From contig CM059431.1 of NCBI GenBank assembly GCA_030390025.1, positions 96,660,001-96,724,000 of the forward strand: a DNA stretch of 64,000 nucleotides. Reading direction: 5' to 3'. Positions 1 through 64,000 of this stretch are shown piece by piece; position 1 is the stretch's first letter; every line of letters starts with the position of its first letter. Position numbers and translations under genes: made by a program. Origin of the DNA: Squalus acanthias (taxonomy: Eukaryota). The notes beneath the pieces were generated by a model that did no database searches, had not been told where the DNA came from, and saw nothing but the letters and a program-made list of their open reading frames with translations.

Positions 1-638
1 CAAGAAGGCATACGGAATACTTGCCTTTATTAGCCGAGGCATAGAATATAAGAGCAGGAAGGTTATATAAAACAGTGGTTAGGCCACAGCTAGAATACTA
101 TGTGCTGCTCTGGTCACCACATTACAGGAAAGATATGATTGCCCGAGAGAGGGTACAGAGGAGATTTATGAGGATGTTGCCAGGACTGAAGAATTTTAGT
201 TATGAGGAAAGATTGGATAGGCTGGGGTTGTTTTATTTGGAACTGAGGAGACTGAGGGGAGATTTAATTGATGTGTATAAAATTATGAAGGGCCTAGATC
301 GAGTGGATAGGAAAGACCTATCTCCCTTAGCAGAGGGGTCGATAACCAGGGGGCATAGATTTAAAGTAATTGGTAGAAGGATTAGAGGGGAGTTGAAGAG
401 AACCTTTTTCACCCAGAGGGTGGTGGGGGTCTGGAATTTACTGCCTGAAAGGGTGGTAGAGGCAGAAACCTCGTTGCATTTAAAAAGTATTTGGATATGC
501 ACTTGAAGTGCTGTAACCTACAGGGCTACGGACCAAGAGCTGGAAAGTGGGATTAGGCTGGATAGCTCTTTTTCGACCGGCACAGACACGATGGGCCGAA
601 TGGCCTCCTTCTGTGCCATAAATTTCTATGATTCTACT
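1..638 (+). mobile_element. CR1 LINE 3' fragment (ORF2 C-terminus + 3' UTR)
   Basis: ORF 75-506 VRPQLEY..WSPHY..ERVQRRF..RGDLIDVYKI..TRGHRFK; ends in a TTCTATGATTCTA tail. Confidence 0.93.
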
Positions 639-710
639 CTTCTCATTCGATCTTATATTATAAAGACCCCTAAGATAGGTTCAAAGTAAGTGACCTGTGC
701 AAAAGGCAAG

Positions 711-950
711 ATGGAGAGAGAGGGAGAGAAAGAGAGTGAGACAAATCAAGTCACAGATAGAGAGACAGAAAGAGATAGAGAGACAGAAAGAGACACAGAC
801 AGGCATGCAGATAGAGAGATAAAAAGAGACGGAGAGAGAGAGAGACAATTGGAAAGAAAGAGAGAGGCAGAAAGAGACAGAGTGAGAGAGACAGAGAGCA
901 AAAGGGAGACAGATACAGAGAGAATTGCCCAGAGACAGATAGACAAAAGG
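711..950. repeat. Degenerate (GA)n/(GACA)n microsatellite
   Basis: Purine-rich GAGA/GACA runs. Confidence 0.9.
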
Positions 951-999
951 ACAATGAAAGTAAATTCACTAAGAGAAAGCCTCCTGCAGCTGGAGAACA

Positions 1000-1689
1000 A
1001 GCGATTAGGAAGCTGCTGCTTTCAGTTAACCTTCAGGTGACAGGAAATGTTACAATAACTTTGGAAAGGTTTAAACAGCGTTTTTAAAAATTGTTTGTGT
1101 CACTGCTAGGAGAGCAGAACAAGTTGAGGACATAACAACATATTCCTGTTAGGGCTCAATGCTCCAGGTGTTTATAAATGACCTACAAAAGGCATAAAAA
1201 TGTGAGAAACCATGACCCCAAGTCTGCAACTGAATTAAGAACTCACTGCAAGACGTGTGACTTTAGAGAATCAATAGACTCACTGATGAAAGACGGAATA
1301 ACCTGTCAACTGCCAGATAAATCTCTCAGCGATAGGTTGCTGTGTGAGCAAAATCTGACATTAAATACAGTAGCACAAATTTATACGTAGCTGAAACAAT
1401 GAAGGCACAAATCAAGGAGCTGAACTGTGTGGAAAATGGAACCAGTGAAGCATTTGCTAATAACAAAATCATATGAGAAACCTGAAAAGTCATCCATCAA
1501 AACGAAAAGATGAAATGGTGCAGATTGGCTCAGAAATTGCCCAGGTGATGCTGGCAAGGTCCTATGTATTGTCCATCCCTAATTTCAGGTGTAAAACGTG
1601 GGACTATGCAAGACTTTCCAAATCACAGGACAGGAAGAATCAGGTACACAAGGTGTCTTATTCAAATAAGAGATTGATTTGTACCATTA
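1000..1689 (+). mobile_element. Old Gypsy LTR retrotransposon relic, gag part
   Basis: Degenerate gag-like peptide ATELRTHCKTCDFRESIDSLMKDGITCQLPDKSLSDRLLCEQNLTL (1178-1390); sequence resumes after the CR1 at about 4603. Confidence 0.65.
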
Positions 1690-4602
1690 ATAAATAGGGT
1701 CCGGGTAAAAAAAAATGGTAACAAGACAAATAGGGCCATAGTACAAAAAAATGTTAAGATGTCTAAAAATGTTAAAAACACAAATCTAAAGGCACTGTAT
1801 CTGAATGCATGAAGCATTCGTAATACGGTAGATAAATTAACAGCACAAATAGATATAAACGGATACGATATAATTGCGATTACAGAGACATGGCTGCAGG
1901 GTGACCAAGGCTGGGAGCTGAATATCCAAGGATATTCGATATTTAGGAAGGACAGGCGAAAAGGAAAAGGAGGTGGGGTGGCCTTGTTAGTAAAGGATGA
2001 AATCAGAGCAATAGTGAGAAAGGATATTGGCTCAGAAAATCAAGATGTAGAATCAGTCTGGGTGGAGCTAAGAAGCACCAAGGGGCAGAAAACATTGGTG
2101 GGAGTTGTCTATAGGCCTCCAAACAGTAGTGGTAATGTAAGGGATGGCATCAAACAGGAGATTAGAGATGCATGTAACAAGGGTACTACAGTAATCATGG
2201 GTGACTTTAATCTACATATAGACTGGCCAAACCAAATTAGCAATAATACTGTGGAGGATGAATTCCTGGAGTGTGTACGAGATGGTTTTTTTAGAGCAGT
2301 ACGTTGAGGAGCCAACTCGGGAACAGGCTATCCTAGATTGGGTATTGTGCAAGGAGAAGGGGTTAATTAATAATCTTGTTGTGCGGGGTCCTCTAGGGAA
2401 GAGTGGCCATAACATGATAGAATTCTTCATTAAAATGGAAAGTGAAGAAGTCCAATCTGAAACTAGGGTCCTAAATCTAAACAAAGGAAACTACAATGGT
2501 ATGAGGAGTGAGTTGGCTATGACAGATTGGGGAGCTTCATTAAAAGGCATGACAGTGGATAGGCAATGGCTAACATTTCAGGAACGAATGCATGAATTGC
2601 AACAGTTATACATTCCTTTCTGGTGCAAAAACACAAAAGGAAAAGCGGCCCAACCATGGCTAACAAAAGAAATTAAGGATCATATTAGATCCAAAGAGGA
2701 GTCATATAAAGTTGCCAGAAAAAGTAGCAAACCTGAGGATTGGGAGCAGTTTAGAGTTCAGCAAAAAAGGACCAAGAGATTGATTAAGAGGGGAAAAATA
2801 GAGTATGAGAGTAAACTTGCAAGGAACATAAAAGCGGATTGTAAAAGCTTCTACAAGTATGTAAAAAGAAAAAGATTAGCGAAGACAAATGTAGGTCACT
2901 TACAGTCAGAAACAGGAGAATTTATAATGGGGAAGAAGGAAATGGCAGAGCAATTAAACAAATACTTTGGTTCTGTCTTCACGGAAGAGGACACAAATAA
3001 CTTCCCAGAAATGCTAGGGAACCAAGGGTCTAGTGAGAATGAGGAATTAAAGGAAATTAGTATTAGTAAAAAAATAGTGCTGGAGAAATTAATGGGACTG
3101 AAAGCTGATAAATACCCAAGGCCTGATAATCTGCATCCCAGAGTACTAAAAGAGGTAGCCATGGAAATAGTGGATGCATTGGTTGTCATCTTCCAAAATT
3201 CTATAGATTATGGAACAGTTCCTGCAGATTGGAGGGTGGCAAATGTAACCAACTATTTAAAAAAGGGAGAGAGAAAACAGGGAACTACAGACCGGTTAGC
3301 CTAACATCAGTAGTAGAGAAAATGCTAGAGTCTATTATAAAGGATGTGATAACAGCACACTTGGAAAATATCAACGGGATTAGACCAAGTCAACATAGAT
3401 TTATGAAAGGAAAATCGTGTTTGACAAACCTACTGGAGTTTTTTGAGGATGTAACTGGTAGAATAGATGAGGGAAAACCAGTAGATGTTGTGTATTTGGA
3501 TTTTCTGGCATGGATTGAAAATTGGTTAACAGACAGGAAACAGGGAGCAGAATAAATGGGTCTTTTTCGGGGTGGCAGGCGGTGACTAGTGGGGTACCGC
3601 AGGGATCAGTGCTTGGGCCCCAGCTATTCACAATATATATCAATGATTTGGATGAGGGAACCAAATGTAATATTTCCAAGTTTGCTGACGACATGAAACT
3701 AGGTGGGATTGTGAGTTGTGAGGAGGATGCAAAGAGGCTTCAAGGCGATTTAGACAAGTTGAGTGAGTGAGCAAATACATGGCAGATGCAGTATAATGTG
3801 GATAAATGTGAAGTTATCCACTTCGGTAGGAAAAACAGAAAGGTAGCGTATTATTTAAATGGTGCTAGATTGGGAAATGCTGATGTACAAAGGGACCTGG
3901 TGTCCTTGTACACCAGTCACTGAAAGCAAACATGCAGGTGCAGCAAGCAGTTAGGAAGGCAAATGGTATGTTGGCCTTCATTGCAAGAGGATTTGAGTAC
4001 AGGAGCAAGGATGTCTTACTACAGTTGTACAGGGCCTTGGTGAGACCACACCTGGAGTACTATGTGCAGTTTTGGTCTCCTTACCTAAAAAAGGATATAC
4101 TTGCCATAGAGGGAGTGCAGCGAAGGTTCACCAGACTGATTCCTGGGATGGCAGGACTGTCGTATGAGGAGAGATTGGGTCGACTAGGCCTGTATTCACT
4201 AGAGTTTAGAAGAATGAGAGGGGATCTCATTGAAACGTATAAAATTCTGACAGGGCTAGACAGACTGGATACAGGGAGGATGTTTCCCCTGGCTGGGGGG
4301 GTCTAGAACGAGGGGTCACGGTCTCAGGATACAGGGTAGGACATTTAGGACTGAGATGAGGAGAAATTTCTTCACTCAGAGGGTGGTGAACCTGTGGAAT
4401 TCTCTACCATAGAAGGCTGTGGAGGACAAGTCACTGAATATATTTAAGAAGGAGATAGATAAATTTCTAGACACAAAAGACATCAAGGGGTATGGGGAGA
4501 GAGCGGGAATATGGTACGGAGATCGATGATCAGCCATGATCATATTGAATGGCGGAGCAGGCTCGAAGGGCCTACTCCTGCTCCTATTTTTCCATGTTTC
4601 TA
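1690..4602 (+). mobile_element. CR1 LINE, 5'-truncated, disrupted ORF2 (APE endonuclease + RT)
   Basis: ITETW, VVYRPP, MGDFN, QGSVLGP, FADD motifs over frameshifted ORFs 1978-4306; CR1 3' UTR; 75-bp internal deletion near 3505 relative to the sister copy (31390-31464). Confidence 0.95.
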
Positions 4603-4930
4603 TTATTAGTGAATGAAACAGAAAAGTCACACAATTTAAACCGGGTTTAGGGGTACAAACAAATATCCTATCTGAGCAAGATTACAACAGATCACAGGGA
4701 TGTGAATCATGGAGTGATACTCGGGGACAGACACATCATTGATGCAGGCTTCACCTATAAGAATGGCAAACACCAAGCATCATTCATACTGGTGCCAAAA
4801 GATAGAGTGCAATTTTAGGTCAGATTATGAAAAGCTTGACTTGGTAAAGAGGGCACTGATTGTGAAAACTCAGTGAACCAGCTATGGAACCCTGGCCCTG
4901 GTATACAAGGATCTATTTCAAGGAATAGTT
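4603..4930 (+). mobile_element. Old Gypsy relic, protease region
   Basis: Decayed LVNE..KVTQFKPGLGVQTNI (cf. FKLDTGAQ.N); ends LFQGIV and continues CLPG at 5602 after the Penelope insert. Confidence 0.55.
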
Positions 4931-5593
4931 AATAATAAAAACAGAAAATGCTGGAAATACTCAGCAGGTCAGGCAGCATCTGTGGAGAGAGAAACAGAGT
5001 TAATGTTTCAGGTCGATGACCCTTCGTCAGAACTGGAAAAAGTTGGAGATGGAACAGATTTTTAAGCAAGTATAGGGGCAGGGAAAGGGGGGAGGGGAGG
5101 AAAGAACAAAAGGGAAGGTCTGTGATAGGATGGAAGGCAGGAGAGATTAAGAGACAAAAGGGATAATGGTGCAAGGCAAAAGGAGAAGGTAATGGGACAA
5201 GTTAAGAAACAAAAGATGACTCTAGATGAAGTGTAAATGGCAATGGCAGAATGATCGACAGCTGCCATGTAAGAGAGAGAGAAAAAAAATGAAATAAAAG
5301 ATAGGAGCAGAGGTTATAGTCTGAAATTGTTGAACTCGATGTTAAGTCCAGAAGGCTGTAAAGTGCCTAATCAAAAGATGAGGTGCTGTTCCTCGAGCTT
5401 ACGTTGAGCTTCACTGGAACAGTGCAAGAGGCTGAGGACAGAGAGGTCAGAGTGGGAGTGGAGCGGAGAATTAAAGTGACAGGCGACCGGAAGCTCGGGG
5501 TCACCCTTACGGATTGAACGGAGGTGTTCCGCAAAGCGGTCACCCAATCTGTGTTTGGTCTCCCCAATGTAGAGGAGACCGCATCGTTTGATC
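4931..5593 (-). mobile_element. Penelope-like element (family A), 3' fragment with GIY-YIG C-terminus
   Basis: CGLLYIGETKHRLGDRFAEHL..VACHFN..LEEQHLIF; 8-bp TSD GAATAGTT at 4923-4930 and 5594-5601; hammerhead in the tail. Confidence 0.9.
4998..5034 (-). ncRNA. Minimal type I hammerhead ribozyme motif (PLE family A)
   Basis: Minus strand AGTT-CTGACGA-AG-GGTCatcGACC-T-GAAA-CATT-AACT; stem III palindrome altered from AACGTT to AACATT. Confidence 0.75.
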
Positions 5594-6084
5594 GAATAGT
5601 TTGTTTGCCAGGAGACATCAGATCGGGCTTGATAAACCGGATACTCCAATAATGTTTCCAGGAAAATTAAAAATGTAGCTTGGTAGAAAGAAGGAATTAG
5701 AGGTTACCAAGAAAGTAGCTGCCCATTCCAAATCACTGAAAAACAAAGGGTCAAACCTTCAAATCTACCAAGCTGAAATTTAGACTAAAGATTCCCACAT
5801 CCCAGGGCTATCAGAAGGTCACCAGGAGAGACTGATGGCAACTCAGCTGGGGCCTGAACGAGACTTCTCAAGACCATGGACAACAAGTAGACCGAGTTAT
5901 CTATTATGGGGCTTGCAAGCAGAGTAATGACTTAGGAAGAGCTTTGGACGGCAACTGGGGTCATGGTCGCCATCTCCTGTCATGACTGAAGGAGTAGCAC
6001 CTAATGTGGTGGTGTCCTCCATCAGGCTAAGGGACATCCTGCAGTCATAGTTTCTGGCATGACAGAATTAACCTTCTGGATTTG

Positions 6085-6440
6085 TTTTATTCATTCTCGG
6101 GATATGGACGACACTGGTGAGGCTGCATTTATTGCCCATCCCTAATTTCCCTAAGTAACTGAGTGGCTTGCTCAGGCACATCAAGGGACATTAAGGGTCA
6201 ACCACAGAGTGTGGGACTGGAGTCACGTGTAGGCCAGGTAAGGACAGCAGGTTCCCTTCCCTGAAGGATGGTAGTGAACTAGTTGTGTTTTTACAACAGT
6301 CAGGCAGTTTTCACGGTCATTTTATCTGGTGCTAGCCCACAAATTACCAGATTTATTGAATTCAATTTCACAACTAGCTAGAGTTTAAATTCTGAATCTG
6401 TGGTTGCCAGTTCAGTGCTGTAACAAGGCTACCAGACCAT
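6085..6440 (-). mobile_element. Old SINE-like derivative of the tRNA-headed LINE
   Basis: Diverged match to 40014-40400; tail TTTATTGCCCATCCCTAATT and body GAAGG..AGTGAAC. Confidence 0.75.
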
Positions 6441-7439
6441 GATTGATTCATTACTAATAGCGCTGTCCCTTCAGTGGGATTAGTAAAAATGAAGGTCTAT
6501 ATAAAGGTCTTCTTCAAGGTTGTAGAAAGTTTTAAGAAGGTTGTTAGAAGGTTTCTGGAGAGGACAAATGGCTAAATGATAGTGTAAAGCAACATGTGAA
6601 GCAATTTTCCACAAAGCAGAGAGAGAGTGAAGTGTTAAGCATTAAAGTTGGCAAGTATTAAGGGTTTAAATCAAACAGAAGTAAAACTTGTAAAAATGTA
6701 TCACGGTTATCAGTTAAGAGCCCGAGTCTGAGCCGGAACAGTAAAGTAACACCAAGAGATTACATCAGGCAAGGCCACTAGAGCGAGAAGGAGAAAACAA
6801 TAGAAAAAAAAGGAAGCAATGACCAAGGAGAATGATGAGCCAGAGGAGAAGTCGAGGATCCCAGAGGAAGGCAAAACTGCCTAAGACAGCAGCCAACCTA
6901 GTAAAGAAGAGGTTGTATGTGTTCTGTTCACACATCAGAGAAATCACCGAACACTAGAATCTTGTCCGTGGCATGTTGAATTTAAACTGTAAACTTAACT
7001 GCTGTCCTGTAACCATGTACATTGCCATAGGTCTGTAATACTGATATTGATGCACCTAAGTTATGTCTGTGCCTATGATAATTAATAATATGTAAATTAA
7101 TAATTGATGACAAAATAGTATTGTTATCCTCAGTCTTTAACTTTGTGACAATATTAGTTGTGTTGAGTCTATGAGGAGTGTTGTATTGCGTTCTGGTTAT
7201 GGCAGGGTTGGTCTGCGTATGGATTAACATAATTTGGCCTGGGTTGTGTGGGATGGTCCAAAGGAGAGCTAATTTAGGCATCTTCTAAACCTTGGATGTA
7301 AATAGTAGATTCCAATCCAATTTTAATTTGTGTATGTTAGAAAAGGGAAAAGATATGTCTGACACTGTAGGACTAATATTGATTACCTATTGATACCTTG
7401 GATACAATATTTGTTACATATTTTACGGAAGTAAGCTTC

Positions 7440-7720
7440 CATCGATCTTACAAACTAAAGGAGCCATCAGAATATTGATTGACAAAAAGATTAAATCGCA
7501 AATTGCTTACTCTCTGGAACTTAAGGCTATAAAAAGGGAACCTCACAGAATTCATGAAATTACAGCAGTTTGATCACCAAACTATTTTAGCATGTTTGAC
7601 GTCTCCTCAGATTTCTGGTCATTGAAACTAGATGAAGCAAGTTGCAAATTATTCAGATTCCATACTTTTTGTGGGCGGTACAAATTCTTACGAGCTTCTC
7701 TTTGCCATTATTTCAGCTCA
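7440..7720 (+). mobile_element. Old Gypsy relic, RT region
   Basis: Translates (with frameshifts) LKAIKREPH...YFSMFDVSSDFWSLKLDEASCKLFRFHTF.GRYKFLR, matching Gypsy RT motifs. Confidence 0.75.
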
Positions 7721-7881
7721 AACCAGAGATTGTAGAGTTAAAAGTTGAAGTGCTAGAACAAGATGATGACCAAAGAAAAATAACAACGACCACAGACAAT
7801 GACTTGCCACAAGTTTCCCCAGAGGAAGAGTCAAGTATCCCCGAGACATCAGCACACGGACATCGTCAACACACCAGTGGA

Positions 7882-8172
7882 TAACGGGGGTGCCGAAAAC
7901 CAATGACAGAGCCCGATCATCCCCTCCCCATCTCCCTTCCTCTCCCAATCACACCCAGTCATCCATCTATTCCCTCCCCCCCCCCCCACAGATTGCCCCC
8001 TCCCTCTCCCAATCTCCCGCCCTCCTTGGGTGGCCCAGCAGGTGTCTGGGGCTCGCTGGCTGTATGTGAACGAGGCTCGAGGCCCAATATGGGGTGGGCC
8101 TTGGAACTACCTGTTCCGGTGCACGGATTGTACCTAGTTCCTACTGCCAAGCCTATATGTTTATAGAATGAA
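7882..8172 (+). mobile_element. Unclassified short insertion, possibly a retroposon 3' end
   Basis: GC-rich block ending GAATGAA, flanked by TGGA at 7878-7881 and 8173-8176. Confidence 0.4.
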
Positions 8173-8413
8173 TGGAAAAACAAGAACTTTACCTTTGAAG
8201 ACACAATCCTGTTATCGGGATATTTTTGCAGAATGTAAGCGTCTGTGCCAGGAGGGGGTTCACGATGTCCAATGTAAACGGTCCGACTGTCCACCCAGTT
8301 CTCTTCTCCAACACACTAAACAGAAAGACAGACAATTATTGTCTAACACCACACACACATCATTTTCTGACTACATTAGGAATTGCTGGAAACAAATTAC
8401 TCAACTGGGAGTC

Positions 8414-8647
8414 TTTTAAAGTTACAAAGTATTAATTGGACAGAGTTTTAAAGTTACAAAGTATTGATTGGACAGAGTTTTAAAGTTACAAAGTATTGAT
8501 TGGAGAGAGTTTTAAAGTTACAAAGTATTAATTGGACAGAGTTTTAAAGTTACAAAGTATTGATTGGACAGAGTTTTAAAGTTACAAAGTATTGATTGGA
8601 CAGAGTTTTAAAGTTACAAAGTATTGATTGGAGAGAGTTTTAAAGTT
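8414..8647. repeat. 32-bp minisatellite, about 7.3 copies
   Basis: Unit TTTTAAAGTTACAAAGTATTGATTGGACAGAG starting at 8414, 8446, 8478 ... 8638. Confidence 0.97.
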
Positions 8648-8785
8648 AGCTACTTCAAAAGCAATTTAAAGCTTTCATGCTTATCAATCACATGACACTT
8701 CATTCTGAAATCTGAAGAGATTTTATAGATCAGATATACCACAAAAAGCAGATTTAGCTTTACACTGGTGGGAAATGTATTACAA

Positions 8786-10780
8786 AGAACATAAGAATTA
8801 GGAGCAGGAGTAGGCCATACAGCCCTTCGAGCCTGCTCCGCCATTCAGTAAGATCATGGCTGATCTTCGACCTCAACTCTACTTTCCTGCCCGATACACA
8901 TATCCCTCGATTCCCTTAGTGTCCAAAAATCTATCGATTTCAGCCTTGAATATACTGAACGACTGAGCATCCACAGCCCTCTGGGGCAGAGAATTCCAAA
9001 GATTCACAACCCTGAGTGAAGAAATTTCTCCTCATTTCAGTCTTATATGGCCGACCCATTATCCTGAGACTATGCCCCCTAGTTCTAGACACTCCAGCCA
9101 GGGGGAAACAACCTCTCAGCATTTACCCTGTCAATCCCCCACAGAATCTTATATGTTTCAATGAGATCACCTCTCATTCTTCTAAACTCCAGAGAGTATA
9201 GACCCAATCTACTCAACCTCTCCTCATAGGACAACCCTCTCATCCCAGGAATCAATCTAGTGAACCTTCGTTGCATCACCTCTAAGGCAAGTATATCCTT
9301 CCTCAGATAAGGAGATCAAAACTGTGCACAGTTCCCCAGGTGTGGTCTCACCAAAGCCCTATACAATTGTAGCAAGACTTCCTTACTCTTGTAATCCAAC
9401 CCCCTTGCAATAAAGGCCAACATGCCATTTGCCTTCCTAATTGCTTGCTGTACCTGCATGCAAACTCTCTGTGATTTGTGTACGAGGACACCTAAATCTC
9501 TCTAAACATCAACGTTTAATAGTTTTGCACCATTTAAAAAATATTCTGTTTTTCATATTCTTCCTACCAAAGTGAATAACCTCACATTTCCCCACATTAT
9601 ACTCCATCTGCCACCTTATTGCTCACTCACTCAACCTGTCTATATCCCTTTGCAGGTTCTTTGTGTTTTCCTCACAGCTTACTGTCCCACCTAGCTTTGT
9701 ATCATCAGCAAAACTTGGATACATTACACTCGGTCCCTTCAGCTAAGTCATCAATATAGATCGTAAATAGCTGAGGCCCAAGCACTGAGCCTTGTGGCAC
9801 CCCACTAGTTACAGCCTGCCAACCTGAAAATTACCCGTTTATTCCTACTCTCTGTTTTCTGTCCATTAACAAATCCTCAATCCATGCTAATATGTTACCC
9901 CAACCCCATGAGTCCTTATCTTGCACAACAACCTTTATGTGGCACCTTATCGAATGCCTTTTGGAAATCCAAATATACTCCATCCACTGGTTCCCCTTTA
10001 TCTACCTTGCTAGTTACATCCTCAAAGAACTCGAATAAATTTGTTAAACACAATTTCCCTTTCATAAAACCATGTTGACTCTGCTTAATCATATTATGAT
10101 TTTCTAAGTGCCCTGTTACCACTTTCTTAATAATGGATTCCAGCATTTTCCCCAATGACTGATGTTAGGCTAACTGGCCCATAATTCCCTGTTTTCTCCC
10201 TCCCTCCTTTCTTGAATAGTGGGGTTACATTTGCAACCTTCCAAACCACTGGGACTGTTCCAGAATCTAGGGACTTTTGGAAGATCACAACCAATGCATC
10301 CACTATTTCTGCAGCCACCTCTTTTAGAACCCTAGGATATAGGCCATCAGGTCGAGGGGATTTGTCAGCTTTTAGTCCCATTAGTTTCTCAAGTATTTTT
10401 TCTCCACTGATATTAATTACTTTAAGTTCCTCACTCTCATTAGCCCCTTGGTTCCCCACCATTTTTGGTATGCTTTTTGTGTCTTCTACTGTGAAGACAG
10501 ATACAAAATATTTGTTTAAATTTCTGCCATTTCCTTATTCCCCGCTATAATTTCACCTGTCTCAGCCTCTAAGGGACCAATGCTTAATTTTTCTACTCTC
10601 TTCCTTTTTCCATACTTGTAGAAGCTCTTACAATATGTTTTTATATTTCTTGCTAGTTTACTCTCATATTCTATTTTCTCCCTTTTTATCAATGTCTTAG
10701 TCATCCTTTGCTGGTTTCTAATACTCTCCCAATCCTCAGGCTTACTACTATTCTTCACAACATTATAAGCCTCTTCAACT
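8786..10780 (-). mobile_element. CR1 LINE, 5'-truncated
   Basis: Minus ORFs 8940-10758 with RT motifs ([19 protein letters not shown]); CR1 tail at 8786. Confidence 0.95.
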
Positions 10781-10976
10781 CAATTATAACTCAAATGCAA
10801 AGCTGCACAGATTCATTTTAGGGAGGAATTTACAAATGCAAGGTGCTGCAACTGCACCCTGTTGCAAAGCAAACTGCCTGGGGACTTTAAAAGGTTTAAA
10901 TGTTACTGTTACAACTTTCAGGTCTACAATAGATATTCTCTTGCGTTCAGTGTCTGTGATTACTCCTGTAGGCAGA

Positions 10977-12292
10977 CATGAGAACATAAGAAATAGGAGC
11001 AGGAGTAGGCCATTCGGCCCCTCGAGCCTGCTCCGCCATTCAATAAGATCATGGCTGATCTGACCTTGGCCTCAACTCCACTTCCCTGCCCGCTCCCCAT
11101 AACCCTTGACTTCCCTATAGTTCAAAAATCTGTCTATCTCCACCTAAAATATATTCAATGACCCAGCCTCCACAGCTCTCTGGGGCAGAGAATTCCAAAG
11201 ATTCACGACCCTCAGAGAAGAAATTCCTCCTCATTCCAGCTTTAAATGGGCGACCCCTTATCCTGAAATTATGCCCCCTAGTTCCAGATACCCCCACGAG
11301 GGGAAACATCCTCTCTGCATCTACCCTGTCAAGCCCCCGCAGAATCTTATATGTTTCAATAAGATCACCTCTCATTCTTCTAAACTCCAATGAGTATAGG
11401 CCCAACCTGCTCAACCTTTCTTCCTAAGACAACCCTCTCATCTCAGGAATCAACCTAGTGAACCTTCTCTGAACTGTCTCCAATGCAAGTATATCCCTCC
11501 TTAAATAAGGAGACCAAAACTGTACACAGTACTCCAGGCGTGGTCTCACCAGCGCCCTGTACAGTTGTAGCAAGACTTCCCTACTTTTATACTCCATTCC
11601 CTTTGCAATAAAGGCCAACATTCTATTTGCCTTCCTAATTACTTGCTGTACCTGCATTCTAACTTTTTGAGTTTCATGTACGAGGACACCCAGATCCCTC
11701 TGTACCACAGCATTTTGTAGTCTCTCCATTTAAATAATAATTTGCTTTTTTATTCTTCCTACCAAAGTAGATAACCTCACATTTTCCCACATTATACTCC
11801 ATCTGCCAGATTTTTGCCCACTCACTTAACCTATCTGTATCCCTTTGCAGATTCTTTGTGTCCTCCTCACAACACTTTCCCACCTATCTTTGTATCGTCA
11901 GCAAATTTGGCTACAGTACACTCGGTCCCTTCATCCAAGTCATTAATATAGATTGTAAATAGTTGAGGCCCCAGCACTGATCCCTGTGGCACCCCACTAG
12001 TTACAGTTTGCCAACCTGAAAATGACCCATTGATCCCGACTCTCTGTTTTCTGTTAGTTAGCCAATCCTCTATCCATGCTATTATATTACCCCCAACCCT
12101 GTGAGCTCTTATCTTGTGCAGTAACCTTTTATGTGGCATCTTATCGAATGCCTTCTGGAAATCCAAATACACTACATCTACTGGTTCCCCTTTATCCACC
12201 CTGCTCGTTACATCCTCAAAGAACTCTAGTAAATTTGTCAAACACGATTTCCCTTTCATAAAACCATGTTGACTCTGCTTGATTGTATTATG
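10977..12292 (-). mobile_element. CR1 LINE, 5'-truncated
   Basis: Minus ORFs 11115-12259 (QGSVLGP, FADDTK); tail AGAACATAAGAA. Confidence 0.95.
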
Positions 12293-12857
12293 TTCTTATG
12301 CTCCAGCCCCAAAACACATTGGCCCCAAAATTCCTGGGCCACTGGCCAAGGAATAAAACAGGAGACAGATGCTGGCTCTGCCAGGGTTTACCGCATTTGG
12401 ACCAGAACTCTAAATTATGGTCTGGATAGATCATTTGTCCAAACCCCTACATCAAGGGGCATGTTGGGGAGTCCTAACCTTGCACTAGAGGAAGGTAATG
12501 GATCCCAGAGAGGACCCATCACCTCCCCAAGTCAGGGTACCTCCAGTGGGAACTGAAGAGTTTCGGCCCATTTAAGCCTCCAGTGGACTCCACTCCATCA
12601 AAAAGCAGATTAGCTCGAGCTGCATCTTTACTGGCACCAGCAGCAGCCGCAGGACGGGGGCCTCGACTTGGTGCAAGGGTGGGCATGGGATCCATTCTGC
12701 CGCACTTACACGTCAGAAATAGCACCTTGAATAAAAAGCCTCCGCCTCCTGGAGCAGGTGCCATGTCGGTCTTACTTTACTCAGTATATGAAGCCAATCC
12801 ACATTATTGGGGCGACGCTCTCTGGAACATGTTAATCGTCCCCACCCCCTCCATTGT

Positions 12858-13322
12858 CTCAAGCGGGATCTTGGGTTTATGTCACGATACATGACGTGAT
12901 CCAGACTCGAGTCGTCGTTGGCTTGTTAACAGATGTGATTCCCAGTAAAAAAGTAAAAATTTTTAAAGTTTATCGTTTCCCATACTGCGGCTTTTGACAC
13001 ATTGGACCCCCTGTGGCTCCACCTCATTGTCTCAGTTGTATCTTGCTATGTCTTTGATGTGACCTGATTGCCTTTTGTCACACCTCGGCAGATAAACAGT
13101 CAGGGTGATTTAAATGTAGTCGTCTGCTTTTGTAAGTAACACATGCATTGTTCTCTATCTATATATGCTTTGGCGATTCTGTATCTCTTTACTTCACCTG
13201 AGGAAGGGGCGATCGATAGCTCCGAAAGCTTGTGATTTCAAATAAAACTGTTGGACTATAACCTGGTGTTGTGCGACTTCTCATTTTTGTCCACCCCAGT
13301 CCAACACCGGCATCTCCGCATC
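12858..13322 (+). mobile_element. Penelope-like element (family B), 3' terminal fragment, older copy
   Basis: Colinear with about 36771-37251 (RDLGFMSRYMT stop, 3' UTR, hammerhead, tail), with substitutions and indels. Confidence 0.92.
13194..13235 (+). ncRNA. Minimal hammerhead ribozyme motif (PLE family B)
   Basis: TCAC-CTGAGGA-A-GGGGC..GCTCC-GAAA-GCTT-GTGA. Confidence 0.8.
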
Positions 13323-14460
13323 ATCAAACTAATATGGCATTCTGAGTGCAGAATTCAATCAACTACTTTGTCTGGTAGTCCAGCTAAAGTTCCTAATCAA
13401 AATCCCAGATAAAATGTGTTCCTGGCAGTTAATATTTGTTGCCTGAATTTATCGCTGTAGCAACACAATATAAATTATAAATTAATTCCAGTCCCTTCCA
13501 GTCCAAAATCTGCAAAAATCTCAAAATGTGACAGTTACCTTTTAAAGAATTTCTTGTTACTTTTTGAATGTTAGCAAAGAGCTGACCTTGAACTTACAGC
13601 AACTTTAAACATGAACAGTTTACACTTGAACTGTGAACCTGCCTTTCCTCTTTACAGATGTCAATTGTCCTGCTGTGCATTTCAGCATTTTCTACATTTA
13701 ATTAAATATAACCGATATGTACACAGACTACATTTCCCAGGCCAATGATGCGGTGCGAGCAGTATAGCTTCCAAGCACTACTTCACATCAAACAGATACC
13801 AGAATAAAATCAGTGTCTGTCTTATAAGCAGCATCCTTACAAAATCGCAATTATTTCAGAAATGTCTCATTATAGAAAAGACCTGCAGCACTTTATACAC
13901 TCTCCATTGCCCCTCAGTGCAATCACTTCCCGTCACTGAAACTATAAAAAGAATAATGGAAAGAAGAATGTGCAAGGATGGAGCATGCTCCAGAGATTTC
14001 AGTTATCATTAATCTAGTTAGAATTTATTTAATCACTTTGCTCTCATCCTCAGTGTGTCAGTGAGTGCAGGAGTCTGATGAAGCTCGACTCCACGCCAAT
14101 ACCAGTTACTGCAGACAAGAAATTCTCAGGCTGTTCCAGTTCACGGAGTTACTGTTTGGCCAGGAGGGCATTTAACCTTAGAGCGATATACTGAGCTATC
14201 ATTAAGTAACAATTATGACATTGTCAACAGAACAGTGACTGCACTCAAAAATAAATTAATTAGCTGTAAATGCTTTGGGATGTTTCATGGCCTTAGAAAA
14301 GGACATCAGCTCCATGCACGAAGTTACAGAAGTGACCTTTAGTTGGGAGATATTCTCCACTGTGCAGGTGTAACCTTTTAGAATTTCAATAAATATACAG
14401 GGAATCTGCAAACTGAAGAATTCCAGTACATGCTGGTAAAATAGTGAATAGACAGAACTC

Positions 14461-16528
14461 CAGCCCCGTCACACAGCACAGGGCCCCGGCACACAGCACA
14501 GGGCCCCGGCACACAGCACAGGGCCCCGGCACACAGCACAGGGCCCTGGCACACAGCACAGGGCCCTGGCACACAGCACAGGACACAGGGCCCCGGCACA
14601 CAGCACAGGGCCCTGGCACACAGCACAGGACACAGGGCCCCGACACACAGCACAGGGCCCCGGCACACAGCACAGGGCCCCGGCACACAGCACAGGGCCC
14701 CGGCACACAGCACAGGACACAGGGCCCCGGCACACAGCACAGGACACAGGGCCCCGACACACAGCACAGGACACAGGGCCCCGACACACAGCACAGGACA
14801 CAGGGCCCCGACACACAGCACAGGGCCCCGGCACACAGCACAGGGCCCCAGCACACAGCACAGGACACAGGGACCCGGCACACAGCACAGGGCCCCGGCA
14901 CACAGCACAGGGCCCTGGCACACAGCACAGGACACAGGGACTCAGCACAGGACATAGGGCCCAGGCACACAGCACAGGACACAGGGCCCCGACACACAGC
15001 ACAGGGACCCGGCACACAGCACAGGGCCCTGGCACACAGCACAGTGCCCCGGCACACAGCACAGGACACAGGGCCCCGGCACACAGCACAGGGCCCCGGC
15101 ACACAGCACAGGACACAGGGCCCCGACACACAGCACAGGGCCCCAGCACACAGCACAGGACACAGGGCCCCGACACACAGCACAGGGCCCCGGCACACAG
15201 CACAGGGCCCCGGCACACAGCACAGGACACAGGGACCCAGCACAGTACATAGGGCCCCGGCACACAGCACAGGACACAGGGCCCCGACACACAGCACAGG
15301 GCCCCGGCACACAGCACAGGGCCCCGGCACACAGCGCAGGACACAGGGCCCCGGCACACAGCACAGGGCCCCGGCACACAGCACAGGGCCCCGGCACACA
15401 GCACAGGACACAGGGACTCAGCACAGGACATAGGGCCCAGGCACACAGCACAGGACACAGGGCCCCGACACACAGCACAGGGACCCGGCACACAGCACAG
15501 GGCCCTGGCACACAGCACAGGGCCCCGGCACACAGCACAGGACACAGGGCCCCGGCACACAGCACAGGACACAGGGCCCCGACACACAGCACAGGGCCCC
15601 AGCACACAGCACAGGACACAGGGCCCCAGCACACAGCACAGGACACAGGGACCCAGCACAGTACATAGGGCCCCGGCACACAGCACAGGACACAGGGCCC
15701 CGACACACAGCACAGGGACCCGACACACAGCACAGGACACAGGGCCCCGACACACAGCACAGGGACCCGGCACACAGCACAGGGCCCTGGCACACAGCAC
15801 AGGGCCCCGGCACACAGCACAGGGCCCCGGCACACAGCACAGGGCACAGGGCCCCGACACACAACACAGGGCCCCGGCACACAGCACAGGACACAGGGCC
15901 CCGGCACACAGCACAGGACACAGGGCCCCGACACACAGCACAGGGCCCCAGCACAGGACACAGGGCCCCGGCACACAGCACAGGGCACAGGGCCCCGACA
16001 CACAACGCAGGGCCCCGGCACACAGCACAGGACCCCGACACACAGCACAGGGCCCCAGCACAGGACACAGGGCCCCGGCACACAGCACAGGACACAGGGC
16101 CCCGACACACAGCACAAGACACAGGGCCCCGACACACAGCACAGGACACAGGGCCCCGACACACAGCACAGGACACAGGGCCCCGACACACAGCACAGGG
16201 CCCCGGGCCCCGGCACACAGCACAGGGCCCCGGCACACAGCACAGGACACAGGGCCCCGGCACACAGCACAGGACACAGGGCCCCGACACACAGCACACG
16301 ACACAGGGCCCCGGCACACAGCACAGGGCCTCGGCACAGAGCACAGGACACAGGGCCCCGACACACAGCACAGGACACAGGGCCCCGGCACACAGCACAG
16401 GACACAGGGCCCCGGCACACAGCACAGGACACAGGGCCCCGACACACAGCACAGGACACAGGGCCCCGGCACACAGCACAGGACACAGGGCCCCGACACA
16501 CAGCACAGGGCCCCAGCACAGGACACAG
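14461..16528. repeat. GC-rich minisatellite of mixed 20-bp and 27-bp units
   Basis: GCACACAGCACAGGGCCCCG and the variant with added GACACAG, about 2.07 kb. Confidence 0.97.
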
Positions 16529-16740
16529 GACCACCCGACATTGACCTAGGCATTGGATTCGGACATGACAAAGGCACACCCAGCCAAGTCGACCCTGCAA
16601 AGTCCTCCTCACTAACATTTGGGGACCCGAGCAAAAATTGAGAGAGTTGTCCTACAGACGAGTCAACCACCAGCCTGACACGGTCATACTCACAGAATCA
16701 TACCTTTCAGATGCCCACATCCTGAGAATGAATAAAAAAA
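16528..16740 (+). mobile_element. Internally deleted derivative of the tRNA-headed LINE
   Basis: Matches the reverse complement of about 58415-58590 (endonuclease start KVLLTNIWG) joined directly to the terminal GATGCCCACATCCTGAGAATGAATAAAAAAA. Confidence 0.8.
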
Positions 16741-17545
16741 TGACACAAAAACACACACACACAGCCCAGGCACACACACAGCCCAGGCACACACACACAC
16801 ACACAGCCCTCATACACTGCAACACCTGTTTACTTTGGTTTGTGTGTGTGACCTGCCCCAGACTAGGTGTGGTGATTTGTGATGTGTGAACCTGATTCTG
16901 TGCCGAGAGGTGGGCAGCTCCTTTGAAGCGACAGGTTCATACCCATCACTCTTCTGCGCCGCAAGCAATTGCAAAATGAAAATGGGTTTGGACGTTAACT
17001 ACATTATGCGAAGCAGAAACACAGGACTGCATTCCTGTGAGAGAGTAACTCTGGGTACTGGTTTAGATCTGGATCTAATGTTACAATCCAGATGCAGTTT
17101 ACAGCCACTCACCCAGAGTGCAGCACCTCTGACTGGCCTGGCTGAACCTAAACAGCACCTTTTATACAAGCACTTCCAACAGTTTAACTTGGAGATGTTT
17201 TAAACATAGGTGTAAGTGGCAGGGTGGAAGGAGGCGATGGAATGGTGGGCTGGGCAGAGAACATTCCACCGTGAGTCAGGCACCATTTGGAGTGGTATCA
17301 GTGCCGGTTGGCACAGTGACACACACCACTCACTGTGAAACCGACCTGGAGGCTTGACTCCTTTACAGCAGCAATATTTGAAATTTATCATATGTCGAAT
17401 CAGGCCTCCAAAACACACTGTAACCATGACGACAATCTTAATTCTTGCATTTTTAAATGAAGTCCATCTTCTGTACTGACTGCAGCAACACAAGCAGAGG
17501 AGGAGAACTGTATGTCCCAACTCAGCTCCTAACCCCAACTACAGT

Positions 17546-20085
17546 ACAGAGGCAGAGAGAGCCAGCAAATGAACGAGCCAGAGAGAGAGAGTGAGCTAGA
17601 GGGAGAGCGAGCCAGGGCGAGAGCGAGAGGGAGAGCGCGAGTGAGCCAGAGCGAGAGCGAGAGGGAGAGCGAGCCAGAGAGAGAGGGAGAGCGAGCCAGA
17701 GAGAGAGGGAGAGCGAGCCAGAGAGCAAGAAAGCCAGAGAGAGAGAGAGAGAGAGAAAGAGCGCGAGCGAGCCCGAGAGAGAGAGAGCGAGCGAGCCAGA
17801 GAGACAGTCCGAGCGAGCCAGAGAGAGAGAGAGAGGGAGCCAGAGAGAGAGAGAGAGGGAGCCAGAGAGAGCGAGCGAGCCAGCGAGAGAGAGAGAGAGA
17901 GAGAGAGCGAGCAAGCCAGAGAGAGAGAGAGAGGGAGCCAGAGAGAGCGATCGAGCCAGCGAGAGAGAGAGAGAGAGAGAGAGCAAGCCAGAGAGAGAGA
18001 AAGAGCCAGAGAGAGAGAGTGAGAGAGAGAGAGAGAGTGCGTGAGTGAGCCAGAGAAAGAGCGAGCGAGCCAGAGGGGGCGGGAGAGAGGGGGCGAGGGA
18101 GGGCGGGCGAGAGAGGGGGAGGGGGAGAGAGGGGGGAGGGAGAGAGGGGAGGAGGGGAGAGAGGGGAGAGGGGAGAGAGGGGGAGATGGGGGAGAGAGGG
18201 GAGAGAGAGGGGAGAGAGGGGAGAGGAGGAGAGGGGGAGAAGAGGGGGAGAGAGGGGGAGCGAGGGGGAGAAGGGGAGAAGGGGGAGAGAGGGGGAGAGG
18301 GGGAGAGGGGGAGAGGGGGGAGAGGGAGGGAGCGGGAGGGGGGAGAGGGGGAGAGAGGGGGAGGGGGAGAGAGGGGAGGAGGGGGAGAGAGGGGGGAGAG
18401 GGGGAGAGAGGGGGGAAGCAGGGGAGGGAGAGAGGGGGAGGGGGAGGGGGAGAGAGGGGGGAGGGGGGAGAGAGGGGGGGAGGGGGGAGAGGGNNNNNNN
18501 NNNNNNNNNNNNNNNNNNNNNNNNNNNNNNNNNNNNNNNNNNNNNNNNNNNNNNNNNNNNNNNNNNNNNNNNNNNNNNNNNNNNNNNNNNNNNNNNNNNN
18601 NNNNNNNNNNNNNNNNNNNNNNNNNNNNNGGGCGAGAGAGAGCGAGGGCGAGAGAGTGCGAGGGCGAGGGCGAGAGAGGGCGAGGGCGAGAGCGAGAGAG
18701 GGCGAGGGCGAGGAGAGGGCGAGGGCGAGGGCGAGGGCGAGAGAGGGCGAGAGAGGGCGAGAGAGAGAGAGGGCGAGGGCGAGAGAGGGCGAGAGAGGGC
18801 GAGAGAGGGCGAGAGAGGGCGAAGGCGAGAGAGGGCGAGGGCGAGAGAGGGCGAGGGCGAGAGAGGGCGAGGGCGAGAGAGGGCGAGGGCGAGAGAGGGC
18901 GAGGGCGAGAGAGGGCGAGCGAGAGAGGGCGAGGGCGAGAGAGGGCGAGGGCGAGGGAGGGCGAGGGGAGAGAGGGCGAGGGCGAGGGCGAGAGAGGGCG
19001 AGAGAGGGCGAGAGAGGGCGAGAGAGGGCGAGAGAGGGCGAGAGAGGGCGAGAGAGGGCGAGGGCGAGAGAGGGCGAGGGCGAGAGAGGGCGAGGGCGAG
19101 AGAGGGCGAGGGCGAGAGAGGGCGAGGGCGAGAGAGGGCGAGGGCGAGAGAGGGCGAGGGCGAGAGAGGGCGAGGGCGAGAGAGGGCGAGGGCGAGAGAG
19201 GGCGAGGGCGAGAGAGGGCGAGGGCGAGAGGGGGCGAGGGCGAGAGAGGGCGAGGGAGGGCGAGGGCGAGGGAGGGCGAGGGCGAGGGAAGGCGAGGGCG
19301 AGGGAGGGCGAGGGCGAGGGAGGGCGAGGGAGGGCGAGGGCGAGGGAGGGCGAGGGAGGGCGAGGGCGGGCGAGCGAGGGCGAGCGAGGGCGAGCGAGGG
19401 CGAGAGCGAGAGAGGGCGAGGGCGAGAGAGGGCGAGGGCGAGAGAGGGCGAGGGCGAGAGAGGGCGAGGGCGAGAGAGGGCGAGGGCGAGAGAGGGCGAG
19501 GGCGAGAGAGGGCGAGAGAGGGCGAGAGAGGGCGAGAGAGGGCGAGGGCGAGAGAGGGCGAGGGCGAGAGAGGGCGAGGGAGGGCGAGAGAGGGCGAGGG
19601 AGGGCGAGAGAGGGCGAGAGAGGGCGAGCGAGAGCGAGGGCGAGAGAGTGCGAGGGCGAGGGCGAGAGAGGGCGAGAGAGGGCGAGGGCGAGAGAGGGCG
19701 AGGGCGAGAGAGGGCGAGGGCGAGAGAGGGCGAGGGCGAGAGAGGGCGAAGGCGAGAGAGGGCGAAGGCGAGAGAGGGCGAAGGCGAGAGAGGGCGAAGG
19801 CGAGGGCGATGAGGGCGAGGGCGAGAGAGGGCGAGAGAGGGCGAGAGAGGGCGAGAGAGGGCGAGAGAGGGCGAGGGCGAGAGAGGGCGAGGGCGAGAGA
19901 GGGCGAGGGCGAGAGAGGGCGAGGGCGAGAGAGGGCGAGGGCGAGAGAGGGCGAGGGCGAGAGAGGGCGAGGGCGAGAGAGGGCGAGGGCGAGAGAGGGC
20001 GAGAGAGGGCAAGGAGGGCGAGGGCGAGGGAGGGAGAGGGCGAGGGAGAGGGCGAGCGAGAGCGGGCGAGGGCGAGAGAGCGAGG

Positions 20086-20134
<49 letters not shown>

Positions 20135-20175
20135 CGAGCGAGCGAGCGAGCCGGAGAGAAATTGAGAGAGAGAAC

Positions 20176-20218
<43 letters not shown>

Positions 20219-20385
20219 AGAGACAGAGCGCGCGAGCGACCCAGAGAGAGAGCGCGCGAGCGAGCCAGAGAGAGAGCGCGCGAGCGACAGGAGAGAGAGG
20301 GGGACAGGTGAGGAGGGCGGCGGGGGCGAGAGCGAGGCGAGAGAGCGAGAGCGGGCGACAGAGAGAGAGAGCGAGGCAGCCAGAG

Positions 20386-20429
<44 letters not shown>

Positions 20430-20882
20430 ACGGGAGAGAGACAGAGCGCTCGAGCAACCCAGAGAGAGAGAGAGGGGGGGCGAGAGAGAGGGCGAGGGCG
20501 AGAGCGGGCGAGGGCGAGAGAGGGCGAGCGAGGGGGAGGGGGAGAGAGGGGTAGGGCGAGAGAGGGCGAGAGAGGGCAAGGGAAAGCGAGGGAGGGCGAG
20601 CGAGGGCGAGGGCGAGCGCGGGCGAGAGCGAGAGAGGGCGAGGGCGAGAGAGGGCGAGGGCGAGAGAGGGCGAGAGAGGGCGAGAGAGGGCGAGGGCAAG
20701 AGAGGGCGAGAGAGGGTGAGGGCGAGAGAGGGCGAGGGCGGGCGAGAGAGGGCGAGGGCAAGAGAGGGCGAGCGAGGGCGAGAGAGGGCGAGGGCGAGAG
20801 GGCACGAGGGCGAGAGGGGGCGAGGGCGAGAGGGGGCGAGGGCGAGAGAGCGAGAGCGCGAGGGCGAGAGAGGGCGAGGCAG

Positions 20883-20930
<48 letters not shown>

Positions 20931-21005
20931 CGAGCGAGCGAGCGAGCGAGCGAGAGAGAGAGAGAGAGAGAGAGTGAGCCGGAGACAGAGAGAGCGAGAG
21001 AGAAC

Positions 21006-21045
<40 letters not shown>

Positions 21046-21242
21046 CAGAGCGCGCGAGCGACCCAGAGAGAGAGCGCGCGAGCGAGCCAGAGTGAGAGAG
21101 AGGGGGCGAGAGAGAGGGGGGTGGGGTGAGAGTGAGGGGGGGGGCGAGAGGGGGGGGGCGAGAGAGAGGGTGGGCGAGAGCGGGCGAGGGCGAGAGAGGG
21201 CGGGCGAGGGCGAGAGAGGGCGAGAGAGGGCGAGAGAGGGCA
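17546..21242. repeat. Polypurine GA/GGGCGA low-complexity array containing an assembly gap
   Basis: (GA)n, GAGGGC and GAGAGAGGGC units; N run 18494-18629. Confidence 0.97.
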
Positions 21243-22541
21243 AGGGTACTATCCCCCTCTCCCTCAAATATGCCGTCATCACCCCTCTCAAAAAAACAAA
21301 CCTTGATCCTTCCATCCTTGCAAACTACCGCCCATCTCCAACTTCCTTGAACGTGTTGTTACCTCCTGAATCCGTGCCCATCCTTCCCACAACTCCATGT
21401 TTGAATCCCTCAATCAGGTTTCCGCCCCTGCCATAGTACCGAAACGGCTCTCATCAAAGTCACAAATGACATCCTTTGTGACTGTGACAAAGGTAAACTA
21501 TCCCTCCTCGTCCTTCTCGACTTGTCTGCAGCCTTTGACACGGTTGACCACTCCATTCTTCTCCAACGCCTCTCCACCGTCATCCAGCTGGGTGGGACTG
21601 CACTCACCTGGTACCATTCTTATCTATCTAATCGTAGCCAGAGAATCACCTGCAACGGCTTCTCTTCCCACTCCCGCATTGTTACATCTCGTGTCCCCCA
21701 AGGATCTATCCTTGGCCCCTTCTTATTTCTCATCTGCATGTTGCCCCTTGGCGACATCATCCGAAAACACAGCGTCAGTTTCCACATGTACACTGACACC
21801 CAGCTCTACCTCACTAATTCTTCTCTCGACCCCTCCATGGTGTCTAAATTGTCAGACTGCTTATCCGACATACAGTTCTCGATGAGCAAAAATTTTCTCC
21901 AATTAAATATTGGGAAAACTGAAGCCATTGTTTTCGGTCCCCGTCACAAACTCCGTTCCCTAGCCATTGACTCCATCCCTCTCCTTAACATCTGTTTGAG
22001 GCTGAACCACACTGTTCGCAACCTTGGTGTCATATTTGACCCTGAAATGAGCTTCCGACCACATATCCGCAGCATAACAAAGACCGCCTACTTCCACCTC
22101 TGTAACATCACCCGTCTCCGCCCCTGCATCAGCTCATCCACTGCTGAAACCCACATCCATGCCTTTGTTACCTTTAGACTTGACTATTCCAATGCACTTC
22201 TGGCTGGCCTCCCACATTCTACCCTACGTAAACTTGAGGTCATCCAAAACTCGGCTGCCCGTGTCCTAATTCGCACCAAGTCCCGTTCGCCCATCACCCC
22301 TGTGCTCGCTGACCTACATTGGCTCCCAGTCTGACAACGCCTCGATTTCAAAAACTCTCATCCTTGTTTTCAAATCCATCCATGGCTTCGCCCCTTCCTA
22401 TCTCTGTAATCTCTTCAGCCCCACAACCCCACAACCCCACGATATCTGCGCTCCTCTAATTTGCCCTCGAGGATCCCTGATTATAATTGCTCAACTTTTG
22501 GTGGCCGTGCCTTCTGTTGCCTAGGCCCCAAGCTCTGGAAT
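21243..22541 (+). mobile_element. L2 LINE fragment (RT and C-terminus), interrupted by a CR1
   Basis: ORF 21522-22334 SAAFDTVDH, VPQGSILGP, NFLQLNIGKTE, HAFVTFRLDYSN, HWLPV. Confidence 0.92.
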
Positions 22542-25500
22542 TAGAAAATCATAGAAGATAGGAGCAGGAGTAGGCCATTCGGCCCCTCGAGCCTGCTCCG
22601 CCATTCGATGAGATCATGGCTGATCATCCAAACTCAGTACCCTGTACCTGCCTTCTCCCCATATCCCTTGATACCTTTAGCTTTAAGAAATATATCTAAC
22701 TCATTCTTGAATATATTTAATGACTTGGCCTCAACTACCTTCTGTGGTAGAGAATTCCACCGGTTCACCACTCTCTGGGTGAAGAAATTCTTCCTCATTT
22801 CTGTCCTAAATGGCTTACCCGTTATCCTTAGATTATGACCCCTGGTTCTGGACTCTCCGACCATCGGGAACAGTCTTCTTGCATCTAGTTTGTCCAGACC
22901 TGTCAGAATTTTATATGTTTCGATGAGATCCCCTCTCATTCTTCTATACTCCAGCGAGTATAAGCCCAATCGACCCAATCTCTCCTCATATATGTCATTC
23001 CTGCCATCCCAGGTATCAGCCTTGTGAATCTTCGCTGAACTCCTTCCATGGCAAGAACATCCTTCCTCAGATAAGGCGACCAAAACTGCACACAGTACTC
23101 AAGGTGTGGTCTCACCAAGGCCCTGTACAACTGCAGCAGGACATCCCTGTTCCTATACTCAAACCCTTTCGCTATGAAGGCCAACATACCATTTGCCTTC
23201 TTCACCGCCTGCTGCACCTGCATGCTTACCTTCAGCGACTGGTGCACAAGGACACCCAGGTCTCGTTGCACTTCCCCTTCTCCCAATCTATTGCCATTCA
23301 GATAATAGTCTGCCTTTCTGTTTTTGACACCAAAGTGGGTAACCTCGCATTTATCCACGTTATATTGCATCTGCCACGCTTCTGCCCACTCACCCAACCT
23401 GTCCAAATCATCCTGGAGTTTCTCGGTATCCTCCTCGCAGCACACATGCCCACCCAGCTTTGTGTCATCTGCAAACTTGGAGATATTACATTTAGTTCCT
23501 TTATCTAGATCATTAATGTATATTGTGAATAGCTGGGGTCCAAGGACCGAACCCTGCGGTACCCCACTAGTCACTGCCTGCCACTCGGAAAAAGACCCAT
23601 TAATTCCTACTCTCTGCTTTCTGTCCGCCAACCAGTTCTCTATCCAAGTCAATACCTTGCCCCCAATCCCATGTGCCTTAACTTTACACGCTAATCTCTT
23701 ATGCGGGACCTTATCGAAAGCCTTTTGAAAGTCCAAATACACCACATCTACTGGTTCTCCCTTGTCTATTTTCCCAGTTACATCCTCAAAAAATTCCAGT
23801 AGATTAGTCAAGCACGATTTACCTTTTGTAAATCCATGCTGACTTTGTCCGATCCTGTCACTGTTTTTCAAGTGCTCAGCTATTACATCCTTTATAATGG
23901 ACTCTAGCATTTTCCCCACTACCGCTGTCAGGCTTCCCAGTCTATAATTCCCGCTTTCTCTCGACCACCCTTTTTGAATAGTGGGGTAACATTAGCTACC
24001 CTCCAATCCATGGGTACAGTTCCAGATTCCATTGAATGTTGGAAGATGATCAGCAATGCATCTACTATTTCTAGGGCCACTTCCTTAAGTACCCTAGGAT
24101 GCAGATTATCAGGCCCTGGGGATTTATCGGCCTTCAATCCCGTCAATTTCCCTAACACCATTTCCCTGCAAATACTGATTTCTTTCAGTTCCTCCCTTTC
24201 ATCAGACCCTATGTTCTCCAACATCTCTGGGAGGTTATTTGTGTCCTCCTTTGTGAAGACAGAACCAAAAAGTGCATTTAATTGGTCTGCCATTTCTTTG
24301 TTCCCCATTATAACTTCCCCCGCTTCTGACTGCAAGGGACCTACACTTGATTTCACTAATCTTTTTCACTTCACATATCTATAAAAGCTCTTACAGTCAG
24401 TTTTATGTTCCCAGCAAGCTTACTTTCATATTCTATTTTCCCCTTCTTAATTAATCCCTTTGTCCTCCTTTGTTGAATCCTAAACTGCTCCCAATCCTCA
24501 GGGTTACCGCTTTTCTGGCCAATTTATATGCCCTCTCCTTGGATCTTATGCTATCCCTAATTTCCCTTGTTAGCCACGGTTGAGTCACCCTTTTTGTTTT
24601 ATTCTACTGTGATGAACAAATTCTGTAGTTCATCCATGCAGTCTTTGAATGTTTGCCATTGCCTATCCACCATCAACCCCTTGAGTGACATTCCCCAATC
24701 AATCCTACCCAATTCACGCCTCATACCATCGTAGTTTCCTTTATTTAAATTCAGGACCCTAGTCTCTGATTCAACTACTTCACTCTCCATCCTAATGAAG
24801 AATTCTATCATATTATGATCACTCTGACCCAAGGGGCCTCATACAACAAGATTGCTAATTAATCCTTTCTTGTTACATAATACCCAGTCTAAGATGGCCT
24901 GATCTCTGGTTGGTTCCTCGACATATTGTTCCAGAAAACCATTCCGTAAACATTCTAGGAATTCCTCCTCCACAGTATTTTTACTAATTTGGTTAGCCCA
25001 ATCTATATGTAAATTAAAGTCACCCATGATGACTGCTGTGCCCTTACTGCATGCTTCTCTAATTTCCCTTTTAATGCCATCCCCAACCTCCGTATTACTG
25101 TTTGGAGGTCTATATACCACTCCCACTAACATTTTCTGCCCCTTGTTATTTCTCAGTTCTACCCATACAGATTCCGCATCATCAGAGCTACTATCCTTCC
25201 TTTCAATTGTGTTAATCCCCTCTTTAACCAGCAATGCTACCCCACCTCCCTTTCTTTTTTGCCTATCTTTCCTAAATATTGAATACCCCTGGATGTTGAG
25301 TTCCCAGCCTTGGCCACCCTGGAGCCATGTTTCTGTAATCCCAATCAAATCGTATTCATTTACCTCTATTTGCGCAGCTAATTCATCCACCTTGTTCCGA
25401 ATGCTCCTTGCATTAAGACACAAAGCCTTCAGGCTTGTTTATTTAATGCTCTCAGACCTATATGAATTATTATTTACTGTGACCATGTTTGATTTAAACC

Positions 25501-25590
25501 GTTGAGTTCTTTGCCTTCTACTTTTGTTTTTCTCCTTCCTGTCTTTTGCTTTTATCCTTGTTTCCCTTTCCTTTGTCTCCCTGCTCAGGT
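22542..25590 (-). mobile_element. CR1 LINE (EN+RT, disrupted) inserted in the L2
   Basis: Minus ORFs 22634-25423: CLNARSIRNK, ITETW, GDFN, FADDTK. Confidence 0.95.
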
Positions 25591-25808
25591 TCCCAACCCC
25601 GTCCCTAAATTTGTCCGCCTCGCTACCTCTCTTTCCTCCTTTAAGACGCTCCTTAAAACCTACCTCTTTGACCAAGATTTTGGTCACCTGCCCTAATTTA
25701 TCCTTATGTGGATCGGTGTCAAATTTTTGTTTCTTAAAATACTCCTGTGTAGCGCCTTGGGACGTTTTACTATGTTAAAGGTGCTACATTAATACAAGTT
25801 GTTGTTGT
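25591..25808 (+). mobile_element. L2 3' end, continuation of 21243-22541
   Basis: FKTLLKTYLF C-terminus, then GCGCCTTGGGACGTTTTAC...AAGTTGTTGTTGT tail. Confidence 0.85.
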
Positions 25809-26098
25809 AGAAGTGAAAAAGGTAGAAGCAATGGAAGGGGTGAAAACTGATAGACAAGGTGCACTAGAAAGGCTGGGTATGCCTAGAGTGGATAAATCAC
25901 CTGGTCCAGATGGCTTGCATCCCAGGTTGCTAAGGGAATTCGGGGAGAAGATAGCGGAAGCGCTTGCCATAATTTTCCAATCTTCCCTAGATGAGGGGGA
26001 GGTGCCTGAGGATTGGAAAGTGGCAAATGTGACACCATTGTCAAGAAAGGGTGCAAGGACAATCCTAGTAACTGCAAGCCAGTCAGATTAACATCAGT

Positions 26099-26255
26099 AC
26101 GATAGCAAAATACTGCGGATGCTGGAAATCTGAAATAACAACAGAAAACGCTGGAAAAACTCAGCAGGCCAGGCAGCATCCGTGGAGAGAGAAAGAGAGT
26201 TAACGTTTCAGGTCGATGACCTTTCGTCAGAACTGTGAAGAGCCGGAAATCAAAT
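26099..26255 (-). mobile_element. Penelope family A mini-insertion (hammerhead + tail only)
   Basis: 14-bp TSD AGATTAACATCAGT at 26085-26098 and 26256-26269; homologous to 4931-5040. Confidence 0.9.
26198..26234 (-). ncRNA. Minimal hammerhead ribozyme motif, intact core
   Basis: Minus strand AGTT-CTGACGA-A-AGGTCatcGACCT-GAAA-CGTT-AACT; palindrome AACGTT. Confidence 0.85.
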
Positions 26256-26593
26256 AGATTAACATCAGTGCTGGGTAAAGATTTAGAAAAAATAATCAAG
26301 GAAAAAATTAACAGGCACTTGGAGAGGTTTAAGCTAATTAAGGAGAGGCAACACGGATTTGCAAAAGGCAGATCGTGTTTGACTAATCCAATTGAATTTT
26401 TTGACAAAGTAACAGGGAGGATTGATGAAGGGAATGCAATGGATGTTGTCTACATGGATTTTAGGAAGGTGTTTGACAAAGTACCACATAGAAGGCTGGT
26501 TAACAAAACTGAGGCTCATGGAATAGGTGGGTCAGTGGCAGCTTGGATAAGGAATTGGCTTAAGAATAGAAAACAGCGAGTTGTGGTAAATGA

Positions 26594-27086
26594 GGAACAG
26601 CAGCTCATCTTCCGATTAGGCACTTTACAGCCTTCCGGACTCAATATCGAGTTCAACAATTTCAGATCATAACCTCGGCCCCTACCATATATATATATTT
26701 TTTTTATCCACACTTTTGGTTTGTGCCTTTTCCCTTTTTTTTTCTCTCTCCCACATGGCAGCTGTCTTTCATTCTGCCAGCGCATATCACACTTCTAGAG
26801 CCATCTTTTGTTTCTTAACCTGTCCTATTACCATCTCGTCTCACCTTGAGTATCTCTTAATGTCTCTACTTCTCACAGACCTCCCCATTTGTTCTTTTAT
26901 TCCCTCCCCCAGCCTCCAAACTTGCTTTTTCATCTCCTGCTTTTTTCTCATTTCGGACGAAGGGTCTTCGACCTGAAACGTTAACTCTGTTTCTCTCTCC
27001 ACGGATGTTGCCTGGCCTGCTGAGTTTTTCCAGCGCTTTCTGTTGTTATTTCAGTTTTTCAGCATCCGCAGTATTTTGCAATTGTA
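26594..27086 (+). mobile_element. Penelope family A 3' fragment
   Basis: EEQQLIFRLGTLQPSGLNIEFNNFRS stop; 13-bp TSD TTGTGGTAAATGA at 26581-26593 and 27087-27099; decayed hammerhead (CGGACGA...GAAACGTT) at about 26951-26986. Confidence 0.9.
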
Positions 27087-28138
27087 TTGTGGTAAATGAC
27101 TGTTTGTCAGACTGGAGGATGGTAGACAGTGGTGTTCCCCAAGGGTCAGTGCTGGGGCCACTGCTTTTTGTGATATATATATATATAATGACCTGGATAT
27201 TGGAATACAGAGTAGAATTTCTAATTTTGCCGATGACACCAAACTTGGGGGTGTGGCAAACAGAGAGGATGATACCAATCGACTGCAGCAGGACATAGAA
27301 AGGCTAGCAGAATGGGCAGACAAGTGGCAGATGGAATTTAATACAGAGAAGTGTGAGGTGATGCATTTTGGCAGAAGGAACAGGGAGAGGCAATATACAC
27401 TTAATGGCACAGTTTTAAAAAGTGTGCAGGGACAGAGGGACCTGGGAGTTAATGTGCATAGGTCCCTGAAGGTGGCGGGACATATTGAGAGAGTGGTTAG
27501 CAAAGCATATTGGATCTTGGGCTTCATAAATAGAGGTATTGAGTACAAAAGTAGAGAAATTATGCTGAACCTTTATAAAGCGCTGGTTAGGCCACAACTG
27601 GAGTATTGCGCCCAGTTCTGGTCACCACACTTTAGGAAGGATGTGAAGGCCCTTGACAGGGTGCAGAGGAGATTTACCAGAATGGTTCTGGGGATGGGGG
27701 ATCTTAGCTACAAGGACAGGTTGGAGAAGCTGGATTTGTTTTCATTAGAGCAAAGGAGGTTGAGGGGGGATTTGATAGAGGTGTACAAGATTATGACGGG
27801 TTTGGATAGGCTAGACGGAAAAAGGTTGTTCCCACTAGTTGATGGTATGAGGACTAGGGATACAGATTTAAGGTTTTGGGCAAGAGATACAGGGGAGATG
27901 GGATGGAAAACTTTTTTACGCAGTGAGTGGTGAGGACCTGGAACTCGTTGCTGACGGAAGTGGTGGAAACGGAGACACTCAATGTTTTCAAGGGGAGACT
28001 GGATAGGCACTTGAGGGAAATAAACTTGCAGGGCTACGGGAATAGAGCGGGGGAATGGGACTGACTGGATTGCTCTACAGAGAGCCGGCACGGACTCAAT
28101 GGGCCGAATGGCCTCCTTCTGTGCCATTATGACTCTTT

Positions 28139-28256
28139 AACCTGTCTGAATATCTCATGTGGCTCGGTGTCAAACTTTGTTTGATTACACACCTGTGAAG
28201 CGCCTTGGGACATTTTACTGCGTTAAAGGCGCTATATAAATGCAAGTTTTTGTTGG
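28139..28256 (+). mobile_element. L2-type 3' tail
   Basis: TGTGAAGCGCCTTGGGAC...GGCGCTATATAAATGCAAG, like 25740-25808. Confidence 0.75.
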
Positions 28257-28440
28257 ATACTGGACTGATCTTCGTGCTAAGAGTTGGTGAAGTGTCCTGT
28301 CATTTACATTATTTTTGTATCTTTGGAGGTCGAGATTAAACATTTTGTATTCAAGTGAAATCCGTTGTTTAGTTTTCCACTTCTGACAATATATATCTTA
28401 CATTGAATAAACCGGATTTATATTTTATAGCCCAAGTCAC

Positions 28441-28616
28441 CTGTTCTGATGGCGAGTTTATTCTTCTGCTGTGCAAAAAGTCAACACAATCGATCTCGTG
28501 TCCATTGAAAGAGTAACAGTAAGCAGGGTTTCTATAACACCTCATGACAAGATACTGTGTGTACACAAAGTCATACTTGGGTCGTGGGGACGAGAGATCT
28601 CTTACAGGAGAAATAC
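28441..28616 (-). CDS. Candidate internal exon of an unidentified host gene
   Basis: Non-repetitive; acceptor ttttaatattccatcAG, donor cag|GTGACT; open frame ISPVRDLSSPRPKYDFVYTQYLVMRCYRNPAYCYSFNGHEIDCVDFLHSRRINSPSEQ. Confidence 0.35.
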
Positions 28617-29267
28617 CTGATGGAATATTAAAAACTACACAAGACCTCCTCAGGTCATTTGCATTTCAAACGTGTTTTGTTACTTTACATCTGTGAGAGT
28701 ATCATAGTTTATACTGCAAAAGATATTTAGTGTTTCTTCAGATTTATGTGTCGAGTTTTTCACAGTTTCGAGATGGTCAAAGATCCCACAAAAGGCCTTT
28801 GAGGCGCTGAGGTTTCAGTTCTGTGCCGAGCATTCTGCTTGCTGTAGTGCATACTGCTTCTTCACACCAAATTGGAACTGATTAAAGAAAAAAGACTTCA
28901 TCCATTATTTAGAGTAGAATGTGATGCAGCTGCTGAGTGATGTGAAACTCACTTAAACCAACAGCAGGAACAGCAATAAAAAAGCAAATTACCGTTTGGC
29001 ATCAAGAGCTCATCCTGAACCATCCCATTTACTACAATCGCCAGTAATTGGCAAAGGCAGCAGGCATGACGTGTGAATGTTGGAGAGAAGGGAGCTCCGA
29101 CTCAATGATCAATGGTATCTGTTGCACGCAGGTAAGTGGAAATGGCACTCATTCCCTCTCCACTTACCTCAATGCAATAAATATCATTCATCAACAGCTT
29201 GAGACATGGCTCCTCTGAGCTTTGTTTTATAGCAGAATTGGGCGGAGAGAGAGTCAGGGCTCTTGGT

Positions 29268-29432
29268 GGGAGTGCAGCGAAGGTTCACTAGACTGGTTCC
29301 TGGGATGGGGGGATTGTCCTATGAGGAGAGATTGAGTAGACTCGGCCTATATTCCTTAGAGTTTAGAAGAATAAGAGGTGATCTAATTGAAACATAAAAT
29401 TCTTAAGGGGCTTGACAGGGTTAATGCTGGGA
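29268..29432 (+). mobile_element. CR1 fragment A, left part (continues at 39283)
   Basis: GVQRRFTRLVPG...LDRVNAG; the expected next residues MFPLAGESRTRGH appear at 39283. Confidence 0.8.
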
Positions 29433-32400
29433 GCTGAATATCCAAGGATATTGGATATTTAGGAAGGACAGGCGAAAAGGAAAAGGAGGTGGGGTGGCCT
29501 TGTTAGTAAAGGATGAAATCAGGGCAATAGTGAGAAAGGATATTGGCTCAGAAAATCAAGATGTAGAATCAGTCTGGGTGGAGCTAAGAAGCACCAAGGG
29601 GCAGAAAACATTGGTGGGAGTTGTCTATAGGCCTCCAAACAGTATTGGTAATGTAGGGGATGGCATCAAACAGGAAATTAGAGATGCATGTAACAAGGGT
29701 ACTACAGTAATCATGGGTGACTTTAATCTACATATAGACTGGCCAAACCAAATTAGCAATAATACTGTGGAGGATGAATTCCTGGAGTGTGTACGAGATG
29801 GTTTTTTAGAGCAGTACGTTGAGGAGCCAACTAGGAAACAGGCTATCCTAGACTGGGTATTGTGCAATGAGAAGGGGTTAATTAATAATCTTGTTGTGCA
29901 GGGTCCTTCAGGGAAGAGTGACCATAACATGATAGAATTCTTCATTAAAATGGAAAGTGAAGAAGTCCAATCCGAAACTAGGGTCCTAAATCTAAAGAAA
30001 GGAAACTACGATGGTATGAGGAGTGAGTTGGCTATGATAGATTGGGGAGCTTCATTAAAAGGTATGACGGTGGATAGACAATGGCTAACATTTAAGGAAC
30101 GAATGCATGAATTGCAACAGTTATACATTCCTTTCTGGCGCAAAAACACAAAAGGAAAAGCGGCCCAACTATGGCTAACAAAAGAAATTAAGGATAGTAT
30201 TAGATCCAAAGAGGAGTCATATAAAGTTGCTAGAAAAAGTAGCAAGCCTGAGGATTGGGAGCAGTTTAGAGTTCAGCAAAACAGGACCAAGAGATTGATT
30301 AAGAGGGGAAAAATAGAATATGAGAGTAAACTTGCAAGGAACATAAAAGCGGATTGTAAAAGCTTCTACAAGTATGTAAAAAGAAAAAGATTAGCGAAGA
30401 CAAATGTAGGTCCCTTACAGTCAAAAATGGGAGAATTCATAATGGGGAAGAAGGAAATGGCAGAGCAATTAAACAAATACTTTGGTTCTGTCTTCACGGA
30501 AGAGGACACAAATAACTTCCCAGAAATGCTAGGGAACCAAGGGTCTAGTGAGAATGAGGAATTAAAGGAAATTAGTATTAGTAAAAAAAAGTGCTGGAGA
30601 AATTAATGGGACTGAAAGCTGATAAATACCCAGGGCCTGATAATCTGCATCCCAGAATACTAAAAGAGGTAGCCATGGAAATAGTGGATGCATTGGTTGT
30701 CATCTTCCAAAATTCTATAGATTATGGAACTGTTCCTGCAGATTGGAGGGTGGCAAATGTAACCCCATTATTTAAAAAAGGAGGGAGAAAGAAAACAGGG
30801 AACTACAGACCGGTTAGCCTAACATCAGTACAGGAAACTCTTTATTAACCAGCACCGACGGGACCGGCGTGGTGCCGGTTAATCAAAAAGTCCGGATAAC
30901 GGAGAGTTATATCTCCCAACGTACGAGAGCCCCGTACACACTGACATGCGCCTGCATTCGGAGCTCCGTCTCCCCGGGGACCGCCAGCTGACCATCTGTC
31001 GTGTCCGCTGCCGACCCGGGCTGCACATTCCCCTCCCAATCTACACACTCCGATACAAGGCAAACACCTCGGGGTTTTTTTAAAAGTTATTTTTAAAGGA
31101 GAGATGAAGGAAAACCCCGGTTACCTACTCAAGAATTTTGCCAGTTAAGAGAGATTTCCGGTTATTTGGGTGCCGGTTAAAAGAGAGTTTCCTGTAGTAG
31201 GGAAAATGCTAGAGTCTATTATAAAGGATGTGATAACAGCACACTTGGAGAATATCAACGGGATTAGACAAAGTCAACATAGATTTATGAAAGGGAAATC
31301 ATGTTTGACAAACTTACTGGAGTTTTTTGAGGATGTAACTGGTAGAATAGATAAGGGAAAACCAGTGGATGTTGTGTATTTGGATTTTCAGAAGTCATTT
31401 GATAAAGTCCCACATAAGAGGTTAGTGTGCAAAATTAAAGCACATGGAATTGGGGGTAATATACTGGCATGGATTGAAAATTGGTTAACAGACAGGAAAC
31501 AGAGAGCAGGAATAAATGGGTCTTTTTCGGGGTAGCAGGCGGTGACTAGTGGGGTACCGCAGGGATCAGTGCTTGGGCCCCAGCTATTCACAATATATAT
31601 CAATGATTTGGATGAGGGAACCAAATGTAATATTTCCAAGTTTGTTGACGACACGAAACTAGGTGGGATTGTGAGTTGTGAGGAGGATGCAAAGAGGCTT
31701 CAAGGCGATTTAGACAAGTTGAGTGAGTGGGCAAATACATGGCAGATGCAGTATAATGTGGATAAATGTGGAGTTATCCACTTCGGTAGGAAAAACAGAA
31801 AGGTAGAGTATTATTTAAATGGTGATAGATTGGGAAATGTTGATGTACAAAGGGACCTGGTGTCCTTGTACACCAGTCACTGAAAGCAAACATGCAGGTG
31901 CAGCAAGCAGTTAGGAAGGCAAATGGTATGTTGGCCTTCATTGCAAGAGGATTTGAGTACAGGAGCAAGGATGTCTTACTACAGTTGTACAGGGCCTTGG
32001 TGAGACCACACCTGGAGTACTATGTGCAGTTTTGGTCTCCTTACCTAAGGAAAGATATACTTGCCATAGAGGGAGTGCAGCGAAGGTTCACCAGACTGAT
32101 TCCTGGGATGGCAGGACTGTCGTATGAGGAGAGATTGGGTCGACTAGGCCTGTATTCACTAGCGTTTAGAAGAATGAGAGGGGAGCTCATTGAAAGGTAT
32201 AAAATTCTGACAGGGCTAGACAGACTGGATGCAGGGAGGATGTTTCCCCTGGCTGGGGGGTCTAGAGCGAGGGGTCACAGTCTCAGGGTACGGGGTAGGA
32301 CATTTAGGACTGAGATGAAGAGAAATTCCTTCACTCAGAGGGTGGTGAACCTGTGGAATTCTCTACCACAGAAGGCTGTGGAGGCCAAGTCACTGAATAT

Positions 32401-32476
32401 ATTTAAGAAGGAGATAGATAGATTTCTAGACACAAAAGGCATCAAGGGGTATGGGGAGAGAGCGGGAATATGGTTG
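29425..32476 (+). mobile_element. CR1 LINE B (EN+RT), close sister of 1690-4602, missing its terminal tail
   Basis: ORFs 29494-32488 nearly identical to 1978-4306; interrupted by a MITE. Confidence 0.95.
30831..31194. mobile_element. Tc1/mariner-superfamily (pogo/Tigger-like) MITE, 364 bp
   Basis: About 26-bp TIRs CAGGAAACTCTTTATTAACCAGCACC / GGTGCCGGTTAAAAGAGAGTTTCCTG; TA duplication; empty site in the sister CR1 at 3301-3320. Confidence 0.93.
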
Positions 32477-33596
32477 GGAAGGATTTAATCTAGTTTGTCA
32501 GGGGGCTGGGAACCTAAGTGTGGGCCCAGAACAGAGAGAAACAAAGCTGGAACTGAAAGTTAGAAAAGTAGTCAGCAAAACTAGTAGGGAGCAGAAACAA
32601 AGGCCAACAGTAAAGAGGGTCAAAGTGCAGATAAATATTAAACAGGCAAAGTTGAAGGCACTTTATCTAAATGCACGTAGCAGTCGCAACAAGGTGGATG
32701 AATTAATGGCACAAATAGAAGTAAATGGGTATGATGTAATTGCCATTACAGAGACATGGTTGCAGGGTAACCAAAGCTAGGAACTGAATGTTCCAGGGTA
32801 CTCAACATTTAGGAAGTACAGACAAAAAGGAAAAGGAGGTGGCGTAGCGCTGTTAATAAGGGATGAGATCGGTACGGTAGAGTTAAAAGATCTTGGCTTG
32901 GCAGATCGTGATGTAGAACTGGAATCAGTTTGGGTGGAGCTAAGAAACAGCAAAGGGCGGAAAACATTGGTGGGAGTTGTGTATAGGCCACCAAACAGTA
33001 GTGGTAATGTAGGGCACAGTATCAATCAAAAAATTAGAAGTGCATGTAACAAGGGCAATACGGTAATCATGGGGGACTTTAATCTACATATTGACTGGGC
33101 AAATCAAATTACCACTAATGGTGTGGAGGACGAATTCTTGGAAGCATGCGAGATGGTTTCCTGGATCAGTATGTGGAGGAACCAACCAGGGAACAGGCTA
33201 TTCTGGATCTGGTACTGTGTAATGAGAAAGGGCTAATCAATAATCTTGTGGTAAAGGGGCCTTTAGGAACAAGTGACCATAATATGATTGAATTTTATAT
33301 TAAGTTTGAGAGTGATGTAGTCCAATCTGAAACTAAGGTCTTCAATCTAAAAGGAGGAAACTACAAGGGTATGAGGGATAAGTTGGCCATGGTAGATTGG
33401 GAGACTACACTAAAAGGTATGAAGGTGGACATACAATGGCTAACATTCAAGGAAATAATGCATAATTTGCAACAAACATATATTCCTCTAGGGCATAAAA
33501 ACCCAAAAGGAAAAGTGATCCAACCATGGCTAACAAAATAAATTAAAGTGAGAAGTCGCACAACACCAGGTTATAGTCCAACAGTTTTATTTGAAA

Positions 33597-33634
33597 TCAC
33601 AAGCTTTCGGAGCGGCTGCTCCTTCGTCAGGTGA
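33597..33634 (-). ncRNA. Hammerhead ribozyme motif, left arm
   Basis: Reverse complement of 37130-37167. Confidence 0.88.
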
Positions 33635-33951
33635 AGTAAAGGAATACAAATCGACAAAGCATATATAGATAGAGAACAATGCATGTGTAACGTACAATGG
33701 CAGACGACTACATTTAATCCTCCTGACTGTTTATCTGCCGAGGTGTGACAAAAGGCAATCAGGTCAGCCAGGAAGGCACCACATCAAAGACATAGCAAGA
33801 TACAACTGAGACAATGAGGTGGGGTTACAGGGGGTCTAATGTGTCAAAAGCTGCAGTCTGTATGGAAAACGATAAACTTTAAAATTTTTACTTTTTTTTT
33901 CTGCAAATCACATCTGTGAACAAGCCAACGACGACTCGAGTCTGGATGACT

Positions 33952-35322
33952 CTACGTCATGTATCGTGACATGAACCCAAGATCCCGGTTGAGGCCGTCC
34001 TCATGAGTGCGGAACTTGGCTATCAGTTTCTGCTCGATGATTTTACGTTGTCGTGTGTCTCTAAGGCCGCCTTGGAGAACGCTTACCCGCAGATCCGAGG
34101 CTGAATGTCCTTGACTGCTGAAGTGTTCCCCGACTGGGAGGTAACAATCCTGCCTGGCGATTGTTGCGCGGTGTCCATTCATACGTTGTCGCAGTGTCTG
34201 CATGGTCTCGCCGATGTACCATGCTCCGGGGCATCCTTTCCTGCAACGTATGAGGTAGACAACGTTGGCCGAGTCACATGAGTATGTACCATGTACCTGG
34301 TGGGTAGTGTCCTCACGTGTGATGATGGTATCTGTGTTGATGATCTGGCATGTCTTGCAGAGGTTGCCGTGGCAGGGTTGTGTGGTGTCGTGGTCGCTGT
34401 TATCCTGAAAGCTGGGTAATTTGCTGCGAACGATGGTACTTCTGAGGTTTGGCGGCTGTTTGAAGGCAAGTAGTGGAGATGTGGGGATGGCCTTAGCGAG
34501 GTGTTCGTCGTCATCGATGACATGTTGAAGGCTGCGAAGAACATGGCGTAGTTTCTCCGCTCCGGGGAAGTACTGGACGACGTAGGGTACCCTGTTGGTT
34601 GTGTCCCGTGTTTGCCTTCTGAGGAGGTCTATGCGATTTTTCGCTGTGGCCCGTCGGAACTGTCGATCGATGAGTCGAGCGTCATATCCCGTTCTTACGA
34701 GGGCGTTTTTCAGCGTCCGTGGGTGTCCATCGCGTTCCTCCTCGTCTGAGCAGATCCTGTGTATTCGCAGGGCTTGTCCATAGGGGATGGCTTCTTTAAC
34801 GTGGTTAGGGTGGAAGCTGGAGAAGTGGAGCATCGTGAGGTTGTCCGTGGGCTTGCGGTAGAGTGAAGTGCTGAGGTGTCCGTCTTTGATGGAGATTCGT
34901 GTGTCCAGGAATGAAACCGATTCTGAGGAGTAGTCCATGGTGAGTTTGATGGTGGGATGGAACTTGTTGATGTTATCGTGTAGTCTTTTCAGTGATCCTT
35001 CGCCGTGGGTCCAAAGGAAGAAAATGTCGTCGATGTATCTGGTGTACAGCGTTGGCTGGAGGTCCTGTGCAGCGAAGAAGTCTTGCTCGAACTTGTGCAT
35101 GAAGATGTTGGCGTATTGGGGTGCGAATTTGGTCCCCATGGCTGTTCCGTGTGTTTGGGTAAAAAAATGGTTGTCGAAGGTGAAGACATTGCGGTCAAGG
35201 ATGAAGCGGATGAGTTGTAGGATGGCGTCTGGAGATTGGCTGTTGTTGGTGTTGAGTACTGAGGCTGTCGCAGCGATGCCGTCATCGTGGGGGATACTGG
35301 TGTAGAGTGCCGATACGTCCAT
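33952..35322 (-). CDS. Penelope RT + GIY-YIG endonuclease, 5'-truncated, left arm
   Basis: 456 aa identical to the plus-arm ORF: MDVSALYTSI, GTAMG, RYIDD, VVYLIRC..WYIGET. Confidence 0.9.
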   Translation of the reverse strand: MDVSALYTSIPHDDGIAATASVLNTNNSQSPDAILQLIRFILDRNVFTFDNHFFTQTHGTAMGTKFAPQYANIFMHKFEQDFFAAQDLQPTLYTRYIDDIFFLWTHGEGSLKRLHDNINKFHPTIKLTMDYSSESVSFLDTRISIKDGHLSTSLYRKPTDNLTMLHFSSFHPNHVKEAIPYGQALRIHRICSDEEERDGHPRTLKNALVRTGYDARLIDRQFRRATAKNRIDLLRRQTRDTTNRVPYVVQYFPGAEKLRHVLRSLQHVIDDDEHLAKAIPTSPLLAFKQPPNLRSTIVRSKLPSFQDNSDHDTTQPCHGNLCKTCQIINTDTIITREDTTHQVHGTYSCDSANVVYLIRCRKGCPGAWYIGETMQTLRQRMNGHRATIARQDCYLPVGEHFSSQGHSASDLRVSVLQGGLRDTRQRKIIEQKLIAKFRTHEDGLNRDLGFMSRYMT

Positions 35323-35363
35323 CGTGGCGAGGAGTGTTCGTGGTTCAACTGGTCCGTGGGTGC

Positions 35364-36812
35364 TTCTGCCGCGACACCACAGACTTCTTACAGAAACTCA
35401 GCACCCACGGACCAGTTGAACCACGAACACTCCTCGCCACGATGGACGTATCGGCACTCTACACCAGTATCCCCCACGATGACGGCATCGCTGCGACAGC
35501 CTCAGTACTCAACACCAACAACAGCCAATCTCCAGACGCCATCCTACAACTCATCCGCTTCATCCTTGACCGCAATGTCTTCACCTTCGACAACCATTTT
35601 TTTACCCAAACACACGGAACAGCCATGGGGACCAAATTCGCACCCCAATACGCCAACATCTTCATGCACAAGTTCGAGCAAGACTTCTTCGCTGCACAGG
35701 ACCTCCAGCCAACGCTGTACACCAGATACATCGACGACATTTTCTTCCTTTGGACCCACGGCGAAGGATCACTGAAAAGACTACACGATAACATCAACAA
35801 GTTCCATCCCACCATCAAACTCACCATGGACTACTCCTCAGAATCGGTTTCATTCCTGGACACACGAATCTCCATCAAAGACGGACACCTCAGCACTTCA
35901 CTCTACCGCAAGCCCACGGACAACCTCACGATGCTCCACTTCTCCAGCTTCCACCCTAACCACGTTAAAGAAGCCATCCCCTATGGACAAGCCCTGCGAA
36001 TACACAGGATCTGCTCAGACGAGGAGGAACGCGATGGACACCCACGGACGCTGAAAAACGCCCTCGTAAGAACGGGATATGACGCTCGACTCATCGATCG
36101 ACAGTTCCGACGGGCCACAGCGAAAAATCGCATAGACCTCCTCAGAAGGCAAACACGGGACACAACCAACAGGGTACCCTACGTCGTCCAGTACTTCCCC
36201 GGAGCGGAGAAACTACGCCATGTTCTTCGCAGCCTTCAACATGTCATCGATGACGACGAACACCTCGCTAAGGCCATCCCCACATCTCCACTACTTGCCT
36301 TCAAACAGCCGCCAAACCTCAGAAGTACCATCGTTCGCAGCAAATTACCCAGCTTTCAGGATAACAGCGACCACGACACCACACAACCCTGCCACGGCAA
36401 CCTCTGCAAGACATGCCAGATCATCAACACAGATACCATCATCACACGTGAGGACACTACCCACCAGGTACATGGTACATACTCATGTGACTCGGCCAAC
36501 GTTGTCTACCTCATACGTTGCAGGAAAGGATGCCCCGGAGCATGGTACATCGGCGAGACCATGCAGACACTGCGACAACGTATGAATGGACACCGCGCAA
36601 CAATCGCCAGGCAGGATTGTTACCTCCCAGTCGGGGAACACTTCAGCAGTCAAGGACATTCAGCCTCGGATCTGCGGGTAAGCGTTCTCCAAGGCGGCCT
36701 TAGAGACACACGACAACGTAAAATCATCGAGCAGAAACTGATAGCCAAGTTCCGCACTCATGAGGACGGCCTCAACCGGGATCTTGGGTTCATGTCACGA
36801 TACATGACGTAG
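35364..36812 (+). CDS. Penelope RT + Cys-rich linker + GIY-YIG endonuclease, 5'-truncated, no stops
   Basis: FCRDTTDFL, DVSALYTSIP, GTAMG, YIDD, CHGNLCKTC linker (Neptune-like), YLIRC/YIGET, VGEHF, GLN. Confidence 0.92.
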   Translation, partial: FCRDTTDFLQKLSTHGPVEPRTLLATMDVSALYTSIPHDDGIAATASVLNTNNSQSPDAILQLIRFILDRNVFTFDNHFFTQTHGTAMGTKFAPQYANIFMHKFEQDFFAAQDLQPTLYTRYIDDIFFLWTHGEGSLKRLHDNINKFHPTIKLTMDYSSESVSFLDTRISIKDGHLSTSLYRKPTDNLTMLHFSSFHPNHVKEAIPYGQALRIHRICSDEEERDGHPRTLKNALVRTGYDARLIDRQFRRATAKNRIDLLRRQTRDTTNRVPYVVQYFPGAEKLRHVLRSLQHVIDDDEHLAKAIPTSPLLAFKQPPNLRSTIVRSKLPSFQDNSDHDTTQPCHGNLCKTCQIINTDTIITREDTTHQVHGTYSCDSANVVYLIRCRKGCPGAWYIGETMQTLRQRMNGHRATIARQDCYLPVGEHFSSQGHSASDLRVSVLQGGLRDTRQRKIIEQKLIAKFRTHEDGLNRDLGFMSRYMT

Positions 36813-37129
36813 AGTCATCCAGACTCGAGTCGTCGTTGGCTTGTTCACAGATGTGATTTGCAGAAAAAAAAAGTAAAAATTTTAAAGTTTATCGTTTTCC
36901 ATACAGACTGCAGCTTTTGACACATTAGACCCCCTGTAACCCCACCTCATTGTCTCAGTTGTATCTTGCTATGTCTTTGATGTGGTGCCTTCCTGGCTGA
37001 CCTGATTGCCTTTTGTCACACCTCGGCAGATAAACAGTCAGGAGGATTAAATGTAGTCGTCTGCCATTGTACGTTACACATGCATTGTTCTCTATCTATA
37101 TATGCTTTGTCGATTTGTATTCCTTTACT

Positions 37130-37167
37130 TCACCTGACGAAGGAGCAGCCGCTCCGAAAGCTTGTGA
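37130..37167 (+). ncRNA. Hammerhead ribozyme motif, right arm
   Basis: TCAC-CTGACGA-A-GGAGCagccGCTCC-GAAA-GCTT-GTGA; AATAAA follows at 37173. Confidence 0.88.
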
Positions 37168-39282
37168 TTTCAAATAAAACTGTTGGACTATAACCTGGTG
37201 TTGTGCGACTTCTCACTTTTGTCCACCTCAGTCCAACACCGGCATCTCCGCAAAATAAATTAAAGCTAGTATTAAGTCAAAGGAGGAAGCTTATAACGTT
37301 GCCAGAAAAAGCGGTCAGCCTGAAGATTGGGATCTTTTCAGAAATCAGCAAAGGGGGACCAAGAAATTGATAAAGAAAGGGAAAATGGAATAAGAGCACA
37401 ATCTAGCAAAAAATATAAAAACGGATTGTAAAAGCTTCGAAAGGTATGTGAAAAGGAAAAGACTGGCGAAGGTAAATGTGGATCCTTTACAGTCAGAGAT
37501 GGGAGAATTTATAATGGGGAATGAGGAAATGGCAGAGAAATTAAATAAATACTTTGCTTCTGTTTTCACGGAGGAAGACACAAATAACCTCCCAGAAATA
37601 TGAGAAAAGCAAGGGTGGGGTGAGAATGAGGAACTTAAAGAAATTATTATTTGTAAAAAAACAGTACTAGCAAAATTAATGGGACTATAGGTCGATAAAT
37701 CCCAAGGACCGGATGAACTACATCCTAGGGTTTTGAAGGAGGTGGCCATTGGGATAGTGGACGCATTGGTTGTCATCTTCCAAAATTCTATAGATTCTGG
37801 AATGGTTCCTGCAGATTGGAGGATAGCAAATGTAACCCCGCTATTTAAGAAAGGAGGGAGAGAGAAAACGGGGAACTACAGACCTGTAAGCCTCACATCA
37901 GTAGTCGGGAAAATGCTGGAATCTATTATAAAGGATGCAATAACTGGGCACTTAGAAACTAATAGTAAGATTGGGCAGAGTCGACATGGATTTATGAAAG
38001 GGAAATCCTGTTTGACAAACCTATTGGAGTTCTTTGAGGATGTAACGAGTGGAGTCGACAAAGGGGAACCGGTAGATGTGGTGTATTTGGATTTTCAGAA
38101 GGCCTTCGATAAGGTCCCACATAAGAGGTTGGTGAACAAAATTAGGGCACATGGAATTGGGGGTAATATACTAGCATAGATTGAGAATTGGTTAACAGAC
38201 AGAAAACAAAGAGTAGGGATAAACGGGCCTTTTTCAGGATGGCAGGCTGTGACTAGTGGGGTACCGCAAGGATCGGTGCTTGGGCCCCAGCTATTCACAA
38301 TCTATATCAATGATTTGGATGAGAGTATTAAATGTAACATTTCCAAATTTGCTGATGATACAAAGCTAGGTGGCAGTGTCAGTTGTGAAGAGGATGTGAA
38401 GAGGCTTCAAGGGGATCTCGACAGGCTCAGTGAGTGGGCGAGAACATGGTAGATGGAATATAATGTGGATAAATGTGAAGTTATCCACTTTGGTAGAAAA
38501 AACAGAAAGGCAGAGTATTTCCTAAATGGTGAAAGATTGGGGAATGCAGATGCTCAAAGGGACCTGGGTGTCCTTGTACATGAGTCACTGAAAGTGAATG
38601 TGCAGGTGCAGCAAGCCATTAGGAAGGCAAATGGTATGCTGGCCTTCATTACAAGAGGATTTGAGTACAGGAGTAAAGAAGTCTTACTCCAATTATATAG
38701 GGCCTTGGTGAGACCACACCTGGAGTACTGTGTACAATTTTGGTCTCCTTACCTAAGGAAGGATATACTTGCCATAGAGGGAGTGCAACGAAGGTTCACA
38801 AGATTGATTCCTGGGATGGCGGGACTGTCGTATGAGAAGAGATTGAGTAAACTAGGCCTGTATTCTCTTGAATTCAGAAGAATGAGAGGGGATCTCATTG
38901 AAGCATACAAAATTATTACAGGGCTTGATAGGGTGGATGCTGGGAGAATGTTTCCCTTGGCTGGGGAGTTTAGAACCAGGGGCCACAGCCTCAGGATAAA
39001 GGGTAGGCCATTCAGGACCGAGATGAGAAAAAATTTCTTCACACAGAGGGTGGTGAATCTTTGGAATTCTCTACCCCAGAGGGCTGTGGAGGCTCAGTCA
39101 TTGGGTATATTCAAAACAGAAGTCGATAAATTTCTGACAGGTAAAGGCATCAAGGGATATGACGATAGGGCTGGTGAATGGAGTTGAGGCAGAAGATCAG
39201 CCATGATCATATTGAATGGCGGAGCAGGCTTGAAGGGCCGAATGGCCTATTCCTGCTCCTATTTTTCTATGTTTCTGTTTCT

Positions 39283-39608
39283 AAATGTTTCCCCTGGCTG
39301 GGGAATCTAGAACCAGGGGTCATAGTATCAGAATAAGGGGCAGCCATTTAAGACTGAGATGAGGAGAAATTTCTTCACTCAAAGGGTTGTGAATCTTTGG
39401 AATTCTCTACCCCAGAGGGCTGTGGATACTCAGTCGTTGAGTATATTCAAGACAGAGGTCGATAAATTTTTGGGAATGAAGGGAATTAAGGGATAGGGGG
39501 ATAGTGCGGGAAGGTGGAGTTGAGGTAGATAAGCCATGATCTTATTGAATGGCGGAGCAGGTTCGAGGGGCCAAATGCCCTACTCCAGCTCCTATTCTTG
39601 TGTTCTTA
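39283..39608 (+). mobile_element. CR1 fragment A, right part with 3' tail
   Basis: MFPLAGESRTRGH...; tail TTCTTGTGTTCTTA. Confidence 0.88.
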
Positions 39609-40013
39609 GGAACTCGCATTGATTGTATGTTTATTCATTTATAGTTCAAAGCTGAAATAAGTAGAAATATTCATAATTAACATTTAACCATTTCAGAAGT
39701 CCAATACCCACGATTACTGTCACACTTGCCGCAGGCACAAGGTCACATCAACTCTGTCACTGTGGCTCAAATGTGACACAGCCGTTGGATTTATCACACA
39801 CCTGTCTTCCAAATCTCAGCCTCATGAATAAGTGAGCACAATAGACAACATGGATCAATCACATTGCACTTGGTCAGAGCAGGTCTGTCCCCCATGAGTC
39901 TCTCCCCCCGCCACCTCACTCTCACCCCGCATGCCGCCCCCCACCTCTCACACTCTGGGAATAAAATTTAAGCTAATGCACTCAAGGAGCCTGCAGCTGC
40001 TCAGAACCATTAA

Positions 40014-40400
40014 TTTTTTTAAAGTTCATTCACAGGATGTGGGTGTCGCCGGCAAGGCCAGTATTTATTGCCCATCCCTAATTGCCCCCGAGAAGGTGGT
40101 GGTGGGCCGCCTTCTTGAATACAACCGAGTGTCTCGCAGTTAAGAGTCAATTGCTGTGGGTCTGGAATCACATATAGACCAGACCAGGTAAGGACGGCAG
40201 ATTTCCTTCCCTAAAAGGACATTAGTGAACCAGATGGGTTTTTAACGACAATCCGAATTACGGATAATAGCTTTTTATTTCAGATTTATTTAATTTAAAT
40301 TCCCCAGCTGCCGTGGTGGAATTTGAACTCACTTCTCCGGATCATTAGTCCAGGCCTATGGATTACTAGTCTAGTAACATAACCACTATGCTACCGTACC
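40014..40400 (-). mobile_element. tRNA-headed bipartite SINE (5' and 3' ends of the LINE at 53500-58926)
   Basis: A-box-like GGTAGCATAGTGG and B-box GAGTTCAAATTC (40319-40330); 40120-40400 matches 58628-58926; 40014-40119 matches 53500-53603. Confidence 0.88.
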
Positions 40401-40929
40401 TATGAGGCATAACACTGCAATATTTGTGTTTTCAAATAAAACATTTTTACAATTTAAATAAGAAACTAAACAGTCAAAAATCCCATCTCCCCCCACACAG
40501 AAATAGAATAAATATATTTACATCAGAGTGTAAATCTCCCTCCCACCAATAAAAGCGAATACAGAATGACTCCGAGTATCACAGAGCTGGAAGCATCCAC
40601 AACAAAAAACACAGATCTACAGCCAGTGTGTTTTAGTGAAGTACTGTTACATATTACACTGCCCGGCTATGGCGTATTTTAATGTTACACATTCCTCCAT
40701 GATTATTTCCAAACTCTAGTCCATAGTTACCCTGAGCACCTTGATGGCAAAAATGATATTTCACTTCCAACCGCTGTGCCAGAAGGTAACTAATCGGTGA
40801 ACAATTTCTTGTCCCACAAACTAAGAATCAAGTTCTGGTTAAAAACCCTAAGAAAATCCCAAGGACTGTCCAGTCAGAATGTTAAATCAATCAAAATCAA
40901 CATGGGCTTGCAAGTCCCCATCTGTATCG

Positions 40930-41069
40930 AACAATGCCATAAGTGGGCAAAACTGTGACAGATGGAGTTCAATGCACTTGGGATCCAAGATCGATAAATC
41001 AAAATATTTTCTTAATGGTGAGAGACTAGGAACTGTGGAGAAGCAAAGGGATTTGGGTGTCCAGGTACA
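40930..41069 (+). mobile_element. Old CR1 fragment, host of the near-full-length CR1; continues at about 50479-50880
   Basis: YFLNGERLGTVEKQRDLGVQV resumes as VQKSPKAGAQLQKVIKKASKML; GTACA at 41065-41069 and 50479-50483. Confidence 0.7.
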
Positions 41070-43674
41070 TAACATAAGAACATAAGACGTAGGAGCAGTA
41101 GGTCGTCATTTGGCCCCTCGAGCCTGCTCCGCCATTCAATAAGATCATGGCTGATCTGATCTTGGCCTCAACTCCACTTCCCTGCCCGCTCCCCATAACC
41201 CTTGACTCCCTTATCATTCAAAAATCTGTCTATCTCCACCTTAAATATATTCAATGACCCAGCCTCCACAGCTATCTGGGGAAGAGAATTCCACAGATTC
41301 ACGACCCTCAGAGAAGAAATTCCTCATTTCCAATTTAAAAGGGTTTCCCCTTATTCTGAAATTGTGCCCCCTAGTTCTGGATTCCCCCACGAGGGGAAAC
41401 ATCCTCTCTGCATCCACCCTGTCAAGTCCCTTCAGAATCTTATATGTTTCAATAAGATCCCCTCTCATTCTTCTAAACTCCAATGAGTATAGGCCCAACC
41501 TGCTCAACCTTTCTTCATAAGACAACCCCTTCATCTCCGGAATCAACCTCGTGAACCTTCTCTGAACTGCCTCCAATGCAAGTATATCCTTCCTTAAATA
41601 AGGAGACCAAAACTGTACGCAGTACTCCAGGTGTGGTCTCACCAACGCCCTGTACAGTTGTAATAGGACTTCCCTACTTGCATACTCCATTCCCTTTGCA
41701 ATAAAGGCCAACATTCCATTTGCCTTCCTAATTGCTTGCTGTACCTGCATGCTAACTTTTTGTGATTCATGTACGAGGACCCCCAGATCTCTGTACCTCA
41801 TCATTTTGTAATCTCTCCCCATTTAAATAATAATTTGCTTTTTATTTTTCCTACCAAAGTGGATAACCTCACATTTTCCCACATTAAACTCCATCTGCCA
41901 GATTTTTGCCCACTCACTTAGCCTATCTATATCCCTTTGCAGATTCTTTGCATCCTCTACACAATTTGCTTTCTCACTTATCTTTGTATCATCAGCAAAT
42001 TTGGCTACATTACAGTCCCTTCATCCAAGTCATAAATATAGATTGTAAATAATTGAGGCCCCAGCACTGATCCCTGCGGCACCCCACTAGTTACCGTTTG
42101 CCAACCTGAAAATGACCCATTTATCCCGACTCTCTGTTTTCTGTTAGTTAGCCAATTCTCTATCCATGCTAATATATTACCCCCAACCCCGTGAGCTCTT
42201 ATCTTGTGTAGTAACCTTTTATGTGGCATCTTATCGAATGCCTTCTGGAAATCCAAATACACAACATTTACTGGTTCCCCTTTATCCACCCTGCTCGTTA
42301 CATCCTCAAAGAACTCCAGCAAATTTGTCAAACATGATTTCCCTTTCATAAAACCATGCTGACTCTGCTTGACTATATTATGATTTTCTAAATGTCCTGC
42401 TATCACTTCCTTAATGATGGACTCCAGCATTTTCCCAATGACAGATGTTAGGCTAACTGGTCGATAGTTGCCTGCTTTCGGTCGCCCTCCTTTCTTAAAT
42501 AGAGGCGTTACATTTGCGGTTTTCCAGTCCGCTGGGACCGCTCCACAATCCAGGGAATTTTGGTAGATTACAACCAATGCATCCACTATCTCTGCAGCCA
42601 CCTCTTTTAAGACCCTAGGATGCAGGCCATCGGGTCCAGGGGACTTGTCCACCTTTAGTCCCATTAGTTTGCCTAGTACTTTCTCTCTAGTGATAGTGAT
42701 TGTTTAAGTTCCCGCCCCCCACCCCAATAGCCCCTTGATCATACATTATTGGAATGCTTTTAGTGTCTTCGACCGTGAAGACCGATACAAAATATTTGTT
42801 CAAAGTCTTCGCCATTTCCCTGTTTCCCATTATTAATTCCCCAGACTCATCCTCTGGGGGACAAACGTTTACTTTAGCTACTCTGTTCCTTTTTATTTAC
42901 CTGTAGAAGCTCTTACTGTCTGTTTTTATATTGCTTGTTAACTTACTCTCATAAGCTATCTTCTCTCTATCATTTTTTTAGTCATCCTTTGCTGGTTTTT
43001 AAAAAATCCCAATCCTCTGGCCTTTCACTATCCTTCGCAACATTGTATGCTTTTGTTTTCAATTTGATACCATCCTTTACTTCCTTAGTTAGCCACGGAT
43101 GGTTCATCCTTCTCTTAAGAGTCTTTCTTTCTCACTGGAATATATCTTTGCTGAGAGTTATGAAATATCTCCTTAAATGTTTGCCACTGCTTTTCTACAG
43201 TCGTACCCTGTAATATATTTTCCCAGTCCACTTTAACCAAGTCTGCCTTCATACCTTTGTAATTACCTTTGTTTAAGTTCAGGACACTAGTTTGAGACCT
43301 AGCTTTCTCACCCTCAAACTGAATTTGAAATTCTACCATGCTATGATCACTCTTCCCAAGAGGATCCTTCACTTCGAGATCATTAATTAATCCAGCCTCG
43401 TTACACATTACCAGATCTAAAATAGTCTTCTCCCTGGTTGGTTCCACAACATATTGTTCCAAGAAACCATCCCGTATACACTCTAAGAACTCTTCCTCAA
43501 GCCGACCTTTGCCAATTTGCTTTGTCCAATCAATATGAAGATTAAAATCTCCGATGATTATATCCGTACCTTTCTTACAAGCCTCTATTATTTCTTGATT
43601 TATTCTCTGTCCTACAGTGTGGCTACTGTTTGGGGGCCTGGAGACCACTCCCACCAGTGACTTTTTACCCTTAT

Positions 43675-43868
43675 TGTGGTAACACAATACAGCTTCCTGT
43701 GACTCGAACTTTATTGCATCACTTCCTGTGATTAGTCCAGGATAAATACTGGACTGATCAGTTGGATCCTGGAGAGGCATAGAGTAAGACCTCTTTTGTA
43801 TGTAGCACCTTTTTAGTTGATTAAAGCTTACTTTAAGTTCACCACGCGTAAGGCTCATTCTTACGACA
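43675..43868 (+). repeat. 5' LTR
   Basis: Matches 48122-48315 with 3 substitutions by eye. Confidence 0.97.
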
Positions 43869-43946
43869 ATTTAATCAACTTTGGAAAACTTCGCACTCAA
43901 ACTTTTTGGACGAACTCGGAACGAAGGATCCAGGGAATCACCCATC

Positions 43947-46900
43947 ATGGAAAACATCCTTAAACCATCGCTTCTTGACTTGGACCCAAACACCCCAGCA
44001 GCCGGTAAGGTGTGGAAACACTGGTATCGCACGTTTGACAATTTTCTTGAATATTGTAAGGCTGATGATGACTCAAAGTTGCGGATACTCATCAACTGTG
44101 TCACCCCGAATGTATTTCAGTATGTGGAGGAATGGGACAGTTACGAGGAGGCAATTCGGACGCTTAAGAGACTATATACTAAGACACCGAATGAGGTCTA
44201 TGCCAGACATCTACTAGCTACAGCCCAACAAGGGCCGGAGGAATCCATTGATAAATTCCTCCAAGAGCTTCGCAGACTTAGTATGGACTGTAACTTTCAG
44301 GCGGCCTCAGCTGAGCTGTACCGTGAAGAAATGATCCGTGATGCTTTCATCTGCGGGCTTGCCTCCCCATTTATATGCCAGCGTCTACTGGAAAGTAAGA
44401 CACTTGAGCTTCAGAGAGCTTATGACATGGCTTGCTCTCTAGATCTGGCAAAAAGAAATGCAGACCTTTATACAGTGCCCAGACCTCGGTCTACTGCCTT
44501 AACTACAGTCAGGCAATTTAAGAGGCCACAGGTGAACTCTATTAGGCAGGACTTTATCCCTGACGATCAATCTGATGACTTCACTGATGAAGAGGATGAT
44601 GACCCCACTGTGGCAGCCTCTTGGCAATCTAAGAAATGCTTCTTTTGTGGTGATGAGTTTCACCCTCGGAAATTCTGCCCTGCTCGCAATGCGTTTTGCA
44701 GTCATTGCAACAAAAAGGGTCATTTTGCAAAGGTTTGCCTATCAAGAGCCTCTACGAGGGCTTATCAAGCTAAGTCCTACCGAACTGCCCCGGTAAGGGC
44801 CTATCAAGATGTTCCGGCTAAAATCTATCGTGCTTCCTCTTGGGTTTCCTCTCGAAGAAACACACCTAGAGTTTCAGCCACTCTTTGTGCAACGACACCA
44901 ATTACAGCTGCTTGTCCTCAGAACCTATTCCATGCAGCTACAAAAGCATCAATTAATGGACATACTTTAGATGCCTTAATTGACTCAGGTAGCACGGATA
45001 GTTTCATTAGGGAACAGATTGTTGCAGAGTTAAAGCTACATGTTTTCCCATCGGACCAGGCAATTGCGATGGCTCAGTCATCACTTAATACCAGAATTTC
45101 TGGCTTTTGTATGGTTGAAATAACACTTAATGGTCGCAGGTATCCCTCCACCCGGCTTTCGGTGCTCAAGGACTTATGTAGTGATCTTATCTTAGGGCTG
45201 GATTTTCAAAAGCAGCATATGTTAGGGGGATATGTTAGGGGGAATTAAATACGTGGGGTTACGGGGGTAGGGTGGGATATGTGTACTGTGGGGATTAAAG
45301 CAGGGACTGGATTTGGATGATCAGCCATGATCGTATTGAATGGCGGAGCAGGCTCGACGGGCCGAATGGCCTACTCCTGCTCCTAGATTCTATGTTTCTA
45401 TGTTTCTATGTTTCTATAAGAAGCTCACCATTGAGTTCGGCGGATCCAAACCTGAACTCACTATTTCTAATATACGACCTCGATTACCGTTCTGTGCATT
45501 GTCAGCAGCTTCACTGGATGAACCCTCACTGTTTGCCAGTATCCCTCCTCGATGCAAACCGATTATAACAAAGTCACGACGTTTCAGTCAGGAAGACCAG
45601 TCTTTTATTGCGGCTGAGATTTCTCGGCTTTTAGCAGAGGATATCATCGAGCCTTGTTCGTCGCCATGGCGCGCCCAGGTCGTTATTGTTAAGAACCCTC
45701 TACAACCTCACAAGAAACGGCTGTGCATTGACTATTCACAGACCATCAATCAATATACGGACTTGGACGCATACCCATTGCCGCGCATCGATGATATGGT
45801 TAATAAACTGGCTGAGTACACGGTGTTCTCAACATATGATCTGAAAAGTGCCTATCATCAGGTACCCTTGAAGGTCTCAGACAAACAGTATACGGCCTTT
45901 GAAGCCAATGGACGGCTGTATCAATTTCGTCGCCTCCCCTTTGGGGTCACTAATGGAGTGGCTGTCTTCCAGCGAGCAATGGATGACCTGGTCAAACAGG
46001 AAGACTTGAAGGATACGATTCCTTATCTGGACAATATTACTGTCGCAGGTCGCAATCAGCGGGAACATGACGCCAATCTCCAACGATTTTGGGATGCACT
46101 CCAGCACCGTAATTTGACATTAAATGCGGCTAAATCCATTGAGTCACAACCAACCATCAACATCCTTGGCTATTGTGTGGGCAATGGCATCATTAAACCT
46201 GACCCTGAAAGGCTTCGCCCACTCCAAGAACTCCCGCCACCTAAGAATCCGGCCTCCTTGCGCCGGGCCCTCGGCCTGTTTGCATACTATGCTAAATGGA
46301 TTCCTAACTTCTCGGACCGAATCCAACCTCTACTGAAGGCCAGCACATTCCCACTAGACACAGCGGCGGTTGCAGCCTTTAACCTCCTGAAAAGACAGTT
46401 GGAGAAAGCGGCTCTTCACTCCATCGATGAGAGTCTTCCTTTTGTTGTTGAGTGTGATGCCTCGGAGGTGGCGATCTTGGCCACTCTGAATCAGGAAGGT
46501 CGTCCGGTGGCATTTTTGTCCAGGACTTTTCAAGGGGCTGAGCTACATTATCCTCCAGTCGAGAAAGAAGCTACAGCCATCATAGAGGCAGTACGGAAGT
46601 GGAGTCATCTCCTAGCTCGCCAGCACTTTACCTTAATCACGGACCAGCGGTCGGTCGCCTTCATGCTCGATAATCGAAAACGGACCAAAATTAAAAATAA
46701 TAAAATCCAGCTTTGGCGGCTGGAATTGGCCTCTTTTGGTTACACCATCCACTATCGACCTGGCAAGGAGAATGTGGCTCCGGATACCCTCACACGAGCA
46801 TTCTGCTCCGCCATGGCACCCTCTACGCTCGTAGACATCCATGATGGGTTGTGTCATCCGGGCGTTACTCGCATGCTACACTTCGTGCGGTCCTGAAATC

Positions 46901-48102
46901 TTCCATTCTCTACCGGGGATGTAAAGAAGATGTGCTCGGACTGCAGAGTCTGTGCGGAATTGAAACCTCAGTTTTTCCGCCCCTCGGGTGGTATACTCAT
47001 ACATGCGACCCAGCCAATGCAACAGCTTAGCATCGATTTTAAGGGACCGTTGCCCTCTTCAACTCGCAACACTTATCTGTTGACCATGGTCGATGAGTAT
47101 TCCCGTTTTCCGTTTGCCTTTCCCTGCCCCAATATGCTGACGACCACGGTTATCAGCTGCCTTGAGCAGGTATTTGCTTTCTGTGGCATGGCATCCTATG
47201 TTCATTCGGATCGGGTCCCTTCTTTTATGTCAGGAGAACTCAAGGCCTATCTCTTGGAACGGGGTATTGCTGCCAGCAGAACGACGCCTTATCATCTGGT
47301 CGGGAATGGGCAAGTCGAGTGTTTTAACACTATCATCTGGAATGCGGTACGTCTGGCTTTGAGATCTCTGGGCCTACCCAACCAGCAATGGGAAGCAGTA
47401 CTTCCAGACGCATTACACTCCACACGGTCCCTCCTTTCGACCGCCACAAATACGACGCCTCATGAACGGTTCTTCCGATTTCAGCGTCGCTCATCCTATG
47501 GGATATCTCTCCCGTCGTGGCTGACTACACCGGGACCAGTGCTACTCCGAAGATATGTCCGGGCGTCTAAGAATGACCCCCTGGTAGATGAAGTTGAGCT
47601 CACTGACGTCAACCCTACCTACGCCTATATTCGGTATCCTGACGGTCGGGAATCTACCGTGTCATTGCGGGATCTGGCTCCCTGCCCGCCGAAACATAGA
47701 GGGACACCAGGGGATGATATTGTACCAGGCACATCTCTGGGCTCGCCAGGTGCCTCTCATCACGATCTGGATCTGACGCCGGCTGGTACCTCACTCCAGC
47801 GTGCCGACCTGGGGCAGACTGACTATGAGCCCGTCGGGGCTCGCACGCGCAGCCACGATCCACCCCGTACCGTACGCTCGGAAACGGATCTGCCACAGCC
47901 CTGCCCGACACCCGTTCGGGCACCAGTACACAGTCAGGATCGTCCTGACCTCTCACAGAGCGGGCTGGATCACTCGGACTCTGGTCCACGGCCCGCGGCG
48001 GGTAAACGGGCATGGGGCCCTCTACCGCTACGAGAACCCAAACGGGTGCGGCTCTCCCTCGTCCAGCGGCTACGAAATGGAGGGAGCATCCCGGCCTCCT
48101 AA
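43947..48102 (+). pseudogene. Gypsy single-ORF gag-pol, disabled by one CR1 insertion and one stop
   Basis: Two CCHC knuckles, IDSGS protease, YLDN RT, CDAS RNase H, HPG..C..C and IDFKG/VDEYSR/HSD integrase; frame continuous after removing 45219-45417; TGA at 46894-46896. Confidence 0.92.
45219..45417 (+). mobile_element. CR1 3' UTR fragment inserted in Gypsy pol
   Basis: GATCAGCCATGATC..GGCGGAGCAGGCTCG..(TTCTATGT)n tail. Confidence 0.92.
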
Positions 48103-48121
48103 TCTTTTGGGGGGGGGAGAA

Positions 48122-48315
48122 TGTGGTAACACGATACAGCTTCCTGTGACTCGAACTATATTGCATCACTTCCTGTGATTAGTCCAGGATAAATACTGGA
48201 CTGATCAGTTGGATCCTGGAGAGGCATAGAGTAAGACCTCTTTTGTATGTAGCACCTTTTTAGTTGATTAAAGCTTACTTTAAGTTCACCACGCGCAAGG
48301 CTCATTCTTACGACA
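48122..48315 (+). repeat. 3' LTR
   Basis: Preceded by the polypurine tract GGGGGGGGGAGAA. Confidence 0.97.
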
Positions 48316-48834
48316 CTTATTATTTCTTATCTCCACCCAAACTGATTCTACGTCTTGATCTTCTAGGCTAATATCATTTCTCATTACTGCACTGATCTCA
48401 TCCCTTATTAACAGAGCTACACCACCTCCTTTTCCTTTCTGCCTATCCTTACAAAATGGCAAAAAACCCTGAATATTCAGTTCCCAGCCTTGGTCATCTT
48501 GCAACCACATCTCTGTAATGGCTATCAGATCATACCCATTTATTTCTATTTGTGCTGTCAACTCATCTATCTTGTTACGAATGCTGCGTGCGTTCAGATG
48601 TAGAGCTTTTAATTTTGTCTTATCATTTTTCCCTACTCTGACCCCTCTTTCTGATGCACTCTTATGTGTATACGCTCTGTCCCTTCCTGTCGCACTCTGG
48701 TTATCATTACCCCTATCGCTACCCTGCACTTTTGCCTTCTCATTTTTCTTTGACTTTTTAAATTTCCACTCAGCCTATCCCTCCCCCCACCACTGCAGCA
48801 GCCCCCTGCCACCCCCCCCACCCCGCCCGACTCT

Positions 48835-49774
48835 TTAGTTTAAAGCCCTCGTTATTCGATTCGCCAGGACACTGGTCCCAGCCTGGTTCAAATGAAGCCC
48901 GTCCCGACGGAACAGCTCCCTCTTATCCCAGTACTGGTGCCAGTGCCCCAGGAATCGAAACCCATTTCTCCCACACCAATCTTTGAGCCACTCGTTCATC
49001 TCTCTGATCTTATTTACCCTATGCCAATTTGCACGTGGCTCAGATAGTAATCCAGAGATTATTAGCTTTGTGGTTCTGCTTTTTAATTTAGCCCCTAGCT
49101 GCTCATACTCCCTCAGCAGAACCTCTTTCTTTGTCCGACCTATGTCGTTGGTACCTACATGGACCACGACAACTGGATCCTCCCCCTCCCACTCTAAGTT
49201 CCACTCCAGCCCAGAGGAGATGTCCTTTACCCTGGAACCGGGCAGGCAACACAGCCTTCGGGACTCATGCTCTTGGCTGCAGAGAACAGTGTCTATCCCC
49301 CTAACTAAACTGTCCCTTACCACTACCACATTTCTTTTTGCTCCCCCCAGTTGAATGGCTCCCTGTACCATGGTGCTGTAGTCAGTTTGCTCATCTCCCT
49401 GCAGTCCCTGGTCTCATCCACACAGGGAGTAAGAACCTCGTAACAGTTGGACAAGAGCAAGGGCTGGGGCTCCTCCACCACTACCACCTGGTTCCCCATA
49501 CCTGCCTCGCTCGTAGTCACACCCACCTGTCCCTGACCACGGACCAAATTTGAATTAATCTAAGAAGTGTGACTGTCTCCTGGGACACAGCATCTAGGTA
49601 ACTCTCCCCCTCCCTGATGTGTCTCAGTGTTTGAAGCTCGGACTCCAGCTCATCAACACGGAGCCGAAGTTCCTCGAGCAACCAACACTTACTGCAAATG
49701 TGGTCGCCGTGGACTTCAATGGTGTCCACCAGCTCCCACATGTTGCAGCAGTAACACATCGCCTGCCCTGCCAT
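48835..49774 (-). pseudogene. CR1 ORF1: Cys-rich/coiled-coil N-terminus + SGNH/GDSL esterase domain, frameshifted
   Basis: CYCCNMW..HICSKCWLLEELRLRV; VVRDSLVR, CLPG, VHVGTND, RDGLHLN motifs. Confidence 0.85.
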
Positions 49775-51629
49775 CTCTAATGTATTTAATGAATTAAGTG
49801 TTTAAAAGTTTTGAACGTTAAGTTTTTAATCCCGGATCTTAATTTAAACCAATGCCCAAGAAAACAGAGAAATACTGACCAACCAATCACTTCCCTGCTT
49901 TCCTGTGACGTCACTCCTTGTTTTTGTTGTCAGGTCCACTGCCTCTACTCTCGGGCCTTCCGCTGCCGCGCTGTTTATTTGCTCCGCCTCCGCTCTTGCT
50001 CCCGCTCAGGTCCGCTGCCTCTGCCTTTTCCGTGATGTCACCTTTTATTTTTCTCAGAATGTGGTTGGGGGTTTCAGAGCCGAACTCCCACTGGTTCTCT
50101 GTCCCCTCTCATGCAGACTTTTAACTCCTGCTCTCCTGGAGGCTGACAAAGATAAAAAAAGAAAGGAGCACCTCCCTCCCCTCCTCACCGAACTCGCACG
50201 TTTACACTCTGTTCCAAGCTGCACTCTATCACAAACTGCACTCTAGCCTCCCTGATTTATACTACTGAGATTTATGAGTCACCTCTCTGGCAGCTGCAGA
50301 TCCAGACCAGTTAATTAATTAACTAGCCCCACCCGCTCTCCAGCACAGAGCTTGCCTTGCCCTGCCCAAGCCTGGAAGAAACTTAAAACTTAAAAACAGT
50401 AAATTTAAGTTAAATGCTCATTGCAAGCACACAAGACTAGATTTTATATTTAAAAAATTAACCCTTAAGATTCACGGAGTACAGAAATCACCAAAAGCTG
50501 GTGCACAGTTACAAAAAGTAATCAAAAAGGCTAGTAAAATGTTGGCCTTTATCTCAAAGAGGGTTGTAGTACAAATGTGGAATTCTTCCCCACCCAACCC
50601 CCAATCCCGCCAACCGCCCCCCCCCCCCCCCCCCGGCTGCAAATGCTGGGGGTCAATTAAAATTTTCAAGACTGAGAGCGATAGATTTTCGTGAGGTAAG
50701 GGTATCAAGTAATATGGATCAAAGGCAGGATAACACTCCTGTGAAGCGCCTTGGGACGTTTTACTACGTTAAACGTGTTGTATAAATACAAGTTGTTGTT
50801 GTTGAGGTACAGATCAGCCATGATCTCATTGAATGGCAAAACAGGCTCAAGGGGCTAAATGGCCTTCCCTTGTTCCAATTTTCCAGTCACTTCACAGAGC
50901 AGCAAAGGGAGTGGACATTGAGCCTTTGTGAAAGTCTGGTCTAAGAGATGGGTTTTGAGAAGGAGAGGTTAAGGGAAGGAGTTCCAAAAAGTAGGGCTGG
51001 GACAGCTGCTCCAGGAGTGGAGTGGAAATCTAACAGGAGGGAATGTACAGGTGATATCAGTTATGGTTTGAAGGGTTTAGGATGAGACACAAGGCTAGAG
51101 AAGATTGCAGAGATAGGATGGGGGAAGGTTTTGTAGATGAGGATTTTAAATTTGATGTATTGAGGAATGGGGAGTCACTATAGCTCAGTGAAGACTGGGG
51201 AAGTGGGAGTAGAGACAGCAACAATAGATTGGATAAGGGTTTTGATGATCGTGGGGGTTAGATAGGGGCAAGGGTGGGCAACGATCTGAAGGCAAAGGCA
51301 AGCGGCCAAGATATGGAGTGTTAAGCTCAGCTTGAGGTTATGTACAGTCTTGTTCAGCTATGCAAGTGGCACAGAATCTGAGGACAATATCGAAAGTAAA
51401 AACCTCAAAACCATGAAAGGAACTAAAAATAGGAAGGTTTCCAGGCTCATTTTGTTTTTATCTAGAAGTTTGGAGAGGAGATAGCGGAGACACAGACAAT
51501 AACTTTACAGAATTTTTTTGGAAACAGGAACTCTTAAGGACTGGAAGGATGTGGGAAACATAACACCTGTGTTCAACAAAAAGGGGCAGGAATAAACCAG
51601 AAAATGACAGGCCTTGCCTCTGTGGCACT

Positions 51630-52223
51630 TGTTGAGTTAACTGTTGGTCAATCACCTTCCTTCTCTCATTCACAACGGCGCTTCGCGTGAGCACAAAATA
51701 CTCAATGATGTAAGTATACGGAACAGACTTTATTGATATCCAGCAGAGGTGATTGAACTAACTGTACACAGCGAATTGATTTTCAATTTCTCTATCTTTC
51801 CAGCTCTCCAACTAACTGTTGAAAAACATGCTCCTTTATACACCTTAGTTTGCCGACATCAAAAGGTACATGTCACAGAAAAGATAGTCTATTTACATGA
51901 ACAGGCTTAGTTGTTCACTTCAAAAGATACTTCCCTGAAACAAGGCTTCCTGATTTCTGTTCTTGAATCCTTTGAGGAGTAGTTTTATTAACAGCTCATC
52001 TTGCAAAACATTCCTTCTATACTCTAGTTAATTGACCCCTCTGCCAATGTTTATTACACCAGTCACTAAAGTTATACTTTAATCATTTGTGATCAATGCT
52101 GTCCCAGTCATGGATTTCCTTGCTGAGGAATCCTGCTGCTTTCCTCTTTATTTTAGAAAGCCTTTTGCTCCAAGATACAAGGCAGTTTGATTATTAACCC
52201 TTAATTCTCCAAGGTGTCCAACA
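51630..52223 (-). mobile_element. Solo LTR, 594 bp
   Basis: TGTTG...CAACA termini; 5-bp TSD GCACT (51625-51629, 52224-52228); minus-strand TATAAA near 51835 and AATAAA near 51730. Confidence 0.7.
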
Positions 52224-54187
52224 GCACTGTATACAAATAATTGGAAGTTCACTGCGTGACTGGGGTCCTGAGCTGCTGCAGTAGGGGGTCGTCATGGCAG
52301 TGTGTAGATGATGGAAAGTAACCCAAGTTCTCTACAGCAGAGACAGGGATATTCAGAAAATGGAAGTTGCAGCAAGCGATACTGGTTGGTAACTGGTATC
52401 ATGCAGATATGAGGGACGACAGTTTAACAGGCCAATTCTACTGCTGATTTTGTTTGTTTTGATTCAGAGATGTTGCACTGCAAAGATGAGAGTTATGGAT
52501 CAGCCCTTCCATTGGTCTAAAGATTAAAGATAGTGAAATTGGCCTTTGGCTGCAGTGCAGAACAGGCGATAACGAATCAGCAACCCGATTTCCATTAACT
52601 TCCATTTTGTACTTTCGCTGAAGACCAATTTCCTCTCCCTTGTGCCGAGAGTGCCTCTGTCACATCTCATCGCGTAGCCGCATATGTCTGTAGGAAATAT
52701 CGGTGGCTGGAGGAAATGAAGGGTTACCTAATGGAGAAATTGGATATTTTATTGGTGATTTAACATGAACAAATCAAAAGTACTTTGATTCCATCAGTAA
52801 TGAAATCATTCCAACCGCCACCCACCCCCCACCCCCCAACCCCCACTCCCCAGTAAAATGTACCAATCCCAAACTGGCAACTCAAAGGAAGCCCCAAATC
52901 AAACCTCTCCAAAACTTTTCTTTAGCTGGTTTGAGCCACCATTCCCTCCCCTCAGGTGAAAATTTGTCAAGAGTAAGATTAATAATGCAAGAAACCTCCA
53001 AAAAAAAATTGTGAATAAAGCACTTTTGTTGCCTCTATGGTGCAGATCCCTAGAAAACATTTTCATGCAGGCTTGTTCCTGGAAAACTTGGCTGGAGTTT
53101 GACTTGTTCGGACTTTTCCCCCACCCTTGAAATCGTCCAGGTTCCTCCTGATTGGCTGCAGTCTGCAAACCACAGCAAGCCATCGCTTCAGATTTTATGG
53201 CATCAAATTATAGTTTAATAGTCTCTCACTAATCTATTGAGTTTCATCACATATTGGAGCTGGAAAGGGAGGAGGGGGTCTTGCATTATATATTAGGATT
53301 TAATCATTGATCCAGACAATGCAAACCAGGACCCTTTGGACCTTATCGATGGACAACGTGCTCTTTGTGTTTATTAAAACAGATTTTACTAATTCAATGT
53401 GCAGGCCTGGGTCCTTCAGCTTTGTTTATTCCCACTAAACCAGGTCAGCAACTCAATAGCCCGATGCGCCCATCTCCTGCACCACTTCACTGGGCAGTAT
53501 TTTTTTTTAATTCATTCACAGGATGTGGACATCGCCGGCTAGGCCAGCATTTATTGCCCATCCCTAATTGCTCGAGAAGGTGGTGGTGAGCTGCCTTCTT
53601 GAACCGCTGCAGTCTGTGTCGTGAAGGTGCTCCCACAGTGCTGTTAGGTAGGGAGGGAGTTACAGGATATTGACCCAGATACGGTGAAGGAAAGGAACTA
53701 TACATTCAAGTCAGGATGGTGTGCAACTTTGAGGTGGTGGTGTTCTCATGCGCCTGCTGCCCTCGTCTTTCTAGGTGGTAGAGGTCGTGGGTTTGGGAGG
53801 TGCTGCCGAAGAAGTCTTGGCAAGTTGCTGCAGTGCATCTTATAGATGGTACACACTGCAGCCACGGTGCGTCATTGGTGAAGGGAGTGAATGTATCAGG
53901 TGGTGGATGGAGTGCCAATCAAGCGGACTGCTTTGTCTTGGATGGTGTCGAGCTTCTTGAGTGTTTTGGAGCTACATTCATCCAGGCAAGTGGAGAGTAT
54001 TCCATCACACTCCTGACTTGTGCCTCGTAGGTGGTGGAAAGGCTGTGGGGAATCAGGAGATGAGACACTCGCCGCAGAATACCCAGCCTCTGACCTGCTC
54101 TTGTAGCCACAGTATTTACTGGTTCAGTTAAGTTTCTGGTCAATGGTGACCCCCAGGATATTTATGGTTGGGGATCTGATGATGGTA

Positions 54188-55693
54188 CATAAGAACATAA
54201 GAAATAGGAGCAGGAGTAGGCCATTCGGCCCTTCGAGCCTGCTCCGCCATTCAATGAGATCATGGCTGATCTTCTGCCTCAACTCCATTCACCGGCCTTA
54301 TCGCCATATCCCTTGATGCCCTTACTTGTCAGAAATCTATCGACTTCTGTTTTGAATATACCCAATGACTGAGCCTCCACAGCCCTCTGGGGTAGAGAAT
54401 TCCAAAGATTCACCACCCTCTGTGTGAAGATATTTCTTCTCATCTCAGTCCTGAATGGCCTACCCTTTATCCTGAGGCTGTGGCCCCTGGTTCTAGACTC
54501 CCCAGCCAAGAGAAACATTCTCCCAGCATCCACCCTATCAAGCCCTGTAATAATTTTGTATGCTTCAATGAGATCCCCTCTCATTCTTCTGAATTCAAGA
54601 GAATACAGGCCTAGTTTACTCAATCTCTTCTCATACAACAGTCCCGCCATCCCAGGAATCAATCTTGTGAACCTTCGTTGCACTCCCTCAATGGCAAGTA
54701 TATCCTTCCTTATGTAAGGAGACCAAAATTGTACACAGTACTCCAGGTGTGGTCTCACCAAGGCCCTATATAATTGGAATAAGACTTCTTTACTCCTGTA
54801 CTCAAATCCTCTTGTAATGAAGGCCAGCATACCATTTGCCTTCCTAATGGCTTGCTGCACCTGCACATTCACTTGCAGTGACTCATGTACAAGGACACCC
54901 AGGTCCCTTTGAGCATCTGCGTTCCCCAATCTTTCACCATTTAGGAAATACTCTGCCTTTCTGTTTTTTCTACCAAAGTGGATAACTTCACATTTATCCA
55001 CATTATAATCCATCTGCCATGCTCTCGCCCACTCACTGAGCCTGTCGAGATCCCCTTGAAGCCTTTTCAAACTGACACTGCCACCTAGCTTTGTGTCATC
55101 AGCAAATTTGGAAATGTTACATTTAGTCCCCTCATCCAATTCATTGATATAGATTGTAAATAGCTGGGGCCCAAGCACCGATCCTTGTGGTACCCCACTA
55201 GTCACAGCCTGCCATCCTGAAAAAGACCCGTTTATCCCTACTCTTTGTTTTCTGTCTGTTAACCAATTCTCAATCCATGCTAGTATATTACCCCCAATTC
55301 CATGTGCCCTAATTTTGTTCACCAGCCTCATGCGTGGGACCTCATCGAAGGCCTTCTGAAAATCCAAATACACCACATCTACCGGTTCGCCTTTGTCTAC
55401 TCCACCAGTTAGATCCTCAAAGAACTCCAATAGGTTTGTCAAACAGGACTTCCCTTACATACATCCATGTCGACTCTGCCCAATCTTACTATTGGTTTCT
55501 AAGTGCCCAGTTATTGCATCCTTTATAATAGATTCCAGCATTTTCCCAACTACTGATATGAGGCTAAAAGGTCTGTAGTTGCCCATTTTCTCTCTCCCTC
55601 CTTTCTTAAATAGCGGGGTTACATTTGCTATCCTCCAATCTGCAGGAAACGTTCCAGAATCTGCAGAATTTTGGAAGTTGACAACCAATGCCA
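54188..55693 (-). mobile_element. CR1 3' part (subfamily C)
   Basis: ORF 54279-55442 (387 aa), near-identical to the copy at about 38000-39187. Confidence 0.95.
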
Positions 55694-56239
55694 TTGAATG
55701 TCAAGGGGCAGTGGTTAGACCTCTCTTGTTGGAGATAGTCATTGCCTGGCACTTGTGTGGTGTGAATGTTACTTGCCACTTATCAGCCCAAGCCTGAATG
55801 CTATCCAGGTCTTGCTGCATGCGGGCATGGACTGCTTCATTATCGGAGGAGTTACGGATGGAACTGAACATCGTGCAATCTTCAGCAATCGTCCCCAATT
55901 CTGACCTTATGATGGAGGGAAGGTCATTGATGAAGCAGCTGAAGATGGTTGGGCCTAGGACACTGCCCTGAGGAACTCCTGCAGCGACATCCTGGGGCTG
56001 AGATGATTGGCCTCCAACATTTACAACCATCTTCCTTTGTGCTAGGTATGACTCCAGCCAGAGGAGAGTCTTCCCCGATTCCCACTGACTTCAGTTTTAC
56101 TCGGGCTCCTTGACGCCACACTCAGTCAAATGCTGCCTTGATGTCAAAGCCAGTCACTCTAACCTCATCTCTGGAAATCAACTTTTCTGTCCCTTTTTGG
56201 CTCAAGGCTATAATGAGGTCTGGAGAGGAATGGTCCTGG

Positions 56240-56903
56240 TGGTTAAAGCAGTTAAAAAAGCATACAGGATCCTGGGCTTCATAAATAGAGGCATAGAGTA
56301 CAAAAGCAAGGAAGTTATGATGAACCTTTATAAAACACTGGTCCGGCCTCAACTGGAGTATTGTTTCCAATTCTGGGCACCGCACTTTAGGAAGGATGTG
56401 AAGGCCTTAGAGAGGGTGCAGAAAAGATTTACAAGAATGGTTCCAGGGATGAGGGACTTCAGTTACGTGGATAGACTGGAGAAGCTGGGGTTGTTATCCT
56501 TAGAGCAGAGAAGGTTGAGAGGAGATTTGATAGAGGTGTTCAAAATCATGAGGGATCTAGACAGAGTAGATAGAGAGAAACTGTTACTGTTGGTGGAAGG
56601 GTCAAGAACCAGAGGACACAGATTTAAGGTAATTGGCAGAAGAACCAAAGGCGACATGAGGAAAAACTTTTTTTACGCAGCGAGTGGTTAGGATCTGGAA
56701 TGCACTGCCTGAAAGGGTGGTGGAGGCAGATTCAATCGTGGCTTTCAAGAGGGAATTGGATAAGTACCTGAAGGAAAACAATTTGCAGGGCTACGGAGAA
56801 AGGACAGGGGAGTGGGACTAGCTGAAGTGCTCTTGCAGAGACCCGGCATGGGCTCAACGGGCCGAATGGCCTCCTTCTATGCTGTAACCATTCTATGATT
56901 CTA
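56240..56903 (+). mobile_element. CR1 3' fragment
   Basis: LGFINRGIEYKS..VRPQLEY; TTCTATGATTCTA tail. Confidence 0.93.
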
Positions 56904-59751
56904 TGGCGGAACCCAAACTGAGCATCGGTGAGCAGGTTATTGGTGAGTAAATGCCGCTTGATAGCACTGTCGATGACACCTTCCATCACTTTGCTGATGA
57001 TTGAGAGTAGAATAATGGGACGGTAATTGGACAGGTTGGATTTGTACTGCTTTTTGTGGACAGATATACCTGAGCAATTTTCCACATTGTCCGGTAGATG
57101 CCAGTGTTGTAGCTGTACTGGAACAGCTTGGCTCGAGGCGCGGCTAGTCCTGGAGCACAAGTCTTCAGCACGATAACCCGGATGTTGTCGAGGCCCATAG
57201 CCTTTGCTGTATCCAGTGCGCTCAGCCGTTTCTGGATATCACATAGAGTGAATCAAATTGGCTGAAGACTGGCATCTGTGATGGTGGAGACCTCAGGAGG
57301 AGGCCGATATGGATCATCCACTCGGCACTTCTGGCTGAAGATGGTTGCCAAAGCTTCAGTCTTGCCTTTTGCATTCACGTGCTGGGCTCCGCCATCATTG
57401 AGGATGAGGATGTTCATGGAGCCTCCTCCTACCGTTTGTTGTTTAATGGTCCACCACCATTCACAACTGGATGTGGCAGGACTGCAGAGCTCTGATCTGT
57501 TCCGTTGATTGTGGTATCGCTTAGCTCTGTCTATAGCATGCTGCTTCCACTATTTAGCATGCATGTAGTCCTGTGTTGTAGTTTCACTTGGTTGGCACCT
57601 GATTTTTAGGTACGCCTGGTGCTGCTCCTGGCATGCTCTTCTACATTGAACCTTATTGAACCAGGATTGGTCCCCTGGCTTGATGGTAATGGTAGAGTGA
57701 GAGATATGCCGGGTCATGAAGTTACAGATTGTGGTGCAATAAAATTCTGCTGCTGCTGATGGCCCACAGCGCCTCATGGATGCCCAGTTTGGAGCTGCTA
57801 GATCTGTTCTGAATCTATCCCATTTAGCACGGTGGCAGTGCCACACAACACGATGGAGGGTGTCCTCAGTGTGAAGATGGGATTTCATCTCTACAGTGAC
57901 TGTGCGGTGGTCACTGCTACCAATACTGTCATGGACAGATGCATCTGCAACAGGTAGATTGGTGAGGACGAGGTCAAGTGGTGTTTTCCCTCGTGTTGGT
58001 TCTCTCACCACCTGTCGCAGGCCCAGACTGGCAGCTATGTCCCTTCAGGGCTCGGCCAGCTCGGTCAGTAGTGGTGCTACTGAGCCACTCTTGGGGATGG
58101 ACATTGAAGTCTCCCACCCAGAGTACATTCTGTGCCTTTGCTACTCTCAGTGCTTCGTCCAAGTGGTGTTCACCATGGAGGAGTACTGATTCATCATCTG
58201 AAAGAGGAAGATAGGTGGTAATCAGCAGGAGGTTTCCTTGCCCATGTTTGATGTCATGAGACTTCATGGGGTCCGCAGTCAATGTTGAGGACTCCCAGGG
58301 CCACTCCCTCCTGGCTGTACACCACTCTGCCACCACCTCTGGTTGGTCTGTCCTGCCAGTGGGACAGGACCTACCCAGCGTTATTGATGGAGGAGTCTGG
58401 GCCGTTGGCTGAAAGCTTTGATTGTGAGTATGACTATGTCTGACTGGTGGTTGACTCGTCTGTGGGATAGCTCTCCCAATTTTTTCACAAGTCCCCAGAT
58501 GTTAGTGAGGAAGACTTTGCTGGGATGACTGAGTTGGGTGTGCCTTTGTCATGTCTGAATCCGATGCCTAGGTCAATGCCGGGTGGTCTGTCCGGTTTTA
58601 TTCTTGTACTTTGTCGTAGTGGTTTGATACAACTGAGTGGCTTGCTAGGCCAGTTCAGAGGGCAGTTAAGAGTCAACCACATTGCTGTGGGTCTGGAGTC
58701 ACCAGGTAAGGACCGCAGGTTTCCTTACCTAAAGGATATGAGTGAACCAGATGGGTTTTTCCGGCAATCTGTTAAGTTTCACGGTCACCATTACTGATAC
58801 TAGCTTTTTATTCCAGATTTATTTAATTAACTGAATTTAAATTCCCCAGCTGCCGTGGTGGGATTTGAACTCATGTCACCAGATCATTAGTCCTGGTCCA
58901 GTAACGTAACCACTATGTTACCACATACAGCCACATGGTCCGGGAACCGCTTGGGGTGGGGGAATAGAGAAAGACCATCAGTCTACAATGGTCTCAAGTC
59001 AGCCTGAGTGCTTCCCAGTCCTGCTGTGCCCACGTGACAAGAGAAACGTTGTACTTCAAATTGTGCCATGGTTTGGTTATTTTCTAACATGCTGAGTGGT
59101 TGAATCTCTTATTTATGTGGATCTGGGCATCTGAGAGAGAACATAAACACAAACACAAACAGCAGAGAAAGAGTAAAGTTTAAAGGTGGGGAATTCTGGA
59201 TGGGCTGTTCATTATCTCGTGATTGAGGAGGAGTTGTGAATAAGAAGTCCGGAGCTGAGACACCTTTATACAGTCAGGACCTTTTTAGCTGTTATAGAAA
59301 CCTTTGGTAAAATGGAAGGTTATTTTCATCTTTTCAAGTTTTGGGACCTTGTGTCAAAAGCTGCCCCCAGCCCCATCTGCTTACTCCGTATCCATCAGTA
59401 AACCGCTCTTCAGAATCTCTCTGCTAAGCTTAAAACAGATATTACAAAAAAGATATTAGAGTAGGAACATGTAAAACAGATTATTTAAAGCTGTATCTGC
59501 AACTGAAAGAGTAAAAGCAGGAAGCCATAATCTAGCTCATGTGCTTTAGCGTAACATCTGGTATTCCTGGTTTGCTGAGAAGTGGTCTAATTTCTTAATT
59601 GTCACCTTATTCATTATCTGTAGTGTTGGTCTGGCCTCAATAAAACCACTTTAGTGGCAAATAAAAAGTTTGTTTTTGAAACACACCCAATTAATATAGG
59701 CCAAAAATAAAAAGCATATACAAGAGAGATTGTGCAAGCAAGTGGGGAAAA

Positions 59752-60192
59752 AAGAACAAACTTGCATTTATACAGCGCATTTCATTACCTCAGTGTCCCA
59801 AAGTGTTTCATAGTCAATTTAGTATTTTTGAAGTGTAGTCACTGTTGTAATGTAGGAAACACGGAAGACAATTTTGTGCAGAGCAAGATCCCACAAACAG
59901 CAATCTGTTTTAGTGATGTTGGTTGATGGATAAATATTGGCCAGGACACTAGGATAATTCCTTTGCTCTTCTTCGAATAGTGACATGGGATCTTTTACAT
60001 CAACCTGGGAGAGCAGACGGGGGCTAGGTTTAACGGCTCATCCAAAAGACAGCACCTCCGACAGTGCAACACTCCCTCAGTACTGCACTGGGAGTGTCAA
60101 CCTGGATTATGGGCTCAAGTCTCTGGAGTGGGACTTGAACCCATGATCTCCTGACTCAGAGACGAGAGGGATACCCACTGAGCCATGGCTGA
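59752..60192 (-). mobile_element. DeuSINE (SacSINE1-like): tRNA head, Deu domain, L2-type tail
   Basis: Minus strand TGGCTCAGTGG A-box and GGTTCAAGTCC B-box; GGAGGTGCTGTCTTTTGGATGAG..AAAAGATCCCATG..GTGTCCTGGCCAA Deu-like core, recognised from memory. Confidence 0.8.
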
Positions 60193-60621
60193 CTAAGAGA
60201 GCTACAAAGACCAACAAAGAGATACAAAGAAAGTAATATGAGCTGCAAAAAGGGAATAAGAAAATAAATTTGCAACAGATATCAAAGCTATTAGACTTAA
60301 TCTGTCTATTAAAGGGATACACAGGGAAAGGATTGGATGGGCCAAATGACCGCCTTCTGTGCTGTAATTTCGATGAGTCTATGATCTGCTGCCAGGTCTT
60401 GGTGATGGCATTGTGCCTGGACACCATCTACTGCCCGATATGATGCACTGTTGTCATTGGAGGTGCCTTAACTGAGAAACTTTCTTTGCACTCACCTCAA
60501 GTAGTACATCCATTTCACCTGCCACAAGAGAGGAGGTAGAGCATCGCGCCCCCTACAGCCTGTGTTGTGTCTCCCCATTAGGTGTTCTATCCTGTTGTTC
60601 ACCTGTCGCTACTCAATAATG

Positions 60622-61030
60622 TATTGTTGTTCAATAGAAATTGCTTATGATCCACAGATGTGGTAAAAATGGTGTTGCCTTAGCCACATGCACTGATTTA
60701 AGTAGAAAATGCCCTACACGCACTCACACAATATAGATAAATGTACTTCACATGTGCATATTTACTTAAACATCTCACCATTCAATAACCAAGGAAGTAA
60801 AGCAGCCACAACCATCAAAAAACACACACACACACTGCTTTTCATTTTACAAACGCACAAAAAGGTTAAAGTTCACATGCATGCACCCTGCAGATATGCG
60901 ATTAGAGATCACATGACCAATGACGGTGTCTGTTACCCACTGTTTCTTTACTAATCAGAAATACAATTAGCCACATCTGGATTCCCAATTAGCCACATGT
61001 GGCTAGTGGCTAACATACTGGACAACACTG
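60622..61030. mobile_element. hAT-Charlie-type MITE, 409 bp
   Basis: Right end TAGCCACATGTGGCTAGTGGCTAACATACTGGACAACACTG; decayed left TIR TATTGTTGTTCAATAGAAA; 8-bp TSD CAATAATG/CAATAGTG. Confidence 0.8.
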
Positions 61031-61254
61031 CAATAGTGTCCTCTACATCACCAGACAATGCAGAAAGTCGACATAAATCTGGAGAATATGGCCTGAGCCA
61101 CAGTCCAAGAGGAGCAATGGAGGGAGCATGAATGTGGTCCTCTGCCTACAGTAGGTTGAGGGAAAGGAAAGTCGACATTTTCCAATCACATCTCACCCTA
61201 CACGGACCTTTCCGACAAGGACTGGCACAAAGCCACCACAAACCACGCATTTGG

Positions 61255-62265
61255 TTCCGCAAGGATCGGTGCTTGGGCCCCAGCTATTCACAATCTATAT
61301 CAATGATTTGGATGAGGGGACTAAATGTAACATTTCCAAATTTGCTGATGACACAAAGCTCGGTGGCAGTGGCAGTTGCGAAGAGGCTTCAAGGGGATCT
61401 CGACAGGCTCAGTGAGTGGGCGAGAACATGGCAGATGGAATATAATGTGGATAAATGTGAAGTTATCCACTTTGGTAGAAAAAACAGAAAGGCAGAGTAT
61501 TTCCGAAATGGTGAAAGATTGGAGAATGCAGATGCTCAAAGGGACCTGGGTGTCCTTGTACATGAGTCACTGAAAGTGAGTGTGCAGGTGCAGCAAGCCA
61601 TTAGGAAGGCAAATGGTATGCTGGCCTTCATTACAAGAGGATTTGAGTACAGGAGTAAAGAAGTCTTACTCCAATTATATAGGGCCTTGGTGAGACCACA
61701 CCTGGAGTACTGTGTACAATTTTGGTCTCCTTACCTAAGGAAGGATATACTTGCCATAGAGGGAGTGCAACGAAGGTTCACGAGATTGATTCCTGGGATG
61801 GCGGGATTGTCGTATGAGAAGAGATTGAGTAAACTAGGCCTGTATTCTCTTGAATTCAGAAGAATGAGAGGGGATCTCATTGAAGCATACAAAATTATTA
61901 CAGGGCTTGATAGGGTGGATGCTGGGAGAATGTTTCCCTTGGCTGGGGAGTCTAGAACCAGGGGCCACAGCCTCAGGATAAAGGGTAGGCCATTCAGGAC
62001 TGAGATGAGAAGAAATTTCTTCACACAGAGGGTGGTGAATCTTTGGAATTCTCTACCCCAGAGAGCTGTGGAGGCTCAGTCATTGGGTATATTCAAAACA
62101 GAAGTCGATAAATTTCTGACAGGTAAAGGCATCAAGGGATATGACGATAGGGCTGGTGAATGGAGTTGAGGCAGAAGATCAGCCATGATCATATTGAATG
62201 GCGGAGCAGGCTCAAAGGGCCGAATGGCCTACTCCTGCTCCTATTTCTTATGTTCTTATGTTCTG
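61255..62265 (+). mobile_element. CR1 3' fragment (subfamily C)
   Basis: Near-identical to 38265-39270; (TTCTTATG)n tail. Confidence 0.95.
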
Positions 62266-62284
62266 CTCTGGCCGCCAGTCTTTC

Positions 62285-62492
62285 GTAGGAACACAAGTAG
62301 GCTAGTCAGCCCCTCGAGCCTGTTCAGCCATTCAATGGGTTCATGGCTGATCTGTATCTTAACTCCATCCACCTGCCTTGACTCCATATCCCTTTATACC
62401 CTTGTCTAACAACAATCTATTGCTCAGATTTAAAATTATTAACTGAGCTAGCATCTACTGCTTTTTGTGGGAGAGAATTCCACACTTCTACC
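62285..62492 (-). mobile_element. Old CR1 3' tail
   Basis: CCCTCGAGCCTG..CCATTCAAT..TCATGGCTGATCT; GAGAGAATTCCACA. Confidence 0.75.
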
Positions 62493-63767
62493 CTAACCCA
62501 AAGCCACAACCAGTTTTCCCATCCTGTTCAACCCAACCCAGGCCTACTGTCAAATGGGGCAAGAACTTCCTGCCACCCACAGCAAACATCAGGAGAAGGA
62601 CATGTGCCGAGCAGGGATGGTGGATGCACAGTGTCTCGAGTTAGGAAAAAGCCAAGTGTTATGTGTGTCCCTTTCTGCAGGCCCATCTCCCCCAAGGCCA
62701 CAACTTGACCTCAGAATGGGTACAGTCCCACCCAGTCCCCACCTGGCTCCAGGTACCACTACAACCTGGTGGCCAATGAGAAACCTCCAACTGCTGCCCC
62801 CTGCGACATGAGCCTCCTATGACAGATGTGAACTTGCTGACTGGAAACTGCACCCAAGCACAATAACTGACCAGTTGTACAGGATCCACAGTGTAACCAT
62901 CTCCAAGTATGTTGTACGAACCCTCAGTCAAGTCAAGGAAGCGCAATAGCGAACTTCCTGTTGCTGTCACAGCCTTGCCCCACAACAGAAATGGAGCAAG
63001 CATGTTCTCCAATTTCATTCTTGTTGCTGCAAGGAGCTGCCAAACTGCTAGACAGAAAGATTGGAGGCAAAGTCATGTTCAAGTTGCTGTCCTGTGATAA
63101 CCAGCTCCAAGCAGCTGCAGCAAAGACATGAACAAACAAAAGAAAACTGAAAATGCTGGCATTTTGTTTTTTGTAGCTTGTTATCTGTAACACTGCAGTC
63201 TTCAAAAGGTTTGCACAATGAAATCAATGTCAAAATTAGCAGTCAGCCAGCAAGAACAAACAGATAAACAGACTAATGCTGTCCGATTAAAGCTGCTTAT
63301 CTTAAGAGTATTAACTTCGCATTGATGGAAATGTCAGGTAAATTTTCACCATGAGTGAGATTTTTTGAGCAAAAAGACTGAGATTGCAAGCCAGTTCAAA
63401 GCAGAGTTGGTTTACTTAGTTAATAGTAAGACAGAAATAGTCGGTGGTTAACCAGACCAATAAGAAATGACAAGTCTTACACACTAGCTAGCAGCAAGAT
63501 TGTGTAGGCCCCTCATTTAATCTCGTCTGATCCTGCACTAGCAATTTGTAAATTATTACATCAGCACCAGATTGGCAGCACAGTCCCTATCAGCAGTCAG
63601 CAGCAGTAGATCCAACAGTGTAAAATGGTGCTTTTAATCTCCAGCTGCACATCAGTCTTGTTCCACATTATCACACACAAGTAAAGTGCACCTCTTGCTG
63701 GTACTCACAAGGAAAATGATTTATCTCATCTCTTTGTGCATTCAGAAATTATCGAATAATATTGGTG

Positions 63768-64000
63768 TCAGTTTGGCTCAGTGGGTAGCACTCTCACCTG
63801 ACTCAGAAGGATGTGGATTCAAGCACCACGCCAGCCCCTGATCTAGACTGACAATCCCAGTGCAGTACTGAGCTGAACTGTCAGAGGGGCAATACTGAGG
63901 GAGCGCCGCACTGTCAGAGGGGCAGTACTGAGGGAGTGCTGCACTGTCAGAGGGGCAGTACTGAGGGAACGCCGCACTGTCGGAGGGGCAGTACTGAGGG
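63768..64000 (+). repeat. DeuSINE head running into a 33-bp minisatellite derived from the SINE body
   Basis: TGGCTCAGTGG / GATTCAAGC boxes, then CAGTACTGAGGGAGTGCTGCACTGTCAGAGGGG units at 63890, 63923, 63956, 63989. Confidence 0.85.

What the first reader, a model, noticed from the sequence alone, without database searches (positions are those of the whole stretch)
33534..37265. 3.7-kb Penelope palindrome: a fold-back retro-insertion with a ribozyme at each end
Seen: two 1820-bp arms (33545-35364, 35400-37219) are reverse complements, with no differences that I could find and identical 456-aa translations. A 35-bp spacer separates them, a roughly 31-bp tail exists only on the right, and a 15-bp TSD bounds the whole unit, so it looks like one insertion event. 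Known: Penelope-like elements often show inverted 5'-truncated forms and short 3' tails. Inferred: the junction CCGTGGGT-GCT-TCTGCCGCGAC fits the cDNA 3' end snapping back on a 3-nt GCT microhomology and self-priming second-strand synthesis, which then joined the target at a 4-nt AAAG microhomology. Read-through on either strand would give a 1.8-kb hairpin RNA, a possible endo-siRNA or ADAR substrate. The DNA could also extrude a cruciform.
Basis: partly seen in the sequence, partly recalled or inferred. Interest (0 to 1): 0.8.

Follow-up and report, generated by a model that had tools for sequence, protein, structure and literature searches.

The report
Head-to-head Penelope-like retrotransposon insertion
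A dead, half-length Penelope-like retrotransposon sits in an old LINE as two perfectly mirrored 1.8-kb copies made in one jump; this layout is already described for these elements, but the copy is fresh enough to show its joints base by base.

Summary
Arms 33545-35364 and 35400-37219 are 1820 nt and 100% reverse-complementary, with a 35-nt spacer, a 31-nt tail on the right only, and a 15-bp duplication on both sides. Paralogous LINE copies in the window carry that 15-bp site once, so the 3.7-kb unit is one insertion and not an assembly fold-back.

Each arm is the 3' half of a Penelope-like element: part of the RT, a CX4CXXC linker, a GIY-YIG endonuclease and a minimal hammerhead motif. Rfam matches nothing.

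Contigs from two samples show that the family reads ...A-GCT-TCTGCCGC upstream of the truncation point.

An inverted 5'-truncated copy with a 30-40-bp tail at one end is the published hallmark of these elements. I slightly favour priming from both nicked target strands at the two known RT start sites, with the two cDNA 3' ends annealing by AGC/GCT (0.45). This one locus cannot separate them.

This is a new member of a known kind, of moderate interest.

The parts
33534..33548 (.). Left copy of the 15-bp target-site duplication, CAAAATAAATTAAAG. The last 4 nt (AAAG) are shared with the left arm.
   Evidence: family D5, 100%. The site is single in paralogous LINE copies.
33545..35364 (-). Left arm. 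This is the 5'-truncated PLE copy in antisense orientation. It lacks the 31-nt tail, and its outer end lies at the tail boundary.
   Evidence: exact reverse complement of 35400-37219.
33601..33630 (-). Minimal hammerhead motif of the left arm
   Evidence: pattern: 3 matches in the window, 0 expected by chance.
35362..35364 (.). GCT, a 3-nt microhomology at the centre joint. It belongs both to the end of the left arm and to the family sequence just upstream of the right copy's truncation point.
   Evidence: table 7: loose ends lie 'before 35362' in X1 (7 contigs), X2 (7) and X3 (9, agreement 0.99). Read by eye, the frame gives ...LKPIVQGTPS-FCRD, matching homologues.
35365..35399 (+). 35-nt spacer, the sense continuation of the right copy (codes ..FCRDTTDFLQKL)
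35365..37250 (+). Right copy, a 5'-truncated PLE in sense orientation, 1886 nt including the tail
35367..36812 (+). ORF remnant of 481 aa plus stop. It holds the C-terminal part of the RT, a CX4CXXC linker and a GIY-YIG endonuclease with CCHH. About 400 N-terminal residues of the full protein are missing.
   Evidence: RVT_1 E=1.3e-8. Aligns to the C-terminal half of 861-906-aa homologues, the best being P0002 (881 aa, 65% identity). The last 116 aa match P0017 residues 758-862 at E=8e-23, over its Pfam GIY-YIG hit at 770-854.
37134..37167 (+). Minimal hammerhead motif: CUGACGA, extra A, 5-bp helix II with loop AGCC, GAAA, palindromic AGCU, U17. The predicted cut is after 37163. Helix I is UCAC/GUGA.
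   Evidence: Features compared with PMC4209133. No Rfam match.
37220..37250 (+). 31-nt tail, present only at this end of the unit. It is the canonical 3' end of the family.
   Evidence: the copy at 12858-13318 ends with the same tail.
37251..37265 (.). Right copy of the 15-bp target-site duplication
32781..33233 (+). Host LINE: AP-endonuclease part of a decayed ORF2, upstream of the insertion
   Evidence: Exo_endo_phos_2 E=7.4e-8.
37691..38176 (+). Host LINE: reverse-transcriptase part, downstream of the insertion
   Evidence: RVT_1 E=2.5e-14.
12858..13318 (+). Independent simple 5'-truncated copy of the same PLE family (87% identity). It has the hammerhead motif and the tail.

Best explanation
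One retrotransposition event of a Neptune/Nematis-type Penelope-like element (PLE) landed in an AT-rich site of a decayed LINE and left two head-to-head 5'-truncated copies.

Proposed pathway. Steps 1, 2 and 4 are inferred. For step 3 the sequence overlap is shown and the annealing is inferred.

1. The element's GIY-YIG endonuclease nicked both target strands about 15 bp apart. This left two 3' overhangs.
2. Each 3'-OH primed reverse transcription.
   - The bottom strand (...TTTTG-3') primed at the distal RT start site, so the right copy carries the 31-nt tail.
   - The top strand (...AAAG-3') primed on CUUU at the proximal, tail-less start site. This produced the left copy.
3. The two antisense cDNAs reached nearly the same point, 1889 and 1820 nt. 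Their 3' ends (...AGC-3' and ...GCT-3') annealed over 3 nt.
4. Each cDNA was then extended along the other. This produced a perfect palindrome with a 35-nt unique centre, and fill-in of the overhangs produced the duplication.

The product is dead on arrival. Each arm lacks about 400 N-terminal residues of the protein.
For: SHOWN IN THE SEQUENCE
- Exact 1820-nt arms, a 35-nt spacer that continues the right copy in frame, and a tail on the right only.
- A 15-bp duplication whose site is single in paralogous LINE copies at 2664-2678 and 30179-30193.
- The tail is the family's normal 3' end.
- The left arm ends exactly 31 nt short of that end, at CTTT, which is complementary to the target's AAAG-3'.
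- The GCT overlap at the centre is confirmed by family contigs from two samples (table 7).
- At least six letters of this copy differ from almost all family contig depth: 35424, 36043, 36314, 36719, 36860, 36864 (table 3). Both arms share them, so the arms descend from one template.

FROM PAPERS
- A purified PLE protein cleaves and extends both DNA strands. It starts RT at two adjacent internal sites separated by the tail, and it prefers AT-rich DNA (PMC11167929, Main text read in full).
- In that paper the main start lies 111-118 nt into the ORF and the hammerhead cut lies at +26, so the start is 85-92 nt after the cut. Here the tailed end lies 87 nt after the predicted cut (37163 to 37250).
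- In Adineta vaga the inverted pLTR is 37 bp shorter than the full pLTRs and the tail is 31 bp (PMC3846280, passages). The outer end of the inverted copy being a tail-less end may therefore be general.

INFERENCE
- By my own calculation, chance gives a >=3-nt overlap at about 5% of random joints and a >=4-nt overlap at about 1.6%.
Against: - Two independently primed cDNAs have no obvious reason to stop within 38 nt of each other. That near-symmetry is what an intramolecular snap-back predicts.
- The tail sits on the longer, spacer-bearing copy. Snap-back requires this arrangement. Dual priming gives it only about half the time.
- The in-vitro data come from a Poseidon-clade element, not this clade.
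- I could not show that tail-less ends at 37219 recur in this family. The window holds only one other copy, which is tailed, and the loose-end table was cut (1935 rows not shown).
- No read or contig was shown to bridge the centre or both flanks.
Confidence: 0.45

Rival explanations
1. The first reader's model, cDNA snap-back.
- Only the bottom strand primed RT, at the tailed start site.
- After 1889 nt the cDNA's 3' end (...AGC-3') folded back onto GCT 35 nt upstream in the same strand. It then copied itself outward.
- This second strand stopped 31 nt short of the cDNA's 5' end and paired by CTTT/AAAG with the nicked top strand.
- The top strand then copied the unfolded hairpin.
For:
- The 35-nt distance between donor and acceptor is what an intramolecular hairpin gives naturally.
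- The spacer and the tail are on the same copy, as this model requires.
- Arms identical over 1820 nt, including copy-private letters, fit copying of one strand.
- Self-priming has been proposed for PLE inverted repeats, although on an antisense RNA template (PMC3846280).
- Hairpin self-priming of first-strand cDNA by reverse transcriptases is classical (recalled, no call).
Against: - The model needs an extra assumption to explain why second-strand synthesis stopped exactly at the tail boundary. That boundary is the known alternative RT start site. Possible reasons are bound protein or endonuclease resolution.
- Snap-back has not been shown for a PLE enzyme in the papers I read.
- Canonical PLE units have a short inverted pLTR next to a full-length copy. 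These are less easily explained by a snap-back that stops after about 180 nt.
- The microhomology does not discriminate between this model and the dual-priming model.
Confidence: 0.38
2. Two separate events produced the structure. Either a second PLE inserted next to the first, or a DNA-level inverted duplication (replication template switch) followed a simple insertion.
For: Inverted duplications and nested insertions are common in repeat-rich DNA (general knowledge). The family is very abundant and young: 11110 of the 32437 contigs laid from run X1 were 99% or more alike.
Against: - Only one duplication bounds the whole unit, and there is no inner one.
- The left arm abuts the duplicated site directly, at the tail boundary.
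- The arms are identical over 1820 nt and share copy-private letters.
- The truncation points differ by only 38 nt (35-nt spacer plus the 3-nt overlap).
- A DNA-level duplication would be expected to carry flank or tail sequence with it.
Confidence: 0.04
3. Assembly artefact. A fold-back or chimeric long read, or a mis-join between two element copies, created a palindrome that is not in the genome.
For: - Perfect palindromes are a known artefact class (general knowledge).
- PLE inverted structures are reported to disturb assemblies (PMC8557442).
- No contig or read was shown to bridge the centre or both flanks.
- The window holds an assembly gap at 18494-18629, about 15 kb away.
Against: - A fold-back read mirrors its flanks. 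Here the two flanks are the consecutive halves of one LINE copy, and they share a 15-bp duplication whose site is single in paralogues.
- The unit is asymmetric in just the way PLE insertions are: a 31-nt tail at one end and a unique 35-nt centre.
- The centre and left joints both show microhomology.
Confidence: 0.03

Closest known systems
Canonical head-to-head PLE insertion units (Penelope, Poseidon, Neptune, A. vaga Pen families), as described in PMC3846280 and PMC8557442
   Same: An inverted 5'-truncated copy lies next to the sense copy, with the 3' ends facing outward. A 30-40-bp tail (31 bp in A. vaga, 31 nt here) sits at one end only. One target-site duplication of variable length surrounds the whole unit. 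Hammerhead motifs lie in the terminal regions on opposite strands. The target is AT-rich.
   Different: There is no full-length ORF and no direct pLTR pair. Both copies are truncated inside the RT at almost the same point, which gives long (1.8-kb), equal, still-identical arms around a 35-nt centre. The published typical unit is a short inverted pLTR beside a longer unit.
PAc (Poseidon of Anolis carolinensis) in-vitro target-primed reverse transcription, PMC11167929
   Same: Two 3' ends separated by the tail match its two RT start sites. The tailed end lies 87 nt after the predicted hammerhead cut, against 85-92 nt computed from the paper's text. The target is AT-rich and contains ATT. Use of both target strands would give this architecture.
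   Different: This element carries the CX4CXXC linker, which the literature says Penelope/Poseidon lack, so it belongs to another clade. Nothing was tested biochemically here. The paper reports no homology between primer and start site, whereas 4-nt and 2-nt overlaps are possible here.
L1 twin priming (5' inversions of human LINE-1); recalled, no paper read here
   Same: Both nicked target strands prime cDNA in a single event. The two cDNAs are joined by short microhomology.
   Different: In L1 the second primer anneals internally, so the two segments are different parts of one RNA. That gives an inversion without a duplication. Here both copies cover the same 1.8 kb, which gives a palindrome.
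Hairpin self-priming (snap-back) of first-strand cDNA by reverse transcriptases; recalled
   Same: A short terminal overlap a few tens of nt behind the 3' end, followed by copying of the cDNA itself, would give exactly this centre.
   Different: It is known as an in-vitro property of other RTs. It was not shown for PLE enzymes in the papers read. It does not by itself explain the stop at the tail boundary.
Minimal hammerhead ribozymes of metazoan PLEs (min-HHR), PMC4209133
   Same: [quoted passage not shown]
   Different: There is no match to any Rfam hammerhead model, even at E<=10. The predicted fold is no better than shuffles at a convincing level (z -1.66). Activity is untested.

Membership tests
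Penelope-like elements (EN+ PLE) | Reverse transcriptase domain | tested here: met
   Pfam RVT_1 E=1.3e-8, 35.3 bits against a cutoff of 29.6. All five longer proteins chosen from the list align to it, and Pfam scans here found RVT_1 in the three that were scanned.
Penelope-like elements (EN+ PLE) | [quoted passage not shown] | tested here: met
   A direct Pfam scan of the window protein found no GIY-YIG hit, even at E<=10. However, the last 116 aa match P0017 residues 758-862 at E=8e-23 and P0012 at 8e-17, over their Pfam GIY-YIG hits (770-854 and 806-885). Invariant columns in the 6-sequence alignment include Y381, C385, C389, Y394, G396, R405, H409, E455, N470.
Penelope-like elements (EN+ PLE) | [quoted passage not shown] | tested here: met
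   The 31 nt at 37220-37250 occur on the right only. The same tail ends an independent copy.
Penelope-like elements (EN+ PLE) | Inverted 5'-truncated copy adjacent to the sense copy (head-to-head) | tested here: met
Penelope-like elements (EN+ PLE) | Direct pseudo-LTRs formed by a partial tandem | tested here: not met
   No direct repeat longer than 24 nt was found in 32500-38300. This is expected for copies truncated inside the ORF, so it does not argue against membership.
Penelope-like elements (EN+ PLE) | Target-site duplication around the whole unit | tested here: met
   A 15-bp repeat. The site is single in two paralogous LINE copies.
Neptune/Nematis-type PLE (as against Penelope/Poseidon) | [quoted passage not shown] | tested here: met
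   PCHGNLCKTC gives C342-x4-C347-xx-C350, invariant in all six aligned sequences. The criterion is taken from PMC8557442 passages. No phylogeny was made, so the clade is not resolved further.
Minimal hammerhead of PLEs (min-HHR) | Conserved core nucleotides, extra nucleotide 9/10.1, G10.1-C11.1, palindromic 15.2-16.2, short helix I | tested here: met
   Read directly from 37130-37167. The pattern occurs 3 times in the window, only in the 3 PLE copies, with 0 expected by chance. The criteria come from PMC4209133.
Rfam hammerhead families | Score at or above the family's gathering threshold | tested here: not met
   0 matches in the whole window at gathering scores. 0 matches in 33400-37400 at E<=10.
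Minimal hammerhead of PLEs (min-HHR) | Self-cleavage (as a dimer or with protein help) | not testable with these tools
   This needs an in-vitro cleavage assay.

The most novel reading that the evidence does not exclude
The locus is an undecayed in-vivo product of concerted two-strand target-primed reverse transcription by a dimeric PLE particle. One subunit started at the tailed site on the bottom strand and the other at the tail-less site on the top strand. Both made cDNAs of almost equal length (1889 and 1820 nt). The event was closed by pairing of the two cDNA 3' ends over 3 nt. If so, the equal arms record synchronous synthesis. This very abundant, young family would then allow the origin of PLE inverted repeats, described in the literature as still undefined, to be settled by counting joints genome-wide.
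Probability: 0.4. Interest if true: 0.55.

Novelty: new member of a known kind. Interest (0 to 1): 0.35.

Why it matters
How Penelope-like elements make their tandem and inverted insertion units and the one-sided tail is still called undefined in the literature (PMC8557442). The first in-vitro system appeared only in 2024 (PMC11167929).

This copy has no decay at all: arms 1820/1820 identical and duplications 15/15 identical. All three joints can therefore be read at single-base resolution.
- The outer ends sit at the two positions expected for the two RT start sites.
- The centre shows a verified 3-nt overlap.

One locus cannot decide between dual-strand priming and snap-back. The family is very abundant and young in this genome: 22,070-32,906 contigs were laid per DNA run, about a third of them at >=99% identity. 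The same measurements over all inverted pairs could decide it.

For annotation, the case is a reminder that a perfect palindrome bounded by a duplication in a PLE-rich genome is biology, not an assembly error.

Tried and rejected
- Rfam scan of the whole window at gathering scores and of 33400-37400 at E<=10: no match. The hammerhead claim therefore rests on a hand-read motif and a pattern count.
- Folding of the motif region (z -1.66) and of the 3' terminal 89 nt including the tail (z -0.77): neither is convincingly better than shuffles. I make no claim for a stem-loop at the tail.
- Own-genome search: no genome is held for this window. The family-wide table of spacers, tails and microhomologies could not be made.
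- Scans for other copies: an exact 22-mer in metagenome contigs gave 0 hits. An 18-mer with one N gave 58 metagenome and 6 viral loci. BLAST of the right copy against all 64 loci gave only the 21-nt seed in one of them, so they are chance matches.
- Read laying on 35200-37500 with X1, X2, X3, X10: all four runs are Logan contigs. No listed piece spans the stretch, and no bridging of 35364|35365 or of the flank joints was shown (the tables were cut). It therefore gives no verdict on the locus itself, on insertion polymorphism or on transcription. I did not use depths to estimate the share of tailed ends, because the tool warns against that.
- Direct Pfam scan for GIY-YIG on the window protein: nothing, even at E<=10. 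This was resolved through homologues.
- Earlier findings of this scan: none for this genome or sequence. One note on another genome was not used as evidence.
- Literature search for PLE together with snap-back, twin priming, fold-back, head-to-head or self-priming: of the 15 papers listed out of 125, only PMC3846280 concerns PLEs. It proposes self-priming on an antisense template, not cDNA snap-back.
- The hairpin-RNA, siRNA, ADAR and cruciform ideas could not be examined with contig-only data.
- The supplements of PMC11167929 (Figs S1-S2, with the exact start sites) were not read.

Full report
WHAT IS THERE

The repeat finder reports one inverted pair, 33545-35364 and 35400-37219. It is 1820 nt long, 100% complementary, with 35 nt between the arms. 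It also reports a perfect 15-bp direct repeat, CAAAATAAATTAAAG, at 33534-33548 and 37251-37265. A script confirmed that the arms are exact reverse complements.

The 35-nt spacer is not foreign sequence. It continues the reading frame of the right arm (..FCRDTTDFLQKL-STHGPVEPR..). The right copy therefore runs 35365-37250 (1886 nt) and the left copy is 1820 nt. The 31 nt at 37220-37250 lie only on the right.

A second, independent fragment of the same family at 12858-13318 (87% identical) is a plain 5'-truncated copy, and it ends with the same 31 nt. The 'tail' is thus the family's ordinary 3' end, and the left arm stops exactly 31 nt short of it.

ONE INSERTION, NOT AN ARTEFACT

The flanks belong to a decayed non-LTR LINE on the + strand. 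Its AP-endonuclease lies at 32781-33233 and its reverse transcriptase at 37691-38176. I compared the two flanks separately with the rest of the window. Other copies of this LINE have them contiguous, and both copies of the 15-bp repeat map onto a single site, at 2664-2678 and at 30179-30193.

That is an empty-site proof by paralogy. The whole 3.7-kb unit was inserted at once and duplicated 15 bp of target.

A fold-back read or a mis-join would mirror the flanks or join unrelated ones. It would not produce a duplication, a unique 35-nt centre and a one-sided 31-nt tail. I put the artefact at about 3%. No read or contig was shown to span the joints, so this rests on structure.

WHAT THE ARMS ARE

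The 481-aa ORF remnant hits Pfam RVT_1 at E=1.3e-8. A search restricted to proteins of 843-2405 residues returned 156 relatives at E<=0.001. Five of them, 861-906 aa long, were aligned, and the remnant lines up with their C-terminal half. The best is P0002 (881 aa, 65% identity). About 400 N-terminal residues are missing, so each arm is dead on arrival.

Pfam did not call GIY-YIG on the window protein itself, even at E<=10. The last 116 aa nevertheless match P0017 residues 758-862 at E=8e-23, over that protein's own Pfam GIY-YIG hit at 770-854. They also match P0012 at 8e-17. [quoted passage not shown]

A C-x4-C-xx-C motif precedes the endonuclease. According to passages of PMC8557442, this linker marks Neptune and Nematis and is absent from Penelope/Poseidon. 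'Penelope-like element of the Neptune/Nematis type' is therefore the accurate name. I made no tree.

THE RIBOZYME

Rfam finds nothing, at gathering scores over the window or at E<=10 over 33400-37400. Read by hand, 37130-37167 has all the features that PMC4209133 lists for the minimal hammerheads of metazoan PLEs (passages and sections 5 and 11):
- the core CUGACGA;
- one extra nucleotide;
- a 5-bp helix II closed by G-C;
- GAAA;
- a palindromic AGCU in place of helix III;
- U17;
- a 4-bp helix I.

A pattern for this core occurs three times in the window, only in the three PLE copies, with none expected by chance. The fold is not clearly better than shuffles (z -1.66). The motif is therefore present on opposite strands, 56 nt inside each arm end. 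Its activity is untested. The same paper already notes paired minimal hammerheads on opposite strands.

The sequencing-run search found 20 holders. I laid 35200-37500 on contigs of three DNA runs of one organism (two samples) and one possible RNA run.

The family is very abundant. Between 22,070 and 32,906 contigs were laid per DNA run, and 11,110 of the 32,437 in X1 were at >=99% identity.

Family contigs that cover the right copy stop matching at 35362, not at 35365. The loose end before 35362 reads ...CCCATCGTACAGGGAACCCCCA in 7, 7 and 9 contigs of X1, X2 and X3 (agreement 0.99 in X3). The family sequence is therefore ...CCCCA-GCT-TCTGCCGC. Read by eye, this translates to ..LKPIVQGTPS-FCRD.., which matches the homologues' ..PSFCRD...

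The three bases GCT at 35362-35364 thus belong both to the end of the left arm and to the element upstream of the right copy's truncation point.

The same table shows LINE contigs running uninterrupted through the site, with a loose end before 37251 in 13 contigs of X3 and 2 of X10. This agrees with the empty-site reading.

At several positions (35424, 36043, 36314, 36719, 36860, 36864) nearly all contig depth carries a letter other than this copy's. Both arms share these private letters, so the arms come from one template.

WHAT IS ALREADY KNOWN

PMC8557442 (passages) states three things about PLE insertions:
- They often have an inverted 5'-truncated copy at the 5' end.
- A 30-40-bp tail is often present at only one end.
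- These structures upset assemblies and stem from 'still undefined' features of transposition.

PMC3846280 (passages) describes a 31-bp tail, inverted pLTRs 37 bp shorter than the direct ones, and TSDs of 8-10 bp. It also proposes self-priming to explain the head-to-head repeats.

PMC11167929 (Main text read in full; supplements not read) shows the following for a purified PLE protein:
- It cleaves and extends both target strands.
- It prefers AT-rich DNA with an ATT motif.
- It starts reverse transcription at two adjacent internal sites whose spacing is the tail.

The architecture found here is therefore the textbook one. What is unusual is only that both copies are truncated at nearly the same point and are still identical.

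MECHANISM

Two pathways fit every base.

(B) Dual-strand priming.
- Staggered nicks leave two 3' overhangs.
- The bottom strand primes at the tailed start site.
- The top strand (...AAAG-3') primes on CUUU at the tail-less start site.
- The two antisense cDNAs (1889 and 1820 nt) pair by their 3' ends (AGC/GCT).
- Each is completed on the other.

- Only the bottom strand primes.
- The cDNA folds on GCT 35 nt back and copies itself.
- The new strand stops 31 nt short and pairs by CTTT/AAAG with the nicked top strand.

Evidence favouring B:
- The left end lies exactly at the position of the alternative RT start site.
- The tailed end lies 87 nt after the predicted hammerhead cut, against 85-92 nt computed from the numbers in PMC11167929.
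- Both-strand extension has been shown in vitro.
- Tail-less outer ends of inverted copies are also seen in rotifers.

Evidence favouring A:
- The donor and acceptor of the centre joint lie only 35 nt apart.
- The tail sits on the longer copy.

By my own calculation, chance overlaps of >=3 and >=4 nt occur at about 5% and 1.6% of random joints. Both joints therefore look annealing-mediated, but this holds under either model.

I give B 0.45 and A 0.38. Two separate events get 0.04 and an artefact 0.03.

WHAT WAS NOT TESTABLE

- Transcription of the locus, hairpin RNA, small RNAs, editing and cruciform extrusion could not be tested.
- All runs were contigs, which cannot be assigned to one copy of a family this abundant.
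- Perfect identity of the arms and of the duplications points to a recent event, or to conversion between the arms. I cannot date it without knowing the organism's substitution rate.

VERDICT

The single-event PLE insertion and both microhomologies hold, but snap-back is one of two equally fitting pathways. The layout itself is an already described hallmark of these elements.

This is a new member of a known kind. Interest is moderate (0.35). Its main value is as a clean exemplar, and because this genome's young, abundant family could settle how PLE inverted repeats form.

Noticed in passing
window 14463-21241 (gap 18494-18629): There is about 7 kb of GC-rich minisatellite arrays: 20/27/47-nt CACAG/GGCCCC units at 14463-16520, GA-rich units at 17598-18493, and a 16-nt GGGCGAGAGAGGGCGA unit of about 162 copies at 18630-21234. 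A 136-N assembly gap interrupts them.
   Followed up: partly
window 12858-13318: This is a second, older fragment of the same PLE family (87% identity). It is a plain 5'-truncated copy with the hammerhead motif and the tail. Its helix II has one A-to-G change that keeps pairing as G-U, and its loop is longer. I saw no obvious target-site duplication by eye.
   Followed up: partly
window 1767-3583, 29423-31543, 23573-25447 (-), 42099-43659 (-), 9811-10776 (-), 55204-55691 (-): At least six further copies of the host LINE family lie in the window, at 71-94% identity to the flanks. The window is largely LINE debris.
   Followed up: partly
window 37216/37251 (runs X1, X2): One contig in each of X1 and X2 (the same sample), depth 12.4, shorter side 23 nt, joins the element at 37216 directly to 37251, skipping the tail. 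This could be another tail-less insertion of the family at the same site of a paralogous LINE. It is unexplained (table 5).
   Followed up: no
window 37251 (run X10): Two contigs of a different sample carry 24 nt identical to this locus's left flank directly before 37251, which is the uninterrupted LINE site. They could be the empty allele of this locus or a close LINE paralogue. I could not tell which (table 7).
   Followed up: no
window 37125-37201: Summed contig depth over the last ~130 nt of the element (hammerhead to pre-tail) is 3-5 times that of the body in all three DNA runs. This hints at many very short 5'-truncated copies, or at a non-autonomous element sharing this end. The tool warns that contig depth is a poor measure (table 2).
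   Followed up: no

Follow-up and report, generated by a model that had tools for sequence, protein, structure and literature searches.

In this study, we found that a Ty3/gypsy-type LTR retrotransposon in the genome of Squalus acanthias probably primes its own reverse transcription. The comparison of sequences suggests that a short helix, formed between a segment inside the 5' LTR and a site just downstream of this LTR, would be the pairing of the primer with its binding site. The two sites differ among the lineages and yet stay complementary; therefore, they fit self-priming and argue against a shared host tRNA. The window analysed here is the whole stretch of 64,000 nucleotides in which the element was found, and all positions refer to it. 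The preliminary description of this DNA had proposed tRNA-independent priming in an element with no obvious chromodomain. This proposal is supported by our comparison, in which the pair of sites covaries and the chromodomain is absent from 5 of 5 polyproteins.

The element and its proposed primer region

The element extends from 43675 to about 48315-48318, has LTRs of 194 bp and is flanked by the target duplication CTTAT. The LTRs were obtained by trimming a direct repeat (43675-43871 and 48122-48318, 98% identity) to 194 bp, and they differ from each other at 3 of 194 aligned positions. The borders are as follows:

43670-43674, + strand: left target-site duplication CTTAT (identical 5 nt at 48316-48320; empty-site contigs)
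43675-43868, + strand: 5' LTR, TG...CA, 194 bp (98% identity to 48122-48315)
48109-48121, + strand: polypurine tract GGGGGGGGGAGAA adjoining the 3' LTR (read from the sequence)
48122-48315, + strand: 3' LTR, with a second copy of the primer segment inside, at 48262-48272
48316-48320, + strand: right target-site duplication CTTAT, matching the left copy

Three independent lines of evidence place the 5' LTR end at 43868, namely the LTR alignment, the CTTAT duplication and the contigs of the empty site; contigs from three sequencing runs connect 43669 directly to 48316. The empty insertion site sits within a non-LTR element. Purine-rich tracts were also found just 5' of the 3' LTR in relatives.

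The coding region between the LTRs is organised as follows:

43947-45216, + strand: gag with two CCHC knuckles (44637-44678, 44697-44738) and aspartic protease (DSG at 44982-44990), from ORFs, Pfam and motifs
45217-45415, + strand: insertion private to the window copy, about 199 nt long; it belongs to a very abundant short repeat and disrupts the gag-pol frame
45416-46893, + strand: reverse transcriptase (YLDN at 46024-46035) and RNase H (DAS at 46456-46464), from ORFs, Pfam and motifs
46894-46896, + strand: in-frame stop codon in the integrase zinc-finger region of the window copy, from ORFs
46897-48102, + strand: integrase core (D,D35E, 47035-47319), followed by a low-complexity C-terminus without a chromodomain, from ORFs and Pfam

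We assigned the element to the Ty3/gypsy (Metaviridae) LTR retrotransposons because of its domain order, gag-PR-RT-RNase H-IN, and because Ty3 is the best solved-structure match (Ty3 Gag-Pol, E 2e-52). The PR-RT-RNase H-IN order between LTRs, the target duplication and the polypurine tract are features of this group that the element possesses. The window copy itself is defective, having both the private insertion of about 199 nt and the in-frame stop. This insertion is missing from the 10 other copies fetched, it is bypassed by contigs from 4 of 4 runs, which connect 45216 to 45416, and it is covered at about 400-fold the depth of the element. Without the insertion, the element measures about 4.45 kb, which is very compact. 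A single gag-pol frame of 1191-1243 aa was found in several relatives, and the RT motif is Y-x-D-N, not Y-x-D-D, in most members of the lineage. The polyproteins that lack a chromodomain are those of the window copy and of 4 of 4 full-length relatives. The Chromo family had no match in the ORFs of the window at E up to 0.01, and the last 200 aa of the window polyprotein matched no family whatever at E up to 10. Against Retrotrans_gag (PF03732), with its cut-off of 24.1 bits, Gag scored 14 bits in the window and 16.5 bits in the relative L046.

The family is young, abundant and recently active; therefore, the arrangement described below belongs to a recently active element. The search of the host genome (3.7 Gb) for the LTR and leader gave 806 first-look candidates, and all 40 candidates that were scored match the 286-nt query (LTR and leader) at 100% identity. 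The window copy shares 98-99% identity with ten full copies. The same 11-mer follows the LTR in all 40 of the genomic loci, which were fetched through similarity to LTR, site and leader, so that this agreement follows from the selection and is not independent evidence. In the same genome, a second family (L173) has a complement of 12 nt.

The proposed primer region of the window contains the following features:

43815-43825, + strand: AGTTGATTAAA, the LTR-internal segment proposed as self-primer; it ends in the hexamer ATTAAA, and the predicted primer 3' end is A43825
43826-43838, + strand: small hairpin just after the primer segment, 5 bp with a 3-nt loop and one G-U (MFE structure)
43847-43865, + strand: U5 hairpin of 7 bp, CGTAAGG / CTTACG region (MFE and centroid structures)
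43869, + strand: lone spacer base between the LTR end and the primer-binding site, an A in all 21 aligned sequences, which never pairs with the base after the primer segment
43870-43880, + strand: predicted primer-binding site TTTAATCAACT, the exact reverse complement of 43815-43825

The preliminary description had noted a complement to the LTR interior directly after the LTR, the lack of a TGG-type primer site and the overlap of the paired segment with an ATTAAA signal, and our examination of the window agreed on each of these. The site TTTAATCAACT (43870-43880) and the segment AGTTGATTAAA (43815-43825) are exact complements over 11 nt. No TGG-type primer site stands at the end of the 5' LTR (43868), and the first TGG occurs 14 nt downstream (43882-84). 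The ATTAAA lies within the paired segment. The helix is short and A/U-rich, and it cannot be extended, as T43814 opposes T43881 and G43826 opposes A43869. None of 2000 LTR shuffles gave a complement of at least 11 nt anchored at most 3 nt from the LTR end; by our own rough arithmetic, the chance expectation for the window complement is about 4 x 184 / 4^11 = 2e-4. The MFE fold of 43815-43950 includes the helix plus the two small U5 hairpins, and this fold of the 136-nt leader only modestly beats the shuffles (z = -1.87; 10 of 200 shuffles equal it). Hairpins at the same place as the one after the primer segment (ACCT..AGGT, GCCT..AGGC) are visible by eye in several relatives.

Conservation of the helix among relatives

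The RT-RNase H region of the element matched 1430 proteins at E up to 0.001, and the matches listed are 50-73% identical, with source names that include cnidarians, crustaceans, molluscs, flatworms, nematodes and spiders. The alignment of 20 relatives was used to scan metagenome contigs and gave 80 loci; the RT identity of the metagenome relatives is 46-75%. In 21 loci, self-comparison revealed paired repeats on the two sides of the RT match. Three of these were dropped: L041 and L049, where the pairs lie in coding sequence and the contigs wrap round, and L092, where the 3' copy is cut and leaves no clear LTR end. The LTR-pair set thus holds 19 elements, namely the window element and 18 metagenome loci. 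For 17 of them, the LTR end was taken from the LTR pair; for L046 and L048, whose contigs end within the 3' LTR, it was set by eye from the shared motif. After the 5' LTR, the 19 elements read ...CA, then A, then TTTAA... or a variant, and none starts with TGG.

In 14 of the 19 elements, the sequence that begins 1-3 nt past the LTR end is, over 11-17 nt, the exact complement of an LTR site that ends 37-65 nt before the LTR end. In the shuffle control on these 14 elements, no shuffle out of 2000 reached the observed match in 13 elements, and 2 of 2000 did in one. Near matches at the same site were found in L100 (2 mismatches), L119 (1 mismatch) and L081 (about 3 mismatches). The unbiased frequency of the helix is 14, plus 3 near matches, of the 19 LTR-pair elements. 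Of the remaining two, L077 is a decayed copy in whose family other members are perfect, and L111 has no such site, its LTR pair being only 74% identical and probably wrong.

Further lineages were obtained in three ways, one of them giving the second family of the host genome (L173) mentioned above. The hairpin scan of the 1-2 kb upstream of RT found the canonical arrangement in 15 of 45 loci and added the lineages L050, L074 and L101. Three of the 18 hairpins of that scan (L077, L097, L099) were rejected as unrelated inverted repeats at other places, and its control count of 4394, inflated by low-complexity sequence, was set aside. Anchoring on the gag start gave further loci, 11 of which were scanned for the helix. 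The canonical helix was present in L041, L049, L057, L088 and L110, and L079 repeated the arrangement of L054. No helix of at least 11 nt was found in L042, L053, L086 and L111 despite the presence of upstream sequence, and in L063 and L112 the upstream sequence was too short for the scan.

The preliminary description had suggested looking for compensatory changes in related families. Such changes were found, since both sites covary across about 20 distinct lineages with many two-sided changes. The covarying pairs include the following:

primer segment CAAGTTGATTAAA, site after LTR TTTAATCAACTTG
primer segment CAAGTTTATTAAA, site after LTR TTTAATAAACTTG
primer segment TGAGTCGTTTAAA, site after LTR TTTAAACGACTCA
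primer segment TTTAGCTAGTTAAA, site after LTR TTTAACTAGCTAAA
primer segment TTTAGTTAGTTAAA, site after LTR TTTAACTAACTAAA
primer segment TAAGCTGTTAAAA, site after LTR TTTTAACAGCTTA
primer segment AGTTATAGTAAATTAAA, site after LTR TTTAATTTACTATAACT
primer segment CTTTTGTTTGTTAAA, site after LTR TTTAACAAACAAAAG
primer segment TAAGTTGAATAAA, site after LTR TTTATTCAACTTA
primer segment TTGATGATGATAAAA, site after LTR TTTTATCATCATCAA

When 21 sequences were aligned, RNAalifold predicted the long-range helix by itself, with two-sided changes in 8 of the 11 predicted pairs. Over a helix of 17 pairs, 89.9% of the 357 cells pair, a percentage inflated by the alignment being anchored on the sites and by several rows having been picked for the helix. 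The controls gave 27-49% paired cells when the 3' partners were slid by 1-3 columns and 72% in shuffles. Two-sided changes occur in 12 of the 17 pairs; cells with such changes number 57, against a shuffled mean of 15.5, and the covariation score was reached by none of 500 shuffles. In the cross-control of twelve lineages, the longest complement to the site averaged 12.5 nt in the lineage's own LTR and 5.9 nt in the LTRs of the others, the exceptions being lineages with an identical core.

The inner end of the helix is constant in 21 of 21 aligned sequences: the primer segment closes with ...TAAA, the next two bases are GC or AC, CA terminates the LTR, and one unpaired A precedes the site. No TGG follows the LTR in any of the 21. 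The primer-segment site is homologous in the relatives and ends 34-65 nt before the LTR end. The outer end of the helix is variable, giving lengths from 11 to 19 nt, and the loop between the arms measures 24-68 nt. The inner end is thus fixed, as expected for a defined primer 3' end.

The hexamer that ends the primer segment is ATTAAA in 13 of the 21 aligned sequences and GTTAAA, TTTAAA, TTAAAA or GCTAAA in most of the remaining aligned sequences; it is AATAAA in L041 and L110. Some lineages with a non-canonical hexamer have AATAAA or ATTAAA at a later point of the loop. The primer 3' end thus often, although not always, coincides with a canonical poly(A) signal, and the helix is kept whatever the hexamer. 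As a speculation, it is possible that the helix masks the poly(A) signal in the 5' LTR.

In a quick, unfinished maximum-likelihood tree of RT, built from the 53 of 80 loci with an uninterrupted segment of at least 330 aa (stops read as X), helix-bearing elements were found on both sides of the midpoint root.

The priming model and competing explanations

The element has no TGG-type site, it has a complement to its own R/U5 adjoining the LTR, and its relatives show compensatory change; these are features of the self-priming class founded on Tf1. In the model, for which we infer the transcript start, the borders of R and the poly(A) site, the segment 43815-43825 in R of the genomic RNA would fold over a 44-nt R/U5 loop and pair with 43870-43880. 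A cut after A43825, presumably made by the RNase H of the element as in Tf1, would leave a 3'-OH on a primer RNA ending in ...AGUUGAUUAAA at 43825. The reverse transcriptase would then extend from 43825 through A43869 and U5 back to 43826, and the product would be a minus-strand strong-stop DNA of about 44 nt. This DNA would move to the copy of R at the 3' end of the RNA. The cleavage and extension steps are modelled on Tf1 and are, by this analogy, the most likely ones.

The start of the transcript bears on where the primer would lie in R. The motif TTAGTTG, which we take to be initiator-like, would set +1 at 43815. From ATAAATA at 43742-48, a start would be expected near 43770, about 40 nt upstream of 43815. 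Among the relatives, no TATA box keeps a constant distance to the helix. The primer segment may thus be internal to R, unlike that of Tf1, which is formed by the first bases of the transcript.

It could be argued that a host RNA, such as a tRNA half or fragment (for example, of the D-arm region) or a small RNA, primes the element, and that the match to the LTR is incidental or a mimicry. The priming by half-tRNAs exists among copia lineages (PMC6317226), and the D-arm region of the tRNA-like pseudogene L181 matches 10 of the 11 nt. However, L181 is a single locus that scored 28.1 bits, under the tRNA cut-off of 29, and ARAGORN makes no call on it. The 10-mer with a T-loop motif had 62 genomic matches, L181 among them, against 39 in the reversed control, and most of the matches listed are LTR-internal sequence of the window family or of the second family. 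Rfam has no family that matches 43650-43960 at E up to 10, and ARAGORN found no tRNA within the 64-kb window. The comparison with host tRNAs that the preliminary description had suggested covered two isoacceptors: the RF00005 search of the genome gave 63 matches, and 38 loci run through ARAGORN were all tRNA-Lys(TTT) or tRNA-Cys(GCA). The site varies among lineages at most positions and always tracks its own LTR, which a conserved host RNA cannot explain; the missing TGG in all 21 sequences points the same way. We therefore regard priming by a host RNA as very improbable. Chance is less credible still and can practically be neglected. The sequence is A/T-rich and the helix of the window is only 11 nt long, but none of the 2000 shuffles reproduced it, and the same arrangement recurs with different sequences in about 20 lineages; a chance match is refuted by the LTR-shuffle and covariation controls.

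A less improbable explanation, although we consider it unlikely too, is that the helix is real and does not serve as a primer, being instead a U5-leader structure for packaging, dimerisation or occlusion of the poly(A) signal, with priming achieved in another way. Conserved stems of the U5-leader and U5-IR types surround the primer site of retroviruses, and they resemble our helix in that U5 or R pairs at or near the primer site. In addition, the 5' arm spans ATTAAA or AATAAA in many lineages, which makes an occlusion of the 5' signal conceivable, and the cut after 43825 is placed by analogy with Tf1. Unlike the retroviral stems, which flank a tRNA-binding site, the 3' arm here is itself the sole candidate primer site: it sits exactly where a primer must anneal, 1 nt past the LTR end, and there is no other candidate. 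The start of minus-strand synthesis is what sets the LTR end. Moreover, the helix has a constant inner end and an outer end that ranges from 11 to 19 nt, a pattern predicted for a primer 3' end and unnecessary for a masking stem, and the helix is retained in the lineages with GTTAAA, TTTAAA and TTAAAA. Taken together, the data favour self-priming by the element.

Relation to known groups and meaning of the finding

Self-priming has been described or predicted for the Tf1/sushi group, Tcn1 and the plant TAR copia elements (PMC6317226), for Tj1 of Schizosaccharomyces japonicus (PMC4600332) and for 'some chromoviruses' (PMC3601003). According to PMC4600332, Tf1 and Tf2 of S. pombe and Tj1 have no tRNA site, and a site adjoining their 5' LTR complements about 11 nt of their own upstream RNA, which agreed with our observations on the window element. 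The same source describes a stem-loop between the arms and a primer derived from the element's own transcript; the stem-loop is likewise predicted here, and the primer is proposed. In Tf1, the first 11 nt of the mRNA form the primer, whereas the transcript start of our element may lie upstream of the segment. Unlike Tf1, Tf2 and Tj1, the lineage has a conserved primer 3' end, ...TAAA, which often coincides with the poly(A) hexamer. It also has no chromodomain, two CCHC knuckles, animal hosts and mostly a Y-x-D-N reverse transcriptase.

Sushi-type elements are chromoviruses, and the vertebrate Tf1/sushi group, with its predicted self-priming, was reportedly studied by Butler et al. in 2001. Our element resembles these vertebrate elements (sushi-ichi) in its animal host, gypsy domain order and predicted self-priming, and it differs from them in the absence of a chromodomain and in a Gag that, at 14-16.5 bits, stays under the Retrotrans_gag cut-off. 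The PF03732 scan of the whole genome gave no match, and the prokaryotic control genomes were likewise silent. Chromoviruses usually have one CCHC array, and Mag or Micropia have two, according to PMC2577118. The element thus has neither the chromodomain nor the Retrotrans_gag-type Gag with one CCHC array of the Tf1/sushi group, and its membership in this group is not supported on the features tested. As in the Tcn1-like chromoviruses and the plant TAR copia elements, self-priming of the whole lineage is deduced from the complementarity of site and LTR (PMC6317226); unlike our lineage, those elements belong to another clade or superfamily and to other kingdoms.

Some likeness was found to the Mag lineage (Steamer, Jule, SURL), whose elements are likewise compact (4.4-5 kb, LTRs about 150-300 bp long). 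The two CCHC arrays (PMC2577118), the compact element and the single gag-pol frame of several relatives agree with Mag. Some LTR ends resemble, when compared by eye, the Mag C 3' motif AYANAACA given in PMC3601003. The 6 Swiss-Prot-style names among the 120 matches listed are all '17.6' or 'opus', and none is Tf2 or Ty3, which is a hint only. The nearest Atlas clusters are auto-named 'K02A2.6-like', a lead only. In contrast to our element, which has no tRNA primer site, Steamer has the tRNA-Leu primer site TGGTGTCAGAAG right after its LTR (PMC8905726), and a tRNA-Asn site is predicted for MchSLE1 (PMC11046912). The Steamer tRNA-Leu motif gave 40 matches in this genome against 68 in the reversed control, which is the chance level. 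These features hint that the lineage may be non-chromoviral and perhaps related to Mag.

The mechanism itself is not new. The novelty lies in the lineage, in a primer end ...TAAA that is conserved and overlaps the poly(A) hexamer and, possibly, in the internal position of the primer. To our knowledge, self-priming has been proven experimentally only for Tf1-type elements, and it is regarded as a defining trait of the Tf1/sushi and Tcn1 chromoviruses. In the literature covered, most subscription journals lying beyond it, we found no report of self-priming outside the chromoviruses and the plant TAR copia elements. On balance, our data lean towards a deep, animal-wide Ty3/gypsy lineage that lacks the chromodomain, may be related to Mag and mostly carries Y-x-D-N. 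This lineage, one element of which was recently active and reached more than 800 candidate copies in the dogfish-shark genome studied here, would prime itself from an R segment ending in ...TAAA, often the poly(A) hexamer, so that self-priming would not be peculiar to Tf1/sushi.

Annotation pipelines score LTR elements through the tRNA primer site; if our reading is true, they would mis-score this lineage as lacking a site, or assign it a spurious tRNA. The silencing based on tRNA fragments targets tRNA primer sites (abstract of bioRxiv 10.64898/2026.01.22.698655) and would have no target in this lineage. Two further features are odd: the primer shares bases with the poly(A) hexamer, and the polymerase of an evidently successful family carries Y-x-D-N. 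If true, the finding would mean that self-priming arose again, or is an old trait retained, outside the Tf1/sushi chromoviruses, and that the mode of priming is a character that evolves or persists outside the chromoviruses.

The insertion site and the state of the window copy

The element, a compact Ty3/gypsy LTR retrotransposon at 43675-48318 with 194-bp LTRs, was found to split the endonuclease-like ORF of a host non-LTR retrotransposon, and contigs of three runs carry the uninterrupted form of this host, with 43669 joined to 48316. The features of the insertion site and of the copy itself are as follows.

43115-43674 and 48321-48774, minus strand: host non-LTR retrotransposon around the element
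45217-45415: insertion of ~199 nt between PR and RT, private to the window copy of the element
46894-46896: in-frame stop within the integrase zinc-finger region of the window copy
39192-39261, 39525-39594 and 50809-50878: further copies of the short repeat that forms the insertion

The insertion is one copy of a short repeat that is extremely common, its contig depth being ~400x that of the element. The window copy carries both this insertion and the in-frame stop, and it is therefore defective.

Several direct repeats, 75-88% identical, were also observed on both sides of the element (41072-42313 and 54187-55424). Their spacing is constant at ~13.1 kb, suggesting an old segmental duplication or a larger repeat present in two copies.

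The catalytic box of the reverse transcriptase

The catalytic box of the element's RT reads YLDN in place of Y-x-D-D (46024-46035). A pattern count of the 120 listed proteins, out of 1430 matching the RT-RNase H region, showed Y-x-D-N in at least 70 and Y-x-D-D in at least 18, while 10 fell in rarer classes and 22 gave no match to the pattern used. According to a published account, the Cer7-12 elements of C. elegans have a YVDN box, and the activity of such RTs is untested (PMC554778). The family of the element numbers more than 800 near-identical copies, which suggests that the Asn form of the box is functional.

Primer segments and sites in other loci

A second LTR family of the same genome, represented by L173 (minus strand) and ~30 others among the matches listed, shares with the element the primer core and its complementary site after the LTR (CAGTTGATTAAA / TTTAATCAACTG, 12 nt), as well as the terminal LTR sequence ...CTTACGTCA. 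The two families differ in U3 and U5, and a TATAAATA-type box lies ~80 nt upstream of the primer segment of the second family. In the metagenome locus L100, the site after the LTR matches the LTR of another metagenome family (L044) over 12 nt, versus 7 nt for its own LTR; decay of the site in its own LTR or recombination between families is possible.

The primer segment of the element also has 10 nt in common with the D-arm region of L181, a tRNA-Ile-like pseudogene of the same genome (28.1 bits against a cut-off of 29). This pseudogene adjoins a further copy of the short repeat that makes up the insertion.

Distribution across phyla

Among the listed hits, the RT of the element is 68-75% identical to proteins labelled as mantis shrimp, prawn, sea anemone, soft coral and Hydra, and a metagenome contig (L041) falls within the same range. 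Near-identical 31-mers are present under five coded organism labels. Patchy, high RT identity of this kind across phyla would be expected if marine retrotransposons had been transferred horizontally.

Follow-up and report, generated by a model that had tools for sequence, protein, structure and literature searches.

Textbooks divide retrotransposons into LINEs, which RNA polymerase II (Pol II) transcribes and which code for protein, and SINEs, which are transcribed by Pol III and are non-coding. On the minus strand of a 64,000-nucleotide stretch of Squalus acanthias DNA (GCA_030390025.1 CM059431.1:96660001-96724000; hereafter the window), a preliminary description had read 53500..58926 as a single autonomous-type LINE that lacks ORF1 and begins with a tRNA-like Pol III promoter. 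Does this SINE-like head belong to the LINE, and what might it do there?

Results

The locus is a dead, 5′-complete copy of an elasmobranch Zenon LINE that was later hit by two other LINE insertions. The A-box-like motif, the B-box, the body, the endonuclease start LTNIWGL and the A-rich tail all lie on the minus strand where the preliminary description had placed them. As one LINE, however, the 5.4-kb span did not hold: the native element measures about 3.26 kb, and two nested CR1-type fragments had been missed. The first part of the native ORF (56904..58509, minus strand) runs from LTNIWGL through the APE endonuclease and a linker region to the start of the reverse transcriptase (RT). Pfam gave Exo_endo_phos at E 2e-4 and RVT_1 at E 9e-5 for this part, both under the curated cut-offs, and shark proteins matched it at 65-93% in tblastn. 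The RT core follows at 55692..56245 (minus strand; RVT_1 E 1.4e-12 over 55704-56090, and tblastn), and tblastn with full-length relatives placed the C-terminal region at 53564..54186 (minus strand), with a stop near 53566-53564. In the 3′ UTR (53500..53563, minus strand), the sequence shows an AATAAA (53555) 47 nt ahead of an A9 tail (53508-53500), as in Pol II messages; this UTR is common to short copies in the window (81-90% to 40008-40119, 6081-6147 and 16710-16740). A search for a target-site duplication of the Zenon element gave 5-mers only.

One insertion (56246..56903, plus strand) is an antisense 3′ fragment of another LINE, presumably CR1-like, with a ATTCTATG-type microsatellite at its end. 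It was recognised from copies elsewhere in the window at 64-77%, and the protein P0003 continues uninterrupted over its insertion point. The other (54187..55691, minus strand) is a 3′ fragment, in the same sense, of a younger CR1-type LINE that carries a TTCTTATG tail; it was identified by RVT_1 and by its copies, at 95-97% (37763-39273 and 61253-62261) or 76-83% (the others), with a tandem unit at 45388. The sole long ORF of 53500..58926 (54279-55454, 391 aa, RVT_1 E 1e-21) was rejected as the Zenon element's own, since it sits in this insert. Several stops and frameshifts interrupt the native ORF, so this copy is dead.

Endonuclease and RT lie in one frame, as indicated by Pfam on the fragments and by colinear tblastn with single-frame relatives of 935-990 aa (for example, residues 126-898 of P0107). 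The element has no ORF1 and a poly-A tail instead of a microsatellite, both marks of Zenon, and has neither the esterase ORF1 nor the microsatellite tail of canonical vertebrate CR1. An RT tree (125-aa piece, 32 rows, no labelled references) gave it no clear place beyond separating it from the 91/92 group in which the CR1 insert falls. Zenon was among the clades that the preliminary description had suggested, and our placement in it follows the label of the matching consensus in the accessible part of Stuart et al. (2026; PMC13343379), where the family and its consensus are already published and the lack of ORF1 is a known trait. The native length agrees with the published consensus lengths, which we count towards both membership of the Zenon family and head-ORF linkage. 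The element is an old, abundant retrotransposon of sharks and rays that encodes its own copying enzymes, and its relatives include a Penaeus monodon cluster. In viral contigs, the junction pattern had no match and P0107 no relatives. A metagenome scan with P0001 gave 4 loci out of 143 candidates; each of the four is a distant LINE, with identities of 23-36%. The matches of a 19-nt body pattern, two viral and six prokaryote, spanned only 19-23 nt each and were dismissed as chance.

The putatively tRNA-derived head was placed at 58850..58929 (minus strand) from contig depth, the starts of 7/7 consensus sequences and alignment with the copy at 40 kb. According to this alignment it lacks about 15 nt between the boxes, and loose contig ends fall at 58893. 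The A-box-like motif TAACATAGTGG (58910..58920, minus strand) and the B-box AGTTCAAATCC (58861..58872, minus strand) each show one mismatch to the consensus, TRGYNNARTGG and GGTTCRANTCC, respectively. Pairs of such quality at 25-65 nt spacing occur twice in the window, in the Zenon head and in a SINE at 60185 that is unrelated to it; 30 block shuffles averaged 0.13 such pairs, with a maximum of 2. For the B-box by itself there is no excess over chance, with 4 matches in the window where 7.9 are expected. In the head of the 53500..58926 copy, ARAGORN found 0 tRNA genes and Rfam no tRNA match at E<=10, and at the gathering threshold Rfam found nothing in the window. The SINE-size copy, whose head is fuller, gave a weak Rfam tRNA match at 40346-40400 (13.9 bits, E 2.2, below the gathering score of 29), in which the D-arm aligns together with a loop of anticodon type (7 nt, AGU). 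When head, linker and tail were folded, |z| stayed below 1 in 5/5 pieces, with z-scores of 0.11 and 0.97 in the tRNA-head test. Taken together, the boxes and the sub-threshold Rfam match suggest that the head derives from a tRNA.

Head, body and linker open 7/7 elasmobranch Zenon consensus rows and 0/3 hagfish and coelacanth rows in the accessible part of PMC13343379 Table S2 (first 400 letters, compared by eye). The seven rows (SquAca_Zenon-1/2/3, CarCar_Zenon-1, RhiTyp_Zenon-1, ScyCan_Zenon-1 and HypSab_Zenon-1; 2,886-3,314 letters) represent five species, four sharks and one stingray. In the same 400 letters, the 5′ end of the window element is alike to these rows over about 370 nt, most closely to the SquAca rows, and an 18-mer of the window matches SquAca_Zenon-1 and -2 exactly. 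Six exact B-box 10-mers matched 6 of 1,003 CR1-group consensus rows, all six elasmobranch Zenon; an exact B-box 10-mer stands in the three SquAca rows, and the stingray row has one B-box variant. Contigs of four runs from four organisms are deep over head, linker and endonuclease (1e5-1e6 inside, 0-47 in the flank beyond 58934), which puts the 5′ end at about 58929-58924; we used this contrast alone, and the summed depth of contigs does not amount to a copy number. Divergent contigs bridge body and linker (X2 record 15, 58536-58669, 18 differences; X9 record 31, 58537-58699, 13 differences and 9 gaps) and linker and endonuclease (X7 record 24, 58451-58605, 22 differences); among the contigs listed, none spans head to endonuclease. 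P0249, a predicted protein of another genome, fuses body-derived residues to the endonuclease start. Extension by a pipeline could, in principle, make a consensus take in the end of an abundant SINE. The contrast between the elasmobranch and the other rows indicates that the link of head and ORF is family-wide rather than the chance arrival of a SINE. Uniqueness to this locus, the outcome that the preliminary description had named as fatal, is excluded by the seven rows, the bridging contigs and P0249, and its view of the head as part of the LINE stands. The lepidopteran Zenon derivative Persaeus carries a Zenon 5′ end with no tRNA homology or Pol III promoter in the parts of the report available (PMC6740152), so the head is a gain of this lineage.

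In three short copies in the window, a 5′ part of the element meets its tail, each time at another junction, and all three carry A-tails. A SINE-size relative at 40008..40397 (minus strand) fuses head and body to the final ~110 nt of the LINE, with an overlap of 4 nt (TCAA). An older SINE-size relative at 6081..6440 (minus strand; left edge approximate) has the same body and tail, another junction and a divergent 5′ part. An internally deleted relative at 16529..16740 (plus strand) fuses linker and endonuclease start to the tail's final 30 nt, and its 5′ side adjoins a tandem array. The body (58625..58849, minus strand), common to the SINE-size copies, matches 40136-40395 and 6166-6362 at 71% including gaps in blastn. 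Six short exact body motifs, searched with the central domains of the SINE superfamilies Meta, Deu, UCON3, CORE and V in mind, had 0 matches in the accessible supplements of PMC7245038 and PMC4824008, exact matching being insensitive. In our judgement it is close to certain that the element has the structure described, that head and ORF are linked throughout the family, and that the short derivatives have head, body and tail in common with it.

LTNIWGL begins at 58509, which leaves about 416 nt on its 5′ side. This is too short for an ORF1, as had been claimed, and the longest upstream ATG frame (65 aa) had no Pfam match. The A-rich linker (58510..58624, minus strand; 85% to the copy at 16529-16710) reads in three-frame translation as an Arg-rich leader without ATG in the endonuclease frame, with two TGA stops in the window copy. 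That frame has no ATG from 58644 as far as 57888, the site of its first one, and the NCBI shark protein P0001 begins at the equivalent Met. In P0249, an upstream-ATG frame (SPVDPAK) continues into VLLTNIW, so an ordinary ATG start may be possible in some copies. A Met precedes the endonuclease motif in 20/27 long relatives, a count that is uninformative because gene callers begin proteins at Met. In the accessible part of Table S3, where the passages do not state the getORF mode, the top ORF2 lengths are 739 and 747 aa, against ~720 codons from late Met to stop here (hand count); the closeness may be coincidence. Three AATAAA motifs fall in the first 330 nt of the element, two of them in the body (58823 and 58812), and such a position would be awkward for a Pol II mRNA.

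The sense strand of the element has 1 TTTT and 0 T5 in 3,248 nt, compared with 5.2 TTTT in base shuffles (P 0.027) and with 3-6 TTTT per 1.3-1.5 kb in eight CR1-type copies. In this one copy the scarcity of T-runs, which the preliminary description had proposed to check, is weak: it is not significant under a dinucleotide model (P 0.22) or two codon-aware nulls (P 0.30 and 0.11). Moreover, C-runs are depleted about as strongly (observed and expected: TTT 15 and 31, TTTT 1 and 6.7; CCC 38 and 68, CCCC 6 and 18.7), and L001, an unrelated LINE without a head, also has 1 TTTT in 4,555 nt. The single TTTT is probably a later mutation, since the window reads F where P0001, P0002 and P0003 read L. 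The first 400 letters hold 0 TTTT in the seven elasmobranch rows, which are not independent; each of the remaining three has one or more (accessible part, by eye).

Discussion

Considering these results, we propose, with a probability of roughly 0.4, that elasmobranch Zenon may have switched to Pol III: it would have a tRNA promoter, T-run terminators purged over 3.3 kb and an uncapped RNA translated without an in-frame AUG for the endonuclease, would long have prospered in sharks and rays, and its SINEs would be its deletion products. That the head is a working Pol III promoter of the element is, judged from sequence, an even bet; the persistence of both boxes at the outermost 5′ end, in sharks and rays alike, counts in its favour. 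In this model, the tRNA-derived head would have been gained at the Zenon 5′ end before the shark/ray split and then kept. TFIIIC would bind the A and B boxes inside the element, with Pol III starting at the element's first base, so that every new full-length copy would carry its own promoter. The polymerase would traverse 3.3 kb nearly without TTTT and stop in the flank. Uncapped RNA is usually translated poorly, and the model supposes a non-standard start, at a non-AUG codon or by a shift from an out-of-frame upstream ATG. Target-primed reverse transcription is the established LINE mechanism, by which the APE-RT protein would insert the RNA from its 3′ tail; internal deletions would yield ready-made Pol III SINEs, mobilised by the same protein. 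R2 has a single ORF and an uncapped RNA not made by Pol II, and starts without AUG. Its RNA is cut by a ribozyme from a Pol I co-transcript (an aspect also covered in PMC5786205, as far as accessible), and it is site-specific, with a different endonuclease. R2 is a possible working analogy for Zenon expression.

Alternatively, Pol II might make the long RNA, from a promoter in head or body or by host read-through, and only the short derivatives would use Pol III; the tRNA head would then be a captured 5′ UTR serving as Pol II promoter, stabilising 5′ structure or translation element. We regard this as a real possibility, at clearly less than even odds. LINEs are as a rule Pol II elements (PMC5786205 and PMC10886601, parts accessible), a capped RNA would be easier to translate, an AATAAA stands ahead of the tail, and the T-run tests lose significance when composition or codons are kept, C-runs being equally scarce. 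It explains less readily why both boxes are kept at the very 5′ end in 7/7 rows (one B-box variant, in the stingray), why TTTT is almost absent over 3.2 kb and why AATAAA motifs lie near the 5′ end; in the part available, Kojima (2018; PMC5786205) also raises, as a speculation, a conflict between the cis-elements of Pol II and Pol III. Use of both polymerases from the head, with Pol III RNA as the copied template and a minor capped Pol II RNA supplying protein in trans, would bring the scarcity of T-runs into line with the AATAAA at the 3′ end and with the difficulty of translation, and the many SINE-size derivatives show protein acting in trans on the Zenon tail; it requires two promoters within 300 nt, the other two models are simpler, and we think it improbable. 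A SINE lying beside, or recombined once with, a 5′-truncated LINE at this locus, or an artefact of consensus extension, would suit the abundant SINE-size form (two window copies), the greater depth over body than over linker and the want of one listed contig from head to ORF, but is largely refuted and very improbable, as the window copy and seven rows from five species have the identical head-body-linker join, the SINE tail is absent there, divergent contigs bridge it in two other organisms and P0249 shows it in another genome.

Set against the elasmobranch Zenon consensus, the window copy is a broken member with two insertions and nothing different in kind. We take HE1/HER1 to be tRNA-headed SINEs of cartilaginous fishes that share only their tail with an L2 or CR1 LINE. 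The following comparisons apply to the parts of the cited papers that were accessible. The element resembles the published elasmobranch Zenon (~3.3 kb, with a poly-A tail, without ORF1 and with crustacean elements among its relatives; PMC13343379) and lepidopteran Zenon/Persaeus (Zenon clade, ~3.3 kb, poly-A tail; Wang et al., 2019; PMC6740152). Persaeus likewise shows repeated birth of short 5′-plus-3′ derivatives at microhomologies; it lacks a Pol III promoter and any homology to tRNA, 5S or 7SL (PMC6740152), whereas the shark derivatives are true tRNA-headed SINEs because their parent LINE carries the head. Bov-tA/Bov-A/BovB and the RTE- and Vingi-derived SINEs also combine a tRNA head, a LINE 5′ part and a LINE 3′ tail (Kojima, 2018; PMC5786205); in these bipartite SINEs it is a deleted LINE that received the head, the autonomous LINE being headless, while the shark autonomous LINE is headed. 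SacSINE1 and CmiSINE with L2-2_CM (PMC5499810) and HE1/HER1 (named in PMC4824008) are tRNA-headed SINEs of cartilaginous fishes with a tail common to a LINE; their descriptions set them apart, with the tail alone in common, L2 or CR1 as partner and no headed LINE.

In the accessible text of Stuart et al. (2026; PMC13343379), the head, the SINE derivatives and the start-codon problem are not discussed, and the words tRNA, Pol III and promoter are absent from it and from the preprint. Neither a tRNA-headed Zenon nor a Pol III LINE was described in the literature searched; a description may exist in Repbase, Dfam, subscription journals or bioRxiv supplements, which lay outside it. The head and its consequences appear unreported as far as could be searched, while the family and its lack of ORF1 are not new.

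A LINE family whose tRNA promoter head has persisted in both sharks and rays blurs the division between LINEs and SINEs, and one-step deletion of a headed LINE is a second route to the origin of SINEs. If the use of Pol III is true, the family would be a natural case of a protein of ~1,000 residues made from a Pol III transcript, and cap-independent, non-AUG initiation would become testable in a vertebrate element. Even with a Pol II RNA, repeat annotation in elasmobranchs is affected, because the SINE and LINE 5′ ends are the same sequence.

Results

Structure of the element and its surroundings

The preliminary description had treated 53500..58926 as one LINE; the head, endonuclease and tail that it listed are present, but window self-comparison showed that the span also includes two inserts of other LINEs. 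On the minus strand, an A-box-like motif (58920-58910) and a B-box (58872-58861), each with one mismatch to the consensus, precede the endonuclease motif LTNIWGL (start 58509), and an A9 tail at 53500 forms the 3' end. The inserts are 3' fragments of other LINEs, one antisense (56246-56903) and one sense (54187-55691, copies at most 97% identical); the latter holds the sole long ORF of the span (391 aa), and the native element is about 3.26 kb once both are removed. A- and B-box pairs of such quality occur twice in the window versus 0.13 times in block shuffles, the B-box by itself showing no excess over chance there. The native reading frame is interrupted by stops and frameshifts and CpG is depleted (o/e 0.36), so the copy is old and dead. 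A target-site duplication was searched for around the element and not found. We regard the observed structure as almost certainly real.

CR1-type 3' fragments are densely scattered through the window and fall into at least three age classes by identity to the nested insert (64-65%, 76-83% and 95-97%); at 39009-39624, the 3' end of a CR1 is duplicated in tandem. Long GC-rich and purine-rich tandem arrays with extreme strand skew (units of 20-47 nt and 10-16 nt) occupy 14463-21241, and a 32-nt unit is repeated seven times at 8414-8648. An unrelated second tRNA-headed SINE lies at 59820-60190 on the minus strand (A-box 60185, B-box 60141), which we take to resemble SacSINE1-type Deu-SINEs; a relative of it begins at 63774 on the plus strand and continues into a 33-nt tandem array (63877-64000) built from part of this SINE.

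Assignment to Zenon

The closest proteins were shark gene models (Heptranchias, Heterodontus, Pristiophorus; 66-79% identity), while the remaining 22 of the 26 long matches reached 23-40%, many being 935-990 aa on contigs of 3.2-4.7 kb, and one cluster among them included Penaeus monodon members. Together, these matches pointed to Zenon. The accessible text of PMC13343379 (Stuart et al., 2026) reports this already published family in five elasmobranchs, groups it with crustacean elements, and describes the elasmobranch members as always lacking ORF1 and ending in poly-A. Absence of ORF1 is a Zenon hallmark. Few intact copies are listed in Table S3 of that paper, for example 3 of 612 in the stingray. 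An 18-mer of the window head matched exactly the SquAca_Zenon-1 and SquAca_Zenon-2 rows among the consensus sequences of PMC13343379; two further window motifs had no match, probably because only the first 400 letters of each row were covered. An RT tree that we built from a 125-aa piece did not settle the position of the element. The Zenon label rests on the 18-mer match, the structure and the tree of PMC13343379. Parts of this LINE have been spliced into shark gene models (P0004, P0010, P0019, P0021, P0029, P0205), including aldo-keto reductase, storkhead-box, LRRC32-like and anoctamin-7-like models; these are probably annotation artefacts and possibly exonisation.

The head as part of the LINE

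That the tRNA-like head belongs to the LINE, as had been proposed, was confirmed by consensus rows, B-box 10-mers, bridging contigs and a predicted protein. By eye, over the first 400 letters, all seven elasmobranch Zenon rows (white shark, whale shark, catshark, stingray and three of spiny dogfish) begin with a shared head, body and linker, and none of the three non-elasmobranch rows does (two hagfish and one coelacanth, the latter mostly lower case, so that its 5' end may be weak). Six exact B-box 10-mers, scanned on the sense strand of the first 400 letters, matched 6 of 1,003 CR1-group rows, all of them elasmobranch Zenon; the stingray row carries a variant B-box. In four sequencing runs from four organisms, contig depth over head, linker and endonuclease was thousands-fold above the flank beyond 58934. 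Divergent contigs bridged the body-linker join (X2 record 15, X9 record 31) and the linker-endonuclease join (X7 record 24), and none of the 32 pieces listed ran from head to ORF in one contig. Single-copy contigs crossed the 5' junction in runs X1 (0 differences) and X9 (11 differences and 4 gaps), indicating an insertion common to two organisms. P0249, a predicted protein from another genome, reads body-derived residues first and then the endonuclease.

As judged from 58850-58929 and the consensus rows, the full head carries a further hairpin, located past the anticodon-like arm and before the B-box, whose appearance suggests arm duplication or a long variable arm; the parent tRNA could be Thr (AGU loop) or a long-arm Ser type.

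Translation start

In the window copy, no in-frame ATG occurs from the stop at 58647 to 57888, well beyond the endonuclease, and the NCBI shark protein P0001 starts at the 57888 Met. The leader in the endonuclease frame is Arg-rich, as are the N-termini of the relatives P0107 and P0130. Only in the stingray row could the frame be traced by eye to the motif, and there the linker ATG lies in a different frame. Because the upstream frame of P0249 continues directly into the endonuclease, translation may begin conventionally in some copies or involve a programmed shift. A 65-codon ATG frame (58682-58485, minus strand) has its start within the SINE body and overlaps, in a different register, with the beginning of the endonuclease; by eye, it is open in the visible part of the white shark and catshark rows but carries a stop in those of stingray, whale shark and SquAca-1, and is therefore not conserved.

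Discussion

Origin of the head and of the short copies

Three short window copies share the tail of the element, joined at three different points: head and body to tail with a 4-nt overlap (40008-40397), body with a divergent head to tail (6081-6440), and linker with endonuclease start to tail (16529-16740, plus strand). Such differing joins, one inside the ORF, are the pattern given by repeated internal deletion of one parent, as the accessible text of PMC6740152 shows for the butterfly Zenon derivative Persaeus. A tRNA may have been captured straight onto the LINE, the SINEs being its deletion products. Alternatively, in line with Kojima's model (PMC5786205, accessible part), a LINE carrying a deletion may have given rise to a SINE, whose head then returned to the LINE via the shared body. 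That heads were exchanged is shown by the divergent one on the copy at 6 kb. Short motifs compared between the body and two SINE supplements had no match, which is weak evidence.

The element (58576-58549, minus strand) and the copy at 16529-16740 have TGA stops at the same two leader places in the endonuclease frame, where consensus rows read CGA; this points to CpG decay that took place in parallel or to a subfamily that is non-coding.

A candidate Pol III promoter

At about even odds, we favor a Pol III promoter function for the head, with transcription that would begin at the first base of the element. Sharks and rays alike keep both boxes at the very start of the element, and three AATAAA near the 5' end were also counted in favor. 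The suspected depletion of sense-strand TTTT held against a base shuffle (1 TTTT and no T5 in 3,248 nt; shuffle mean 5.2, P 0.027) but not under dinucleotide (P 0.22) or codon-aware nulls (P 0.30 and 0.11). CR1-type copies have 3-6 TTTT per 1.3-1.5 kb, and the sole TTTT of the element falls at a residue differing in three homologues. Against this reading, C-runs are as scarce as T-runs in the native sense sequence, an AATAAA lies upstream of the A-tail, the tRNA match of the head is below threshold, and the unrelated control L001, a LINE-like contig from a marine metagenome in which two long sense frames overlap, also has just 1 TTTT in about 4.5 kb (L001:1-4555).

Novelty and evolutionary meaning

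The published consensus shows the head, which goes undiscussed in the accessible text of PMC13343379 and its preprint, where "tRNA", "Pol III" and "promoter" gave 0 matches. No description of a tRNA-headed Zenon was found in the openly accessible literature searched; the accessible parts of PMC7245038, PMC5499810, PMC4824008, PMC10886601, PMC11481361, PMC10294476, PMC4016481, PMC3531059 and 10.1101/443036 describe no headed LINE.

The Zenon 5' end in Persaeus has no tRNA homology according to the accessible text of PMC6740152. Considering this together with the presence of the head in elasmobranch but not hagfish or coelacanth rows, we conclude that the head was gained in the elasmobranch lineage, before the shark-ray split. 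Sharks and rays separated roughly 270-300 million years ago.
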